Numbered from the stretch's first letter, positions 1 to 64,000 are shown. The stretch: 64,000 nucleotides of DNA from an uncultured beta proteobacterium (GCA_963774675.1 CAVZFV010000010.1:52793-116792); one strand, 5' to 3'. The notes: a model not told the origin generated them from the sequence alone. Translations and numbers: made by a program.

Positions 1-323
1 CCGTTCCGCCCAGTGAACGCATCGAGATGGACACGCTCAGCGACGGCTTTCATCGCATCGTGCTGCACTACGGCTTCATGCAGACGCCCAACATCCCGTC
101 CGAACTGCGGCGCTGCGAGGAGCTCGGGCTGACTCTCGATCTCGACGCGATCCACTATGTCGTGAGCGGTATCGACCTGCTGGCCGGGCGCAAGCGCGAC
201 GGCATGCCGCTGTGGCGCGACAAACTGTTCGCATTCCTGGCGCGCAACACGCAGGACCGTACCGCCGCCTATCACATCCCGATCGATCAGCAGATGACGG
301 TGGGGATGCGCATGGGCATTTGA
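1..323 (+). CDS. kup: Potassium uptake transporter Kup, C-terminal end (5' part outside window)
   Basis: Frame is open to the window edge. The translation ...HRIVLHYGFMQTPNIPSELRRCEELGL...WRDKLFAFLARNTQDRTAAYHIPIDQQMTVGMRMGI resembles the conserved cytoplasmic C-terminus of KUP/HAK/KT transporters (recognised from memory). Confidence 0.7.
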   Translation, partial: VPPSERIEMDTLSDGFHRIVLHYGFMQTPNIPSELRRCEELGLTLDLDAIHYVVSGIDLLAGRKRDGMPLWRDKLFAFLARNTQDRTAAYHIPIDQQMTVGMRMGI

Positions 324-539
324 TTTGATCTGGCCGACGACGCGAATTCCAGAGACTGTTCTCAGGGTCGAGCGGCCAGCGTCCTTGGCGATCCACGCAA
401 TCGATCGAGCACACACTTCGCCGAAAGGAATCCTGGCGCCGCAGGATGCTCGACCGGTGAGCCCCTCGATCCGGGGGTTTCCGCAGCGCGGTTTGGCGAG
501 CAGACTGCCTCACAGTCCACTTTTACATATGGAACATCT

Positions 540-1205
540 ATGAAGCGGTCTCTCGTTCTTACCAGTCTTGCCCTCGTTGCCTCGGCGTCGCAGGCCTATG
601 TGCTCGACTTCGGCAACGGACCCGATCCGCTGCCAATATGTTCGGACAACCTCGAGGGCGTCGGCTCCCCGCTTGCATGCAGCAATGACCTGCTCGTGCT
701 CCAAAACTATGGCGACGTCGCTGGTGTGGTCGATGTCAGCTATCAGCAACCGCTCTTCAGCGACAACCGCTCGCTTCGCTGGTGGGGTACCGAGTACAAC
801 GACCTCTACGGGGTGGTCTGGGCCGATGGCGGCGATGGCCCCAATTCGCACGCGCGGATCGAACTCAAGCCTTTGGACGGCGGGGCGGTGACGTTGACCC
901 ATTTCGACATGGGCGCCTATGTCAGAACCACCCGCGGCACCACCGTCAATGTGTTCGAGATCGGCGGTTCTACGCCGTTATTCACCTATGCTGGCGATGT
1001 CGGTTCGGGGAGTGCGCACAAAAGCTTCGATCTCAGCGTGTCATCGTCCAAGGGTCTGTGGCTCGACTGGCAAGACAGTGCGTACAACGTCGGCATGGAC
1101 AACGTGACCTTCACTGTCAGCGCGGTCCCCGAGCCGTCCACCTATGCGCTGATGCTCTTGGGGTTGGCTGCATGTGGCTTTGTGGCAAAACGGCGCCGCG
1201 CTTGA
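540..1205 (+). CDS. PEP-CTERM sorting-domain exported protein
   Basis: N-terminal signal peptide MKRSLVLTSLALVASASQA. C-terminus VPEPSTYALMLLGLAACGFVAKRRRA has the PEP motif, a hydrophobic helix and an Arg cluster. Confidence 0.8.
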   Translation: MKRSLVLTSLALVASASQAYVLDFGNGPDPLPICSDNLEGVGSPLACSNDLLVLQNYGDVAGVVDVSYQQPLFSDNRSLRWWGTEYNDLYGVVWADGGDGPNSHARIELKPLDGGAVTLTHFDMGAYVRTTRGTTVNVFEIGGSTPLFTYAGDVGSGSAHKSFDLSVSSSKGLWLDWQDSAYNVGMDNVTFTVSAVPEPSTYALMLLGLAACGFVAKRRRA

Positions 1206-1397
1206 ATCCTCGCACATCCGACGCGGTGGGCCCTCGTGGAGCTTAGGTCGCTCTAACGCAGTTCTCAGTGGCGTTGATGCGGCACTTGAGTTGCCGCGCC
1301 AGTTGGCCTGGGCGCTGAGTACGGTCTTTGTGATGGATGCGATTGTGGCTACCGCTCGACGCTGCAGACCCAAGGTCGGCAGCAAACCGCGGCGGTG

Positions 1398-2129
1398 TCA
1401 CTCCAGCGCGTAGGTGAACGTGCTGACGACACGCAGGCGCTTGAGCCGGGCGCTGCCGTCATCAAAGCCCTCGCCGCCGGCTGCGCCGATCTGGATCACG
1501 CCCTGGTTGGCGCTGCGCAGCTTGCCCAGCTCTGCGCCGGCGTCGGCGGCGAACTTCTGGGCCTGCTCACGCGCGTTGCGGGTGGCTTCGGCCAGCAGGG
1601 GTGCCTTGGCTTCGTTGAAGGCGCGCAACTGATAGCGCGGGCCGGCCGGTCCGTCGTTGGCGCCGCCGAGTTGCACTCCCGCCTGAATCAAAGGGTCCAC
1701 GGCCAGCGCCGCAGCTTCTACCGCGGTCGGCTTTGCAGAGGTCACCAAGACCTGCCCGGTGCCCTGGAAACGCAGCGGCTGAGTGCCGCTGCCGTATTCG
1801 CGCGCATAGAGGTCCTGCACCTGGAGCGGGCGCACCTCGATCTCGGTGTCTGCGAAGCCTTGGGCCTTCAGGAAGGCGACGACGCGGTCGCGGTCTTCGG
1901 CGAGCGCGCGCTGCACGACGCCGAAGTCGTTGCCAGCCCGCCGAAAACCAAGCGGCCAGACCGCGTAGTCGGCTTCGATGTCCTTCTCCGCCAAGCCCTT
2001 CACGGTGACCGAGCGATCGGCGGTGCGGAATCGCTCCAGGCCCTTGCCCACGCCGACTCCGCCGGCCGCGAAGCCCAGCGCCAGCACTACAGCGGCGACG
2101 AGGCCGATCGAACGGGTGCCATCAGCCAT
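1398..2129 (-). CDS. SIMPL (DUF541) domain-containing membrane-anchored protein
   Basis: Start moved to ATG 2129, which has AGGAGG 8 nt upstream. N-terminal TM helix IGLVAAVVLALGFAAGG. The body is similar to YggE/SIMPL proteins (..RSVTVKGLAEKDIEADYA.. ..EAKAPLLAEATRNAREQAQKFAADAG..). Confidence 0.6.
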   Translation of the reverse strand: MADGTRSIGLVAAVVLALGFAAGGVGVGKGLERFRTADRSVTVKGLAEKDIEADYAVWPLGFRRAGNDFGVVQRALAEDRDRVVAFLKAQGFADTEIEVRPLQVQDLYAREYGSGTQPLRFQGTGQVLVTSAKPTAVEAAALAVDPLIQAGVQLGGANDGPAGPRYQLRAFNEAKAPLLAEATRNAREQAQKFAADAGAELGKLRSANQGVIQIGAAGGEGFDDGSARLKRLRVVSTFTYALE

Positions 2130-2311
2130 CACATAATCCTCCTGAGCCCGATTCTGGCCCACGCCCAGACCCTGAAACCCAGACGTTCATCCCCTTGCCT
2201 TGCTGAGTTCGGTGCTCCCGAACTCGGTTCTTGCCGAATCGACCGGACGGCAAACCAGCCGCGCTGTCTGGGGTGGAGTCGCTACTGAGTCGCCAAACGA
2301 CATCATCCCGC

Positions 2312-2950
2312 ATGCTGCGCTACACCACGCTCCCCGTCACACCTTTCCAGCAGAACTGCTCCATCGTCTGGTGCGACCAGACGATGGAAGGCGCCGTGAT
2401 CGACCCCGGCGGTGATCTGCCGGAGATCCGTGCCGAGGCGAAGCGGCTCGGCGTGAAGCTGACGCAGATCCTGCTCACGCACGCGCATATCGACCATGCG
2501 GGCGGCACGGCGGCACTTGCGCGCGATCTGGCGCTGCCCATCGTCGGGCCGCATCCGGGCGACCAGTTCTGGATCGACGGCCTGCGCCAGCAGGCGTTGC
2601 AGTTCGGCTTTCCGCCGGCCGAAGCGTTCACGCCCACGCGCTGGCTGCAGGATGGCGACTCGGTGCAGGTTGGCGAGTGCTCGCTTGCGGTGCGCCATTG
2701 TCCGGGCCATACGCCGGGGCACGTCGTCTTTCACAGCGCCGAGGCGAAGCGCGCCTTCGTCGGCGACGTGCTGTTCGCCGGCAGCATCGGCCGCACCGAC
2801 TTCCCGGGCGGTGACCATGCGACGCTGATCTCGAGCATCACCGGCCGCCTGTGGCCAATGGGCGACGACACCGTCTTCATCCCCGGCCACGGCCCCGAAA
2901 GCACGTTCGGACGCGAGCGGCGCAGCAACCCCTACGTCGGCGGTACTTGA
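2312..2950 (+). CDS. MBL-fold metallo-hydrolase (glyoxalase II-like)
   Basis: THAHIDHAGG metal-binding motif, plus later GHTPGH and GDVLFAGSIGRTDFPGG. Start placed at MLRYTTLP (ATG 2312); the longer ORF prefix looks non-coding. Confidence 0.8.
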   Translation: MLRYTTLPVTPFQQNCSIVWCDQTMEGAVIDPGGDLPEIRAEAKRLGVKLTQILLTHAHIDHAGGTAALARDLALPIVGPHPGDQFWIDGLRQQALQFGFPPAEAFTPTRWLQDGDSVQVGECSLAVRHCPGHTPGHVVFHSAEAKRAFVGDVLFAGSIGRTDFPGGDHATLISSITGRLWPMGDDTVFIPGHGPESTFGRERRSNPYVGGT

Positions 2951-2960
2951 CTAACCGCCC

Positions 2961-5093
2961 ATGTCCCGCCCCCCGGATACCCTCAACCCCGCGCAACTCG
3001 AAGCCGTGCACCACCTCGGCGGTGCGTGCCTCGTGCTCGCCGGCGCCGGTTCAGGCAAGACGCGCGTCATCGTGCACAAGATCGCGCGGCTGCTGCAGGC
3101 AGGCTTTGAGCCGAAGCAGATCGCCGCTATCACCTTCACCAACAAGGCGGCGCAGGAGATGCGCGAACGCGCGAAGGCGCTCGTCGGGCCACGCGCGGCG
3201 AAGGATCTGGTCGTCAGCACTTTCCACGCGCTCGGCGTGCGCATCCTGCGCGCCGATGGCGAGCGAATCGGCCTCAAAGCCCGCTTCTCGATTCTCGATG
3301 CCGACGACGTGCTGGGCGTCTTGAAAGATGCCGGCGGCACAACCGACAACGCGCTTGCGCGGCGCTGGCAGTGGGCGATCAGCCTGTGGAAAAACCAGGG
3401 CTTCGCGAGCCACCAGGTCGAGCCGGCGAGCGACGACGAGCGCGTCGCGCAGCGCGTGATGCAGCGCTTTGAAGAACGCCTCACCGCCTATCAGGCGGTG
3501 GATTTTGATGACCTGATCGGCCTGCCCTTGAAGCTGCTGCGCACCGACGCCGAGGTGCGCGCCAAGTGGCAGCAGACGCTGCGCTACCTGCTCATCGACG
3601 AGGTGCAGGACACCAACGCGACGCAGTACGAACTCTTGAAGCTGCTCACCGATCCGGAGGCGCCGCTCTTCACTGCGGTCGGCGACGACGACCAGAGCAT
3701 CTACGGCTGGCGCGGCGCGACGATCGAAAACCTCGCCCGCCTCGCGCAGGACTATCCGACGCTCAAGGTCATCGCGCTCGAGCAGAACTACCGATCCACC
3801 GGCGCCATCCTGCGCGCGGCCAACGCGGTGATCGCCAACAACCCGAAGCTCTACGAGAAGAAGCTGTGGAGCGAATTCGGCGACGGCGATCCAGTCACGC
3901 TGATGGAGTGTGACGGCGAGGAACACGAGGCCGAACGTGCCGTGGCGCGCGTGCAGGCCCTGCGCGCAAACCTTGGGGCCGTTGCTGGCGCAACGGGCGG
4001 CCACGCGGTCAGCTACAGTGATTTCGCGATCCTCTACCGCGCGAACCACCAGGCGCGCGCGTTCGAGCAGAAACTGCGCGCGGCACAGATCCCGTACAAG
4101 GTCTCGGGCGGGCAGAGCTTCTTCGACCGCGCCGAAATTCGTGACCTGTGCGCGTGGCTGCGCCTGCTCGTGAACCCGGACGACGACACCGCCTTCTTGC
4201 GCGCGGTGACGAGCCCCAAACGCGGCATCGGCCACCAGACACTCGCAAGCCTCGGCGAATTCGCCGGACGGTGGAAGACGAGCCTGTTCGAGGCGCTGTT
4301 CGCCGACAGCCTCGGCGCGGCGCTCAATCGCAAGGCGATCGGGACGCTGCACGAGTTCGGTCGATTCGTGAACGAGCTCGAATACAAGTCCCGCCACACG
4401 CGCGGCACCGAAGACGCGAAGGCGCTGCTGCTGCAGTGGCTGAAGGACATCGGCTACGAACAGCACCTGCACGACGGCGAGGACAGCGAGAAGCTCGCCG
4501 CCGCGCGCTGGTCCAACGTGCTCGATTTCATCGACTGGGTCGCGCGCCGTTGCGGCGGGGAGCTGACCGAGGACGGCGGCCGCTTCGAATCCGAAGCGAA
4601 GAGCCTGCTCGAAGTGGCGCAATCGATCAGCGTGATCGTGAGCCTCGCCGAGCGTGGCGACGAGCGGGACGTACTGACGCTCTCGACGCTGCATGCGGCC
4701 AAAGGGCTCGAATGGGCGCACGTTGTGCTTGCCGGCGTCAACGAGGGCTTGCTGCCGTTCGCTGCAAAGACTGTCGCGAAAAGTACCGGCAAGGCCGGCG
4801 ATGGCGCTGAGCGCGAAGCGCTCACGCCGGAGCAGCTACAGGAAGAGCGCCGCCTGATGTACGTCGGCATCACCCGCGCGCGCAGCACGCTCGCGGTGAG
4901 TACGCTGCGCCGGCGCAAGCGCGGGCGCGAGGCGGTGGCGGGCGTGCCGAGCCGCTTCATCAAGGAGATGAAGCTCGATGAAGTGACGCAAAAGGTCGAT
5001 CCGCGCGAGCGCCTGAAGGCACTGCGTGCGGCAACTGCGCTGCGCGTCGAGCAGGCAGAACGCGAAGCGCGGCAGGAGCCCGCTGGCGGGTGA
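2961..5093 (+). CDS. rep: UvrD/Rep-family ATP-dependent DNA helicase (Rep-like)
   Basis: 710 aa. Walker A AGAGSGKT, FTNKAAQEM, DEVQDTN, YRSTG and TLHAAKGLEW are SF1 helicase motifs. N-terminus is most like Rep. Confidence 0.8.
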   Translation: MSRPPDTLNPAQLEAVHHLGGACLVLAGAGSGKTRVIVHKIARLLQAGFEPKQIAAITFTNKAAQEMRERAKALVGPRAAKDLVVSTFHALGVRILRADGERIGLKARFSILDADDVLGVLKDAGGTTDNALARRWQWAISLWKNQGFASHQVEPASDDERVAQRVMQRFEERLTAYQAVDFDDLIGLPLKLLRTDAEVRAKWQQTLRYLLIDEVQDTNATQYELLKLLTDPEAPLFTAVGDDDQSIYGWRGATIENLARLAQDYPTLKVIALEQNYRSTGAILRAANAVIANNPKLYEKKLWSEFGDGDPVTLMECDGEEHEAERAVARVQALRANLGAVAGATGGHAVSYSDFAILYRANHQARAFEQKLRAAQIPYKVSGGQSFFDRAEIRDLCAWLRLLVNPDDDTAFLRAVTSPKRGIGHQTLASLGEFAGRWKTSLFEALFADSLGAALNRKAIGTLHEFGRFVNELEYKSRHTRGTEDAKALLLQWLKDIGYEQHLHDGEDSEKLAAARWSNVLDFIDWVARRCGGELTEDGGRFESEAKSLLEVAQSISVIVSLAERGDERDVLTLSTLHAAKGLEWAHVVLAGVNEGLLPFAAKTVAKSTGKAGDGAEREALTPEQLQEERRLMYVGITRARSTLAVSTLRRRKRGREAVAGVPSRFIKEMKLDEVTQKVDPRERLKALRAATALRVEQAEREARQEPAGG

Positions 5094-5194
5094 GCGATGT
5101 CAAGTTACTGCCCTTGCGGCCGAAAACCGGGCTGGAGAGCGCTTGCTCGCGGAGCAGGTGCGCCTGAGGCGGCACCGACAACCGAGGTTTTGGA

Positions 5195-8100
5195 GTGAAA
5201 GACAGCAAGACTGAACCGGCAGATCCACACGCGGCGCGAGGGGCGGCGCAAGGTGCGGCGCACACGGTGGCGCACACCCCGCGCTTCTGGCTCGACGCCG
5301 CCGCGATGCTGGCGGCGATCTTCGCGGCGGACTTGCTCGTGCTCGTCATGCTGAAGCAGTGGACGCATTCGATGCAGGGCTGGCAAGCGGCGCTGCTCGA
5401 TGCGGTGTTCCTGCTCGTGCTGCTGGCGGCGCCGCTGATTCTGCTGCTGCGATCGGCGCGCTATGCGGCGCACCATGCGGCGCGCGGTGTCGACGCGCAC
5501 GCCGGCGCCGAATCGTCTTCCGGCACGCACGCGCTCAAGCCGTACCGCCAGCAGCGGCTGCGCGCGGCCTTGTACGGCACGCTGATCGTGATCGGGATGG
5601 CTGCCGGCTGGCAGGTGTGGCACGCGCAGCAGGCCGAGGCCGCGCGCCAGGTCGACGCCGAGCTGATCACGCTCGCCGGACACCAGCGGATGCAGAGTCA
5701 GCGCATCGGTCGGCTCGCCGCGCTGGCGTCTCTTGCCCCACGCAACGCCGGGCCGCATCTGGCCGAGATCGAGCAATCGCGCAAGCTGATGGAGGCGGCG
5801 TCCAGACGGCTGACGGCGCTGATCGAGCTCCAGCGCCACACGGGCGACGCTCCTTCCGACGACATCACCCATCTCGTGAGCCGCGTCAGCGTGCAGCAGG
5901 AGTCGCTGTGGGAGAACGCCGGTTACGTCGCCAAGGTCGCGCCCGACATGATGCCGCCGATCGCGCTCGGCCTGCAGGGCGTGGCCGAGGCCTACCTGCG
6001 CGACATGGACGCACTCGCCGCGGCGTTGCAGGTCGAGGCCGACGCGCGCAGCCAGCGCGCGGAAGAGTCCAACGGCGAATGGGCGCTGCTGATGTTCGCG
6101 TTGCTCGCCTGCCTCGCGCTCGCCGTGTTCGAGCCGCTGGTGCGCGTGCTGCGCCGCCAGCATGAGAAGCTCGTTGCCCAGGCGGCGGAGACAAAATACC
6201 TCGCGCTCGCCGCGCAGCGCACCGGCAGCGGCGTGATCTTCACCGACCGCGAGCACCGTGTCGTTTGGGTCAACGCTGGTTTCACGCGGATGTCGGGCTA
6301 CACGCTCGCGGAGGTGGCCGGCCGCGCGCCGGGTCAGGTGCTCGGCTCCACGCGCACGCCAGCGGAAACGCTGGAGCGCCTGCGTCAGGCCATCGTCGGG
6401 CGCACGGAACTCAAGATTCCGTTGTGCAACCGGACCAAGGACGGGCGCGAGTTTTGGGTCGAGATGGACCTGCAGCCGCTGACCGACGAGCAGGGCGCAC
6501 CCAATGGCTACGTCGAGGTGATCTCCGACATCACCGACCAGGTGCTGCAGCGCGAACACATGGCCACGCTGATCGAGGCGATGCCGGTCGGCATGGTGGT
6601 GATCGACGCGAACGGGCGTTTTGTCGAGTCGAACAAGGCCGCCAGCCGCATCCTCGGCGTGAGCGCCGACGAGCTGTGCGGGCAGACCATCGACGACGCG
6701 CGCTGGCAAGGCGTGCACGAGGACGGTCGCCCGTTTGACGAGGCCGAGGAGCCTGTACGGCGCAGCCTGCGCGCCGGCGAGCCGGCGAGCGGCGTCGTGA
6801 TGGGCATTCCGGGCGGCGGCGGCAGCCTGCGCTGGATGTCACTCGACACCCAGCCGCTGCGCGACCGCAGCGGCGCGGTCGAGAACGTCATCGTCTGCTT
6901 CGTCGACCTGACCGAGAAGCGCGCGCAGGAGGTGCGCCTCGGCCTGATGGTCGAGGGTGCGGCGCTCGGCACCTGGGAGTTGCGGCTTGCGAACGGCAAG
7001 GCGCGCTTCAACGACATGTGGATGCGCATGCTCGGCTACGCGCCGGAACAAATCGAACAAAGCCTCGAAGGCTGGCGCCGGCTCGTGCACCCGGACGACT
7101 TGCCGGCGGTGCAGGCATTGCTCGACGCCCATCTTCGCGACCCAGCCATCGCCTACAGAACCGAATTGCGAATGCGCCACGCGAGCGGCCACTGGGCTTG
7201 GGTGATGACGGCGGGCGCAGTCGTCGAACGTGATGTCAATGGCGAGCCGCTGGTGATGTCCGGCGTGCACCTCGACATCGACCCCGCCAAGCGTGCCGAA
7301 GCGGCGACGCAGGAGGCGCGCGAGCGCGCCGAGCATGCGCTGTCGGAGCTGCGGGCCTATCAAGCCGCGCTCGACAAGCACGCGATCGTCTCCGTCACCG
7401 ACCCGTCCGGCACGATCAAGCATGCGAACGACCGCTTCTGCCAGGTCAGCCAATACAGCCGGGAAGAACTGGTCGGCCAGACGCACCGCATCGTCAACTC
7501 GGGCACCCATCCGCGCCAGTTCTGGGCCGACATGTGGCGCAACGTGACGGCCGGGCGCAGCTGGCATGGCGAGGTCTGCAGCCGCGCGCGTGACGGCTCG
7601 CACTACTGGGCAGACACGACGATCGTGCCGGTACAGGACGTGCAATCGCGCGTCACCGAGCACGTTGCGATCCGGACCGACATCACCCAGAGGAAGCAGC
7701 TCGAGGAGCAATTGCGCAGCGCCGCGCTGACCGATGGCCTGACGCAACTGCCCAACCGCGTCTCGGTGCTGGGCAAGCTTCACGATGCGGTGCTGCGCGC
7801 GCGCCGCCTGCACGACTATCGCTTCGCCGTGCTGTTCATGGATTTCGACCGCTTCAAGCTCGTCAACGACAGCCTGGGGCACGACGTCGGTGACGAGCTG
7901 CTGCGCCAGATCGCGCTGCGCCTGCGCCTCGCTCTGCGCGAGGGCGACGCCGTGGCGCGCGGCGAGGACGACGGCGCCCATACCGCGGCGCGTATCGGCG
8001 GCGACGAATTCGTGATCCTGCTCGATGGCATCCGCGGCGTCGAGGACGCCGAGCTCGTCGCGCGCCGGCTGCTGTTCATTCTTTCGCAGCCCTACCAGAT

Positions 8101-9064
8101 CGGCGAGCACGAGGTGCATTCAAGCGTCAGCATCGGCGTCGTCGCGAGCGACACCAACCGGGGTGACGCCGACGCCTTGCTGCGCGACGCCGACACCGCG
8201 ATGTACGAGGCCAAGCGCGCGGGGCGTGGGCGCTACGTGCTGTTCGACGCCACCATGCACGAGCGCGTCGCCCGCACGCTGGACCTCGAGAACGACCTGC
8301 GCCGCGCGCTGCAGAACGACGAATTCTTCGTCGTCTACCAGCCGATCGTCGATCTCGCGAGCGGCGCGCTGCGTGGCGTCGAAGCGCTCGCGCGCTGGCG
8401 CCACCCGGAGCGCGGCATCGTGCCGCCGCTCGAGTTCATCCCCGTCGCCGAGGAAACCGGGCTCATCACCGCGCTCGGCGCGCGTGTCCTGCGTGATGCC
8501 TGCGATCAGTTCATGCTCTGGCGCGAGACGCTCGGCGATGCCGCGCCGCAGAGCGTCGCCGTCAACCTCTCGCGCGCGCAGCTGTGCCAGGACGATCTGG
8601 ATGAGCGCGTGCAGCACGAACTCCTGCGCTCGGGCATGCCGCCGCAATGCCTGCGCCTGGAGGTAACGGAAAGCCTCGCGATGCAGGACAGCAGCGCCCT
8701 CGGCATGCTGCACCGCTTGAAGGCGCTCGGCGTCAGCCTGGCGCTCGACGACTTCGGCACCGGCTACTCGTCGCTCGCCTGCTTGCACGAGATCCCGGTC
8801 GATATCGTCAAGATCGACCGCTCCTTCGTCAGCCAACTCGGGCAGAACGACCACCGTCGTGTGCTGATCCAGGCCACCGTGCTCGTCGCGCGCGCGCTCG
8901 GCATCAAGACCGTGGCCGAAGGCGTCGAGACAGCCGAGCAGGCGCAACTGCTGGAAGACCTCGGCTGCACCATGGCGCAAGGCTTCCTGTTCGGGCGGCC
9001 GTTGACGCCGACGGAGTTCGCGCAGTGGCAGTGCCCGCTGCTCGAGGCGACGACCTGGGCCTGA
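5195..9064 (+). CDS. Membrane sensor with PilJ/NarX-type sensing box, multiple PAS domains, GGDEF and EAL domains
   Basis: 1289 aa. N-terminal TM segments, LAGHQRMQSQRIGRL box, several PAS-like blocks, GGDEF (ARIGGDEFVILL) and EAL (EALARWRHPERG, DDFGTGYSSL). Confidence 0.85.
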   Translation: MKDSKTEPADPHAARGAAQGAAHTVAHTPRFWLDAAAMLAAIFAADLLVLVMLKQWTHSMQGWQAALLDAVFLLVLLAAPLILLLRSARYAAHHAARGVDAHAGAESSSGTHALKPYRQQRLRAALYGTLIVIGMAAGWQVWHAQQAEAARQVDAELITLAGHQRMQSQRIGRLAALASLAPRNAGPHLAEIEQSRKLMEAASRRLTALIELQRHTGDAPSDDITHLVSRVSVQQESLWENAGYVAKVAPDMMPPIALGLQGVAEAYLRDMDALAAALQVEADARSQRAEESNGEWALLMFALLACLALAVFEPLVRVLRRQHEKLVAQAAETKYLALAAQRTGSGVIFTDREHRVVWVNAGFTRMSGYTLAEVAGRAPGQVLGSTRTPAETLERLRQAIVGRTELKIPLCNRTKDGREFWVEMDLQPLTDEQGAPNGYVEVISDITDQVLQREHMATLIEAMPVGMVVIDANGRFVESNKAASRILGVSADELCGQTIDDARWQGVHEDGRPFDEAEEPVRRSLRAGEPASGVVMGIPGGGGSLRWMSLDTQPLRDRSGAVENVIVCFVDLTEKRAQEVRLGLMVEGAALGTWELRLANGKARFNDMWMRMLGYAPEQIEQSLEGWRRLVHPDDLPAVQALLDAHLRDPAIAYRTELRMRHASGHWAWVMTAGAVVERDVNGEPLVMSGVHLDIDPAKRAEAATQEARERAEHALSELRAYQAALDKHAIVSVTDPSGTIKHANDRFCQVSQYSREELVGQTHRIVNSGTHPRQFWADMWRNVTAGRSWHGEVCSRARDGSHYWADTTIVPVQDVQSRVTEHVAIRTDITQRKQLEEQLRSAALTDGLTQLPNRVSVLGKLHDAVLRARRLHDYRFAVLFMDFDRFKLVNDSLGHDVGDELLRQIALRLRLALREGDAVARGEDDGAHTAARIGGDEFVILLDGIRGVEDAELVARRLLFILSQPYQIGEHEVHSSVSIGVVASDTNRGDADALLRDADTAMYEAKRAGRGRYVLFDATMHERVARTLDLENDLRRALQNDEFFVVYQPIVDLASGALRGVEALARWRHPERGIVPPLEFIPVAEETGLITALGARVLRDACDQFMLWRETLGDAAPQSVAVNLSRAQLCQDDLDERVQHELLRSGMPPQCLRLEVTESLAMQDSSALGMLHRLKALGVSLALDDFGTGYSSLACLHEIPVDIVKIDRSFVSQLGQNDHRRVLIQATVLVARALGIKTVAEGVETAEQAQLLEDLGCTMAQGFLFGRPLTPTEFAQWQCPLLEATTWA

Positions 9065-9196
9065 CCTGCGCCTGATCTGCGGTTGACCGGGCAGCCTCGC
9101 CGCGCTTCGTTCACACCCGGCCGTCGGGGCAATCCCTCAGGCGGCGCGGCTCTTTCCCGGATAGCGTTGCGCAGTCACGTTGCCGAAGTGCTGTTC

Positions 9197-9895
9197 ATGC
9201 CCGTTCACCTATATCGCCTTTTGCCCTGGGCCGCTGCGTTGACGGCGCTGCTCACGATCGCCGGCAACATGCTGCCCTCGCCCGCGCTCGTCTACCTCTT
9301 CAAGCCAGCGACCACGCTGCTCATCATCGCCTGGGCCGGGCCGCGCGGCGCCGACGCACCGGCCGTGCGGCGCTGGGTGCTGATCGGCCTCGTGCTCTCG
9401 CTTGCCGGCGATGTCTTCCTGATGTGGCCGCAGGGTTTTCTGTTGGGGCTCGTGTCCTTCCTGCTCGCGCACCTGGCGTACATCGTCGCGTTTACGCGCA
9501 GCGTGCGGTTCGCGGCGCGGCCGCTGCCCTTCGTGCTCTATGCGCTCGTCGCCGCCGTGCTGCTGACGCAGCTCTGGCCGGGCGTGCCGGCGCCACTGCG
9601 CCTCCCGGTGCTCGCCTACGTCGTCTGCCTCGCGGCGATGGCGGCGCAGGCGGGTGTCGTCTGGCTTGCCGCCCGCGGCAGCGACGGTGAATCGCTGGCA
9701 CGCAGCGCAGCGATCGGCGGCGTGCTCTTCATGGCGTCGGACACGCTGCTCGCGTTCAACAAGTTCAGCGCGCCGGTGCCGCTTTCGGCGCTGCTGATCC
9801 TGGTGGCGTATTGGTTGGCGCAGGGTTTGATCGCTGCATGTCTTTCGCCAAGGAACGGCCATGCCCCCACCTATACTGACCCGACGAGAAGGTGA
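9197..9895 (+). CDS. YhhN-family (lysoplasmalogenase-like) membrane protein
   Basis: Polytopic membrane protein with FKPATTLLII and SFLLAHLAYIVAF motifs typical of YhhN. Start placed at MPVHLYRLL. Confidence 0.6.
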   Translation: MPVHLYRLLPWAAALTALLTIAGNMLPSPALVYLFKPATTLLIIAWAGPRGADAPAVRRWVLIGLVLSLAGDVFLMWPQGFLLGLVSFLLAHLAYIVAFTRSVRFAARPLPFVLYALVAAVLLTQLWPGVPAPLRLPVLAYVVCLAAMAAQAGVVWLAARGSDGESLARSAAIGGVLFMASDTLLAFNKFSAPVPLSALLILVAYWLAQGLIAACLSPRNGHAPTYTDPTRR

Positions 9896-9946
9896 AGCCC
9901 ACCGGCGTCCTTCGCAGACACTTGAATCTGCGTGAGGAGTGAGCGC

Positions 9947-10159
9947 ATGAAACATGTGATTCAAGTTCACATCGAGAAGCTGCCGGAGGGCGTCTACCTC
10001 GCCACCAGCGACGAAGTGCAAGGGTTGGTCGCGCAGGGCCGCACGATCCAGGAAACGATCGAAATCGCGCGCGACGTTGCCCGCAAGCTGATCGATTCGC
10101 AATCGGGCGCTGCGAAGGCAAGTGGTCGCCGGTTCGAGAGGTTTTTGACTACCCGTTGA
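9947..10159 (+). CDS. HicB-like (DUF1902-type) antitoxin
   Basis: MKHVIQVHIEKLPEGVYLATSDEVQGLVAQGRTIQETIEIARDVARKLI matches the small HicB/DUF1902 fold pattern. GAGGAG lies upstream of the ATG. Confidence 0.5.
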   Translation: MKHVIQVHIEKLPEGVYLATSDEVQGLVAQGRTIQETIEIARDVARKLIDSQSGAAKASGRRFERFLTTR

Positions 10160-10172
10160 TCGTTGCCAGCTG

Positions 10173-10370
10173 ATGGGCAGGCTTGCCGGCTTCAGCTTTC
10201 ACGAGATCATCAAGCGGCTGAAGGCCCTGCCGAGCGGGCCACGAAACCACCGCAAGCTGAGATGGCAGGAAATGCCATTTATCGTCATTCATGGCAACTG
10301 GGCGCGAAAGGAGGGGCACGATGCAAGGCATGAACATCTTGCTGCCGGAGCCGCTCAAGCAGTTTGTTGA
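10173..10370 (+). CDS. HicA-like toxin, probably degenerate
   Basis: The N-terminal half (FSFHEIIKRLKAL...FIVIHGN) resembles HicA/YcfA. The GSH motif and C-terminus are not recognisable, and the ORF overlaps the parD start. Confidence 0.3.
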   Translation: MGRLAGFSFHEIIKRLKALPSGPRNHRKLRWQEMPFIVIHGNWARKEGHDARHEHLAAGAAQAVC

Positions 10371-10575
10371 CGGCCAGATTGCGCAGGGGCGCTACAGCAG
10401 CGCGAGCGAGTACCTACGCGAGCTGATACGCGCCGACGAGCAGCGCAAGGCGCAGGCCCAGTTGGAAGCGAAGTTGCTCGAGGGCCTGCAGGGTCCCGAA
10501 GCAGACGTGAGCGCCGCCGAGTGGCGCGCGATCCGCTCCGACGCGATGGCGATCCTGGCGGCCCGAAGCCGTTAG
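10321..10575 (+). CDS. parD: ParD/CopG-type antitoxin
   Basis: MQGMNILLPEPLKQFVDGQIAQGRYSSASEYLRELIRADE is a ParD-family ribbon-helix-helix N-terminus. AAGGAGG lies 6-7 nt upstream. Confidence 0.75.
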   Translation: MQGMNILLPEPLKQFVDGQIAQGRYSSASEYLRELIRADEQRKAQAQLEAKLLEGLQGPEADVSAAEWRAIRSDAMAILAARSR

Positions 10576-10583
10576 GTGCTCGA

Positions 10584-10895
10584 ATGCCGAAGGTTCGCCA
10601 GCGCGCTGCAGCGCGGCGCGACCTGGTCGAGCAGTTCGTTCATCTCGCAGACAGTGCCGGTCTCGCAACGGCAGAGCGCTTTCCGGCCCAGGCGCGATGC
10701 CGAAGCGATCACCGCCGCCTTCACCGGCCGCGGGCCGTGGAAGCGGCGTGTACCGCCGATCCTCGAAGCGCTCGCCCCGCTCGGCCGCGCGCGGCAGGTG
10801 AACGGGCAATGGGTCGCGGGGTGAGGCGGCTGCGCGGCAGACGATCGCGGGTGAGGCTGCGGCGCGGCGGCGCGGCTGAAGTGGGCGGGCATTGA
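10584..10895 (+). pseudogene. ParE-like toxin remnant (degenerate)
   Basis: It starts 9 nt after parD. The first ~33 aa (MPKVRQRAAARRDLVEQFVHLADSAGLATAERF) look like a ParE N-terminus. The rest is Arg/Ala-rich nonsense, and a ParE-like ..APLGRAR.. block sits in another frame. Confidence 0.3.
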
Positions 10896-10987
10896 GCCCA
10901 CCGCGCGCGAGGCGTAGGTGCCCGCCGCGATCACCGCCTACCGCCCGCGCGTTGGTGACGCTTCCTGGCTGAAGCCGGCCGGCGCGC

Positions 10988-12331
10988 TCAGTAGACGCCC
11001 TGCATCAACATTGCGTCGGCGACCTTGACGAAGCCGGCGATGTTGGCGCCGGCGACGTAGTTGATCGAGCCGTCTTCGCGCTTGCCGTGACGCACGCAGT
11101 TCTCGTGGATGTCCATCATGATCGCGTGCAGGCGTTCGTCCACTTCGCCGGCCGACCACGACAGACGCTGCGCGTTCTGCGACATCTCGAGCCCCGAGAC
11201 GGCGACGCCGCCGGCGTTGCTCGCCTTGCCAGGGCCATACAGCGTGCGTGCGTGCTCGAAGACATCCATCGCCCCGGGCGTGCACGGCATGTTGGCGCCT
11301 TCTGCGACGCAGACGACGCCGTTCGCGACGAGGGTGGCGGCGTCGTCTTCGTCGAGTTCGTTCTCGGTGGCGCATGGCAGTGCGATGTCTGTCGGCACAT
11401 GCCAGGGGCGCTTGCCGGCTTCGAATTGCAGGCCGAACCGGGTCGCGAACTCGGACAGCCGGCCGCGCTTGACGTTCTTCAACTCGATCAGTGCCTGAAG
11501 CTTCTCGGTGTCGATGCCGTCACGGTCGACGACGGTGCCGCCGGAGTCCGAGAGCGTGATCACGCGCGCGCCGAGCTCGATCGCCTTCTCGGCGGCGTAC
11601 TGGGCGACGTTGCCCGAGCCGGAGATCGACACCCGGCGGCCGTCGAAGGTCTGATCCTTGCGGTGCAGCATCTGCTCGGCGAAGTACACCGTGCCGTATC
11701 CCGTGCCCTCCGGCCGGATCAGGCTGCCGCCATAGGCGATGTGCTTGCCGGTGAAGACGCAGCCGGTGTCGTTGGAGAGCTTCTTCATCGCGCCCGCCAT
11801 GAAGCCGACCTCGCGCGCGCCGACGCCGATGTCGCCCGCCGGCACGTCGGTTTGCGAGCCGAGGTGGCGATACAGCTCGCTCATCAGCGCCTGGCAAAAG
11901 CGCATCACCTCGCCGTCGCTCTTGCCCTTCGGGTCGAAATCCGAGCCGCCCTTGCCGCCGCCCATCGGCAGGGTGGTGAGCGAGTTCTTCAACGTCTGCT
12001 CAAAGGCGAGGAACTTCAGGATCGACAGCGTGACCGTCGGATGAAAGCGCATGCCGCCCTTGAACGGGCCGATCGCCGAGCTGTGCTGCACACGAAACGC
12101 GCGGTTCACCTGCGTCTGGCCGGCGTCGTCGACCCAGGCGACGCGAAACTGGATCACGCGCTCGGGCTCGACGAGGCGCTCCAGAAGCGCGTACTCGGCG
12201 TATTGCGGATTCGCCTGGACGAAGGGCCACAGGCTGACCATCACTTCGCGCACGGCCTGCAGGAATTCGGGTTGATGTGGGTCGCGGCGCGCCACGGCGT
12301 CGAGGAAGTTTTCCGGGCTATCGAATTTCAA
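10988..12331 (-). CDS. gdhA: NADP-specific glutamate dehydrogenase
   Basis: 447 aa. GGGKGGSDFDPKGKS catalytic Lys region, GSGNVAQYA dinucleotide fold, and end-to-end similarity to GdhA. Confidence 0.95.
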   Translation of the reverse strand: MKFDSPENFLDAVARRDPHQPEFLQAVREVMVSLWPFVQANPQYAEYALLERLVEPERVIQFRVAWVDDAGQTQVNRAFRVQHSSAIGPFKGGMRFHPTVTLSILKFLAFEQTLKNSLTTLPMGGGKGGSDFDPKGKSDGEVMRFCQALMSELYRHLGSQTDVPAGDIGVGAREVGFMAGAMKKLSNDTGCVFTGKHIAYGGSLIRPEGTGYGTVYFAEQMLHRKDQTFDGRRVSISGSGNVAQYAAEKAIELGARVITLSDSGGTVVDRDGIDTEKLQALIELKNVKRGRLSEFATRFGLQFEAGKRPWHVPTDIALPCATENELDEDDAATLVANGVVCVAEGANMPCTPGAMDVFEHARTLYGPGKASNAGGVAVSGLEMSQNAQRLSWSAGEVDERLHAIMMDIHENCVRHGKREDGSINYVAGANIAGFVKVADAMLMQGVY

Positions 12332-12487
12332 AGCGGCCTCCAGCAGACAAGCCCCGGCCGGACAAGGCTTGTTGGGCGAGGTGCACCATTTGGGTGCGGG
12401 GAGGCATTGTAGGGTGCGGTTTTGGGGGTGACCCTTGGTTTTGCAGGAGGGGCTGTTGCGTTGCCCCTCGTGCTTCGCGTGGCTCTC

Positions 12488-12514
12488 GCGCGCCGGGCAT
12501 TGAGCCCGGCGCGC
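12488..12514 (-). terminator. GC-rich hairpin downstream of the LytTR operon
   Basis: Perfect 10-bp stem GCGCGCCGGG/CCCGGCGCGC with a 7-nt loop. No U-tract follows. Confidence 0.3.
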
Positions 12515-12555
12515 TCGCCGGCCGCTACGCTGGTCGATCCCCGATTCCGGGGCAC

Positions 12556-12612
12556 CTCGCCCTTCGCTTCGCGTCCTCTCGCCCTTCGCTTCGCGTCCTC
12601 TCGCCCTTCGCT
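12556..12612. repeat. 22-nt tandem repeat, about 2.6 copies
   Basis: CTCGCCCTTCGCTTCGCGTCCT occurs twice exactly (12556-12577, 12578-12599) plus a partial third copy. It abuts the 3' end of the LytTR gene. Confidence 0.85.
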
Positions 12613-12619
12613 CCGGCGT

Positions 12620-13432
12620 CTACATCCCTTTGAAAAGCCCCGCGTAGCTGCGGCTGACTTCGAGCTTTTGGGGGTGGCCCTTGACGGCGACGAGTTGGCG
12701 GCCGCGCAGGTCGCGGCTGACGCCGGCGATCGCCTTGGTGTTGACGAGCGTCGAGCGGTGGATCTGCCAGAAGAGGTTCATGTCGAGTTCTTCGACGAGT
12801 TCCTTGATCGGCTTGCGGATCAGCGCTTCGACCTGTGCCGTCTGCACGCGCGTGTACTTCTCGTCGCTGATGAAGAACAGCACCTCTTCGACCGGAATCA
12901 TCTGGATGTTCTGGCCGACGGTGGCCTGGATCCACTTCAGCCGGTTTGGCGCCGTGCCGGGGTCGAGCCTGGCAGCGAGCGTGTTGAGCAACTGCTGCAA
13001 CGCGGCGGGGGAGGGGTCGCTTGGCGAAGCGCCGGTCGCTTCGCGCTGCGCGAGACGCTTCTTGATGCGCTCGACGGTGAGCGCGAGGCGTTCGCGCTCG
13101 GCGGGCTTCAAGACATAGTCCACCACGCCTTGCTCGAAAGCCTCGACCGCGTATTGGTCGTAGGCGGTGATGAAGACGATCTCGCAGCCCGGCCAATCGT
13201 CGTCGGCCGGCAATTGCGCGATCTGGCGCGCCGCATCCACACCCGTCATACCCGGCATGCGGATATCGAGGAAGACGAGGTCGGGGTGGAGCTTGGCCGT
13301 CAGCTCCACCGCCTCGACGCCGTTCTTCGCCTCGCCGACGAGTTCGAGCTCGGGCCACGCCTCGGCGAGGCGCGTGCGCAACTGCTCGCGCATCAGGCGT
13401 TCGTCGTCGGCGATCAGGGCGCGCGTCGTCAC
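12620..13432 (-). CDS. LytTR-family response regulator
   Basis: Receiver domain (ALIADDE, DLVFLDIRMPGMTG) plus C-terminal LytTR DNA-binding domain (FWQIHRSTLVNTKAI). Start set to GTG 13432, which overlaps the upstream stop (GTGA). Confidence 0.85.
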   Translation of the reverse strand: MTTRALIADDERLMREQLRTRLAEAWPELELVGEAKNGVEAVELTAKLHPDLVFLDIRMPGMTGVDAARQIAQLPADDDWPGCEIVFITAYDQYAVEAFEQGVVDYVLKPAERERLALTVERIKKRLAQREATGASPSDPSPAALQQLLNTLAARLDPGTAPNRLKWIQATVGQNIQMIPVEEVLFFISDEKYTRVQTAQVEALIRKPIKELVEELDMNLFWQIHRSTLVNTKAIAGVSRDLRGRQLVAVKGHPQKLEVSRSYAGLFKGM

Positions 13433-13884
13433 AGGTCGATTGTGTTCGATGTGTCGCTGCGGGAAGGCTCGGTCCGCGCAGCCTGTGCCGCGCGTTCCGC
13501 GATCCTGGCACGGCGCTGCGCACGCCGCCACAGCCAGAACAGCAGCAGCAAGGGCAGCAGCAGCGGCGCCATGCCGAGCACGCCGATGCCCAGCGCGAGG
13601 CCGACGACGAGCAACACCGCGCCGACGACGAGTAGCACCGGCAGCAGCACGCCCACGAGCAGCACGAGCGGCACCGCGATCACGAGCAGCACCAACCCGA
13701 GCAGCAGGCCAAAGCCCCCGCTGGCCACCTGCCAGCTCGAGAGATCCGCCAGGTGGATTTCGCGGTCATTGACCGTGATGTGCACCGCATCGTGCGGCAC
13801 GCCGTGCAGCGCCACAAATAAGATCAGCAGACCTGCGGCGCCGAGCAGCACAAGCACGCCCAGCGCGACCAGGAGCTTGTTCAT
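13429..13884 (-). CDS. Small polytopic membrane protein encoded between the kinase and the regulator
   Basis: 151 aa with 3-4 hydrophobic helices. ATGA overlap with the kinase stop and GTGA overlap with the regulator start. Confidence 0.6.
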   Translation of the reverse strand: MNKLLVALGVLVLLGAAGLLILFVALHGVPHDAVHITVNDREIHLADLSSWQVASGGFGLLLGLVLLVIAVPLVLLVGVLLPVLLVVGAVLLVVGLALGIGVLGMAPLLLPLLLLFWLWRRAQRRARIAERAAQAARTEPSRSDTSNTIDL

Positions 13885-15335
13885 CGCGATGCGCCTCCGT
13901 TGCGAGCCTTGGACCGATACGGCACGGTGATCGTCACGCGCGTGCCGCCGCCCTCATTCTCCGTCACTGTGAGCTGGGCGTGCTTGCCGTACAGCAGCAG
14001 AAGGCGCTCGCGAATGTTCGTCAGGCCGAGGCCGGTGCCGGCGGTCGCCGCCTTGCCGAAGCCGAGGCCGGTGTCGGCGACGCTCACCTCCAGATCGCCG
14101 TCCACGATCTCGGCGGCGACGGTCAAGGTGCCGCCTTCGGCCTTGGGCTCCAGTCCATGCTTGATGGCGTTTTCGACCAGCGATTGCAACATCATCGGCG
14201 GGAACTCGGCCGACAGCAGGCCGTCGCTGACGCGGACCTCGGTCTGCAGGCGCTCCTCCATGCGCACCTTCAGGATTTCGAGGTACGGCCGGATCACGGC
14301 GAGCTCGCGCCCGAGGTTGGTGTCGGCCTCGCGCAGCGTGGGCATGCTCGCACGCAGCAGCGCGATCAGGTTCTTCTGCATCTTGCTTGCGCGCGGCGGG
14401 TCGGTCTCGATCAGATGGTCGATCGAGGCCAGCGTGTTGAACAGGAAGTGCGGCTCCACCTGCGCCTGCATCGCCGCCATGCGCGCCTCGACGACCTGGC
14501 GCTTGAGCGATTCGGCCTCCGCCGTCTCGGTCGCCGCGGCCGCCTTGACCTCTGCCTGCAGCCGGCCCTTGTAGGTGATCTTCAGGATCACGGAGGCGAT
14601 GATGAAGAGGAACGCAAGCGGTGGCAGCGGCTCGCCGAGCTCGACCCTGTGAATTCGCGTGCGCGGCAGGTCCATCACGTCGGCCTTGGCCTGCTCGGCG
14701 TCGGCCTGCACCTGCTTGGCATCGTTGACCGCTTCCTCGATTGCCTGGCGCGCGTCTTCGACCGCCTCGCGCACGTCTGCGGATTTCACGCTCGCCGGCA
14801 GATCGATCGAGATCGACGGCAGCCTCGGGTGACGCACTGTCGTGTCGCCCGCTGCCCCGCTCGCCGCGTTGTTCGCCGCTTTGTTCGCTGCATCGCTTGC
14901 TGCGTCCGTCGGAACCGTGGCATTCGCAGTGCCGGACGAAGATGCCGCGCTCGCGGCGCTCGCCCCGCTCGCCCCGTCCGTGGCGCTTGCCGCAGAGGCC
15001 GCCTTCTCGCCCACCGGGCGGATGCGGATGCCGCGATCGTCGATCGTCACGTCGTAATGCACCGGCTTGTCGAGCGCCACCGCGGGCTTGGGCGGCCGTG
15101 GCGGCCTGGGCGGCAGGTGCTCGACGGTCTCCGAAATGCGCCACGTGAACGGCGGCAGGTTCTGCAACACGCCCGAAATGATCATCAGCAGGATGGAGAG
15201 CACGATGAAGCGCTTCCAGCTGATGCCGACCAGCCAGTTCGCGTAGGCGTGAAACGTGCGCACCGACCAGGCGGCGAAGCGCTGCGCGTGGCTGGGGGGC
15301 ACGTTGGCTCCGGAATGTGTCGAACGGTTGGTCAT
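13881..15335 (-). CDS. LytS/YehU-type sensor histidine kinase
   Basis: H-box VEPHFLFNTLASIDHLI (His_kinase PF06580 type) and ATPase boxes GLGFG / GLGLTNIRERLLLLYG. Two TM helices flank a ~190-aa Ala/Ser/Pro-rich segment. Confidence 0.85.
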   Translation of the reverse strand: MTNRSTHSGANVPPSHAQRFAAWSVRTFHAYANWLVGISWKRFIVLSILLMIISGVLQNLPPFTWRISETVEHLPPRPPRPPKPAVALDKPVHYDVTIDDRGIRIRPVGEKAASAASATDGASGASAASAASSSGTANATVPTDAASDAANKAANNAASGAAGDTTVRHPRLPSISIDLPASVKSADVREAVEDARQAIEEAVNDAKQVQADAEQAKADVMDLPRTRIHRVELGEPLPPLAFLFIIASVILKITYKGRLQAEVKAAAATETAEAESLKRQVVEARMAAMQAQVEPHFLFNTLASIDHLIETDPPRASKMQKNLIALLRASMPTLREADTNLGRELAVIRPYLEILKVRMEERLQTEVRVSDGLLSAEFPPMMLQSLVENAIKHGLEPKAEGGTLTVAAEIVDGDLEVSVADTGLGFGKAATAGTGLGLTNIRERLLLLYGKHAQLTVTENEGGGTRVTITVPYRSKARNGGASR

Positions 15336-15496
15336 GGGGTATGCGTAATAGGTACTGATGCCACTCTAGCGGCGAACCGCGCCTCCACCCAGCGCGAAGC
15401 GACACGCTGCGCGCGCGGTGCGACAGGGTGCATGACGCATCGACGGACCGTTCGCCCGCCGACCCGGCGAAACTGCGCGAAGGCCGTCTCGGTCGA

Positions 15497-16033
15497 TCAG
15501 CGCCGCCCGAAACCCATGCGGCCGAGCAATCCGTCGCGATCGACAAGCTGGTGCTTGATGGCGGCGGCCACATGCAGCGCGACGAGTGCGGCGAGCGTGT
15601 ACGCGAGCAGCGCATGCAGCGGCTTGAGCGACGCCGCGAGCGCCTTGTCCGCCGCGACGAAATCGGGCAGCGCGAGCGCGCCGAACCAGACCACCGGAAG
15701 ACCAGCCGCCGAGCTGTAGGCCCAGCCGGCCAGCGGCACGGCGAAAAAGAGCACGTACATCGCGACGTGCGTGGCGTGCGCCGCGACGCGCTGCCAGCGG
15801 GCCATCGGCACATCGGGCGGCGGGCGGTGCGCAAGGCGCCAGGCAAGCCGCAGGAGCGAAAGCACAAGAATCGTGACGCCGGCCCACCGGTGCCAATGCA
15901 CGAGCTTCAGGCGCAACGGCGAAACGGACAAGTCGCTCATGAAGTTGCCGACCAGCAGGCTGGCCAGGATCGCCGCCGCGAGCAGCCAGTGCAGCGCGAT
16001 CGCGGTGGTGGTGTAGCGGGGATGCGTGGTCAC
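15497..16033 (-). CDS. cybB: Cytochrome b561
   Basis: TAIALHWLLA, HRWAGV, HVAMYVLFFAVPLAGW and LHVAAAIKH are haem-ligand histidine helices. Start placed at GTG 16033; the upstream ORF extension is Arg/Pro-rich. Confidence 0.75.
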   Translation of the reverse strand: MTTHPRYTTTAIALHWLLAAAILASLLVGNFMSDLSVSPLRLKLVHWHRWAGVTILVLSLLRLAWRLAHRPPPDVPMARWQRVAAHATHVAMYVLFFAVPLAGWAYSSAAGLPVVWFGALALPDFVAADKALAASLKPLHALLAYTLAALVALHVAAAIKHQLVDRDGLLGRMGFGRR

Positions 16034-16224
16034 GGGGTGAGTGCTTCGACTTGGACGCCGTGGATCGGCGCGCCCGATTCGATCTCGCCTGCCAGCAGTG
16101 CCATCGGGCGATTGTTGCCGGCTTTGCGCGCTGCCGCAGACCGCTCCGGGCCGCCCTTGAAGCGGCGGGCCGCGGCGCGCCGCGCGAGACGGTACGATCG
16201 AAGCGAACCGGAGAGGGTAGAGGC

Positions 16225-16938
16225 ATGAACAAAGGTCAACGAAGCGTGATGGTGACCGGCGCCGCAGGGCACCTCGGCCGGGCCGTCGCCGCAGCATTCG
16301 ATGCGCAGGGTGCCCGTCTGGTGCTCGTCGATCGTGATCAGGGGGCCCTCGATGAAGCGTTCGGTGGCGCGTCGGCGCCCGCGGGCGAGACGCTGCTGCT
16401 CGCGGCCGATCTGCTGGACGGCGCGAAAGTCGCCGCCGCCGTCGCCAGCGCCGTGCAGCGCTTCGGCCGCATCGACGCGGTGTGCCACCTCGCGGGCGGA
16501 TTCCGGATGGGCGAGCCGGTGCACGAAACGTCGGATGCGAACTGGGATTTCCTGTTCGACATCAACACCCGCACGTTGCGCAACATCGCGCGCGGCGTCG
16601 TGCCGCAGATGCTCGCGCAGGGCGGTGGCCGGATCGTCACCGTCGGCGCGGCGTCGGCTTCGCGCGGGCTGGCGCAGATGGGCGCCTACACGGCGGCCAA
16701 GAGCGCGGCGATTCGGCTGACCGAAGCGATGTCGGCCGAACTGCGCGAGCACAACATCAACGTCAACTGCGTGCTGCCGACGATCATCGACACGCCCGCG
16801 AACCGCGCTTCGATGCCCGATGCCGATCCGGCGCGCTGGGTGGCGCCGGCCGCGCTCGCCGACGTCATCGTCTTCCTATGCTCGGATGCGGCGCGCGCGG
16901 TGCATGGTGCTGCGCTGCCGGTGTCGGGGTTGAGTTGA
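16225..16938 (+). CDS. SDR-family oxidoreductase
   Basis: TGAAGHLG Rossmann motif and YTAAK catalytic motif. Start at MNKGQRSVMVTG. Confidence 0.85.
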   Translation: MNKGQRSVMVTGAAGHLGRAVAAAFDAQGARLVLVDRDQGALDEAFGGASAPAGETLLLAADLLDGAKVAAAVASAVQRFGRIDAVCHLAGGFRMGEPVHETSDANWDFLFDINTRTLRNIARGVVPQMLAQGGGRIVTVGAASASRGLAQMGAYTAAKSAAIRLTEAMSAELREHNINVNCVLPTIIDTPANRASMPDADPARWVAPAALADVIVFLCSDAARAVHGAALPVSGLS

Positions 16939-17031
16939 GTGCGTCGCTGGCGGTCGCGCTACGCGTGCGCGTTCGGCATGTGGGCGTCGTGAAGACAATC
17001 GCACAACCCTAACGAAGAACTGGAGAGTCGC

Positions 17032-18153
<1,122 letters not shown>

Positions 18154-18204
18154 AAGCGAGGACTTGAGCACGACCACCTGATCGCAAGACCCCGCGCGGC
18201 GCCA

Positions 18205-19359
18205 CTATGTCGGCATCGCCCGCAGCGCGTTCTCCAGCGCCAGTAGATCGGCCTCGGTCGTGTAGCCCGCTACCGAAACGCGCACGAAGTGGCGACCGGC
18301 GTGCGTCGTCACTGGCACCTCGATGCGGTGCTGCTCGAACAAGAATCGGCGCAGTGCGTCCGCGTCGTGCGTGGCCACCAGCAGCGGCACCATCAGCGCG
18401 AAGTCCGCGTCGGGCGCGATCGGGGGCAGTCCGGTGCGCGCCGCCACGCGCTGCATCAGCACTGTCGCCAACGCATGGCCGCGTGCGCGCACGAGCGGCC
18501 CGAGATGCCGGCGGTGGAAGTCGAGCGCCGCCGATACCGCCAGCCAGGCGCTCGGGTCGCGCGTGCCCTGCCACTGCAGTCGGCGCTCCAGCGTCGAGCG
18601 GCCGAGATAGGCATCGAATCCGCTGTGGCCGCCGGTGCCCTCGGCGTAGCCCCAGCTTGTCACCGTGGCGTGTAGCTGAGCGTGATGCTCCGGCCGAGCG
18701 TGCAGGAAGCCGGCGCCCTTGGGTGCGCAGACCCATTTGTGCAGGTTGGCGGCATAGAAGTCGGCGCCGACAGCGTCCAAGTTCAGTTCGATCTGGCCCG
18801 GCGCGTGCGCGCCGTCGATCAGCGTGAGCAAGCCCCGCGCCCGCGCCGCGGCGCAGAGTTCGGCCACCGGGAACACGAGCGCGGTGGTCGACGTGATGTG
18901 GCTGGCAAAGACCAGCCGCGTGCGCGGCCTGGCGTGCGCAAGCACCTGCTCGACGAAGCGGCCGCGGTCGAAGGGCAGCGGCACCGTCGCACGCACATAG
19001 GTCGCGCCGCGCTCTTCGCACACGCGCTGCCAGGTGGCGTCGCAGGCGCCGTACTCGTGATCGGTCGTCAGTACCTCGTCGCCGGGCTGGAGGTCGAGCG
19101 ACCTCGCGACGACGTTGACCGCGGTCGTCGCGTTGGGCATGAACACCAGATCATCGGCACGCGCGCCGACGAAGCCGCCGAGCGCCTCGCGCGCGTCCCG
19201 CAGCAACTCGGCCGAGCGCCGGCCGAGGAACTCGACCGGGTTGCGCTCCATCTCGTCCTGCCAACGGCGCTGATCGGCCAGCACCTCGCGCGGGCACGCG
19301 CCGAAGCTGCCGTGGTTCAGGAAGACAAGTGCCGGGTCGAGCAGGAAGTGTTCGCGCAT
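18205..19359 (-). CDS. Class V aminotransferase (isopenicillin-N epimerase / cysteine desulfurase-like)
   Basis: MREHFLLDPALVFLNHGSFGACP N-terminus and a HKW PLP-lysine region (ANLHKWVCAPKG). The longer ORF prefix is rejected as non-coding. Confidence 0.8.
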   Translation of the reverse strand: MREHFLLDPALVFLNHGSFGACPREVLADQRRWQDEMERNPVEFLGRRSAELLRDAREALGGFVGARADDLVFMPNATTAVNVVARSLDLQPGDEVLTTDHEYGACDATWQRVCEERGATYVRATVPLPFDRGRFVEQVLAHARPRTRLVFASHITSTTALVFPVAELCAAARARGLLTLIDGAHAPGQIELNLDAVGADFYAANLHKWVCAPKGAGFLHARPEHHAQLHATVTSWGYAEGTGGHSGFDAYLGRSTLERRLQWQGTRDPSAWLAVSAALDFHRRHLGPLVRARGHALATVLMQRVAARTGLPPIAPDADFALMVPLLVATHDADALRRFLFEQHRIEVPVTTHAGRHFVRVSVAGYTTEADLLALENALRAMPT

Positions 19360-19503
19360 CGCGGCCCAGTTTAGGGGAGGCGCCAGCGTTCGACCGAGTT
19401 CGTGCCACCTTGCCGATGTCCGGCGATGCCTTGTGTGCAACAGGCGATGACGGGCGGCTTTAGCATTGCCGATTGATGTCCGAACAGCGAACCGGAATCC
19501 CTC

Positions 19504-20766
19504 ATGAACCGCCCCATCACCACAGCGCTCGAACATGGCACCCTGACTGCGGCCACAGCGCCGAAGAACGCAGCCGTCGCGGTCAAACCGGCGGCGCTCG
19601 GCATCCTCGGTGCGCTCAGTGCTTCGCACCTGATCAACGACATGATGCAGTCGCTGATCCTGGCGCTCTACCCCGTGCTCAAGGGCACGTTCGCGCTGTC
19701 CTTCACCCAGATCGGGCTCATCACGCTCACCTTCCAGCTCACTGCATCGTTGTTCCAGCCCTTGATCGGCCTCTACACCGACCGGCGGCCGATGCCGTAT
19801 TCGCTTCCCCTGGGCATGACGTCGACGCTGTGCGGCCTGCTGTTCCTCGCCTATGCGCCGAACTACGCCACATTGCTTCTCGCCGCGGCGTTCGTCGGCT
19901 TGGGTTCGGCTGTCTTTCATCCGGAGTCATCCCGGGTCGCGCGCCTGGCGTCCGGCGGGCGCCATGGCTTTGCGCAGTCGATGTTTCAGGTCGGCGGCAA
20001 TACCGGGAGCGCAATCGGGCCGCTGCTCGCGGCGCTGGTGATCGTGCCCTACGGTCAGCACGCCGTTGCGTGGTTCGCGCTGTTCGCGCTGCTGGGCATC
20101 TTCATGCTCTCGGGCGTCAGCCGCTGGTATGCCGCTGGCCATGTTCCGAAGGGGCGCGTGCGACCGGCACCCGAAGCGTCACCCTACCCGCGCAAGACCG
20201 TGCTCGGCGCCATCGCGGTGCTGTTGGTGCTGATCTTTTCGAAGTTCTTCTACATCGCAGGCATCAGCACGTTCTACACGTTTTACTTGACGGACAAATT
20301 CGACGTTTCGGTGCGCGACGCCCAATTGCATCTGTTCGTTTTCCTGTTCGCCGCTGCGCTGGGCACGTTGCTCGGCGGGCCGGTGGGCGACCGCATCGGC
20401 CGCAAGCCGGTGATCTGGTTTTCGATCCTCGGCATCGCGCCTTTCGCGCTGCTGCTGCCGCACGCGAATCTGTTCTGGACGACCGTGCTCACGGTACTCA
20501 TCGGCCTGATCCTGTCCTCTGCGTTCTCCGCAATCCTCGTCTATGCGCAGGAGCTGATGCCGGGCAAGATCGGGATGGTCTCGGGGCTGTTCTTCGGCTT
20601 CGCATTCGGCATGGGCGGCCTCGGGGCCGCAGTGCTTGGCGTACTGGCCGATCGCACGAGCATCGAATTTGTCTACCAGGCAATCGCCTATCTGCCGTTG
20701 CTCGGCGTGGTCGCGGTGCTGCTGCCAAGAAAGCGCGGCGCGCTGCCGACGCCCTTCATCGCGTAG
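19504..20766 (+). CDS. MFS transporter (Fsr/fosmidomycin-resistance-like)
   Basis: 420 aa, about 12 TM helices. SHLINDMMQSLILALYPVLK and LFQPLIGLYTDRR motifs are typical of the Fsr subfamily. Confidence 0.8.
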   Translation: MNRPITTALEHGTLTAATAPKNAAVAVKPAALGILGALSASHLINDMMQSLILALYPVLKGTFALSFTQIGLITLTFQLTASLFQPLIGLYTDRRPMPYSLPLGMTSTLCGLLFLAYAPNYATLLLAAAFVGLGSAVFHPESSRVARLASGGRHGFAQSMFQVGGNTGSAIGPLLAALVIVPYGQHAVAWFALFALLGIFMLSGVSRWYAAGHVPKGRVRPAPEASPYPRKTVLGAIAVLLVLIFSKFFYIAGISTFYTFYLTDKFDVSVRDAQLHLFVFLFAAALGTLLGGPVGDRIGRKPVIWFSILGIAPFALLLPHANLFWTTVLTVLIGLILSSAFSAILVYAQELMPGKIGMVSGLFFGFAFGMGGLGAAVLGVLADRTSIEFVYQAIAYLPLLGVVAVLLPRKRGALPTPFIA

Positions 20767-20833
20767 CGCGCGACCGAGCTGGCCTGCGTCGACAAGGAGT
20801 GCGCCGCGCGGTGTAACGCGCGCGCAGGAGTCG

Positions 20834-21400
20834 CTACCTGGCCGGCAGGGGACTCAGCAGCAGCAGCTTCAAGGCGTAGAGCACGACGAGGGTGCCGACC
20901 AAGTCGCCGATCAGCATCGTGAGAATGTCGGCGGGATTGGCTATGGGGTCGTTCAGCAGTATGAAGACCAGGCAGTGCAACAGCGCGCTGCAGGTTGCAT
21001 TCGCGAGGGCGAGTTGCGCCAAGGCGCCGACGCTCAGCCCGCGAAGGTCAGGCTTCAGCCCAAGAGGCTCGCGCATGAGCGCGACCGCCAGCAGCGGCGC
21101 CAGGGCAGACATCGGCGCGGCGATGAGCACGGCCGGAGTCCAACTGCCGAACACTTGGCTGCTGGTCACGAGGGCGCCGATCCACAAACCCAGCGCCCCG
21201 GGCAAACCCCAGATCAACACGGCGATCAGGCGCAGGGCGGCGGGCAGGAATATCCAGCTGGCCGCCTGGGTCTTCTCGAGGGAGTGGAACGCCCAATCAT
21301 TGAGCCAATACAGGCATACCCAGAGGACAGCGATGCCTGCAGCAACCGGAAAACTCCGAATAACCCGCTGCAGGGAAGCCTCACTCGTCACGAGTGGCAA
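20834..21400 (-). CDS. Polytopic membrane protein of unknown function
   Basis: 188 aa, 5-6 hydrophobic helices. Overlaps the stop of the upstream wHTH gene by 20 nt. Confidence 0.5.
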   Translation of the reverse strand: MPLVTSEASLQRVIRSFPVAAGIAVLWVCLYWLNDWAFHSLEKTQAASWIFLPAALRLIAVLIWGLPGALGLWIGALVTSSQVFGSWTPAVLIAAPMSALAPLLAVALMREPLGLKPDLRGLSVGALAQLALANATCSALLHCLVFILLNDPIANPADILTMLIGDLVGTLVVLYALKLLLLSPLPAR

Positions 21401-21740
21401 GCTTCAAACACTGCCCGAGTTTCGCGAACCACGCGTGCGTGTCACTGGTGGGTTCGATGACGCGCAGGCGGCTGTCGCTTTCGTGCTCGCGCAGCACGAT
21501 CAGGCCCTTTTCCTGCAGCCGCTTCAGGCGCCGATGCACCGTGGAGGGTGAGGCGTCAGGCGAGAGCCGCATCGCTTCCAACACCGTGACCTGCGCGCCA
21601 GTGGCCCAGACGGCTGCGAGTGCGTTCAGTACGCGCTCTTCCACCGCGTCCAGGCTCGGGAACGAGGGCAGGCTGCGCACCGCGTTCACCAGGTTGAGGA
21701 ATCGCAGATAGGTTTGGGATGCGTCTTTGGGCTTGATCAC
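21381..21740 (-). CDS. MarR-like winged-helix transcriptional regulator
   Basis: 119 aa. ..VTVLEAMRLSPDASPSTVHRRLKRLQEKGLIVL.. is a wHTH recognition-helix pattern. Confidence 0.6.
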   Translation of the reverse strand: MIKPKDASQTYLRFLNLVNAVRSLPSFPSLDAVEERVLNALAAVWATGAQVTVLEAMRLSPDASPSTVHRRLKRLQEKGLIVLREHESDSRLRVIEPTSDTHAWFAKLGQCLKLATRDE

Positions 21741-22109
21741 GGTCGGTGCTTCTGGGCAGCATTCTCCTCAAATTGACACGGATTTCAAGCCCCCGAGGCG
21801 ACAGGTCGGATGAAGCCTCATCCTTGCCATGAGGCCCTCATGCAAGATGGACGCAGTCCTTCACCACTTGTCGTCTTCACGACGATCCCGGCTCGGCTTC
21901 GCGGCATCGGTGATGGCGCTTCGGTCATGACGGTCTGCCGCGCGGCAACGCGGGTCGGCTTCATCGCGACGGCCGCCACCGGGAAGATCTCGCTCACGAC
22001 TGCGCCACCGATCTGCCCGGGAAGTGAACTCAGTGTCGGCTGACGGTCGCTCAAGCGCGGCGATCCACCGCTGTCTGACGTGCGCGCTGGCGCACGACTT
22101 CCGACGCTC

Positions 22110-25100
22110 TCAGGCCGCCTGTCGTTGCCCCGCCGCGCCGCGCCACGCGGCCATCAGCGTCGCCCACTTCGCGCGGGCCGCGACGAGATGGCGGTCCTTC
22201 ACGTGGCCGTAGCCGCGGATCTCTTCCGGGATGCGTGCGATATCGACCGCCTGCGCAAGCTTTTCGGCTGACAGCGTCGCGAGCAGTTCCTCGATGCACG
22301 CGCGGTACTCGCCGATCAGCGCGCGTTCGGTCTTGCGCTCCTCACTGCGGGCGAAGATGTCGAGCGCGCCGCCGCGCAGGCCCTTCAACTTCGCAAGAAA
22401 GCCGAAGGCGGTCAGCATCCACGGCCCGTAGGCGCGCTTCACAAGTTCACCCTTGTCGTTGCGCTTCGCGGTGAGGGGCGGCGCGAGGTGGTAGTGCAGC
22501 TTGTAGTCGCCCTCGAACTGCGACGCGATGCGATCGAGGAAGGCCTTGTCGGTGTGCAGGCGCGCCACCTCGTATTCGTCCTTGTAGGCCATCAGCTTGA
22601 ACAGGTAGCGGGCGACGGCTTCGGTGAGCTTCGTGCTCGCGTGCGGCGCTTCGGCCACGCGGACCTTCTCGACGAACGCTCTGTATTGCTGCGCGTAGGC
22701 GGCGTCCTGATACGCGGTGAGGAACTCGACGCGCTTGGCGATCATCTCGGCCAAGCCAGGCTTCTTCGCGAACTGGATCACCTTCGCTGTCGAGGCGAGG
22801 GATTGCACGATCGCCTGAACGCCCGCCGCGTCGTGTGCCGCGCGGCGGCCCCATTCGAATGCGGCCTTGTTGTTCGCGACCTGTACCGCGTTGAGTTCGA
22901 TCGCGCGCATCAGCGAGGCGTGCGATAGCGGCACGCGGCCCTTCTGCCACGCGTAGCCGAGCAGCAGCGGATTAGTGTAGATCGAGTCGCCAATCAACTG
23001 CACCGCGAGCTGATCCGCATCGACGCTGCCGACACGTTCGGTACCCACCGCGGCTGCGACCGCGGCTTCGCACTGCCCCTGCGGGAACTGCCAGTTCGGG
23101 TTGCTGACGAAGGCCGCTGTCGGCGTGCCATGCGTGTTGAGTGCGACGTAGGTGCGGCCTTCGCGCATCACCGCCATCGTCGCCTTGTTGGCGGCGACGA
23201 GTGGGTCGCAGGCGATCACGAGATCAGCTTCGGCGGTGCCGACCTTGGTGGTGTGGATCGCGTCTCGGTGGTCGGCGATCTGCACGTGGCTCCACGTGCT
23301 GCCGCCCTTTTGCGCGAGGCCGCCCGCGTCCTGCGTGACGATGCCCTTGCCTTCGATGTGCGCTGCCATGCCGAGCAGCTGGCCGATCGTGATCACGCCG
23401 GTGCCGCCGACACCGCCCACGACGATGCCGAATGCCTTCTCGGCCGAAGGCAGCACGGGCTCGGGCAGCGGCGGCAGCGCGAACGGGTCAGGCCGCGCGC
23501 TGTCGGCCCTCTTCGCCGACTTGCGTTGCCCGCCTTCGACCGTGACGAAGCTCGGGCAGAAGCCCTTCACGCAAGAGAAATCCTTGTTGCAGGTGTTCTG
23601 GTTGATCGTGCGCTTGCGACCGAACTCGGTTTCGAGCGGCTCGACCGAGAGGCAGTTGCTCTGTACAGAGCAGTCGCCGCAGCCTTCGCAGACGAGCTCG
23701 TTGATGATGACGGTCTTGGCGGGCGTCGCCATCGTGCCGCGCTTGCGGCGGCGGCGCTTCTCGGTCGCGCAGGTCTGGTCGTAGATGATGACGGTGCAGC
23801 CCGCGACTTCGCGCAGCATCTTCTGCACCGCGTCGAGCTCGTCGCGGTGGCGCACCGTGACGCCAGGCGCGAGGTTCTTCACGCCTTCGTATTTCTCGGG
23901 TTCGTCGGTGACGACGACGATTTGCTTCGCGCCCTCGGCCTCGAGCTCGCGCGTCATCTCCGGCACGCGCAAGGTGCCGTCGATCGGCTGGCCGCCGGTC
24001 ATCGCGACGGCGTCGTTGAAGAGCACCTTGTAGGTGATGTTCACCTTCGCCGCGATGCTCTGGCGGATCGCGAGCAGGCCCGAGTGGAAGTAGGTGCCGT
24101 CGCCGAGATTGGCGAAGATGTGCTTGTCTTTCGTGAACGGCGCTTGACCCACCCATGAGACGCCCTCGCCGCCCATCTGGCTGAACGTCACCGTGCTGCG
24201 GTTCATCCAGACCGCCATGTAGTGGCAGCCGATGCCTGCCACTGCGCGCGAGCCTTCCGGTACGCGCGTCGAGGTGTTGTGCGGGCAGCCGCTGCAAAAG
24301 TAGGGGATGCGATCGCCGGTGTCGGCTGACTTCAGCGTCAGGCTGCGCTCCTTCGCGTCGACGATGGCGAGGTGCGCGTCCATGCGTGCGGCGACGTCTT
24401 CCGGCACGCCGAGCTTCTTCAGGCGTTTGGCGATCGCGCGCGCGATGATCGCCGGCGTCAAATCCGCCTGCGGGCGCAGCAGCCAGTTCTGGCTCGGGTT
24501 GGGTTGCGACCATTCGCCGCCGCTGCCCTCTTGACCATCTGCGCTTTCGTCGAACTTGCCGAGCACGTTCGGCCGCACGTCGGGCCGCCAGTTGTAGAGC
24601 TCTTCCTTCAACTGGTATTCGATGACCTGGCGCTTCTCCTCGACGACGAGGATCTCCTGCAAGCCTTGCGCGAACTCGCGCGTGATCGTCGCCTCCAGCG
24701 GCCAGACGACGTTGACCTTGTGCACCCGGATGCCGAGCGTGCGGCATTGCGTGTCGGTGAGCCCCAGATCCTGCAGCGCCTGGCGCGTGTCGTTCCACGC
24801 CTTGCCGCTTGCGATCAGGCCGAAGCGCGCGTTTGGCGAATCGACCACCGTGTAGTTCAGCTTGTTGGCGCGAATGTAGGCAAGCGCCGCGTACCACTTG
24901 TAGTCGAACAGCCGCGCCTCCTGATCGAGCGGGCCGTCCGGCCAGCGGATGTGCACGCCGCCCGGCGGCATCTGGAAGTCCTCCGGCAGCACGATCTTCA
25001 CGCGATCAGGGTCGACGCTGACGCTTGAGGACGATTCGACGATCTCCTGGATCGTCTTCATGCCCGACCAGACGCCCGCGAAGCGGCTCAGCGCGAGCGC

Positions 25101-25688
25101 ATGCAGCCCCATATCGAGGATCTCCTGCACGCCCGATGGGAAGAACACCGGCAGCCCGCAAGCCTTGAAGATGTGGTCGCTCTGGTGCGCCGCGGTGCTG
25201 CTCTTCGAAATATGGTCGTCGCCCGCGATCGCGATCACGCCGCCGTGCGGCGCCGTGCCCGCCATGTTGGCGTGCTTGAAGACGTCCGAGCAGCGATCGA
25301 CGCCCGGGCCCTTGCCGTACCAGATGCCGAACACGCCGTCGAACTTCTTCGATTGCGGATAGAGCTCGAGTTGCTGCGTGCCCCAGACCGCGGTCGCCGC
25401 GAGTTCCTCGTTGACGCCCGGCTGGAAGACGATGTTCTGCACGGCGAGGTGCTTTTGCGCGCTCCACAGCGCCTGGTCGTAGCCGCCGAGCGGCGAGCCG
25501 CGGTAGCCGCTGACGAAGCCGCCCGTCTTCAGCCCGGCGGCGGCGTCGCGCCGCACCTGCAGCATCGGCAGCCGCACGAGCGCCTGCACGCCGCTCATGA
25601 AAGCCTGGCCCGATTCGAGCTGGTACTTGTCGTCGATGGTGACGCTCTCGAGGGCGCGGCGGACGGCTTCGGGCAGGGGGGCGTTCAT
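22110..25688 (-). CDS. Indolepyruvate ferredoxin oxidoreductase family protein (fused alpha/beta)
   Basis: 1192 aa from MNAPLPEAVRR. TPP motif GDGTYFHSG and 4Fe-4S cluster CEGCGDCSVQSNC. Typical divergent pairing with an Lrp regulator. Confidence 0.9.
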   Translation of the reverse strand: MNAPLPEAVRRALESVTIDDKYQLESGQAFMSGVQALVRLPMLQVRRDAAAGLKTGGFVSGYRGSPLGGYDQALWSAQKHLAVQNIVFQPGVNEELAATAVWGTQQLELYPQSKKFDGVFGIWYGKGPGVDRCSDVFKHANMAGTAPHGGVIAIAGDDHISKSSTAAHQSDHIFKACGLPVFFPSGVQEILDMGLHALALSRFAGVWSGMKTIQEIVESSSSVSVDPDRVKIVLPEDFQMPPGGVHIRWPDGPLDQEARLFDYKWYAALAYIRANKLNYTVVDSPNARFGLIASGKAWNDTRQALQDLGLTDTQCRTLGIRVHKVNVVWPLEATITREFAQGLQEILVVEEKRQVIEYQLKEELYNWRPDVRPNVLGKFDESADGQEGSGGEWSQPNPSQNWLLRPQADLTPAIIARAIAKRLKKLGVPEDVAARMDAHLAIVDAKERSLTLKSADTGDRIPYFCSGCPHNTSTRVPEGSRAVAGIGCHYMAVWMNRSTVTFSQMGGEGVSWVGQAPFTKDKHIFANLGDGTYFHSGLLAIRQSIAAKVNITYKVLFNDAVAMTGGQPIDGTLRVPEMTRELEAEGAKQIVVVTDEPEKYEGVKNLAPGVTVRHRDELDAVQKMLREVAGCTVIIYDQTCATEKRRRRKRGTMATPAKTVIINELVCEGCGDCSVQSNCLSVEPLETEFGRKRTINQNTCNKDFSCVKGFCPSFVTVEGGQRKSAKRADSARPDPFALPPLPEPVLPSAEKAFGIVVGGVGGTGVITIGQLLGMAAHIEGKGIVTQDAGGLAQKGGSTWSHVQIADHRDAIHTTKVGTAEADLVIACDPLVAANKATMAVMREGRTYVALNTHGTPTAAFVSNPNWQFPQGQCEAAVAAAVGTERVGSVDADQLAVQLIGDSIYTNPLLLGYAWQKGRVPLSHASLMRAIELNAVQVANNKAAFEWGRRAAHDAAGVQAIVQSLASTAKVIQFAKKPGLAEMIAKRVEFLTAYQDAAYAQQYRAFVEKVRVAEAPHASTKLTEAVARYLFKLMAYKDEYEVARLHTDKAFLDRIASQFEGDYKLHYHLAPPLTAKRNDKGELVKRAYGPWMLTAFGFLAKLKGLRGGALDIFARSEERKTERALIGEYRACIEELLATLSAEKLAQAVDIARIPEEIRGYGHVKDRHLVAARAKWATLMAAWRGAAGQRQAA

Positions 25689-25868
25689 GCGCGGGACTCC
25701 TCGGGGTGCAAGTCGCAGTGCGGCGCCCGGCAACAAAGCGCGGCGCATGCACTGGGAAGGAAAGGGTGGCGAAGCGCTGCAGTTTAGGCAAAGTGGGCCC
25801 GGAAGTCTTTTCGTTCTTTGCCTTGAATCCGCTACGCAAGGCAATATCCTTTCGCCATTTCAGCGGAG

Positions 25869-26462
25869 ATGCTGCAGATGGCGCTCAAATCAAAGAAATC
25901 AGGGCAAACCCTAGACGCAGAGGAGCCGCCTGCGGTTTCTGCAGCGGCTCCAGCGGCGGCTTCTGCGGCGGCCGTTGCGCCACACGGCGACCGGCTCGAC
26001 CGCTACGACATTGCGATACTCGCGGAGCTGCAGCGCGAGGCGCGCTTGACAAATGCCGAGCTGTCGGCGCGCATCGGCCTGTCGGCGGCGCCCACCTGGC
26101 GGCGCGTCAAGTGGCTCGAGCGCGAGGGCTACATCACCGGCTACCGGGCGGAGCTGGACCGCCGCAAGCTCGGCCTCGGCGTGCTCGCCTTCGTGCGCGT
26201 CGATGCCGACCGCAACACCGGCGAGGCGACGCGCGAGCTCGAGGACGCTATCCGCCGCCTGCCGGAAGTGATTTCGTGCCACTACATCTCGGGCGCGGGC
26301 ACCTTCGAGCTGCAGGTCATCGTGACGGACCTGGAGGCTTTCTCGCAGTTTTCGATCAAGACCCTTTTGAATCTGCCGAATGTGAAAGACATCCACACGA
26401 GTTTTTCACTCGGCGAGGTCAAGGCGGGCGCGGCGCTGCCGCTCGCCCACCTGCGGCCTTAG
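25869..26462 (+). CDS. Lrp/AsnC-family transcriptional regulator
   Basis: LDRYDIAILAELQREARLTNAELSARIGLSAAPTWRRVKWLEREGYI HTH, plus a C-terminal RAM/AsnC domain. The N-terminal ~40 aa and the exact start are uncertain. Confidence 0.85.
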   Translation: MLQMALKSKKSGQTLDAEEPPAVSAAAPAAASAAAVAPHGDRLDRYDIAILAELQREARLTNAELSARIGLSAAPTWRRVKWLEREGYITGYRAELDRRKLGLGVLAFVRVDADRNTGEATRELEDAIRRLPEVISCHYISGAGTFELQVIVTDLEAFSQFSIKTLLNLPNVKDIHTSFSLGEVKAGAALPLAHLRP

Positions 26463-26482
26463 CTTGGTACTTCCCCCGATCG

Positions 26483-27586
26483 ATGACATTCGCCTCCCAC
26501 CTGTCCCACGTCTTCGTCGGCAGCGACGCGCGGTCGCGGCGTCAGGTGCTGTACTGGGCGATCACGGTCGGGCTGTATGCGGTGTGCGTGCTGCTGCTGG
26601 TGTTCGAGAGCCGGGTCGGTGTCGCCGACCCCGCGGTGGTATCACTGCTCGTCAGCATCATCGTCGCTGGCACCTTGATGTTTTACGTGCCGGTGCGCAT
26701 GAGCCAGCGCCTCAGCCTGTCACCATCACTACTGGCAATGGCGCAGGCTGTGTTCGCGATCACCGGCATCGTCGCCTCCTATGCCACGATCGGCCCGGCG
26801 CGCGGCGGCACGCTCGCGATCCTTGTCGTCGTGCTCGTGTTCTGCTCTTTCGCGCTGACGCCGCGCCAGTCCTACGCGATGAGCGCGTTTGCGATCGTGC
26901 TGCTCGGCGTCACGATGCTGGTGATGAACCGCCTGCAGCCCGAACGCTACGCCGCCGGCCTGGAGTTCGTGCACTTCACGCTTGCCGCGACCATGCTCGG
27001 CGCCGTCACGTTCCTGACCGGGCGGTTGAGTGAGTTGCGCAACAAGCTCAAGAACCAGCGCGCCGAGCTCGCGCAGGCGCTCGAGCGCATTCAAAAGATG
27101 GCGACGCGCGATGACCTGACGCTGCTCACGAACCGCAGGCACATGAACGAATTGCTCGCTTATGAGAAGGAGCGTCACGACCGCAAGGGCCATGCGCTGT
27201 CGCTCGCGCTGCTCGACATCGATTGGTTCAAGCGCGTCAACGACGTGCACGGCCACGCCGCCGGTGACGAAGTGCTGCGCGACTTCGCGCGCCAGGCGCT
27301 CGGCGCGGTGCGCAGTACCGACGTGCTCGCGCGATGGGGCGGCGAGGAGTTCCTGGTCATGCTGCCGGACACCGAGCCGCAGGCGGCGGCGATGGTGCTC
27401 GAGCGCATGCGCGCGCAGATGGCGGCACACGAATTCAGTGCGGGCGAGGTCCCGCTCAAGATCAGCTTCTCGGCCGGGCTGACGGTGGCGCGCAGTGGCG
27501 AGCCGATCGCCGACACGATTGCACGCTCGGACGCCGCGCTCTACGCCGCGAAGGCGGCAGGGCGCAATCGGGTTGTCAGCGCATGA
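26483..27586 (+). CDS. Membrane-anchored diguanylate cyclase (GGDEF)
   Basis: Start at MTFASHLSH. About 6 TM helices, then a GGDEF domain with an active-site GGEEF (ARWGGEEFLVML). The 626-aa ORF in the track is a spurious 5' extension across lrp. Confidence 0.85.
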   Translation: MTFASHLSHVFVGSDARSRRQVLYWAITVGLYAVCVLLLVFESRVGVADPAVVSLLVSIIVAGTLMFYVPVRMSQRLSLSPSLLAMAQAVFAITGIVASYATIGPARGGTLAILVVVLVFCSFALTPRQSYAMSAFAIVLLGVTMLVMNRLQPERYAAGLEFVHFTLAATMLGAVTFLTGRLSELRNKLKNQRAELAQALERIQKMATRDDLTLLTNRRHMNELLAYEKERHDRKGHALSLALLDIDWFKRVNDVHGHAAGDEVLRDFARQALGAVRSTDVLARWGGEEFLVMLPDTEPQAAAMVLERMRAQMAAHEFSAGEVPLKISFSAGLTVARSGEPIADTIARSDAALYAAKAAGRNRVVSA

Positions 27587-27655
27587 AGCCGGACATGTCG
27601 TCGTACATGACGCCACGTCTGTTGCGCCACATGACGCCGCGCAAGAGCCTCACAC

Positions 27656-27727
27656 GACGCCGTACGAGACGCCGTACGAGACGCCGTACGTGACGCCGTA
27701 CGAGACGCCGTACGTGACGCCGTACGA
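27656..27727. repeat. 12-nt tandem repeat x6 (GACGCCGTACGA/T)
   Basis: Six head-to-tail units, two of them with a terminal A>T change, plus a degenerate seventh. Each unit contains the palindrome CGTACG. Lies between the GGDEF gene and the next ORF. Confidence 0.95.
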
Positions 27728-27737
27728 GACGCCGCGC

Positions 27738-28376
27738 ATGCGCGCTGCGATGCGGCATGTCGCCGCGGCCGCGCTATTTGCGCAGCTCGTGGTGTTCGCT
27801 CAGCTCGCGCTTTGGTCGAGCGGGGTCGCGGCTGCCCTGCCGGCGCGCAACCTGTGCATCGAATTGCGCGAAGCCAGCGCCGACGGCGTCGATGCCGCAG
27901 CGGGTTGGCAAGTCAGCAGTACCGACGCACGCGCCGCGCGCGAACAGCCGCCGCAGCGCTTGTGCGTGCAAAACGGCGAGCGCGCGGCGATGAACATTGG
28001 CGTGACCCGGCCGGTACAGGTCTGGCAAGCGGCGCCCGGCGTCGTGTTGCCGTTGCCAGTGCCGACGACGCAATGGATCCCGGCGGGCCAGCGTTTGGGA
28101 GTACGCGCGCGCTGGGGCGGCGGACGCGAGCCGGTGCAACTCGAGATCGACGCCCATGCGGGCCGCTTCGACCCGAGCGTCGCACCCGGCAGCGGCGAGG
28201 CGCCATCGCGCGCCGAAGCTGGCGTGCAGACGACGCTGCGCGTGCCGCTCGACACCTGGGTCACGATCGCCGCGGCCGGTACTGAGGCCGATGGCGCCGA
28301 CAACGCGGGTGTCGTCTCGACTGCTTCAGCGCGCGCCGGGCATCGGCTGCAGGTGCGCATCACGCTCGCACCCTGA
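27738..28376 (+). CDS. Exported hypothetical protein
   Basis: Start placed at MRAAMRHVAAAALFAQLVVFAQLALWSSGVAAA (signal or anchor-like). I recognise no family. The 293-aa ORF in the track would overlap the GGDEF gene by 92 nt. Confidence 0.45.
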   Translation: MRAAMRHVAAAALFAQLVVFAQLALWSSGVAAALPARNLCIELREASADGVDAAAGWQVSSTDARAAREQPPQRLCVQNGERAAMNIGVTRPVQVWQAAPGVVLPLPVPTTQWIPAGQRLGVRARWGGGREPVQLEIDAHAGRFDPSVAPGSGEAPSRAEAGVQTTLRVPLDTWVTIAAAGTEADGADNAGVVSTASARAGHRLQVRITLAP

Positions 28377-28411
28377 AGCGCCTCCGCACCCGGCGCCGGG
28401 CGGCGTTGTGG

Positions 28412-28541
28412 CCGTACCCGGGCAACCAGAGCGCCTACAGTTGCGACCGCAGCCGGGCAGGCAGAGCTCGCAGTTACGACCGCAGCCGGGCAGCCAGAGT
28501 CCCCACAGCTACGGCCGTGGCCAGAGCACCCAAAGCTTGAG
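28412..28541. repeat. 33-35-nt tandem repeat, about 3.5 copies, running into the mltA 3' end
   Basis: Units at 28412-28446, 28447-28479, 28480-28514 and a partial 28515-28541, with consensus CCGCAGCCGGGCAGSCAGAG..CACAGYTACGR. The last unit encodes the mltA C-terminus LKLWVLWPRP*. Confidence 0.8.
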
Positions 28542-29477
28542 CGGCTGTTTCATGCGCCCGGCCTGCTGCTCGGCCGTGTCGCCCCAGCCCCAGAAGTAGT
28601 CAGCGCGCACCGCGCCGGTGATGGCGCTGCCGGTGTCCTGCGCCATCGTCAGGCGGCGCAGCGGCGTGTCGCTCAGGGGCTCGGTGGATGCGAGCCATAC
28701 GGGGGTGCCGTAGGGCACGCTGGACGGATCGACCGCGATCGAACGCCCCGGCGTGAGCGGCACGCCCTGCGCGCCGTTCGGCCCTGCGGCCGGATCGGTG
28801 AGCGGCGTTTCGCGAAAGAACACATAGCGCGGGTTGCTCCACAGCAATGCGTTGAGGCGCGCCGGATTGCGCACCGCCCAGGCGCGGATTGCAGGCCACG
28901 AGGCTTCGCCCGGCTTCAACGCGCCCTGCTCGATCAGCCAGCGCCCGACCGATTTGTAGGGCTGATCGTTGCTGCCCGCGTATGAGACGCGAACAAGTTG
29001 CACGCCGCCATCGGCACCGCGAATCGTCAGGCGCCCCGAGCCCTGGATATGCAGCACGAGGGCGTCGAGCGGATCGTCGAGGTAGGCGATCTCGCGCCCG
29101 CGCAACGCGGCCCTGGTCGCGGGCGACGCGTCGATCTGCTGTCGCGTCCAGTAGGGGCGGCGGGTCGCCAGATCCGGCGGCGGGGCGTAGAGGGGAATGC
29201 GAAACGCACCGCGCGGTTGGCGCGAGGCGTCGAACTGCGGCTCGAAGTAGCCGGTCAAGAGGCCGTCGCGGTTGCCGTCGATCGCCTCGACGCGATAGGC
29301 CTGCAGGTGCTGCTGCAGCCATGCGCGCTGGGTTGCGTCATCGGCGTTCGCGAACTGGCCTGCCTGCTGGCACAGCTTCGCCCACGGCCCGGCAGGCCGC
29401 CCGCAGCCGCGCAGCAGTGCCGGCCACCATTCGCGCAGCGGGTCCGCCTCCCAGCCGGGCAGCTCGGCAAACGGCAC
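28509..29477 (-). CDS. mltA: Membrane-bound lytic murein transglycosylase A (uninterrupted part; signal peptide lies out of frame upstream)
   Basis: MltA and 3D domains (..YFEPQFDASR.., ..GSGRLTIRGADGG.., ..DTGSAITGAVRADYFWGWG..). The ORF begins at a GTG with no signal peptide. A lipoprotein signal MRGVMLGTILGVLAAC sits at 29635-29588 in another frame. Confidence 0.8.
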   Translation of the reverse strand: MPFAELPGWEADPLREWWPALLRGCGRPAGPWAKLCQQAGQFANADDATQRAWLQQHLQAYRVEAIDGNRDGLLTGYFEPQFDASRQPRGAFRIPLYAPPPDLATRRPYWTRQQIDASPATRAALRGREIAYLDDPLDALVLHIQGSGRLTIRGADGGVQLVRVSYAGSNDQPYKSVGRWLIEQGALKPGEASWPAIRAWAVRNPARLNALLWSNPRYVFFRETPLTDPAAGPNGAQGVPLTPGRSIAVDPSSVPYGTPVWLASTEPLSDTPLRRLTMAQDTGSAITGAVRADYFWGWGDTAEQQAGRMKQPLKLWVLWPRP

Positions 29478-29732
29478 GGCGACCCAGCGCGCGTTGGCGC
29501 GTTGGATGAGTGCGGGTGCGGGCGTCGGTGCAGCCGCGGCGGCGGCGGCGCTGACGGAACCTGCGACGCCGGCTCGGGCCCGCTCTGGCAGGCGGCGAGC
29601 ACTCCTAGAATCGTACCCAACATCACGCCGCGCATGGCGCGCGTGCCACCCATCACGCGGCGTATGACGCGCGCGCCGCGGCCCGTGGCGCGCGATACGC
29701 CGGTTCGCGACGCGGCTCTGGGGAATCCGACC

Positions 29733-29846
29733 ATGTGGCTCATCTTGCTGGAAGCGTTTGGCGCCGGGCTGGTGCTGGTGCTGATCGTGTGGTGGACCAT
29801 GTTCTCCGGCCGCAAGCGCGGCGAACGCCCACCGCCGGAGGATTGA
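29733..29846 (+). CDS. Small (37 aa) single-TM protein
   Basis: [37 protein letters not shown] is one hydrophobic helix followed by a basic tail. No family assigned. Confidence 0.35.
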
Positions 29847-29883
29847 CCTCGCAGCGGGGTCGCAGCTCAGCCAAGGCCTGGAT

Positions 29884-30258
29884 TCAGTGCAGCGTCGACG
29901 CGAGCGCCAGCGTGAATTCGCCGACCGGCGCCTCGAACGGCATCGCCTCGTCGGTCATGCAGTAGAAGCGGCCCTGCATCGTGCCGTTCGGCGTCGGCAG
30001 GCGCAGCCAGCTCGTGTATTCGAAGGATTCGCCGGGTTGCAGCAGCGGCTGCTTGCCGACCACGCCCAGGCCGCGCACTTCCTCGACGCGGCCGGTGGCG
30101 TCGGTGATGATCCACTGGCGGCCGATCAACTGCGCCGGCGCATCGCCGCTGTTGCGGATCCTCACCGTGTAGGCGAACGCGTGCGCGCCGGCGTCGGGTT
30201 GCGATCGCTCGGGCAGCGGGCTGACGCTGACGCTGCAGCTGAATTCGGGTCTGGGCAT
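29884..30258 (-). CDS. apaG: ApaG protein
   Basis: 124 aa. [52 protein letters not shown] is the ApaG/DUF525 signature. Confidence 0.9.
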
Positions 30259-30339
30259 GGCGGCATTATCAGAGAGCGGCTAGCGGTGCACGGCTGCGCG
30301 CTCCTAGAATCGACTCACGCCTTCGCACTCCCCACCACC

Positions 30340-31021
30340 ATGCGCCAAGCCCTGATCGCTCCGAGCCTGTTGTCCGCCGACTTCGCCCGCCTCGGCGATG
30401 AGTTGCGCGACGTGATCGCCGCCGGCGCCGACTGGATCCACTTCGACGTGATGGACAACCACTATGTGCCGAACCTCAGCTTCGGCCCGATGGTGTGCCA
30501 GGCGCTGCGCAAGCATGCGGCCACGCCCGACGGCAAGCGCGTGCCGATCGACGTGCACCTGATGGTGCAGCCGGTCGACGCGCTTGCACAAGCCTTTGCC
30601 GAGGCCGGGGCCGACTCCATCAGCTTCCATCCCGAGGCGAGCCTGCACGTGGACCGCACGCTGCAGCTCATCCAGGCGGCGGGCTGCAAGGCGGGGCTCG
30701 TGTTCAACCCGGCGGCTTCGCTCGACGTGCTGGAGTGGGAGATCGACAAGCTCGACATCGTGCTTGCTGATGAGCGTGAACCCGGGCTTCGGCGGCCAGA
30801 GCTTCATCCCCGGCGCGCTGCAGAAGATCGAGCGGGTGAGGAAGCTGATCGACGCCAGCGGCCGCGACATCCGCCTCGAGGTCGACGGCGGCATCAAGAC
30901 CGAGAACATTCGCGCCGTGTTCGACGCCGGCGCCGACACCTTCGTTGCCGGCAGCGCGATCTTCGGCCAGAAGGACTACAAGGCCGTGATCTCGGCGATG
31001 CGCGCGGCCATTGCGCGCTGA
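30340..31021 (+). pseudogene. rpe: Ribulose-phosphate 3-epimerase, one frame disruption
   Basis: [19 protein letters not shown]...[16 protein letters not shown]... is read in one frame up to ..EIDKLDIVL. The conserved [15 protein letters not shown]...[10 protein letters not shown]...AIAR* continues in the +1 frame from about 30763-30766. Confidence 0.85.
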
Positions 31022-31322
31022 AGCGAAACTGACGACCCCCGGCCGTCTGGCGGCCGCCCCCCGCGGGCACCGAACCCGACCGGGAGACCCGGATCGGGTT
31101 CGGTGCGCTAACACCGCTGTACCCTCTGGTTGCCTGCGGCAACCTGTTCCCGAGGGGAAAGCGAGCCCGTTTGATGCGTCGCGGGTGGCGCGAAGTGCGG
31201 TGGAGCAACAGAGTCGCCTGCAACCGATGGCGCGCTGACATCAGGGGCATTCCGGAGTCAGCTTCCTCACCGAGCGACCTGGGATCACCATCCGCACGCC
31301 GTATCCCCGGCACAAGGAAAGG

Positions 31323-31754
31323 ATGATCACGATGAACACAAACACGATCACGAAGCAGATCTCGCTCCTCGCAGCGGCGCTGCTGCTCGCTGCCGGCTCG
31401 GGCCTGGCGTGGGCGAACGACCTGAAGCTCAGCGGGGCGCAAGAGGTGCCGCCCGTCACCACCTCGGCGGCGGGTACCGGCAGCATCACTGTCGCCGCCG
31501 ACGGTGCCGTGAGCGGCAGCGTCACGACAACCGGTGTGGCCGGAACCATGGCGCACATCCATCTTGCCGCGATGGGCAAGAACGGCCCCGTCATCATCCC
31601 GCTGACGAAGACCGGTGAGGGCGTGTGGTCGGTGCCGCCCGGCGCGAAGCTCAACCCGGAGCAGATGAAGAGCTATGAGGCAGGCGACCTCTACGTCAAC
31701 GTGCACAGCGACGCGCACAAGGGCGGCGAAGTCCGCGCACAACTCAAGCCTTGA
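31323..31754 (+). CDS. CHRD domain-containing secreted protein
   Basis: Signal peptide, then LSGAQEVPPVTTSAAGTGSITV...GTMAHIHLAAMGKNGPVI...LYVNVHSDAHKGGEVRAQL, which is the CHRD pattern. Confidence 0.75.
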   Translation: MITMNTNTITKQISLLAAALLLAAGSGLAWANDLKLSGAQEVPPVTTSAAGTGSITVAADGAVSGSVTTTGVAGTMAHIHLAAMGKNGPVIIPLTKTGEGVWSVPPGAKLNPEQMKSYEAGDLYVNVHSDAHKGGEVRAQLKP

Positions 31755-31799
31755 ACGGGAGCAGGCGCAGGCGCGGGGCGGCCTGCCTGTTGCTCCACT

Positions 31800-32066
31800 T
31801 CAGCGTGCGGTGGGCGGTCGCGCGCGGCGCTGGTCGCGCAGCATGAAAAGGTAAAGCCCCTCGACCTTCTCGCGCGCCCACGGCGTCTTGCGTAGCAGCC
31901 TCAGGCTCGACGTGATGCTCGGTTCGTGCGTGAAGCAACGCAGCGGGATGCGCTGGCCGAGTTCCTCCCAGCCGTAGTGCGCGACGAGGGCGGTGACGAT
32001 CGTCTCGAGCGTCAGCCCGTGCAGCGGATTGCGCGCCTGTACGGGCGGATCGTTCTGGTCGGACAT
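31800..32066 (-). CDS. VF530/DUF2132-family putative DNA-binding protein
   Basis: NPLHGLTLETIVTALVAHYGWEELGQRIPLRCFTHEPSITSSLRLLRKTPWAREKVEGLY matches the DUF2132 signature. Confidence 0.75.
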   Translation of the reverse strand: MSDQNDPPVQARNPLHGLTLETIVTALVAHYGWEELGQRIPLRCFTHEPSITSSLRLLRKTPWAREKVEGLYLFMLRDQRRARPPTAR

Positions 32067-32901
32067 GCGACGATTCTGGGTGCAATCCCCTGTGTGCGTG
32101 CCGAAAGTCGCAGCGATCGCTCGCCGTGCGCTGTCAGAATCCGCCGATTCAATCGAATTCTTGCCGCGCCTCTTGCCCGCCGACTCTCACCTCGCAACCG
32201 GGCTTCAAGCCGCGATCGTCGACCTCGACGGCACGCTCGTCGACACGCTGGATGATTTCGTCGCAGCGCTTGGCGCAACGCTCGCCGACTTCGGATTGCC
32301 GCCTTTGGATCGCGCATTCGTCGCACGTACCGTCGGCAAAGGTTCGGAACATCTGCTGCGCCGAGCCCTTGCCGAGGTGGGCGCCGAGGCGGGCGCAAGC
32401 GCAGACTTGTTCGACAAGGCGATGGCGCGATACCAGCAGCACTACCGGGTGGTCAACGGCCGCCATTCGCGCGTCTATCCTGGCGCCGCGCAGGGACTCG
32501 CGCGCCTCAGGGCGCACGGCCTGAGCCTTGCCTGCGTGACCAACAAGCCGACGACGTTCGCGCGCGAGCTGTTGCAGGCCAAGGGCCTCGCCGGGCACTT
32601 CAGCCATGTCTTCGGCGGCGATGCGTTCGCTCGGCGCAAGCCCGACCCGCTGCCGTTGCTCGAAACCTGCGCAGCGCTGGCCACTGAACCGCGGCGCACG
32701 TTGATGGTGGGAGATTCGCGCAATGACGCGCAAGCCGCGCGCGCCGCGGGTTGCCCGGTCGTGCTCGTCACCTACGGCTACAACCATGGCGAGCCCGTGC
32801 GCGAGGTCGATGCCGACGCCTTCGTCGATCGGATCGACAAGATTGCGCTCGACGCATTCGCCTGCTCGTACGGTTGGCGGGGCGAGATCGGCTCCGGATA
32901 G
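32065..32901 (+). CDS. gph: Phosphoglycolate phosphatase (HAD family); start uncertain
   Basis: AAIVDLDGTLVDT (HAD motif I), VTNKP (motif II) and VGDSRNDAQAA (motif IV). In-frame TTG codons at 32161 and 32173 are more likely starts than ATG 32065. Confidence 0.75.
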   Translation: MRRFWVQSPVCVPKVAAIARRALSESADSIEFLPRLLPADSHLATGLQAAIVDLDGTLVDTLDDFVAALGATLADFGLPPLDRAFVARTVGKGSEHLLRRALAEVGAEAGASADLFDKAMARYQQHYRVVNGRHSRVYPGAAQGLARLRAHGLSLACVTNKPTTFARELLQAKGLAGHFSHVFGGDAFARRKPDPLPLLETCAALATEPRRTLMVGDSRNDAQAARAAGCPVVLVTYGYNHGEPVREVDADAFVDRIDKIALDAFACSYGWRGEIGSG

Positions 32902-33180
32902 GAGCGCGGCAGTGCCCGGCGGCTTCGCTCATCGCCTGCTACACTTTTCCGATGTTCAGCGCGCGCAAGTTCACGCACAGGTCGCACGACCGGGGAGCCT
33001 GGCCCTGGCGTCGGCCCGCCGCGCCGGTTTAGGCGCTGGCGGGTGGCGTGAGGGGCGCAACGGCGCCGCCGCGCCTTCCGACTCCCATCGGGCCGAGTTC
33101 GATCGGCCCTGATCGAATCGAATCACCCCGCTGCTTCGCGCATTGGCGCATTGGCGGGGCTCGCGCAAGGTCCACCAGAC

Positions 33181-34746
33181 GTGATCACTGAACTCGAATT
33201 CAAGAGCCTTGCGCAGCAGGGTTTCAATCGCATCCCGTTGCTCGTCGAGGCGTTCGCCGACCTCGAGACGCCGCTCTCGCTCTACCTCAAACTCGCGTAC
33301 GGAACGCCCCAAGGTCCGGGCTGCGCCCAGCCCGCCCCCCACGGGGATCAAGGAAACTTGGGGCGGCCCGGCGTTTCCTTGCGCGACGGCAGCGGCAAGC
33401 ACAGCTTCCTGCTCGAATCGGTTGTCGGCGGCGAACGCTTCGGCCGCTATTCGTTCATCGGCCTGCCGGCGCGCACGCTGCTGCGCGCAAGCGGCTTCAA
33501 GACCGAAGTCGTCACCGACGGCGCAGTCGTCGAGACGCATGAGGGCAACCCGCTCAATTTCATCGCCGCCTATCAGCAGCGTTTCAAGGTCGCTTTGCGC
33601 CCGGGCTTGCCGCGCTTTTGCGGCGGTTTGGCCGGCTACTTCGGCTATGACGCGGTGCGCTTCATCGAGCCGAAGCTCGCGAAGACGTGGAAGGCGGGCG
33701 GCATCGACACGCCCGACATCCTGCTGCTGCAGTGTGAAGAGCTCGCCGTGATCGACAATTTGTCGGGGCGGCTCTACCTGATCGTCTACGCGAACCCGGC
33801 GGAGCCGGAGGCCTATTTCAGGGCCAAGCGGCGGCTCGCGGAGCTCGGTGACAAACTCACGACCAGCGTTACTGCGCCGCATGTGAAACGCGTCGCGGCG
33901 CAAGACGTGGAACGTGAGTTCGCGAAGAGCGACTACGTCGCCGCCGTGTTGAAGGCCAAGGACTACATCGCGGCCGGCGACATGATGCAGGTGCAGATCG
34001 GCCAGCGGCTGAAGAAGCGCTACACGGAAAGCCCGCTGTCGCTCTATCGGGCGCTGCGCTCGCTGAACCCTTCGCCCTACATGTTCTTCTACGACATGGG
34101 CGAGTTCCAGATCGTCAGCGCGAGCCCCGAAATCCTGGTGCGCCACGAGCGTGTGCCCGAAGGCGAGAAGGTGACTATCCGCCCGCTCGCCGGCACCCGG
34201 CCGCGCGGTGCGACGCCCGAGCAGGACAAGGCGCTCGAGGCCGAGCTGCTCGCCGATCCGAAGGAGCGAGCCGAGCATGTGATGCTGATCGACCTGGCGC
34301 GCAATGACATCGGCCGCATCGCGAAGACCGGCAGCGTGAAGGTGACCGAGGCTTTCGTCGTCGAGCGCTACTCGCACGTGATGCACATCGTGAGCAATGT
34401 CGAGGGGCTGCTGAAGGACGGCATGACGAACCTCGACGTGCTGCGCGCGACCTTTCCCGCCGGCACACTGACCGGCGCGCCCAAAGTGCGCGCGATGGAG
34501 ATCATCGACGAGTTGGAGCCCGTCAAGCGCGGCATCTATGGCGGCGCCTGCGGCTACCTGAGCTTCGCCGGCGACATGGACGTTGCGATCGCGATCCGCA
34601 CCGGCATCGTCAAGGACGGCATGCTGTACGTGCAGGCAGCGGCTGGGGTCGTCGCCGACTCGGTGCCCGAACTCGAGTGGAAGGAGACCGAAGCCAAGGC
34701 GCGCGCTTTGATCCGCGCCGCGGAACTGGTCGAAGAGGGGTTCTGA
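33181..34746 (+). CDS. trpE: Anthranilate synthase component I
   Basis: ITELEFKSLAQQGFNRIPLLVEAFADLETPLSLYLKL, LLESVVGGERFGRYSF and GGACGYLSFAGDMD. GTG 33181 is preferred as start; TTG 33151 is possible. Confidence 0.9.
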   Translation: MITELEFKSLAQQGFNRIPLLVEAFADLETPLSLYLKLAYGTPQGPGCAQPAPHGDQGNLGRPGVSLRDGSGKHSFLLESVVGGERFGRYSFIGLPARTLLRASGFKTEVVTDGAVVETHEGNPLNFIAAYQQRFKVALRPGLPRFCGGLAGYFGYDAVRFIEPKLAKTWKAGGIDTPDILLLQCEELAVIDNLSGRLYLIVYANPAEPEAYFRAKRRLAELGDKLTTSVTAPHVKRVAAQDVEREFAKSDYVAAVLKAKDYIAAGDMMQVQIGQRLKKRYTESPLSLYRALRSLNPSPYMFFYDMGEFQIVSASPEILVRHERVPEGEKVTIRPLAGTRPRGATPEQDKALEAELLADPKERAEHVMLIDLARNDIGRIAKTGSVKVTEAFVVERYSHVMHIVSNVEGLLKDGMTNLDVLRATFPAGTLTGAPKVRAMEIIDELEPVKRGIYGGACGYLSFAGDMDVAIAIRTGIVKDGMLYVQAAAGVVADSVPELEWKETEAKARALIRAAELVEEGF

Positions 34747-34837
34747 TCCAGGGGCGTGTCACGGCCATATCAAATCACGATGCCGAATCTCGATTGTGAT
34801 TCCATCGGCAGGTTCGTGACGCTGACTGCGGGACGCC

Positions 34838-34854
34838 AGCCGCTTTGAGCGGCT
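34838..34854. terminator. Short hairpin between convergent trpE and the SNF2 helicase gene
   Basis: AGCCGCT-TTG-AGCGGCT, a 7-bp stem with a 3-nt loop. Weak candidate. Confidence 0.2.
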
Positions 34855-34890
34855 CAGATCGCGAATGCTTCCGGCCTTGCTGCGGGACGG

Positions 34891-37428
34891 TTACCGCAAC
34901 CAGGGCGCGAATGCCTTGGCCAAGCGCTGCATCACGGCGGCGTCGGGCAGCGGCAGGCGCACACTGGCTTGGCCTGTGACTGGGTCGCGCTCGATCGTGA
35001 TGGGCGCCGAGCCAGGGGTCGCGCCGCTAGCCGTTCGCGCCGCCGCCAGGCCCTGCAAGAACGCGGCTCCGGCTTCGAGGATCGGTCCCCAAGGATCGGC
35101 CGGCTCAGCGCGAGGCGCAGCATCTTCGGGTAGCTTCGTTGCCGGATCTGGATCCGCCGCCGCGACGCCTTTGGCAACTCCTGCGTCGCCATCGACCGTA
35201 GGCGCTACGTCGACGGCAGCGGGCGCTGTGCCGCCCGAACTTGAGGCCCCCGGCGGCTCGCCCGCAGGATCCGCGTCGGCCTCGCCCATCGCGCCGGCCA
35301 CCTGCTCGACGCTCTCCATGAATTTGGACAAACGCGTGCCCTGCAAAAACACCTCGTTCGCGCCGCCGTCGAGTACGCCGGCGAAGAGCGACTTCTTGAA
35401 CGCGAGCACGCTGAGCATGCCCTCCTCGATGCTGCCCTGGCCGACGAAGTTGATAACTTGCACGCCGCGCGACTGGCCCATGCGGTGGACGCGGCCGATG
35501 CGCTGCTCGAGCACCGCCGGGTTCCACGGCATGTCCATGTTGACGACCACCGCCGCCGCGTGCTGCAGGTTCAGGCCCACGCCGCCGGCGTCGGTGGACA
35601 GGAACAGCCGGCAATCCGGATCGTTATGGAAGCGCTCGACAAGCGCGCCCCGCTTGTCGCCGGGCACGCTGCCACTGAACAGCACGTGGCCCCAGGCGCG
35701 TGTACCTTCAGCGGCATTGAGCCGGCGCACGATCAACTCGTGCGTGCCGAGCCACTGGCTGAAGATCACCGCCTTGGCCTCGGGCGCCTCCAGCAGCTCG
35801 TCGAGCAAGGTCATCAACTCGTCGACCTTGTGGCCGTGATCGGTCTCGTGGTCGAGCAGCCAGGTGCTGTTGCAGACCATGCGCATGTTCTGCAACGAAC
35901 AGGTGAGCCGGCGCTGGTCGGCATCCGACAGGTAACCTGTCTTGCGCCAGCGCGAGACGATGCGCGCGACGATGTCGCCGTTGTCGTCGTGGTGCATGCG
36001 CTGCTGCGGCGTCAGCGGCACGAAGATCCGACTGTCCACGCGTCCGGGCAACTGCGTCAGCACTTCGGCCTTGCGCCGGCGCAGCATCACCGGCGCCAAC
36101 GTCTGGCCGATGCGGTCCAGGGCGCGGTAGCCGATCACGCGGCCGGCGTCGTCGCGCAACTGGTGTTCGTCGAGCAGGCGCCAAGTGGGGCCGAGGCGGT
36201 GCTGATCGACGAATTGCACGATCGAGATCAGCTCCTCGATCCGGTTTTCCAGCGGCGTGCCGGTCAGCACCAGCGCATACGGGCTCGCGATGCGCTTGAG
36301 CGTGCGGGCGGCGATGGTGTTCCAGTTCTTGATGCGCTGCGCCTCGTCGGCGATGACGAGGTCGGGCGCCCAGCCGGCGATCAGGTCGGCATCGCGCGCC
36401 AGCGTTTCGTAGTGGGTGATTTTGCAGAATGCGTCTTCGCGGTACTGCAGTTGGCGCTGCGGGCGCAGGCCGTGGATCACCTGCGCCTGGCGCTCGGAGA
36501 AGCGCGCGAATTCAGCCCTCCACTGATGCTTGAGCGAGGTCGGGCACACCACCAGCACGCGCTGCACGCCGAAGTGGCGGGCGAAGAGTTCGGCCGCGGC
36601 GACAGCCTGGATCGTCTTGCCCAGGCCCATCTCGTCGCCGATCAGCGCACGCCCGGCGCGCACCGCGAACAGCGCACCTTCGGCCTGGTAGGCGTAGAGC
36701 TTGACCTTCAGGAGTTTGGCCAGGGCCTTGTCCTGCGCACCCTTGGGGTAGGCCTTGGCCAGGGCGGCCTGGCGATGTTCGCCGTCGCGAATCTGGGCCA
36801 CGAACTGCCAGACATCGTCGTAGCAGCGCAGCTCGTGGTCGCTTTCTTGCGCCATGCGGACAAACGCATTGAGCTCGTCGAGGCGATCCCGGGGCAGGGC
36901 CCAACCGGCGGCCTTGTCGAACAGTTGCTCGGCCTGCGCCAGCAGCGTCGGCGGGCAACTCCTGCCGGCACGAAAGCGCAGCCGGCGCGCGCCGGCGTAG
37001 TCGAGCCAGACCTCGCTGTACTCGGGCTCGAAGCCGCGCGCCAGCGCCACCTTGCCGCCGCGCCTGGCCTCGAGCTTGGACAGCGTGAACTCGATGTGCT
37101 TGCAGGTGCCGAGATCGTTGGTCGCGAAGTCCGGGCAGGTGCAGAAGTTTTGGCCCAGCGCACGCCCCCGGATCGAGACCCGATAGCGGCTGCCGCTGGT
37201 CGGGTTGTGCACGCTGAAGTCCGAGAACACCGGCTCGGTGCCCAGGTTTTCCAGGCCGAAGCTCTGCTCGCGGCCGAACTGGCGCCGCAGCGCGGTCTGC
37301 CAGTCGGCGACTTCCAGGCTCGGCGGCCGGCGCGTGCGCGAGTGGCGCGGCTCGGCCTTCTTGCTGGTCGGGCCGGGCCGGCCTTTGCCAGTTTGGGCCG
37401 GAGGTTTGCGGGCGCTGCGGGTAGGCAT
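34891..37428 (-). CDS. SNF2-family helicase with N-terminal SWIM zinc finger
   Basis: 845 aa. SWIM CTCPDFATNDLGTCKHIEF. SNF2 motifs DEMGLGKTIQ, DEAQRIKN, GGVGLNLQ and RVHRMGQ. Ala/Pro/Gly-rich C-terminal ~150 aa. Confidence 0.85.
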   Translation of the reverse strand: MPTRSARKPPAQTGKGRPGPTSKKAEPRHSRTRRPPSLEVADWQTALRRQFGREQSFGLENLGTEPVFSDFSVHNPTSGSRYRVSIRGRALGQNFCTCPDFATNDLGTCKHIEFTLSKLEARRGGKVALARGFEPEYSEVWLDYAGARRLRFRAGRSCPPTLLAQAEQLFDKAAGWALPRDRLDELNAFVRMAQESDHELRCYDDVWQFVAQIRDGEHRQAALAKAYPKGAQDKALAKLLKVKLYAYQAEGALFAVRAGRALIGDEMGLGKTIQAVAAAELFARHFGVQRVLVVCPTSLKHQWRAEFARFSERQAQVIHGLRPQRQLQYREDAFCKITHYETLARDADLIAGWAPDLVIADEAQRIKNWNTIAARTLKRIASPYALVLTGTPLENRIEELISIVQFVDQHRLGPTWRLLDEHQLRDDAGRVIGYRALDRIGQTLAPVMLRRRKAEVLTQLPGRVDSRIFVPLTPQQRMHHDDNGDIVARIVSRWRKTGYLSDADQRRLTCSLQNMRMVCNSTWLLDHETDHGHKVDELMTLLDELLEAPEAKAVIFSQWLGTHELIVRRLNAAEGTRAWGHVLFSGSVPGDKRGALVERFHNDPDCRLFLSTDAGGVGLNLQHAAAVVVNMDMPWNPAVLEQRIGRVHRMGQSRGVQVINFVGQGSIEEGMLSVLAFKKSLFAGVLDGGANEVFLQGTRLSKFMESVEQVAGAMGEADADPAGEPPGASSSGGTAPAAVDVAPTVDGDAGVAKGVAAADPDPATKLPEDAAPRAEPADPWGPILEAGAAFLQGLAAARTASGATPGSAPITIERDPVTGQASVRLPLPDAAVMQRLAKAFAPWLR

Positions 37429-37622
37429 AGGGGGTGCGGGCTTGCGCTCAGGGCGAAGGGTGGCTGCAATTCTCGCTCGCCGCGCGAAGCGATCCGAAGG
37501 CTTGCTCCTTGGCAGTGGAACTTGTGCCGCAGCAGGCGAGTGCGTTGGGCGAGGTGCAGGCCTGAAGCACGGCCATGATGCGGGCTATGCACGCAAAGCC
37601 ATCCGCATTGGCAGCGCTTTTC

Positions 37623-37819
37623 GGTTGGCGTTGGCGCAAGCCATCAGCCTGACCGACCTATTGCGCTCTCACGGGGCGCCTCAGTCCCCACCCTGCACGA
37701 CGCGCCGGCTTCGCCAGCGACAGAAGATTCGGGTATCAAAGCGGGTATGAAACGTGGATGTCTCGCAAGGCATCCCGCGGAAACAATGGGATAGAGCGCA
37801 AATGCTGCTGATGATCGAC
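37623..37819 (+). repeat. Left 197-bp direct repeat (attL-like) with trpG upstream region and first 6 codons
   Basis: 192/197 identical, with no indels, to 45247-45443. Ends with ATGCTGCTGATGATCGAC (MLLMID), then diverges. Confidence 0.95.
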
Positions 37820-37956
37820 CGGCCCCAGGTAGGTGTCACGACATCCCGCCGCCGCCCGCAAACCCGCGCCAATGCTGGCGATTGGGGCTCCTGACGTCTC
37901 ACTGAATTCGGCCCCGGCCCGGCAAAAAGCGGGTATCAAAGCGGGTATCGGTTGCC

Positions 37957-39075
37957 ATGCAAATCTCCCGCCGCGACCTGTACAACCGTGTGTGGTCCAC
38001 GCCGATGATCAAGCTCGCCCGAGAGCTCGATATCTCGGACGTCGGGCTGGCCAAGGCCTGCCGCCGGTACAACATCCCCCGTCCGCCGCGTGGCTACTGG
38101 GCCAAGCTCGCGGCCGGCAAGGTATCCCCGAAGCCTGGCCTGCCGCCGGCCAAGATTGATACGGTGGAGTTCGATGCGGCCCGGCATCGCATTCCGACGC
38201 CGCCCAAGGTCGAAGTCGACACCGCGAGCATCGAGGTCACGGTAGCGTTCCCTGGCGAGGACCTGGCGGGCATAGCCGCAGTGACCTGCGAGCGACTGTC
38301 CAATGCGAAGCCTTCGGCCGACGGCTTCGTCTCCTGCGGCTCGTACCGGGTCCTGAGCTGTTCACTGAGCCCCGCGACCGTAGAGCGAGCCTGTCGCATC
38401 CTGAATGCGGTCGAACGTGCCTTGCCTACCGTCAGCGCGCGCTTCGTGCACGACCAAGAGAAGAAGCGGGTCGACATCGACATCAGTGGCGAGCGGATGG
38501 GCATCAGCATCGCCGAGGACTACACGCGCACCGAGGCCGTCAAGGTGGTCCCGAAGTATTCGTGGATGAAGACACGCCTGTTCTCGTACCACTTCACGGG
38601 CGATCTGCGGCTGACGATCTCGGGCGACTTCTCCGGCCGGAAGTCCTGGTCCGACGGCAAGCGCTCGCGCCTGGATCAAAAGCTCGAAAGCTTTCTCGTC
38701 GGCTTGGCCACCGGCGCGCGGGCCATTGCCCAGCTGCGTACTGACCGCGAGGAGCAGCGAAGACGATGGGAGGAGCAGGCACGCGAGGCCGAGATTGCCA
38801 GGGAGCGACAGCGTCGACTGCGCAGCTTTGCAGATCAGCTTCGCAAGGAGGCGATGGCTTGGCATCGCTACTGCGACGTGAAGGCCTACGTCGATCACCT
38901 ACAGAGCCAGCTCGGCGCAAGCGAGGCATTGCCTGAGCACAGCCGCGAGTGGCTGCGGCTTGCCGTGCACTTGGCCAGGCTGACCGACCCCACCAAAGCG
39001 CGGCTTGAGGTCTTGCAGGCTGGTGTCTCCGGCTACGACTACGACATGCCGTTTGGTCGCTCCGTCGTGGGGTAA
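37957..39075 (+). CDS. Hypothetical protein (N-terminal HTH-like motif, C-terminal coiled-coil)
   Basis: 372 aa. N-terminus RRDLYNRVWSTPMIKLARELDISDVGLAKACRRYNIPRPPRGYWAK looks like a helix-turn-helix. The C-terminal REEQRRRWEEQAREAEIARERQRRL is coiled-coil-like. No family assigned. Confidence 0.6.
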   Translation: MQISRRDLYNRVWSTPMIKLARELDISDVGLAKACRRYNIPRPPRGYWAKLAAGKVSPKPGLPPAKIDTVEFDAARHRIPTPPKVEVDTASIEVTVAFPGEDLAGIAAVTCERLSNAKPSADGFVSCGSYRVLSCSLSPATVERACRILNAVERALPTVSARFVHDQEKKRVDIDISGERMGISIAEDYTRTEAVKVVPKYSWMKTRLFSYHFTGDLRLTISGDFSGRKSWSDGKRSRLDQKLESFLVGLATGARAIAQLRTDREEQRRRWEEQAREAEIARERQRRLRSFADQLRKEAMAWHRYCDVKAYVDHLQSQLGASEALPEHSREWLRLAVHLARLTDPTKARLEVLQAGVSGYDYDMPFGRSVVG

Positions 39076-39150
39076 GGCTTCAGCGTCTGCAAGTCGGCTG
39101 ACGGTGCGTGCGACCGTGTCGGTCAATCTGCAGGTGGCTGGCAACTGGCG

Positions 39151-40233
39151 CTACAGCAGCCCGTCGTCCTCCATGTCCCTCAATGCCTCGGGGTGGAGCA
39201 TCACCTTCAACTTCTTGCGCAGCGGCACGACCTTGGGGTCGAAGTTCTTGACCAGATCTTCGTGCTGGGCGGCGACAAAGTCGCGCATGCGCTTGGCCTC
39301 ACGCACTTCCAGCGCGCGCAGTTCGGTCAAGGGTCGCTCGATGCGCCGGCAGTCGCGCAGAAACGACGTGAAGCGGACCGCCGCCAGCGCATCGGGATCG
39401 CTGAAGACGACGAGCAGGTTGCGTTCGTTCGGGGGCTGGTGTTCCCACGGGTGGTCGTCTAGGAAGCACGCCCCTTGGCGTTGCTCGCAGAACAACTGCC
39501 CCAACTCGCTGCGGCGGCGGAACTGTTCCTCCCAGACTCTGTGCTGTAACTCTTCGAGCAGCGCTTCCTGGGCGTTGGCTTCCACACGCATAACCCAGCG
39601 GATTGACCCGCTCTCGTCGCGCTTTCCGTCCTCGGGGCAGCGCACGTGGCGGTGCGGAAGGCGCGCCTCGATCTCGGCGCTTGCGGCGTCTTCCATGGCG
39701 CCGTAGAGGTGCCACGACGCCATCGTCAGTGTCAAGTAGCACAGCTGGCCGTCCACGAGAACGCGAGCCCAGGTGCCATGAAGGGCGCCGGTGTAGGGTT
39801 CGGGCTGATAGTCCTTGAGGTCCCGCTGCTTGGCGTCCTGCTGGAAGGCGTGGTCGTCGCGGTCGTAGTCGAGCAGCGTCTCGAAATCGAGGATGCTGCC
39901 GTCCTCGGCAAAGTGCTCGTTGAGCGCGAAGGCATCCTCACCGATGCCCTTGAGCGGCTGCAGCCACTCGTTGATGCGGTTCTGCAGGGCGAGCGGCACG
40001 CGCCCATGCGACTCGAGCTTCGCCACCGCTGCAGGCCAGCGCTCGCCGTGCTCGCGTAGCAGCGCCGCGACGATGGCTTCGCGGTCTTCGTCCGGCAGCT
40101 TCACGCGATACCGGAGTTGCTCTTCGGCCGACCAGGCGAAGTACTCCGGCCGAGCCACCATAACGGCACGGCGCAGTTCGGGCGACCACCGGTCGAGGCC
40201 GGTGGCCGATTCGGTGCCGGGTGTGGGAAGCAC
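39151..40233 (-). CDS. Hypothetical protein, no recognisable domain
   Basis: 360 aa acidic protein with codon usage consistent with coding. Convergent with the 372-aa ORF and divergent from the integrase. Confidence 0.55.
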   Translation of the reverse strand: MLPTPGTESATGLDRWSPELRRAVMVARPEYFAWSAEEQLRYRVKLPDEDREAIVAALLREHGERWPAAVAKLESHGRVPLALQNRINEWLQPLKGIGEDAFALNEHFAEDGSILDFETLLDYDRDDHAFQQDAKQRDLKDYQPEPYTGALHGTWARVLVDGQLCYLTLTMASWHLYGAMEDAASAEIEARLPHRHVRCPEDGKRDESGSIRWVMRVEANAQEALLEELQHRVWEEQFRRRSELGQLFCEQRQGACFLDDHPWEHQPPNERNLLVVFSDPDALAAVRFTSFLRDCRRIERPLTELRALEVREAKRMRDFVAAQHEDLVKNFDPKVVPLRKKLKVMLHPEALRDMEDDGLL

Positions 40234-40417
40234 GAAGTCATTCTTTCATGGTCGGTGCGGACTGCCTGCGGGTTCGCTGCGTCGAGCCGATGGCGAGACC
40301 GATGCGATGTTGGTGCCCTTTCGCGGCCAGCGATCGAGAGGGTGTTGACCGGGGATCGGAAGCAGGGACGATGGTTTGGCGGGCGCAACCCGCGATTCAC
40401 CGATCACCCCCCAGACC

Positions 40418-41626
40418 ATGCCCCTCACCGACATCAAGATTCGCCAAGCCAAGGCCGCCGACAAAGCCCTCAAGCTCGCCGACACCGCCGGCCTGTACCT
40501 CGAAGTCAAGCCCAACGGCTCGAAGCTCTGGCGCTACCGCTATCGCATCGCGGGCCGAGAGAACCTGTACGCGATCGGCGACTACCCATCGGTCTCACTG
40601 GCGGAAGCGCGCAAGGCGCGCGACGAAGCCCGCGACCTGATCAAGCAGGGGAGGCACCCGGCGCACGCCCGCCAAAGCGAGCGCACCCAGCAGATCAGCG
40701 CCAACGCGCTGACCTTCAAGGCCATCGCCGAAGAGCGGATCGCAAAGAAGCGCAGCCGGTGGGCACCGTACTACCTGCTGCAGATCCAGCGCGGCATGAA
40801 GAAGGACATCTACCTGCGCATCGGGCGGCTGCCGATCCGCTCGGTCACCGCGGCCGACGTGCTGGCCATCCTGGACCGTGCCACCAAGCGCGGCGCCGAG
40901 GTGGTGGCGCTGAACCTGCGGCAGTGGTGCCCGCAGGTCTTCCGCTACGCTGTGGCCACGCTGCGTGCCGACCACGACCCGGCCTCGGCCCTGCGCGGCG
41001 CCGTCATCCGCCCGCCGGTGAACCACAGCCGGCCGATGGACCGCGACGAGATCGCCGCCCTCCTGCGCAAGCTGCAGGGCTTCGGCGGCCACCGCACCAC
41101 GGTGATCGCGCTGCGCCTGCTGCTGCTGACCTTCGTGCGCACGATCGAGATGCGCAAGGCCGAATGGACCGAGGTGGACCTGGCCGCCGCCGAGTGGCGA
41201 ATCCCTGTCGAGAAGATGAAGATGCGCCGGCTGCACATCGTGCCGCTGTCCACGCAGGCGGTGGCGCTGCTCACCGAGCTGAAGGGCATCACCGGCGCCG
41301 GCCGCTGGCTGTTCCCCAACCACCGCCGGCCGCACGACGTGATGTCGGCCACCACCATCAACCACGCACTGATGGGTCTGGGCTTCGCATCGGCTACCGT
41401 CACCGCGCACGACTTCCGCGCCACCGCGTCGACAAGGCTGCACGAGATGGGCCTGCGCTCCGACTTCATCGAGCTGCAGTTGGCCCACGTGGAGCGCAAC
41501 CGTGTGCGCGCCGCCTACAACCACGCCGACCATCTGGCAGAGCGCGCCGCGAAGATGAAGTCCTGGGCCGACTGGCTGGATGCCATCGCGGCGGAGAGCC
41601 CCAGCGCCCAGAACGCCAAGGGCTGA
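40418..41626 (+). CDS. int: P4-type tyrosine integrase (DUF4102 arm-binding domain + catalytic domain)
   Basis: MPLTDIKIRQAKAADKALKLADTAGLYLEVKPNGSKLWRYRYRIAGRENLYAIGDYP N-terminus. Catalytic HDFRATAST...LAHVERNRVRAAYNH. Confidence 0.9.
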   Translation: MPLTDIKIRQAKAADKALKLADTAGLYLEVKPNGSKLWRYRYRIAGRENLYAIGDYPSVSLAEARKARDEARDLIKQGRHPAHARQSERTQQISANALTFKAIAEERIAKKRSRWAPYYLLQIQRGMKKDIYLRIGRLPIRSVTAADVLAILDRATKRGAEVVALNLRQWCPQVFRYAVATLRADHDPASALRGAVIRPPVNHSRPMDRDEIAALLRKLQGFGGHRTTVIALRLLLLTFVRTIEMRKAEWTEVDLAAAEWRIPVEKMKMRRLHIVPLSTQAVALLTELKGITGAGRWLFPNHRRPHDVMSATTINHALMGLGFASATVTAHDFRATASTRLHEMGLRSDFIELQLAHVERNRVRAAYNHADHLAERAAKMKSWADWLDAIAAESPSAQNAKG

Positions 41627-41641
41627 CCGCCGCGGCAAGCA

Positions 41642-42298
41642 TCACGCGGCCGGCTCGCCGGGGGTGGTGGCCTCCGCTTTCTGCTGGCGCGGACGACCGA
41701 GGATTGCGCCCAGGTACGCCGTCGAGGCTCTCGGCCTGGAGTGACCTGCCAGGCGCGAAACCGCCAGCCGCGCCGCCTTCTCGGCGTCCGCAGGCACGTC
41801 CACGCCGCCGCGCACCGGCGGCTGGTGTCCGGTCTGAACCACGAACTCTTCGATCAGCGCTTCGTGTCGCAGCCCGTGCGCCGTGATGCCCAGCTTGCTG
41901 ACCGTGATCCCGAACTTCTCCAGCACGTAGCCAAAGCGGCGCAGGTTCCGCTTCAGATCCTGGTTGGGATTGCCAAGGTGCGCGTCCGACCCCGAGGCCA
42001 CGGTCTGCGCGTGCTCGATGGCGGCCAACCGTCGCGGGGTGTTCAGCGGCACGAAGCGCTGGCGCCCGTTCTTTGCACCCTGCCTGCCACCAGTTGCCCA
42101 CCTGCCCGCCCTTCGAAGAGTTCTGGCAAGAGTTGCCGGCGGTGTTTGACTGGCTGAACGAAGCGGCTGCTGTGCCGATGCTCGCCGCCATCTCGACTGG
42201 GCGGGTAGCCGTGGATGCCGGATGGCGCCCGCCGGCGATGGTCCGCGCCTGGGGCGCGGGGGCCAACTCCATGGAGACGATCCGCTTCGCGGCTGCAA
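41642..42298 (-). pseudogene. 5'-truncated second tyrosine recombinase (C-terminal catalytic half only)
   Basis: ..RFVPLNTPRRLAAIEHA...GITAHGLRHEALIEEF...LAGHSRPRASTAYLG carries the H-x-x-R, H and Y catalytic residues. The N-terminal ~80 aa of the ORF are Arg/Pro-rich and a normal N-terminal domain is missing. Confidence 0.6.
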
Positions 42299-42777
42299 AC
42301 CGGCTCAGCGTTCAGCTCGACTACACGAAAGAAGACGGAGAGCGCACCGCACCCACCATCGAACCGTATTCGGTCCGTCGCACTAGTGCTGGCGATCTAC
42401 TGCTCTTCGGCGTCAAGGCCGACACCGGGGAACCGAGGAGCTACCGCCTCGACCGAATTCGGTCGGCGACCGTTACCCGCCAGGCCTACCGGCCGCGTTA
42501 CGCCATCGAATTGACAGCCACAGGACCGTTGGACGTCGCAACGATCGCGCGACCCCCGGCACCCGTAGCGCCGCCGAGACTTGACAGGTTGATCGGGGCG
42601 CCCGCATCGAAGCGCGCGCCGTTACCCAAACCGGCGCGCGGCTTCGGCGTGTCGTACACCTTTGCATGCGCCATCTGCGGCAAGACCTTCAAGCGCAGCA
42701 CCTACGACTCCACGCTGAACCCGCACAAGAACAAACAGGGATGGCCGTGCCCTGGGCGAATCGGCCATCCGAAGTGA
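42271..42777 (+). CDS. Small WYL-like domain protein with C-terminal Cys/His cluster
   Basis: Start placed at METIRFAAANRLSVQLDYTKEDGERTAPTIEPYSVRRTSAGDLLLFGVKADTGEPRSYRLDRIRSA (WYL-type beta-barrel pattern). C-terminus FACAICGKTF...NPHKNKQGWPCPG. Confidence 0.55.
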   Translation: METIRFAAANRLSVQLDYTKEDGERTAPTIEPYSVRRTSAGDLLLFGVKADTGEPRSYRLDRIRSATVTRQAYRPRYAIELTATGPLDVATIARPPAPVAPPRLDRLIGAPASKRAPLPKPARGFGVSYTFACAICGKTFKRSTYDSTLNPHKNKQGWPCPGRIGHPK

Positions 42778-42787
42778 ACGAGAACCT

Positions 42788-43220
42788 ATGAATCTGCAAG
42801 AACTGCTGACCAAGCTCGAGACGCCGATCGTCATCCGCCCCACGCGGCGCATGACCCAGGGCGAGCTTGAAACCTACCTCGACAAGGCAGCCGCCCGCGG
42901 ATGCGTGAACCTGCCGGACGGGCGCGCCATCGACTACAAGATTCGGCTCTCGACGCGGGCGCGATCGGCTCGGCTGGGGCAGTTGCGCGAGGAGCGGGCG
43001 CATCAGCCTGAACTGCAAGCTGCTCTTCCTCCCGCGAGAGCTGGTGCGCTACGTGATGGTTCAAGAGATCTGCCACTTGCTGGAAGCCAACCACTCCGGC
43101 CACTTCTGGGCCCATGTGCGCGGGCTGGACAGCTCCGCGGACGCCCATCACGGAAGGATGCGTGATGCGTGGAAGCTTGTACCTGGGTGGGCGCAGCGTG
43201 GCTCGGGCTTGACGCTGTGA
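42788..43220 (+). pseudogene. DUF45 (YgjP/M48-like) metallopeptidase, frameshifted and with degenerate QExxH
   Basis: Frame A reads ..IDYKIRLSTRAR... From about 42960 the +1 frame reads DRLGWGSCARSGRISLNCKLLFLPRELVRYVMVQEICHLLEANHSGHFW. The usual HExxH reads QEICH. Confidence 0.6.
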
Positions 43221-43286
43221 GCTGTCGCAGCAGACCGTAGCCAGAACCACCAAGAGATCGAGATCGCAGCAAGAGCAAGGCGAAAC

Positions 43287-43589
43287 ATGCAGGCCAATCC
43301 GAGAACTATCGATGCGCTGTTCAACTCTCAACTTCGGCAGGTGGTACCGATGTTCCAACGGCTCTACGTCTGGGAAGAGAACCCCCAGTGGTCGACGCTG
43401 TGGGAAGACGTCGTCGAGAAGGCAGACCTCGAGATCGCTGGCACTGAGACCGTGCCCCACCACCTTGGTGCTCTCATCATCGATGGTGTGCGACCCAGCT
43501 CGCCACGGGAAGTAAAGCGGTTCCTGGTCATCGACGGGCAGCAGCGTTTGACGACGCTGCAGCTTCTGCTCTGCGCGTTCCGCGACTAA
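43287..43589 (+). pseudogene. DUF262 (GmrSD N-terminal, ParB-like nuclease) protein, 5' part, cut by the IS
   Basis: ..VPMFQRLYVWEE...FLVIDGQQRLTTLQLLL.. is the DUF262 signature. The ORF ends at the TAA that abuts the IS left end. Confidence 0.75.
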
Positions 43590-44526
43590 GAAGTTATCCG
43601 TAAATAGTACACTGTCGTTCCGAGCCGCATCTCACGCGGTGATCGGACGGCGATATGGCTACACGCAAGCGGGTTAACTCATGGGTAGTGACCGACGACT
43701 TCTGGGAGCGAGTGGAGCCACTGATTCCAGTGCGTACGCGCATCAAGGGCAAGGAGTACCTGCGCAAGCCAGGTGCCGGGCGACCGCCCAAGCCGGCGCG
43801 ACAGGTGTTCGAGGCGGTGGTGTATGTGCTTCGCACAGGCTGCCAGTGGAAGGCGCTGCCCAAGGAGCGATTTGGCAGCGCTAGCGCGGTGCACAAGCGC
43901 TTCTTGGAATGGGAGGAGGCTGGCGTGTTCGAGGCGATCTGGAAAGCCGGACTTGCCGAGTACGACCAGATGGAGGGCATCGCCTGGCGATGGCAAAGCA
44001 TCGACGGGGCCATGTTCAAGGCGCCCTTGGCGCAAGAAGCGGTGGGGCGCAACCCGACCGATCGGGGGAAAAAAGGGGAGCAAGCGACATCTGCTGGTGG
44101 ACGGCCGTGGCGTCCCGTTGTCGCTCGTCGTGACCGGAGCCAATGAGCATGACGTCACCCAACTCGATCAAGTGCTGCGCGTCATCATGGTCAAGCGCAA
44201 AACCCCGGCCACCAGACGCAGCAAGCATCTGTGCGCCGATGCAGGATATCGAGGCAGGCGCGCATTGGAGATCATCGAATCACACGGCTACATCCCACAC
44301 GTCGTCAGTCGCCCCAAGGAAGCCGCGGCCAAGCTGCGCGACCCAGCGAAGAAGGCACGACGCTGGGTGGTCGAGGTCTGCCACAGTTGGTTCAACCGCT
44401 TTCGCAAGCTGCTGGTGCGATACGAGAAGCTCGAACGAAGCTTCCTCGCGCTCAACCACATCGCTGCGGGAATCATCGCGTTTCGCAAGGTCAAGTTGAC
44501 AGTCAACATTATTTACGGATAACTTC
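43590..44526 (+). mobile_element. IS5-family insertion sequence (IS427/IS1031-like), 937 bp
   Basis: 17-bp terminal inverted repeats GAAGTTATCCGTAAATA (43590-43606 and 44510-44526), flanked by TAA on both sides. It encodes a DUF4096 + DDE transposase. Confidence 0.9.
43655..44522 (+). CDS. IS5-family transposase, two overlapping frames joined at a G5A6G4 run
   Basis: Frame A: MATRKRVNSWVVTDDFWERVEPLIP...GCQWKALPKERFGSASAVHKRF...NPTDRGKKG. Frame B (+1) continues SKRHLLVDGRGVPLSLVVTGANEHD...CADAGYRG...RWVVEVCHSWFNRFRKLLVRYEK. Confidence 0.85.
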
Positions 44527-44529
44527 TAA

Positions 44530-45195
44530 GCCAGGAAGAACGATTGGAAGACGCTCGACCGGCCGACGACTCGCTATCTGGCGAACTCCGATGCTGATGT
44601 CATGGAAAGGCCGGACGAGGAGGTATACAAGCTTTGGCCGTCCACGCTGAATCGCGATGTCTTTCGCGCGATCGTGTCGGGTGGCAGCAGAGGCGAGGTA
44701 GAAAAGCGATACCCACTGATCAAGCTACCGAGAAAGAGGAAACCTGAGCCCAGGAGCAACCTCGTCGAGGCCTATCTCTTCTTCGCGCGATCGGTCGAGT
44801 CGTGGGTGACGCAGACATCGACGATGTCCGGAAAGACCAGTGAAGACTGCGCGTTTGCCTTGCTACAGGCCCTGCAGCAACGGTTTCACGTCGTCGAGAT
44901 TGCACTCTCTGAAGGCGATGACGCTCAGGAGATTTTCTATTCGCTGAACTCACAGGGGCGGCCCTTGTCGCAGTCCGACCTGCTGCGCAGCCTGATCTTC
45001 ATGCGCGCCGAGCGGGAGCGACAGGACCGGGACACGATCTTCTCGGACTACTGGAGCAAGTTCGAGACGCCGTTCTGGAGCACCGAGATCAAACGCGCCG
45101 GCCGGACTTATTCCCGGCTCGACCTGGGCCTGCGCTACTTCCTGATGGCCAAGACCGGCCAACTCATCGATGCCAGGCGAGTCAACGAGGAGTAG
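44530..45195 (+). pseudogene. DUF262 protein, 3' part downstream of the IS
   Basis: Same frame as the 5' part once the IS is removed. ..DDAQEIFYSLNSQGRPLSQSDLLRSLIF.. is the second conserved DUF262 block. No DUF1524/HNH-like C-terminal domain follows. Confidence 0.65.
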
Positions 45196-45246
45196 CCCAT
45201 AATGCATCTCATGTCTGCGCGCCTTCTTTCATCAGCAGCACTCTTT

Positions 45247-45443
45247 GGTTGGCGTTGGCACAAGCCATCAGCCTGACCGACCTATTGCGCCCTCACGGGG
45301 CGCCTCAGTCCCCACCCTGCACGTCGCGCCGGCTTCGCCAGCGACAGAAAATTCGGGTATCAAAGCGGGTATGAAACGTGGATGTCTCGCAAGGCATCCG
45401 GCGGAAACAATGGGATAGAGCGCAAATGCTGCTGATGATCGAC
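45247..45443 (+). repeat. Right 197-bp direct repeat (attR-like), continuous with the functional trpG
   Basis: 192/197 identical to 37623-37819. The ATG at 45426 continues into an intact trpG. Confidence 0.95.
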
Positions 45444-46010
45444 AACTACGACTCCTTCACCTACAACCTGGTGCAGTATTTCGGCGAACTCGGCGAAGAA
45501 GTGCGGGTGTTTCGCAACGACGAGATCACGCTTGAGGGCATCGCCGAACTCAAGCCCGCGCGGCTGGTACTTTCGCCGGGGCCATGCACGCCGGCCGAGG
45601 CGGGCATCTGCGTGGCGGCGATTCGTGAGTTCACCGGCAAGCTGCCGATCCTCGGCGTGTGCCTCGGACACCAGGCGATCGGCATGGCGCTCGGTGGCAA
45701 GGTGGTGCGCGCGCAGCGGCTGATGCACGGCAAGACGAGCGAACTGACGACCGATGGGCGTGGTGTGTACGCTGGTTTGCCGAAGGAGTTCACCGTGATC
45801 CGCTATCACTCGCTCGCGATTGAGCGCGCGTCGCTGCCGGCCAGGCTCGAGGTCAGCTCGACTTCGGAAGATGGCGAGATCATGGGGGTGCGCCACCGCG
45901 ACCTTGCGGGCACTGCCACGCCGCTCGAAGGCGTGCAGTTCCACCCCGAGTCGATCCTGAGTGAACACGGGCACGCGATGCTGAAGAATTTTCTGGAGTT
46001 GCGGCCATGA
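45426..46010 (+). CDS. trpG: Anthranilate synthase component II (glutamine amidotransferase)
   Basis: [23 protein letters not shown], catalytic [10 protein letters not shown], and VQFHPES. Start at ATG 45426 rather than the longer ORF. Confidence 0.9.
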
Positions 46011-47125
46011 CGCGCCCGAGCGACAGGCCGTCCCAAGCCGGGCGCGACGTCCGTGGGGGGGCGGCCCACGGTCCCGCGGACCGGGGAGCCGACATCCTGG
46101 TCGATCTGCGCAGCGACACGGTCACCAAGCCCACGCCAGCAATGCGCGACGCGATGGCGTGTGCAGAAGTGGGCGACGACGTGTTCGGCGACGATCCGAG
46201 CGTTAACGCGCTGCAGGAGCGGATTGCGGCAATGTTCGGCTTCGAAGCCGCGCTATTCCTGCCGAGCGGCACGCAGAGCAATCTGGTCGCGATCATGAGC
46301 CACTGCCAGCGCGGCGACGAATACATCGTCGGCCAGATGGCGCACACCTACCGCTGGGAAGGCGGCGGCGCGGCCGTGCTCGGCAGCGTGCAGCCGCAGC
46401 CGATCGCCCATCAGCCGGACGGCACGCTGCTGCCTGCCGATATCGAAGCCGCGATCAAGCCCGACGATGCGCACTTCGCCCGCAGCCGGCTGCTGTGCCT
46501 GGAGAACACGCTCGGCGGCAAGGTGCTGCCGATGGCGTACCTACGCGCGGCGACGACGCTTGCACGCTCGCGCGGCCTAGCGACGCATCTCGACGGCGCG
46601 CGGCTCTTCAACGCGGCGGCCGCGCTTGGCGGTGACGTGAGGCAACGCGCGCGGGAGATCGCGCAGTGCTTCGACAGCGTTTCCGTCTGTTTCTCCAAAG
46701 GTCTCGGGGCGCCGGTCGGCTCGGCCCTGTGCGGCAGTCGCGAGTTCATTGCGCGCGCGCACCGCTGGCGCAAGATGGCAGGCGGTGGCATGCGCCAGGC
46801 CGGCGTGCTCGCGGCGGGCGCGATGCACGCACTCGAACACCACGTCGATCGCCTCGCCGATGATCACGCGAACGCGCGTCTTCTTGCCGCGGGCCTCGAA
46901 GGGCTGCCTGGCGTGACGGTCGAGCCGCCGCAGTCCAACATCGTCTTCGTCGATGTGGCGGCCGGCCGGGCCGATGGCTTGCTCGATCATCTGAAATCGC
47001 GCGGCGTGCTCGCGACCGGCCTCTATCGATTGCGCTTCGTCACGCATCTGGACGTCGATGCCGACGGCATCGCGCGTGCCGTTGCGGCCATGCACGAACA
47101 CCTGAACCGAGAAACCCCGACATGA
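46007..47125 (+). CDS. ltaE: Low-specificity L-threonine aldolase
   Basis: [33 protein letters not shown], and the [11 protein letters not shown]-lysine region. ATGA overlap with the trpG stop. Confidence 0.8.
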
Positions 47126-48153
47126 CGATTACCGACAACGAAGCGCTGACGCGCGTCATCGAGCACCGCGAGATCTTCCACGACGAGATGCTCGCGCTGG
47201 TGCGTCGCATCATGGGCGGCGAGATGTCGCCGACGATGATGTCCGCACTGCTGATCGGGCTGCGCGTGAAGAAGGAGACGATCGGCGAAATCACCGCGGC
47301 CGCGCAGGTGATGCGCGAGTTCGCGACCAAGGTCGAGGTTGCCGATCGAACCCATCTCGTCGACATCGTCGGCACCGGCGGTGACGGCTCGCACACCTTC
47401 AACATCTCGACCTGCAGCATGTTCGTCGCCGCGGCGGCGGGTGCGCGCGTCAGCAAGCACGGCAATCGCGGCGTGTCGAGCAAGTCGGGCAGCGCCGATG
47501 TGCTGGAAGCCCTCGGCGTGCCGCTCACGCTGACGCCCGAGGCCATCGCGCGCTGCATTGCAGAAACCGGCATCGGCTTCATGTTCGCGCCGAATCACCA
47601 TCCGGCGATGAAGAACGTCGGCCCGGTGCGCCGCGAACTCGGCGTGCGCACGATCTTCAATATCCTCGGGCCTCTGACGAATCCGGCCGATGCGCCCAAC
47701 ATCCTGATGGGCGTGTTCCACCCCGACCTGGTCGGTATTCAGGTGCGCGCGCTACAGCGCCTGGGCGCCGAACACGCGCTCGTCGTCTATGGGCGCGACG
47801 GCATGGACGAAGTGTCGCTTGGCGCGGCGACGATGGTCGGCGAAGTGAAGGATGGCCGCATCGAGGAGTACGAGATCCACCCCGAGGATTTCGGCCTGAC
47901 AATGGCGAGCAACCGCGCGTTCAAGGTCGAGACGCCGGAGGAGAGCAAGGCGCTTTTGCGCTCGGTGCTCGACGACGAACCCGGCCCGGCGCGCGACATC
48001 GTCGTGCTTAACACCGGAGTCGCGCTCTACGCGGCGAATGTCGCGCCGTCGATCGACGAAGGCATCGCGCTCGCGCGCGAGGCGCTGGCATCGGGCAAAG
48101 CGCTGGCAAAGATGCAGCAGTTCATCGCTGCTGCGAAGGCGCTCGCCAAGTGA
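47122..48153 (+). CDS. trpD: Anthranilate phosphoribosyltransferase
   Basis: [39 protein letters not shown] overlap with ltaE. Confidence 0.95.
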
Positions 48154-48941
48154 CTGACATTCTCGAGCGTATCGTCGTCGTCAAGCGCGAGGAAGTCGCC
48201 GTCGCGCGTCGGGAGCGTGACTTCACTTCCCTGCGGCGTGATGCGGAGGCGCTCGGCGGGGTACGAGATTTCGTTGGCGCGCTGCGCTCGAAGATCGCTG
48301 CCGGAAGTGCTGCCGTGATCGCCGAACTCAAGAAGGCGAGCCCGAGCAAGGGCGTGCTGCGCCAGCACTTCGTGCCGGCCGAAATCGCGGCGAGTTACCA
48401 GGCGGGCGGCGCGGCGTGCCTGAGCGTGCTGACCGACGTCGAGTTCTTTCAGGGGTCCGCAGCCTACCTGGCGCAGGCACGCGCCGCTTGCGCGCTTCCG
48501 GTGCTGCGCAAGGATTTCATGGTCGATACCTACCAGGTCGCAGAAGCGCGTGCGATGGGGGCTGACGCGATCCTGCTGATCGCCGCTTGCCTGGATGACG
48601 CGCAGATGGCCGATCTAGAAGCGCAGGCACACGCGCTCGGCATGGCGGTGCTGGTGGAGACGCACGATGGCGCCGAACTCGATCGGGCGTTGAAGCTCAC
48701 GACGCCGCTCGTCGGCATCAATAATCGGAACTTGCGCAGCTTCGAGGTTTCGCTCGACACGACGCTCGAGCTGTTGCCGCGCTTGCCCACGGACAAGTTG
48801 CTCGTCACCGAGTCGGGCATTCTCGCGCGCGCGGACGTCGAGCGAATGCGCGGGGCGGGCGTCAACGCCTTCCTCGTTGGCGAAGCGTTCATGCGCGCCG
48901 ACGACCCCGGCGCGGCGCTGCGCGCTCTGTTCGACGCATGA
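48150..48941 (+). CDS. trpC: Indole-3-glycerol phosphate synthase
   Basis: [38 protein letters not shown] overlap with trpD. Confidence 0.95.
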
Positions 48942-49603
48942 CGGCAGACGATCTGGCGGGCGCGTTCGACGCGCTGCCGCCGGCCTGGGCAGCGACATTG
49001 CCGGGATGGACTGCCGAGCGACGCGCCGACGTCATCGGACGCGTCCGCGCCGTGTCGGCGGATCGGCCGATCGCGCCGGCCGATCCGTTTCGCGCGCTGC
49101 GCCTCGTCGCGCCGCAGGATGTGCGCGCGGTCATCATCGGCCAGGACCCGTACCCGAAGCCGGGACAGGCCGACGGGCTTGCGTTCTCGGCCGGGACCGG
49201 CAGGCCGGCGTCACTGCGGCGCATCTTTCAGGTGCTCGCCGCCGACCGCCCCGGTTTTGCGCCGCCCGCGATCTGGAAACTTGACGCGTGGGCCCGCCAG
49301 GGGGTGCTGCTGTTGAACCCAACGTTGACGATCGAGATCGGCCGCATTGGCAGCCACATGGACTGTAGTTGGCAGGCGCTTACATCCGAAATTGTTCAGC
49401 AACTATCGCTGCGTGAGGAACCGCCTGTCTTCATGCTCTGGGGCGCCAAGGCGCAGGCATTCTTCGACACCGCGTGCGCACCGGGAGTCAAGGTGACGGC
49501 GCACCGGACGCGCCACCCGTCGAATGACATGCGCCGCGACTTCATGCGCGAGGGCAGTCAGTTTCTGCTGACGGCTCATCTGGTGGACTGGTGGGCGCTG
49601 TGA
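48938..49603 (+). CDS. Uracil-DNA glycosylase family protein (UNG-like variant)
   Basis: [20 protein letters not shown] (GQDPY water-activating loop), LLLNPTLT, and a RHPS C-terminal motif. ATGA overlap with trpC. Confidence 0.75.
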
Positions 49604-49709
49604 GTTCCGCGCTCTGAAGCGCCCGCCCCGACGCTGCTGCGGCTTGGGCCTAGCGGCAACCGCGTGACGGCAGCGGGGCACCGATGTGCTATTATCACCG
49701 GCTCTGCGT

Positions 49710-49795
49710 GGAGGGGTGCCCGAGTGGCTAAAGGGGGCAGACTGTAAATCTGTTGGCTTACGCCTACGCTGGTTCGAATCCAGCCTCCTCCACCA
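49710..49795 (+). tRNA. tRNA-Tyr (GUA)
   Basis: GGAGGGG acceptor stem, anticodon loop CTGTAAA, long variable arm, GGTTCGAATCC T-loop, encoded CCA. Confidence 0.9.
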
Positions 49796-49856
49796 AACCC
49801 GAGCTTGATTGATGCCACTCGACTCGTCAGGGAATGGTCGCGCAGGGGGTTCCCGG

Positions 49857-49930
49857 GCGGGAGTAGTTCAATGGTAGAACCCCAGCCTTCCAAGCTGATG
49901 ACGCGGGTTCGATTCCCGTCTCCCGCTCCA
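49857..49930 (+). tRNA. tRNA-Gly (UCC)
   Basis: GCGGGAG/CTCCCGC acceptor stem, anticodon loop CTTCCAA, GGTTCGATTCC T-loop, CCA. Confidence 0.9.
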
Positions 49931-50005
49931 GTGTTGGTGCCGTCCGCAAAGGCCTGGCGGTGGCGTTGTCGCCGCCAGGCCTGTGTCGACAGCATGTTGT
50001 TGAAT

Positions 50006-50080
<75 letters not shown>

Positions 50081-50167
50081 AAGTGCTGAAAGCGAGCAGT
50101 AGAGAGTCGAGTTGGAAGGGCGTGCATGAAGAGCCCGCCATCGTGTTGAACTTCGGAGTTTTTTGAA

Positions 50168-51358
<1,191 letters not shown>

Positions 51359-51460
51359 GTTTTTACGTGACGCTCTTGCGTCGCGAATGTGCGGCCGTGA
51401 ACCTTTGCGGCCGCGGATCAACCAACCCGACAACGCAAGCAGGATTTCTCGACAGACCAC

Positions 51461-51536
51461 AGGGGCGTAGCTCAATTGGCAGAGCGCTGGTCTCCAAAAC
51501 CAGAGGTTGGGGGTTCGATGCCCTCCGCCCCTGCCA
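51461..51536 (+). tRNA. tRNA-Trp (CCA)
   Basis: AGGGGCG/CGCCCCT acceptor stem, anticodon loop CTCCAAA, GGTTCGATGCC T-loop, CCA. Confidence 0.9.
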
Positions 51537-51636
51537 CCCAAGGGTGTGATGGTCTGGTTTGCTGCCGGCGGTGACAGCGGCGGGAATCGAGGGCGACGGC
51601 CAAGGCCGCACGCGACTGCAAGTTGAAGTGAGACAG

Positions 51637-52023
51637 ATGGCGAACGCTCCACAAGTTCAAACTATCTCCACCGGCGCCGACAAGGCCAAGCTGGCGGCTG
51701 CCGGCGTGCTCGTCGTCGCGGCGGTGGGGGCCTTCTATGCGCTTGCCAGCCAGGACCTGTGGCTGCGCGTCGTCACCTTGCTTGCCCTACTGGCGCTTGC
51801 GGTTGCCGTGTTCTTCACGTCCGAGAACGGCAAGGCGCTGATCGCCTTCGGCCGGGACGCGGTGCGCGAGATCCGCAAGGTCGTCTGGCCGACGCGCAAG
51901 GAAGCGATGCAGATGACGGGCTATGTGTTCGCGTTCGTCTTCTTCATGGCGCTCTTCCTGTGGCTGACCGACAAGACGCTGGAGTGGGTGCTGTATGACC
52001 TGGTGCTGGGCTGGAAGCACTGA
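51637..52023 (+). CDS. secE: Preprotein translocase subunit SecE
   Basis: Position between tRNA-Trp and nusG. C-terminal REIRKVVWPTRKEAMQMTGYVFAFVFFMALFLW is the conserved SecE TM3 region. Confidence 0.9.
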   Translation: MANAPQVQTISTGADKAKLAAAGVLVVAAVGAFYALASQDLWLRVVTLLALLALAVAVFFTSENGKALIAFGRDAVREIRKVVWPTRKEAMQMTGYVFAFVFFMALFLWLTDKTLEWVLYDLVLGWKH

Positions 52024-52029
52024 CCGAGG

Positions 52030-52644
52030 ATGGGAGCCATGACTGAAGACATCGCAAGCGACACGACACCGGCTGTCGAAGCCGCGCCTCCCGAGGCAAC
52101 CGCGCCCGTTTCGACCAAGCGCTGGTTCGTCGTGCATGCCTACTCTGGCATGGAAAAGACGGTCGAGCGCAATCTGCGCGAGCGCATCGATCGCTCGGAG
52201 ATCGGGCACAAGTTCGGCCGGATCCTGGTGCCGATGGAAGAAGTGGTCGAGCTCAAGAACGGCAAGAAGTCGGTCTCGGAGCGGCGCTTCTTTCCGGGCT
52301 ACGTGCTCGTCGAGATGGACATGGACGATGACAGCTGGCACCTGGTGAAGCACACCGCCAAGGTCACCGGTTTCGTCGGCGGCATCAAGACCCGGCCGTC
52401 GCCGATCTCCGAGGCCGAGGTACAAAAGATCGTGCACCAGATGCAAGAAGGCGTGGAGAAGCCGCGCCCGAAGGTCGAATGGGTGGTCGGCGAACTGGTG
52501 CGCGTCAAGGACGGCCCGTTCACCGATTTCAACGGCGCGATCGAGGATGTGAACTACGACAAATCCAAGGTTCGCGTGTCGGTCACGATCTTCGGTCGGG
52601 CGACGCCCGTCGAACTCGACTTCGCGCAGGTCGAAAAAATCTAG
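52030..52644 (+). CDS. nusG: Transcription termination/antitermination factor NusG
   Basis: [16 protein letters not shown] (NGN domain) and a C-terminal KOW ([21 protein letters not shown]). Confidence 0.95.
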
Positions 52645-52807
52645 GGTCCGGTGGGAGGCCTGCGGCGGCTTTGCGGCCACCGCCCATCCCGCCCGTTGCT
52701 GCCGATGACGAGACATCGGCACGAGGAGCAAAGGTAACCAGCCCTTTGCGTTTGTACTCAAAGGCCCATCGCGCAATCGGTTCAGGGCCCGATTTTGGAG
52801 AGCCAAC

Positions 52808-53239
52808 ATGGCCAAGAAGATAGTCGGCTTCATCAAGCTGCAAGTTCCGGCGGGTAAAGCCAACCCGTCGCCCCCGATCGGTCCGGCGCTCGGTCAGCGC
52901 GGGCTGAACATCATGGAGTTCTGCAAGGCGTTCAACGCCCAGACGCAGAGCATGGAGCCGGGCCTTGTGCTGCCGGTCGTGATCACCGCGTTCGCCGACA
53001 AGTCCTTCACCTTCGTGCTGAAGAGCCCGCCGGCGGCGGTGCTGATCAAGAAGACGCTCAAGCTCGACAAGGGCTCTGCGAAGCCGCACCTCGACAAGGT
53101 CGGCAAGCTCACGCGCGCACAGGCCGAGGACATCGCCAAGACCAAGATCAAGGACCTGACCGGCGCCGACCTCGACGCCGCGGTTCGCACGATTGCCGGC
53201 ACCGCCCGCTCGATGGGCATCACGGTGGAAGGAGTCTGA
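52808..53239 (+). CDS. rplK: 50S ribosomal protein L11
   Basis: [43 protein letters not shown]. Confidence 0.98.
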
Positions 53240-53241
53240 GC

Positions 53242-53952
53242 ATGGCCAAGCTGACCAAACGCCAGAAGACCTACGAAGGCAAGGTCGAGAGCACCAAGCT
53301 CTATGCGCTCGACGACGCGCTCGACCTCGTGAAAGCCTGCGCGACTGCGAAGTTCGACGAGTCGATCGACGTCTCCGTGCAACTCGGCATCGACGCCAAG
53401 AAGTCCGACCAGGTCGTTCGCGGCGCGGTCGTGATGCCCAACGGCACCGGCAAGACCAAGCGCGTGGCCGTCTTTGCGCAAGGCGCGAAGGCTGAAGAGG
53501 CGAAGGCCGCCGGCGCCGATATCGTCGGCATGGAAGACTTGGCTGAGCAGATCAAGGCCGGCGTCATGAATTTCGACGTCGTGATTGCTTCGCCGGACAC
53601 GATGCGCATCGTCGGTACGCTGGGCCAGATCCTGGGCCCGCGCGGCCTGATGCCGAATCCGAAGGTCGGCACCGTGACGCCGGACGTCGCACAGGCGGTC
53701 AGGAACGCCAAGGCTGGCCAGGTGCAGTTTCGCGTCGACAAGGCGGGCATCGTGCACGCGACGATCGGTCGCCGCTCGTTCGAGTCCGACAAGCTTGTCG
53801 GCAACGTGCGCGCGCTGATCGAGGCGCTGAACAAGTCCAAGCCGGCCACGAGCAAGGGCGTCTACCTGCGCAAGGTGGCGCTGTCCTCGACGATGGGTGT
53901 CGGTGTGCGCGTGGATGCGGCGTCGATCAACGCCGCGCCGGTGCAGGCCTGA
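53242..53952 (+). CDS. rplA: 50S ribosomal protein L1
   Basis: MAKLTKRQK...[34 protein letters not shown]. Confidence 0.98.
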
Positions 53953-54247
53953 AGTGATTGATAGGTCCGGGCCGCAATGCGCAAAGTCGCGCGGCCGGGG
54001 CCGGATGAGAGTTGGTGGGTCGCGGTGGCAGGAAAGGGCTGCCGCGGGTCATCGAAGACCGCTGGTGTGACCTTCGAGGTCGCTCAATGGATGGCAAGGC
54101 TCTCTCAGGAGAGCGGCGCCTGAAGCCAGCGCAGATGGCGGTCCCGCCGGGAAGAAGGATTTGTTCCCTTGTCGGCAAGGTCGCTGAAACCCGTAGTGTT
54201 CGACGGTTCGCAAGAACCCGAGGGCACATTTTAGTGAGGAGCAGACC
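53953..54247 (+). promoter_or_regulatory. Long untranslated leader of rplJL (candidate L10 autoregulatory leader)
   Basis: A 295-nt non-coding gap directly upstream of rplJ. The position corresponds to the L10(L12)4-binding leader known in E. coli and relatives. Structure not verified. Confidence 0.4.
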
Positions 54248-54778
54248 TTGAGTCTCAACAAGAGCGAGAAACAGGTCGTGGTGACGGATGTGGCAGCGCA
54301 GGCAGCGCGGTCGCAGACCTTGGCGTTGGCCGAGTACCGTGGTCTCACCGTGGCTCACCTGGATGTGTTGCGCCGGCAGGCGCGCGAAAAGGGCGTGTAC
54401 CTTCATGTATTGAAGAACTCGCTCGCCCGTCGCGCAGTGGCCGGTACGCCGTTCGAGTGTGCTGCGGAGAGCATGGTCGGTCCGCTGATCTACGGCTTTT
54501 CCGAAGACGCTGTCGCCGCGGCCAAAGTCATTGCCGACTTTGCCAAAGGCAACGACAAGCTGATCGTCACCGCAGGCGCTTACGCCGGCAAAAAGCTCGA
54601 CGCCAATGGCGTCAAGGCGCTGGCGGCTATTCCTTCCAAGGAAGTGCTGCTGTCGCAGTTGCTCGGCCTGATGAAGTCGCCCATCTCCCGCCTCGCGGGC
54701 GTGCTGGCGGCGCTGGCCGAAAAGCGCGGCGAAGGCACGGCTGCGGCCGAGCCGGCAGTAGCCGAAGCGGCAGCCTGA
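54248..54778 (+). CDS. rplJ: 50S ribosomal protein L10
   Basis: TTG start preceded by [46 protein letters not shown]. Confidence 0.95.
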
Positions 54779-54829
54779 ACCGACACGACGAAATCCAATC
54801 CATTCTTACCAAAAATCTAGGAGCCTGAC

Positions 54830-55207
54830 ATGGCATTCGACAAAGACGCATTCCTGCAATCCCTGGACAGCATGTCCGTGATGGACCTGAACGACCTCGT
54901 GAAGGCGATCGAAGAGAAGTTCGGCGTGTCCGCCGCTTCGATGGCCGCACCGGCCGCCGGCGGCGGTGGCGCGGCGGCAGCTGTGGTCGAAGAGCAGACC
55001 GAATTCAACGTGATGCTGCTCGAGGTCGGCGCCAATAAGGTGTCCGTCATCAAGGTCGTGCGCGAACTGACGGGCCTCGGTCTGAAGGAAGCCAAGGACC
55101 TCGTGGACGGCGCGCCCAAGGCCGTGAAGGAGGCTGTCTCCAAGGCCGACGCCGAAGCGGCGAAGAAGAAGCTCGAAGAAGCCGGCGCCAAGGCCGAGCT
55201 GAAGTAA
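54830..55207 (+). CDS. rplL: 50S ribosomal protein L7/L12
   Basis: Ala-rich hinge and C-terminal [23 protein letters not shown]. Confidence 0.98.
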
Positions 55208-55216
55208 GCGCATGAG

Positions 55217-55246
55217 CGGGGTGGCGGCGCAACGCGCCACCACCCC
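55217..55246 (+). terminator. Imperfect GC-rich hairpin between rplL and rpoB (candidate attenuator)
   Basis: GGGGTGGCG...CGCCAC(CA)CCCC followed by TT. It sits where a partial terminator is known in the enterobacterial rplJL-rpoBC operon. Confidence 0.35.
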
Positions 55247-55486
55247 TTGCGTCGGTTGCGAGTACAGCGCAAAGCCGAACCCAGGTTCAGGCTTTGCAGT
55301 GTTCTCTGATCCGACTGCAGAGAGCGGGTTTGGTCGGGCTCCGGTGCAACGCCGGGGTTGTCCGCCAGCGGCAGGTAGTGGCCTGCCACCAAGCCTCAGA
55401 CGCAAGTTCTGAGAAAAGCCAGTCGCCGACGGAATCGTTCCGCCCTGCCCGGGCGGGGCTTCCCGACACGGAGTGTGAAACCACCT

Positions 55487-59611
<4,125 letters not shown>

Positions 59612-59750
59612 TGACCCACCCTCGTAGCGGCTTCGCCGCTCCCCCTCCAGGTGGCGACGCCTGCGGTCCGGCCCAGCCGGTTCCGCGGCGCCTGCGTGAT
59701 CGATTCAGTTCGGCTGCCCATTTTTCGTTTTCAGGATCAAGGAGAAACCC

Positions 59751-63986
<4,236 letters not shown>

Positions 63987-64000
63987 TCGCGCGCGCTCGC

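Follow-up and report, generated by a model that had tools for sequence, protein, structure and literature searches.

A 7.6-kb island probably inserted by its own integrase at the start of trpG in an uncultured beta proteobacterium

The genetic context of trpG was examined in the window, a 64,000 bp stretch of the genome of an uncultured beta proteobacterium (GCA_963774675.1, contig CAVZFV010000010.1, positions 52793-116792), and the features found are listed in Table 1. Loci in other genomes are designated by L numbers. Downstream of trpG, Pfam searches identified the genes named in a preliminary description of this DNA, namely a gene for a beta-eliminating lyase (ltaE-like), trpD, trpC and a gene for UDG. 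The trpE gene, absent from that description, was found directly left of the SNF2 gene.

Table 1. Features at the trpE-trpG locus (coordinates in the 64-kb window)
Feature	Coordinates	Strand	Basis or remark
trpE, anthranilate synthase component I	33181..34746	+	tblastn 81% to TrpE of L004; Pfam Chorismate_bind, Anth_synt_I_N
Possible old P' arm remnant, CCAGGGGCGTGTCACGGC	34748..34765	+	2 nt past trpE stop
SWIM/SNF2 helicase gene, outside the 7.6-kb island, long-resident between trpE and trpG	34891..37428	-	Pfam
Resident P-arm-like region, B side of attL	37571..37801	+	holds left repeat copy from 37623
Putative arm-type motif GGGTATCAAAGCGGGTAT, resident P-arm-like region	37731..37748	+	71 nt ahead of core
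Core copy in attL, ATGCTGCTGATGATCGAC	37802..37819	+	trpG's displaced first six codons
Island P' arm	37820..37956	+	~137 bp
Putative arm-type motif GGGTATCAAAGCGGGTAT, P' arm	37931..37948	+	129 nt past core start
Cargo ORF, 372 aa	37957..39075	+	no family assignment
Cargo ORF, 360 aa	39151..40233	-	no family assignment
P4-type tyrosine integrase, full length, 402 aa	40418..41626	+	Pfam
WYL-domain protein, cargo or regulator	42073..42777	+	Pfam WYL
GmrSD/DUF262-like gene (type IV restriction-like), N-terminal piece	43287..43589	+	IS-cut
IS, ~945 bp, DUF4096 and DDE_Tnp_1 ORFs	43586..44530	+	
GmrSD/DUF262-like gene, second piece	44602..45195	+	PF03235 profile positions 87-199
Island-borne P arm, ~230 bp, now upstream of trpG	45196..45425	+	holds right repeat copy from 45247
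CATAAT, -10-like hexamer, near-invariant	45198..45203	+	left edge of P arm
Putative arm-type motif GGGTATCAAAGCGGGTAT, island P arm	45355..45372	+	71 nt ahead of core
Hairpin GGATGT-N8-GCATCC, conserved, P arm	45380..45399	+	second copy 37756-37775
Core copy in attR	45426..45443	+	trpG's present working first six codons
trpG, anthranilate synthase component II, intact	45426..46010	+	

Segments 37623-37819 and 45247-45443 aligned without gaps and were identical at 192 of 197 positions, the five mismatches being scattered along the length and the flanks of the two copies being different. A repeat search lengthened the match to 214 nt (95% identity), beginning at 37606. A 22-mer derived from the repeat occurs exactly twice in the window (0.00 copies expected by chance), as does the 18-mer ATGCTGCTGATGATCGAC (0.07 expected), which forms the last 18 nt of both copies. 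Only the right copy leads into the GATase ORF (PF00117, E 5e-58), in agreement with the preliminary description. The integrase gene sits in the segment flanked by these repeats, and the stretch of 7,624 bp that starts with the core at 37802 and runs up to the one at 45426 very probably represents a single integrative island.

This segment had been reported to hold a P4-type integrase, an IS, non-housekeeping ORFs and a second recombinase fragment. The first three were confirmed, but the fragment was not recovered. A tblastn search of the window with the integrase gave no other match at E<1, and no recombinase domain emerged when the other ORFs were scanned with Pfam. The integrase includes, in order, PF13356 (Arm-DNA-bind_3; E 9e-27), PF22022 (Phage_int_M; E 4e-25) and PF00589 (Phage_integrase; E 4e-21). 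R241, K268, H331, R334, H357 and Y367, which we take from established knowledge of the family to be the catalytic R-K-H-R-H-Y residues, are invariant in an alignment of 11 sequences reaching down to 40% identity. The predicted domain order and the conserved catalytic set are those of a P4-type (arm-binding) integrase.

The 372-aa ORF gave no significant family match in Pfam, PADLOC or NCBIfam, the RWP-RK match in Pfam being below threshold, and has homologues of 74-78% at the same position in five related loci (L013, L090, L092, L093 and L124). The 360-aa ORF, also with no family match in Pfam, PADLOC or NCBIfam, has an 89% homologue in L013, and a 336-aa gene in L150 resembles it, with nucleotide similarity at the 3' end as judged by eye. 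In PADLOC, WYL models matched the WYL protein, as did an AbiEii model through its C-terminal part. The N-terminal piece of the GmrSD-like gene corresponds to PF03235 profile positions 3-77 and to PADLOC mREase_IV, and is cut by the IS, which has 21-bp terminal inverted repeats (43586-43606 and 44510-44530). The second piece stops where the P arm starts and is missing the C-terminal half seen in complete members of the family, with PADLOC matches ending near position 264-312 out of 543-629. Profile searches of the island ORFs recognised no excisionase gene, and no transfer genes were recognised in the 7.6 kb. Decay is evident from the IS and from the truncation of the GmrSD-like gene, suggesting that the island may no longer move.

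A total of 6142 homologues of the integrase were found, the best with 91-93% identity, and the proposal that they would adjoin trpG was borne out for relatives with at least 53% identity. A trpG-type core was present left of int in 23 of the 32 loci with integrase relatives of 53-93% identity, and in eight of the nine loci where it was not seen the left flank was too short. Among 20 loci scanned with relatives of 47% identity or less, 15 have the integrase 150-250 bp past a tRNA or tmRNA gene. The trpE gene ends 5-32 nt ahead of the core in L004, L006, L091, L094 and L124, and L124 carries a complete single island in the order trpE, core, P' arm, cargo, integrase fragment, P arm, core, trpG. 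Prophages with integrases of this clade were found at exactly the trpE-trpG junction in Stutzerimonas and Pseudomonas hosts. The clade is thus specific for the start of trpG, and its site is used across many Beta- and Gammaproteobacteria, Pseudomonas-group prophages included. No description of this integrase clade was found in the literature searched.

The extent of the site was defined using Stutzerimonas balearica (GenBank accession numbers CP045858.1 and CP007511.1), in which trpE ends 11 nt ahead of trpG. L160, which encodes a TrpG protein identical to that of S. balearica, holds a prophage at the trpE-trpG junction, with the A of the ATG as the exact point of divergence between empty and occupied sequences. 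In the attL of L146, which has the same trpE end as S. balearica, divergence begins after ATGCTGCTGATGATCGA. These attB, attL and attR sequences confine the identity block to nt 1-17/18 of the trpG ORF, ATGCTGCTGATGATCGA(C), and place the insertion at the very start of trpG as had been proposed. The block is only 17-18 bp long, and the 197-bp length of the repeat therefore, in all likelihood, reflects homology between two arms rather than the extent of the recombination site. Codons 2-3 of attL cores vary (CTC or CTT), whereas cores linked to a P arm all read CTGCTG, and attL and attR of L124 differ at position 9. The crossover thus lies right of position 9, and strand exchange most likely occurs within ATGATCGA.

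P' arms homologous to that of the island were found 3' of the core in L001, L004, L006, L013, L089-L098, L124, L132, L133 and L150, and the island P arm, which was aligned with 13 P arms, is 86% identical over 248 bp to that of an Aquabacterium element (L013). Both arms carry a doubled motif, GGGTAY-N6-GGGTAY. In 24 cores in other loci and both window cores, the P-arm motif is constantly at -70 or -71 and the P'-arm motif at +128 or +129, apart from a subclade of 53-57% identity and L130 (70%, integrase N-terminus only), where the latter is at +138 to +140. In the L148 phage the motif is at the family spacing although the P arm is otherwise unrelated in sequence. The position and conservation of the motif fit putative integrase arm sites. 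The P arm also contains a hairpin in which four of the six pairs are changed on both sides among 14 P arms, with a covariation score reached by one of 500 shuffles.

The attP would accordingly be ordered as P arm with motif, core, P' arm with motif, variable cargo, integrase gene and more cargo, and the island's own integrase would recombine it with the first 17-18 nt of the trpG ORF. Junctions of P arm, core and P' arm were seen in metagenome contigs L001, L089, L090, L098 and L148, and could be circles or attL sites formed on a resident arm. For the genome of the window, neither an excised circle nor a repaired junction was seen. Site-specific insertion of the 7,624-bp island at the start of trpG by its integrase is considered highly likely.

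The copy of the repeat next to trpG came with the island, as the preliminary description had supposed. Left of the repeat, the 50 bp at 45196-45246 match element L013 at 94% identity. The corresponding sequence of the left copy shares 68% identity with the resident region in Ideonella and only 43% with the right copy. The left copy is continuous with the SNF2 side orthologous to that in Ideonella, and the resident region, with continuous homology to the Ideonella SNF2-trpG spacer, also aligns with P arms of other genomes. It was the region upstream of trpG before the island arrived. Two Ideonella MAG loci (L151 and L152) carry trpE, an AraC-type gene, SNF2, 331 bp and trpG with no integrase, and the 331-bp spacer is homologous to 37429-37819. 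They are empty sites for the island of the window, with the arrangement that had been predicted, SNF2 followed by one copy of the segment and trpG. The two window copies are 97% identical to each other and 82-84% to every other P arm, which points to homogenisation of the copies within this genome.

In most related species the trpE stop is 1-30 nt ahead of the trpG start, and a census of 72 loci in related species found a gap of <60 nt in 40. These gaps indicate trpE abutting trpG as the ancestral state. The doubled motif is at exactly -71 in the resident copies of the window and L154, and with one mismatch in L151. With the gap census and an arm motif at the exact spacing of the family, the resident copy most probably represents an arm left behind by an earlier insertion. 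The segment is duplicated as originally described, but the duplicated trpG promoter region is probably not ancestral host DNA. The sequence CCAGGNNNGTGTCACGRC has just two occurrences, one in the remnant after trpE and the other where the P' arm begins (37825), against a chance expectation of 0.01. The support that this gives the remnant is moderate because the pattern was picked after both sites were seen. Beyond the remnant, 34747-34890 showed no alignment with P' arms.

An older, integrase-free block, made up of SNF2 and the P-arm-like region and fixed in the Rubrivivax/Ideonella lineage, would thus already have occupied the site. On an occupied site, the left junction would read P arm, core, P' arm, with two homologous arms flanking the island. 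An 18-mer search of the 64-kb window found no core at the trpE side of the SNF2 block, so the locus has an internal attP-like junction and attR and is not a complete tandem array. With no core and only the 18-nt P'-like remnant on the trpE side, the SNF2 block is a probable rather than a proven old island. SNF2 homologues elsewhere behave as ordinary chromosomal genes.

Alternatively, the SNF2-trpG spacer (~330 bp) could be genuine host promoter DNA copied by the element family as a surrogate, much as islands targeting tRNA genes bring along a tRNA 3' end, the SNF2 block being a chromosomal rearrangement. Consistent with this, SNF2 homologues of 75-88% follow host phylogeny, the Ramlibacter homologue (77%) is at an unrelated, ordinary chromosomal locus, SNF2 and trpG are divergent with a single spacer in Ideonella, and the window has no core after trpE. 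Against it are the arm motif in the resident copies, at exactly -71 or with one mismatch, the same motif and spacing in the otherwise unrelated P arm of the L148 phage, and the motif in every P' arm. In L150, L151, L152 and L154 an SNF2 homologue of 82-88% is located between trpE and trpG, and in L150 a core and P' arm are found left of SNF2, placing SNF2 inside island territory. The P'-like remnant after the trpE stop and the outgroups in which trpE abuts trpG also argue against a host origin of the spacer, which is considered unlikely.

Less likely still is RecA-dependent homologous recombination between the P arm and the resident arm, or segmental duplication, with no integrase action at the core. 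The 197 bp at 97% identity would be ample and the product indistinguishable from the structure seen, and recombination or gene conversion has left its mark on the arms, as seen from the abrupt shift in identity at 37606-37623. However, joints are precise at the core in the absence of a resident arm in L004, L006, L091, L094, L124 and S. balearica. A single crossover predicts that the right part of the left copy is element-like, but both copies are ~82% identical to L013 there. The integrase is also intact, with matching putative arm sites. Although short-read assemblies often break or collapse at such repeats and the related contigs L001 and L089 start inside the P arm, an assembly artefact or dispersed repeat is extremely improbable given the two copies in 64 kb with scattered mismatches and different flanks, the same architecture in independent assemblies from different sources, and the restriction of the segment in other genomes examined to positions upstream of trpG or at island junctions.

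With insertion by the integrase, the P arm and the first codons brought by the island would now precede the trpG body, with the original start displaced to the left junction. The TrpG protein starts with MLLMID as in relatives with an empty site and its GATase domain is intact, so the 5' end carried by the element leaves the protein sequence whole. The island may also supply the promoter, and trpG, the lyase gene, trpD and trpC would be expressed from island DNA. Fourteen sequences show conservation of the P arm, and remnants with no integrase (L026, L041, L073, L151 and L154) have kept it, including those with a decayed arm motif. Read-through from the neighbouring gene is impossible in L013, since that gene is divergent. 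Within the CATAAT hexamer, A24, A27 and T28 are conserved at ≥90% (alignment A4), and its counterpart in the left copy is CATGAT (37574-37579). A consensus scan found no sigma-70-type promoter in the P arm, CATAAT having no -35 partner, and RNAalifold found no covariation support for a structured leader. As these searches were empty, the proposal that the arm drives trpG is built on gene layout and conservation only.

The elements e14 and phage 21 insert inside the housekeeping protein gene icd and carry a surrogate end by which a functional product is retained. However, these elements replace the 3' end of the gene and therefore need no expression signals, whereas the trpG island replaces the 5' end and everything upstream. 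SXT, as Hochhut and Waldor are said to have reported in 1999, gives prfC a new 5' coding end and promoter. The SXT/R391 elements resemble the trpG island in the end that is targeted, but are ~100-kb conjugative elements compared with 7.6 kb, with a different target gene and integrase clade. Islands and prophages associated with dusA replace the 5' end of the gene with their own sequence and leave the original 5' end at the far junction (Farrugia et al. 2015, PMC4482086). They have a 21-bp semiconserved att repeat, occur as islands and prophages in one clade, and place putative promoters upstream after integration (PMC4482086). The trpG island likewise swaps the 5' end of its target using a short att block, in a clade of islands and prophages. 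It differs in its target, the initial 17-18 nt of the trpG ORF where trpE and trpG abut, and in its long (~230 bp), conserved upstream arm. As the site is at abutting biosynthetic genes, insertion also parts trpG and the genes downstream from trpE. The likeness to dusA and SXT elements is one of mechanism, with no kinship of integrase clades claimed, and the trpG island is a further case of the known islands that target 5' ends (dusA, prfC). An att site at the 5' end of a protein gene and a 197-bp duplication had been called unusual, but a TIGER/Islander survey placed 43.4% of islands in coding sequences (PMC12424338), and the identity block is far shorter.

In PICI tandems at fis, a doubled motif is precisely placed on both sides of the crossover (PMC10111431). 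The trpG locus is similar in that a newcomer would have entered an occupied site, with an internal attP-like junction and a doubled motif. However, true tandems have three recognisable att sites, whereas here the trpE side has no core and the older block is integrase-less and fixed in the lineage.

The trpE-trpG junction is also the hotspot for R and F pyocins and R-syringacin in Pseudomonas, which are independently derived phage-tail elements, and the features that favour this location are unclear according to the authors (PMC4542187; PMC13624779). The trpG island shares this chromosomal junction with the tailocins, though tailocin clusters have no integrases. The clade of integrases specific for the start of trpG may explain the hotspot. 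Tentatively, by reading the first 17 nt of trpG (MLLMID), the clade might have drawn phages, defence islands and the progenitors of tailocins (R-pyocin, R-syringacin) to the trpE-trpG junction time and again across Beta- and Gammaproteobacteria, with leftover P arms domesticated as lasting expression signals for trpG-trpD-trpC. If this were so, the domesticated P arms would uncouple trpG-trpD-trpC from the control of trpE.

Relatives of the island integrase were drawn from protein look-ups, metagenome scans and viral scans, and a trpG-type core (the first 17-18 nt of the trpG ORF) was found left of the integrase gene in 23 of the 32 loci with a relative of 53-93% identity. Eight of the nine loci without a core have too little left flank, and the ninth is L088 (L designates loci from other genomes, metagenome or viral contigs). 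The core starts 5-32 nt after the end of trpE in L004, L006, L091, L094 and L124, and L124 holds a complete single island in the order trpE, core, P' arm, cargo, integrase fragment, P arm, core, trpG, where the P and P' arms are the element DNA upstream and downstream of the core. Of 20 scanned loci with an integrase relative of ≤47% identity, 15 have it close behind a tRNA or tmRNA gene; no tRNA gene was found in the seven trpG-clade loci scanned (0/7). As the core lies at trpG for the 53-93% relatives and most of the more distant ones lie at tRNA or tmRNA genes, trpG specificity is a property of one subclade nested among tRNA-targeting P4-type integrases. The integrase has R241, K268, H331, R334, H357 and Y367, which do not vary among relatives with identities as low as 40%. 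The best relative in the phage database, at 50%, was from Yersinia phages YeP4-6, with none closer.

In L088 (7780-7950), the P' arm (94% identical) of the closest integrase relative (93%) was found to be joined to GCTGACGATCGAC (...GTCGCTGACGATCGAC) and not to a trpG start, and neither trpE nor trpG was found near the L088 integrase gene. This may be a case of integration at a secondary site.

The two repeat copies in the window differ at 5 of 197 positions with no gaps, and the pair can be extended without gaps to 214 nt at 95% identity, from 37606. A 22-mer of the repeat and its terminal 18-mer, ATGCTGCTGATGATCGAC, were each found twice in the window, against 0.00 and 0.07 copies expected by chance. 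Only the right copy is continuous with the glutamine amidotransferase ORF (trpG; PF00117, E 5e-58), consistent with the arrangement first described. No tRNA gene was found near either island junction, which removes a tRNA gene as the target, and Rfam searches with E up to 1 over 37000-46500 and upstream of trpE gave no relevant match. The repeat as a non-coding RNA, whether target or leader, was also rejected, given the lack of an Rfam match and a positive (unfavourable) RNAalifold covariation term for 14 P arms.

The 197-bp duplication had been compared with the 15-50-bp cores of tRNA sites; the direct repeats do contain the core, but the identity block is only 17-18 bp. Two Stutzerimonas balearica genomes carry the empty site (attB) with 11 nt from the end of trpE to trpG, and in a third S. 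balearica-type locus with an identical TrpG protein a prophage lies between trpE and trpG, with divergence exactly at the A of the ATG. In an attL with the same S. balearica trpE end, divergence follows ATGCTGCTGATGATCGA. From these divergence points the identity block is 17 bp in S. balearica; in the window it is 18 bp. The attL cores carry host-specific synonymous variants in codons 2-3, P-arm-linked cores all have CTGCTG, and attL and attR of L124 differ at position 9 of the core, which places strand exchange beyond nt 9 and most likely inside ATGATCGA.

A doubled motif, GGGTAY-N6-GGGTAY, precedes the core start by 70-71 nt in all P arms that retain it, and follows the core start in every P' arm by 128-129 nt, or by 138-140 nt in the 53-57% subclade and L130. 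The phage contig L148 has the same motif spacing although its P arm is otherwise unrelated in sequence. These copies are read as putative arm-type sites for the integrase N-terminal domain.

Features of the trpE-trpG region (coordinates are those of the window)
Feature	Position	Properties	Location
Short ORF	32953-33033	MFSARKFTHRSHDRGAWPWRRPAAPV	upstream of trpE
trpE	33181-34746		adjoins SNF2 gene on its left
SWIM/SNF2 helicase gene	34891-37428 (-)		between trpE and island
-10-like hexamer, internal left copy	37574-37579	CATGAT	
Left repeat copy	37623-37819		
Doubled motif	37731, 37931, 45355	three perfect copies	
Hairpin GGATGT-N8-GCATCC	37756-37775, 45380-45399	27-46 nt before trpG ATG	
Convergent ORF pair	37957-40233	372 aa (+), 360 aa (-); no significant Pfam, PADLOC or NCBIfam match	
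Integrase		402 aa; Arm-DNA-bind_3, Phage_int_M and Phage_integrase domains	between repeat copies
WYL protein			between repeat copies
IS	43586-44530	~945 bp; 21-bp inverted repeats; DUF4096 and DDE_Tnp_1 ORFs	splits GmrSD/DUF262-like gene
-10-like hexamer	45198-45203	CATAAT	
Right repeat copy	45247-45443		continuous with trpG
Beta-eliminating lyase (threonine aldolase-like) gene	46007-47125		between trpG and trpD

Between the repeat copies, the integrase, the IS and other ORFs were recovered as reported, but the second recombinase fragment claimed there was searched for and not found. No excisionase was recognised among the island ORFs tested. As the GmrSD/DUF262-like gene is both interrupted by the IS and without the C-terminal half of full-length family members, the right-hand cargo of the island has decayed. 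The G+C content is 0.56-0.61 in 43000-45500 and 0.65-0.70 outside the island. Cargo across the integrase clade is varied and often defence-like; besides the GmrSD-like gene of this island, it includes a Cap4 nuclease, a methylase, a HEPN protein and type I restriction genes. The convergent ORF pair recurs beside the P' arm in L013, L090, L092, L093, L124 and L150 with 74-89% identity, and may be an uncharacterised cargo module. In an Aquabacterium MAG, a 3-kb element (L013; 7083-10018) consists of attL, the two ORFs of this pair, a P arm and attR with the integrase absent, and is either a deletion derivative or movable by an integrase from elsewhere.

The trpG neighbourhoods were taken from 80 species genomes, 72 of which had enough upstream DNA for a distance count. 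The trpE-trpG distance was under 60 nt in 40/72 loci, 60-200 nt in four, 200-600 nt in 12 and 0.6-7.3 kb in eight, and in eight trpE was absent within about 8-10 kb of trpG. As abutting genes are the commonest arrangement, this is most likely ancestral, and whatever now separates trpE from trpG in the window is probably derived. Homologues of the SNF2 gene (82-88%) were found between trpE and trpG without a nearby integrase in an Ideonella MAG (L151, L152) and a Rubrivivax MAG (L154). The Ideonella gene order is trpE, AraC-type gene, SNF2, 331 bp, trpG, lyase gene, trpD, trpC, UDG, and the 331-bp spacer shows end-to-end homology with 37429-37819 of the window. The predicted empty site, with SNF2, one copy of the segment and trpG, is therefore present in Ideonella, and the SNF2 gene is an old resident of the trpE-trpG interval. 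A lyase gene between trpG and trpD, as in the window, was seen in 22 of the 80 species loci. L150, from the genome with the closest SNF2 homologue (88%), has an AhpC/Redoxin gene between trpE and the core and P' arm (14292-14933), indicating that the trpE-proximal side of the site also accumulates genes.

The 50 bp left of the right repeat copy (45196-45246) are 94% identical to the Aquabacterium element, and the whole 248 bp are 86% identical. The left flank of the left copy is continuous with SNF2-side sequence common to Ideonella (68% just left of the repeat), and the two copies are only 43% identical to each other just left of the repeat. These flanks show that the right copy came with the island, as had been proposed for the trpG-adjacent copy, and that the left copy is resident. 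Over 37623-37801, the copies are 97% identical to each other compared with 82-84% to Ideonella, L013 or L124. The sharp boundary and mosaic pattern, which a single crossover would not produce, suggest gene conversion between the copies within one genome, and this would account for a repeat far longer and more uniform than site-specific recombination needs.

We think that the resident copy is the arm of an older element. The arm motif is at the family spacing in the resident copies (perfect in the window and L154, one mismatch in L151), L150 carries a core and P' arm (88.6% identical to that of the window) left of SNF2, and trpE and trpG abut in outgroups. Two nucleotides past the trpE stop is the 18-nt CCAGGGGCGTGTCACGGC, which also occurs where the P' arm begins; it gives only moderate support, the pattern having been chosen after the fact. 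These observations also stand against the alternative that the elements captured a host promoter region, which we consider unlikely even though SNF2 homologues are apparently vertically inherited and SNF2 is located elsewhere in Ramlibacter. A strict tandem array (trpE, attL, SNF2 island, attP-like junction, island 2, attR) was rejected, as there is no core at trpE and the SNF2 block is fixed in integrase-less relatives.

Derivation of the resident copy from an older element would place the present island beside an earlier insert. A second case is L097 (7092-9721), which encodes a 71% integrase relative. Its core is 2.6 kb downstream of trpE, with a 788-aa ORF and a stretch weakly resembling a P arm in between, so that here too a new island has landed next to an older integrase-less insert. 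In L026, L041 and L073, integrase-less blocks keep the P arm without a core after trpE. As the arm motif has decayed in L026 and L041 while other conserved P-arm blocks are kept, the pattern fits selection on the P arm for trpG expression, not recombination.

In the mechanism that we consider likely, the integrase recombined attP with the trpG start, and the island P arm and island copy of the first codons became the upstream region and start of trpG. In the window, trpE and trpG are now 10.7 kb apart with genes on both strands between them, and the TrpG sequence is unchanged. As insertion splits a tightly packed gene pair, the element would have to carry expression signals for the downstream genes, and we infer that signals sufficient for trpG and for the lyase gene, trpD and trpC are in the P arm or immediately upstream of it. 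The gene neighbouring the arm is divergent in L013, and in Ideonella the arm lies within a divergent spacer. No consensus promoter or terminator was found in the P arm. At the P-arm left edge, exactly where inter-element homology begins, there is a nearly invariant -10-like (C/G/T)A(T/G)AAT followed by CATGTCTGCG; no -35 partner was seen for this hexamer. The GGATGT-N8-GCATCC hairpin shows compensatory changes in 4/6 pairs among 14 P arms and is the only local hairpin with such changes. On this comparative evidence, the near-invariant ATAAT and the hairpin are the best candidates for trpG expression signals.

The short ORF upstream of trpE contains two Trp codons, one residue apart, and precedes G+C-rich inverted repeats (read by eye; no Rfam match); it looks like a candidate trp leader peptide for attenuation. 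If so, insertions would uncouple trpG, trpD and trpC from attenuation.

The clade ranges from small defence-type islands in Burkholderiales to 40-48-kb prophages with Stutzerimonas and Pseudomonas hosts, and predicted viral contigs carry integrases 56-57% identical to that of the window. In L148 (698-11164), an IMG/VR contig, contractile-tail baseplate genes, tail-fibre genes and an endolysin gene immediately precede the P arm, core, P' arm and int. Integration of L148 would leave int and the rest of the phage beside trpE, and the tail and lysis genes beside trpG. The 48-kb contig IMGVR_UViG_3300014697_000021 has an integrase at one end (L147), and its opposite end (L155) has the P arm, core and trpG; in L155, TrpG is exactly the S. 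balearica protein and the cargo includes tail-fibre and tape-measure genes. A 39.9-kb contig (L156) likewise has this P arm, core and trpG at its end, and its TrpG clusters with Pseudomonas and Stutzerimonas proteins. R/F pyocins and the independently derived R-syringacin are known to reside at the trpE-trpG junction (PMC4542187; PMC13624779), and the reason for the shared tailocin location was called unclear (PMC4542187). A trpG-start-specific integrase clade on tailed phages is a candidate explanation, put forward here tentatively as one that could well prove wrong; if true, it would provide a concrete, testable mechanism for the presence of unrelated phage-derived elements at this one junction (PMC4542187).

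An attachment site in a protein gene is not the rarity it was first taken for, as 43.4% of islands in a large survey sit in coding sequences (PMC12424338). Among known systems, those most like this one are the dusA-specific integrase islands, in which the element likewise replaces the 5' end of the target gene (PMC4482086), and SXT/R391 at prfC; the mechanism is the same in kind. However, the target here is trpG, the site lies where two biosynthetic genes abut, and the element is outlived by a long conserved arm. Internal attP-like junctions are also known from tandem islands (PMC10111431). A literature search found no description of a trpG-specific integrase, and large island databases may list such elements. 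The attachment system is defined and testable, comprising an intact integrase, a 17-bp core at the start of trpG and two arm motifs with precise spacing. Conservation of the core in many Proteobacteria could make the integrase suitable for targeted insertion (cf. Integrase-On-Demand; PMC12884075). Splitting the trpE-trpG pair is an unusual cost of integration, and the expression signals brought by the element would remain once it has decayed.
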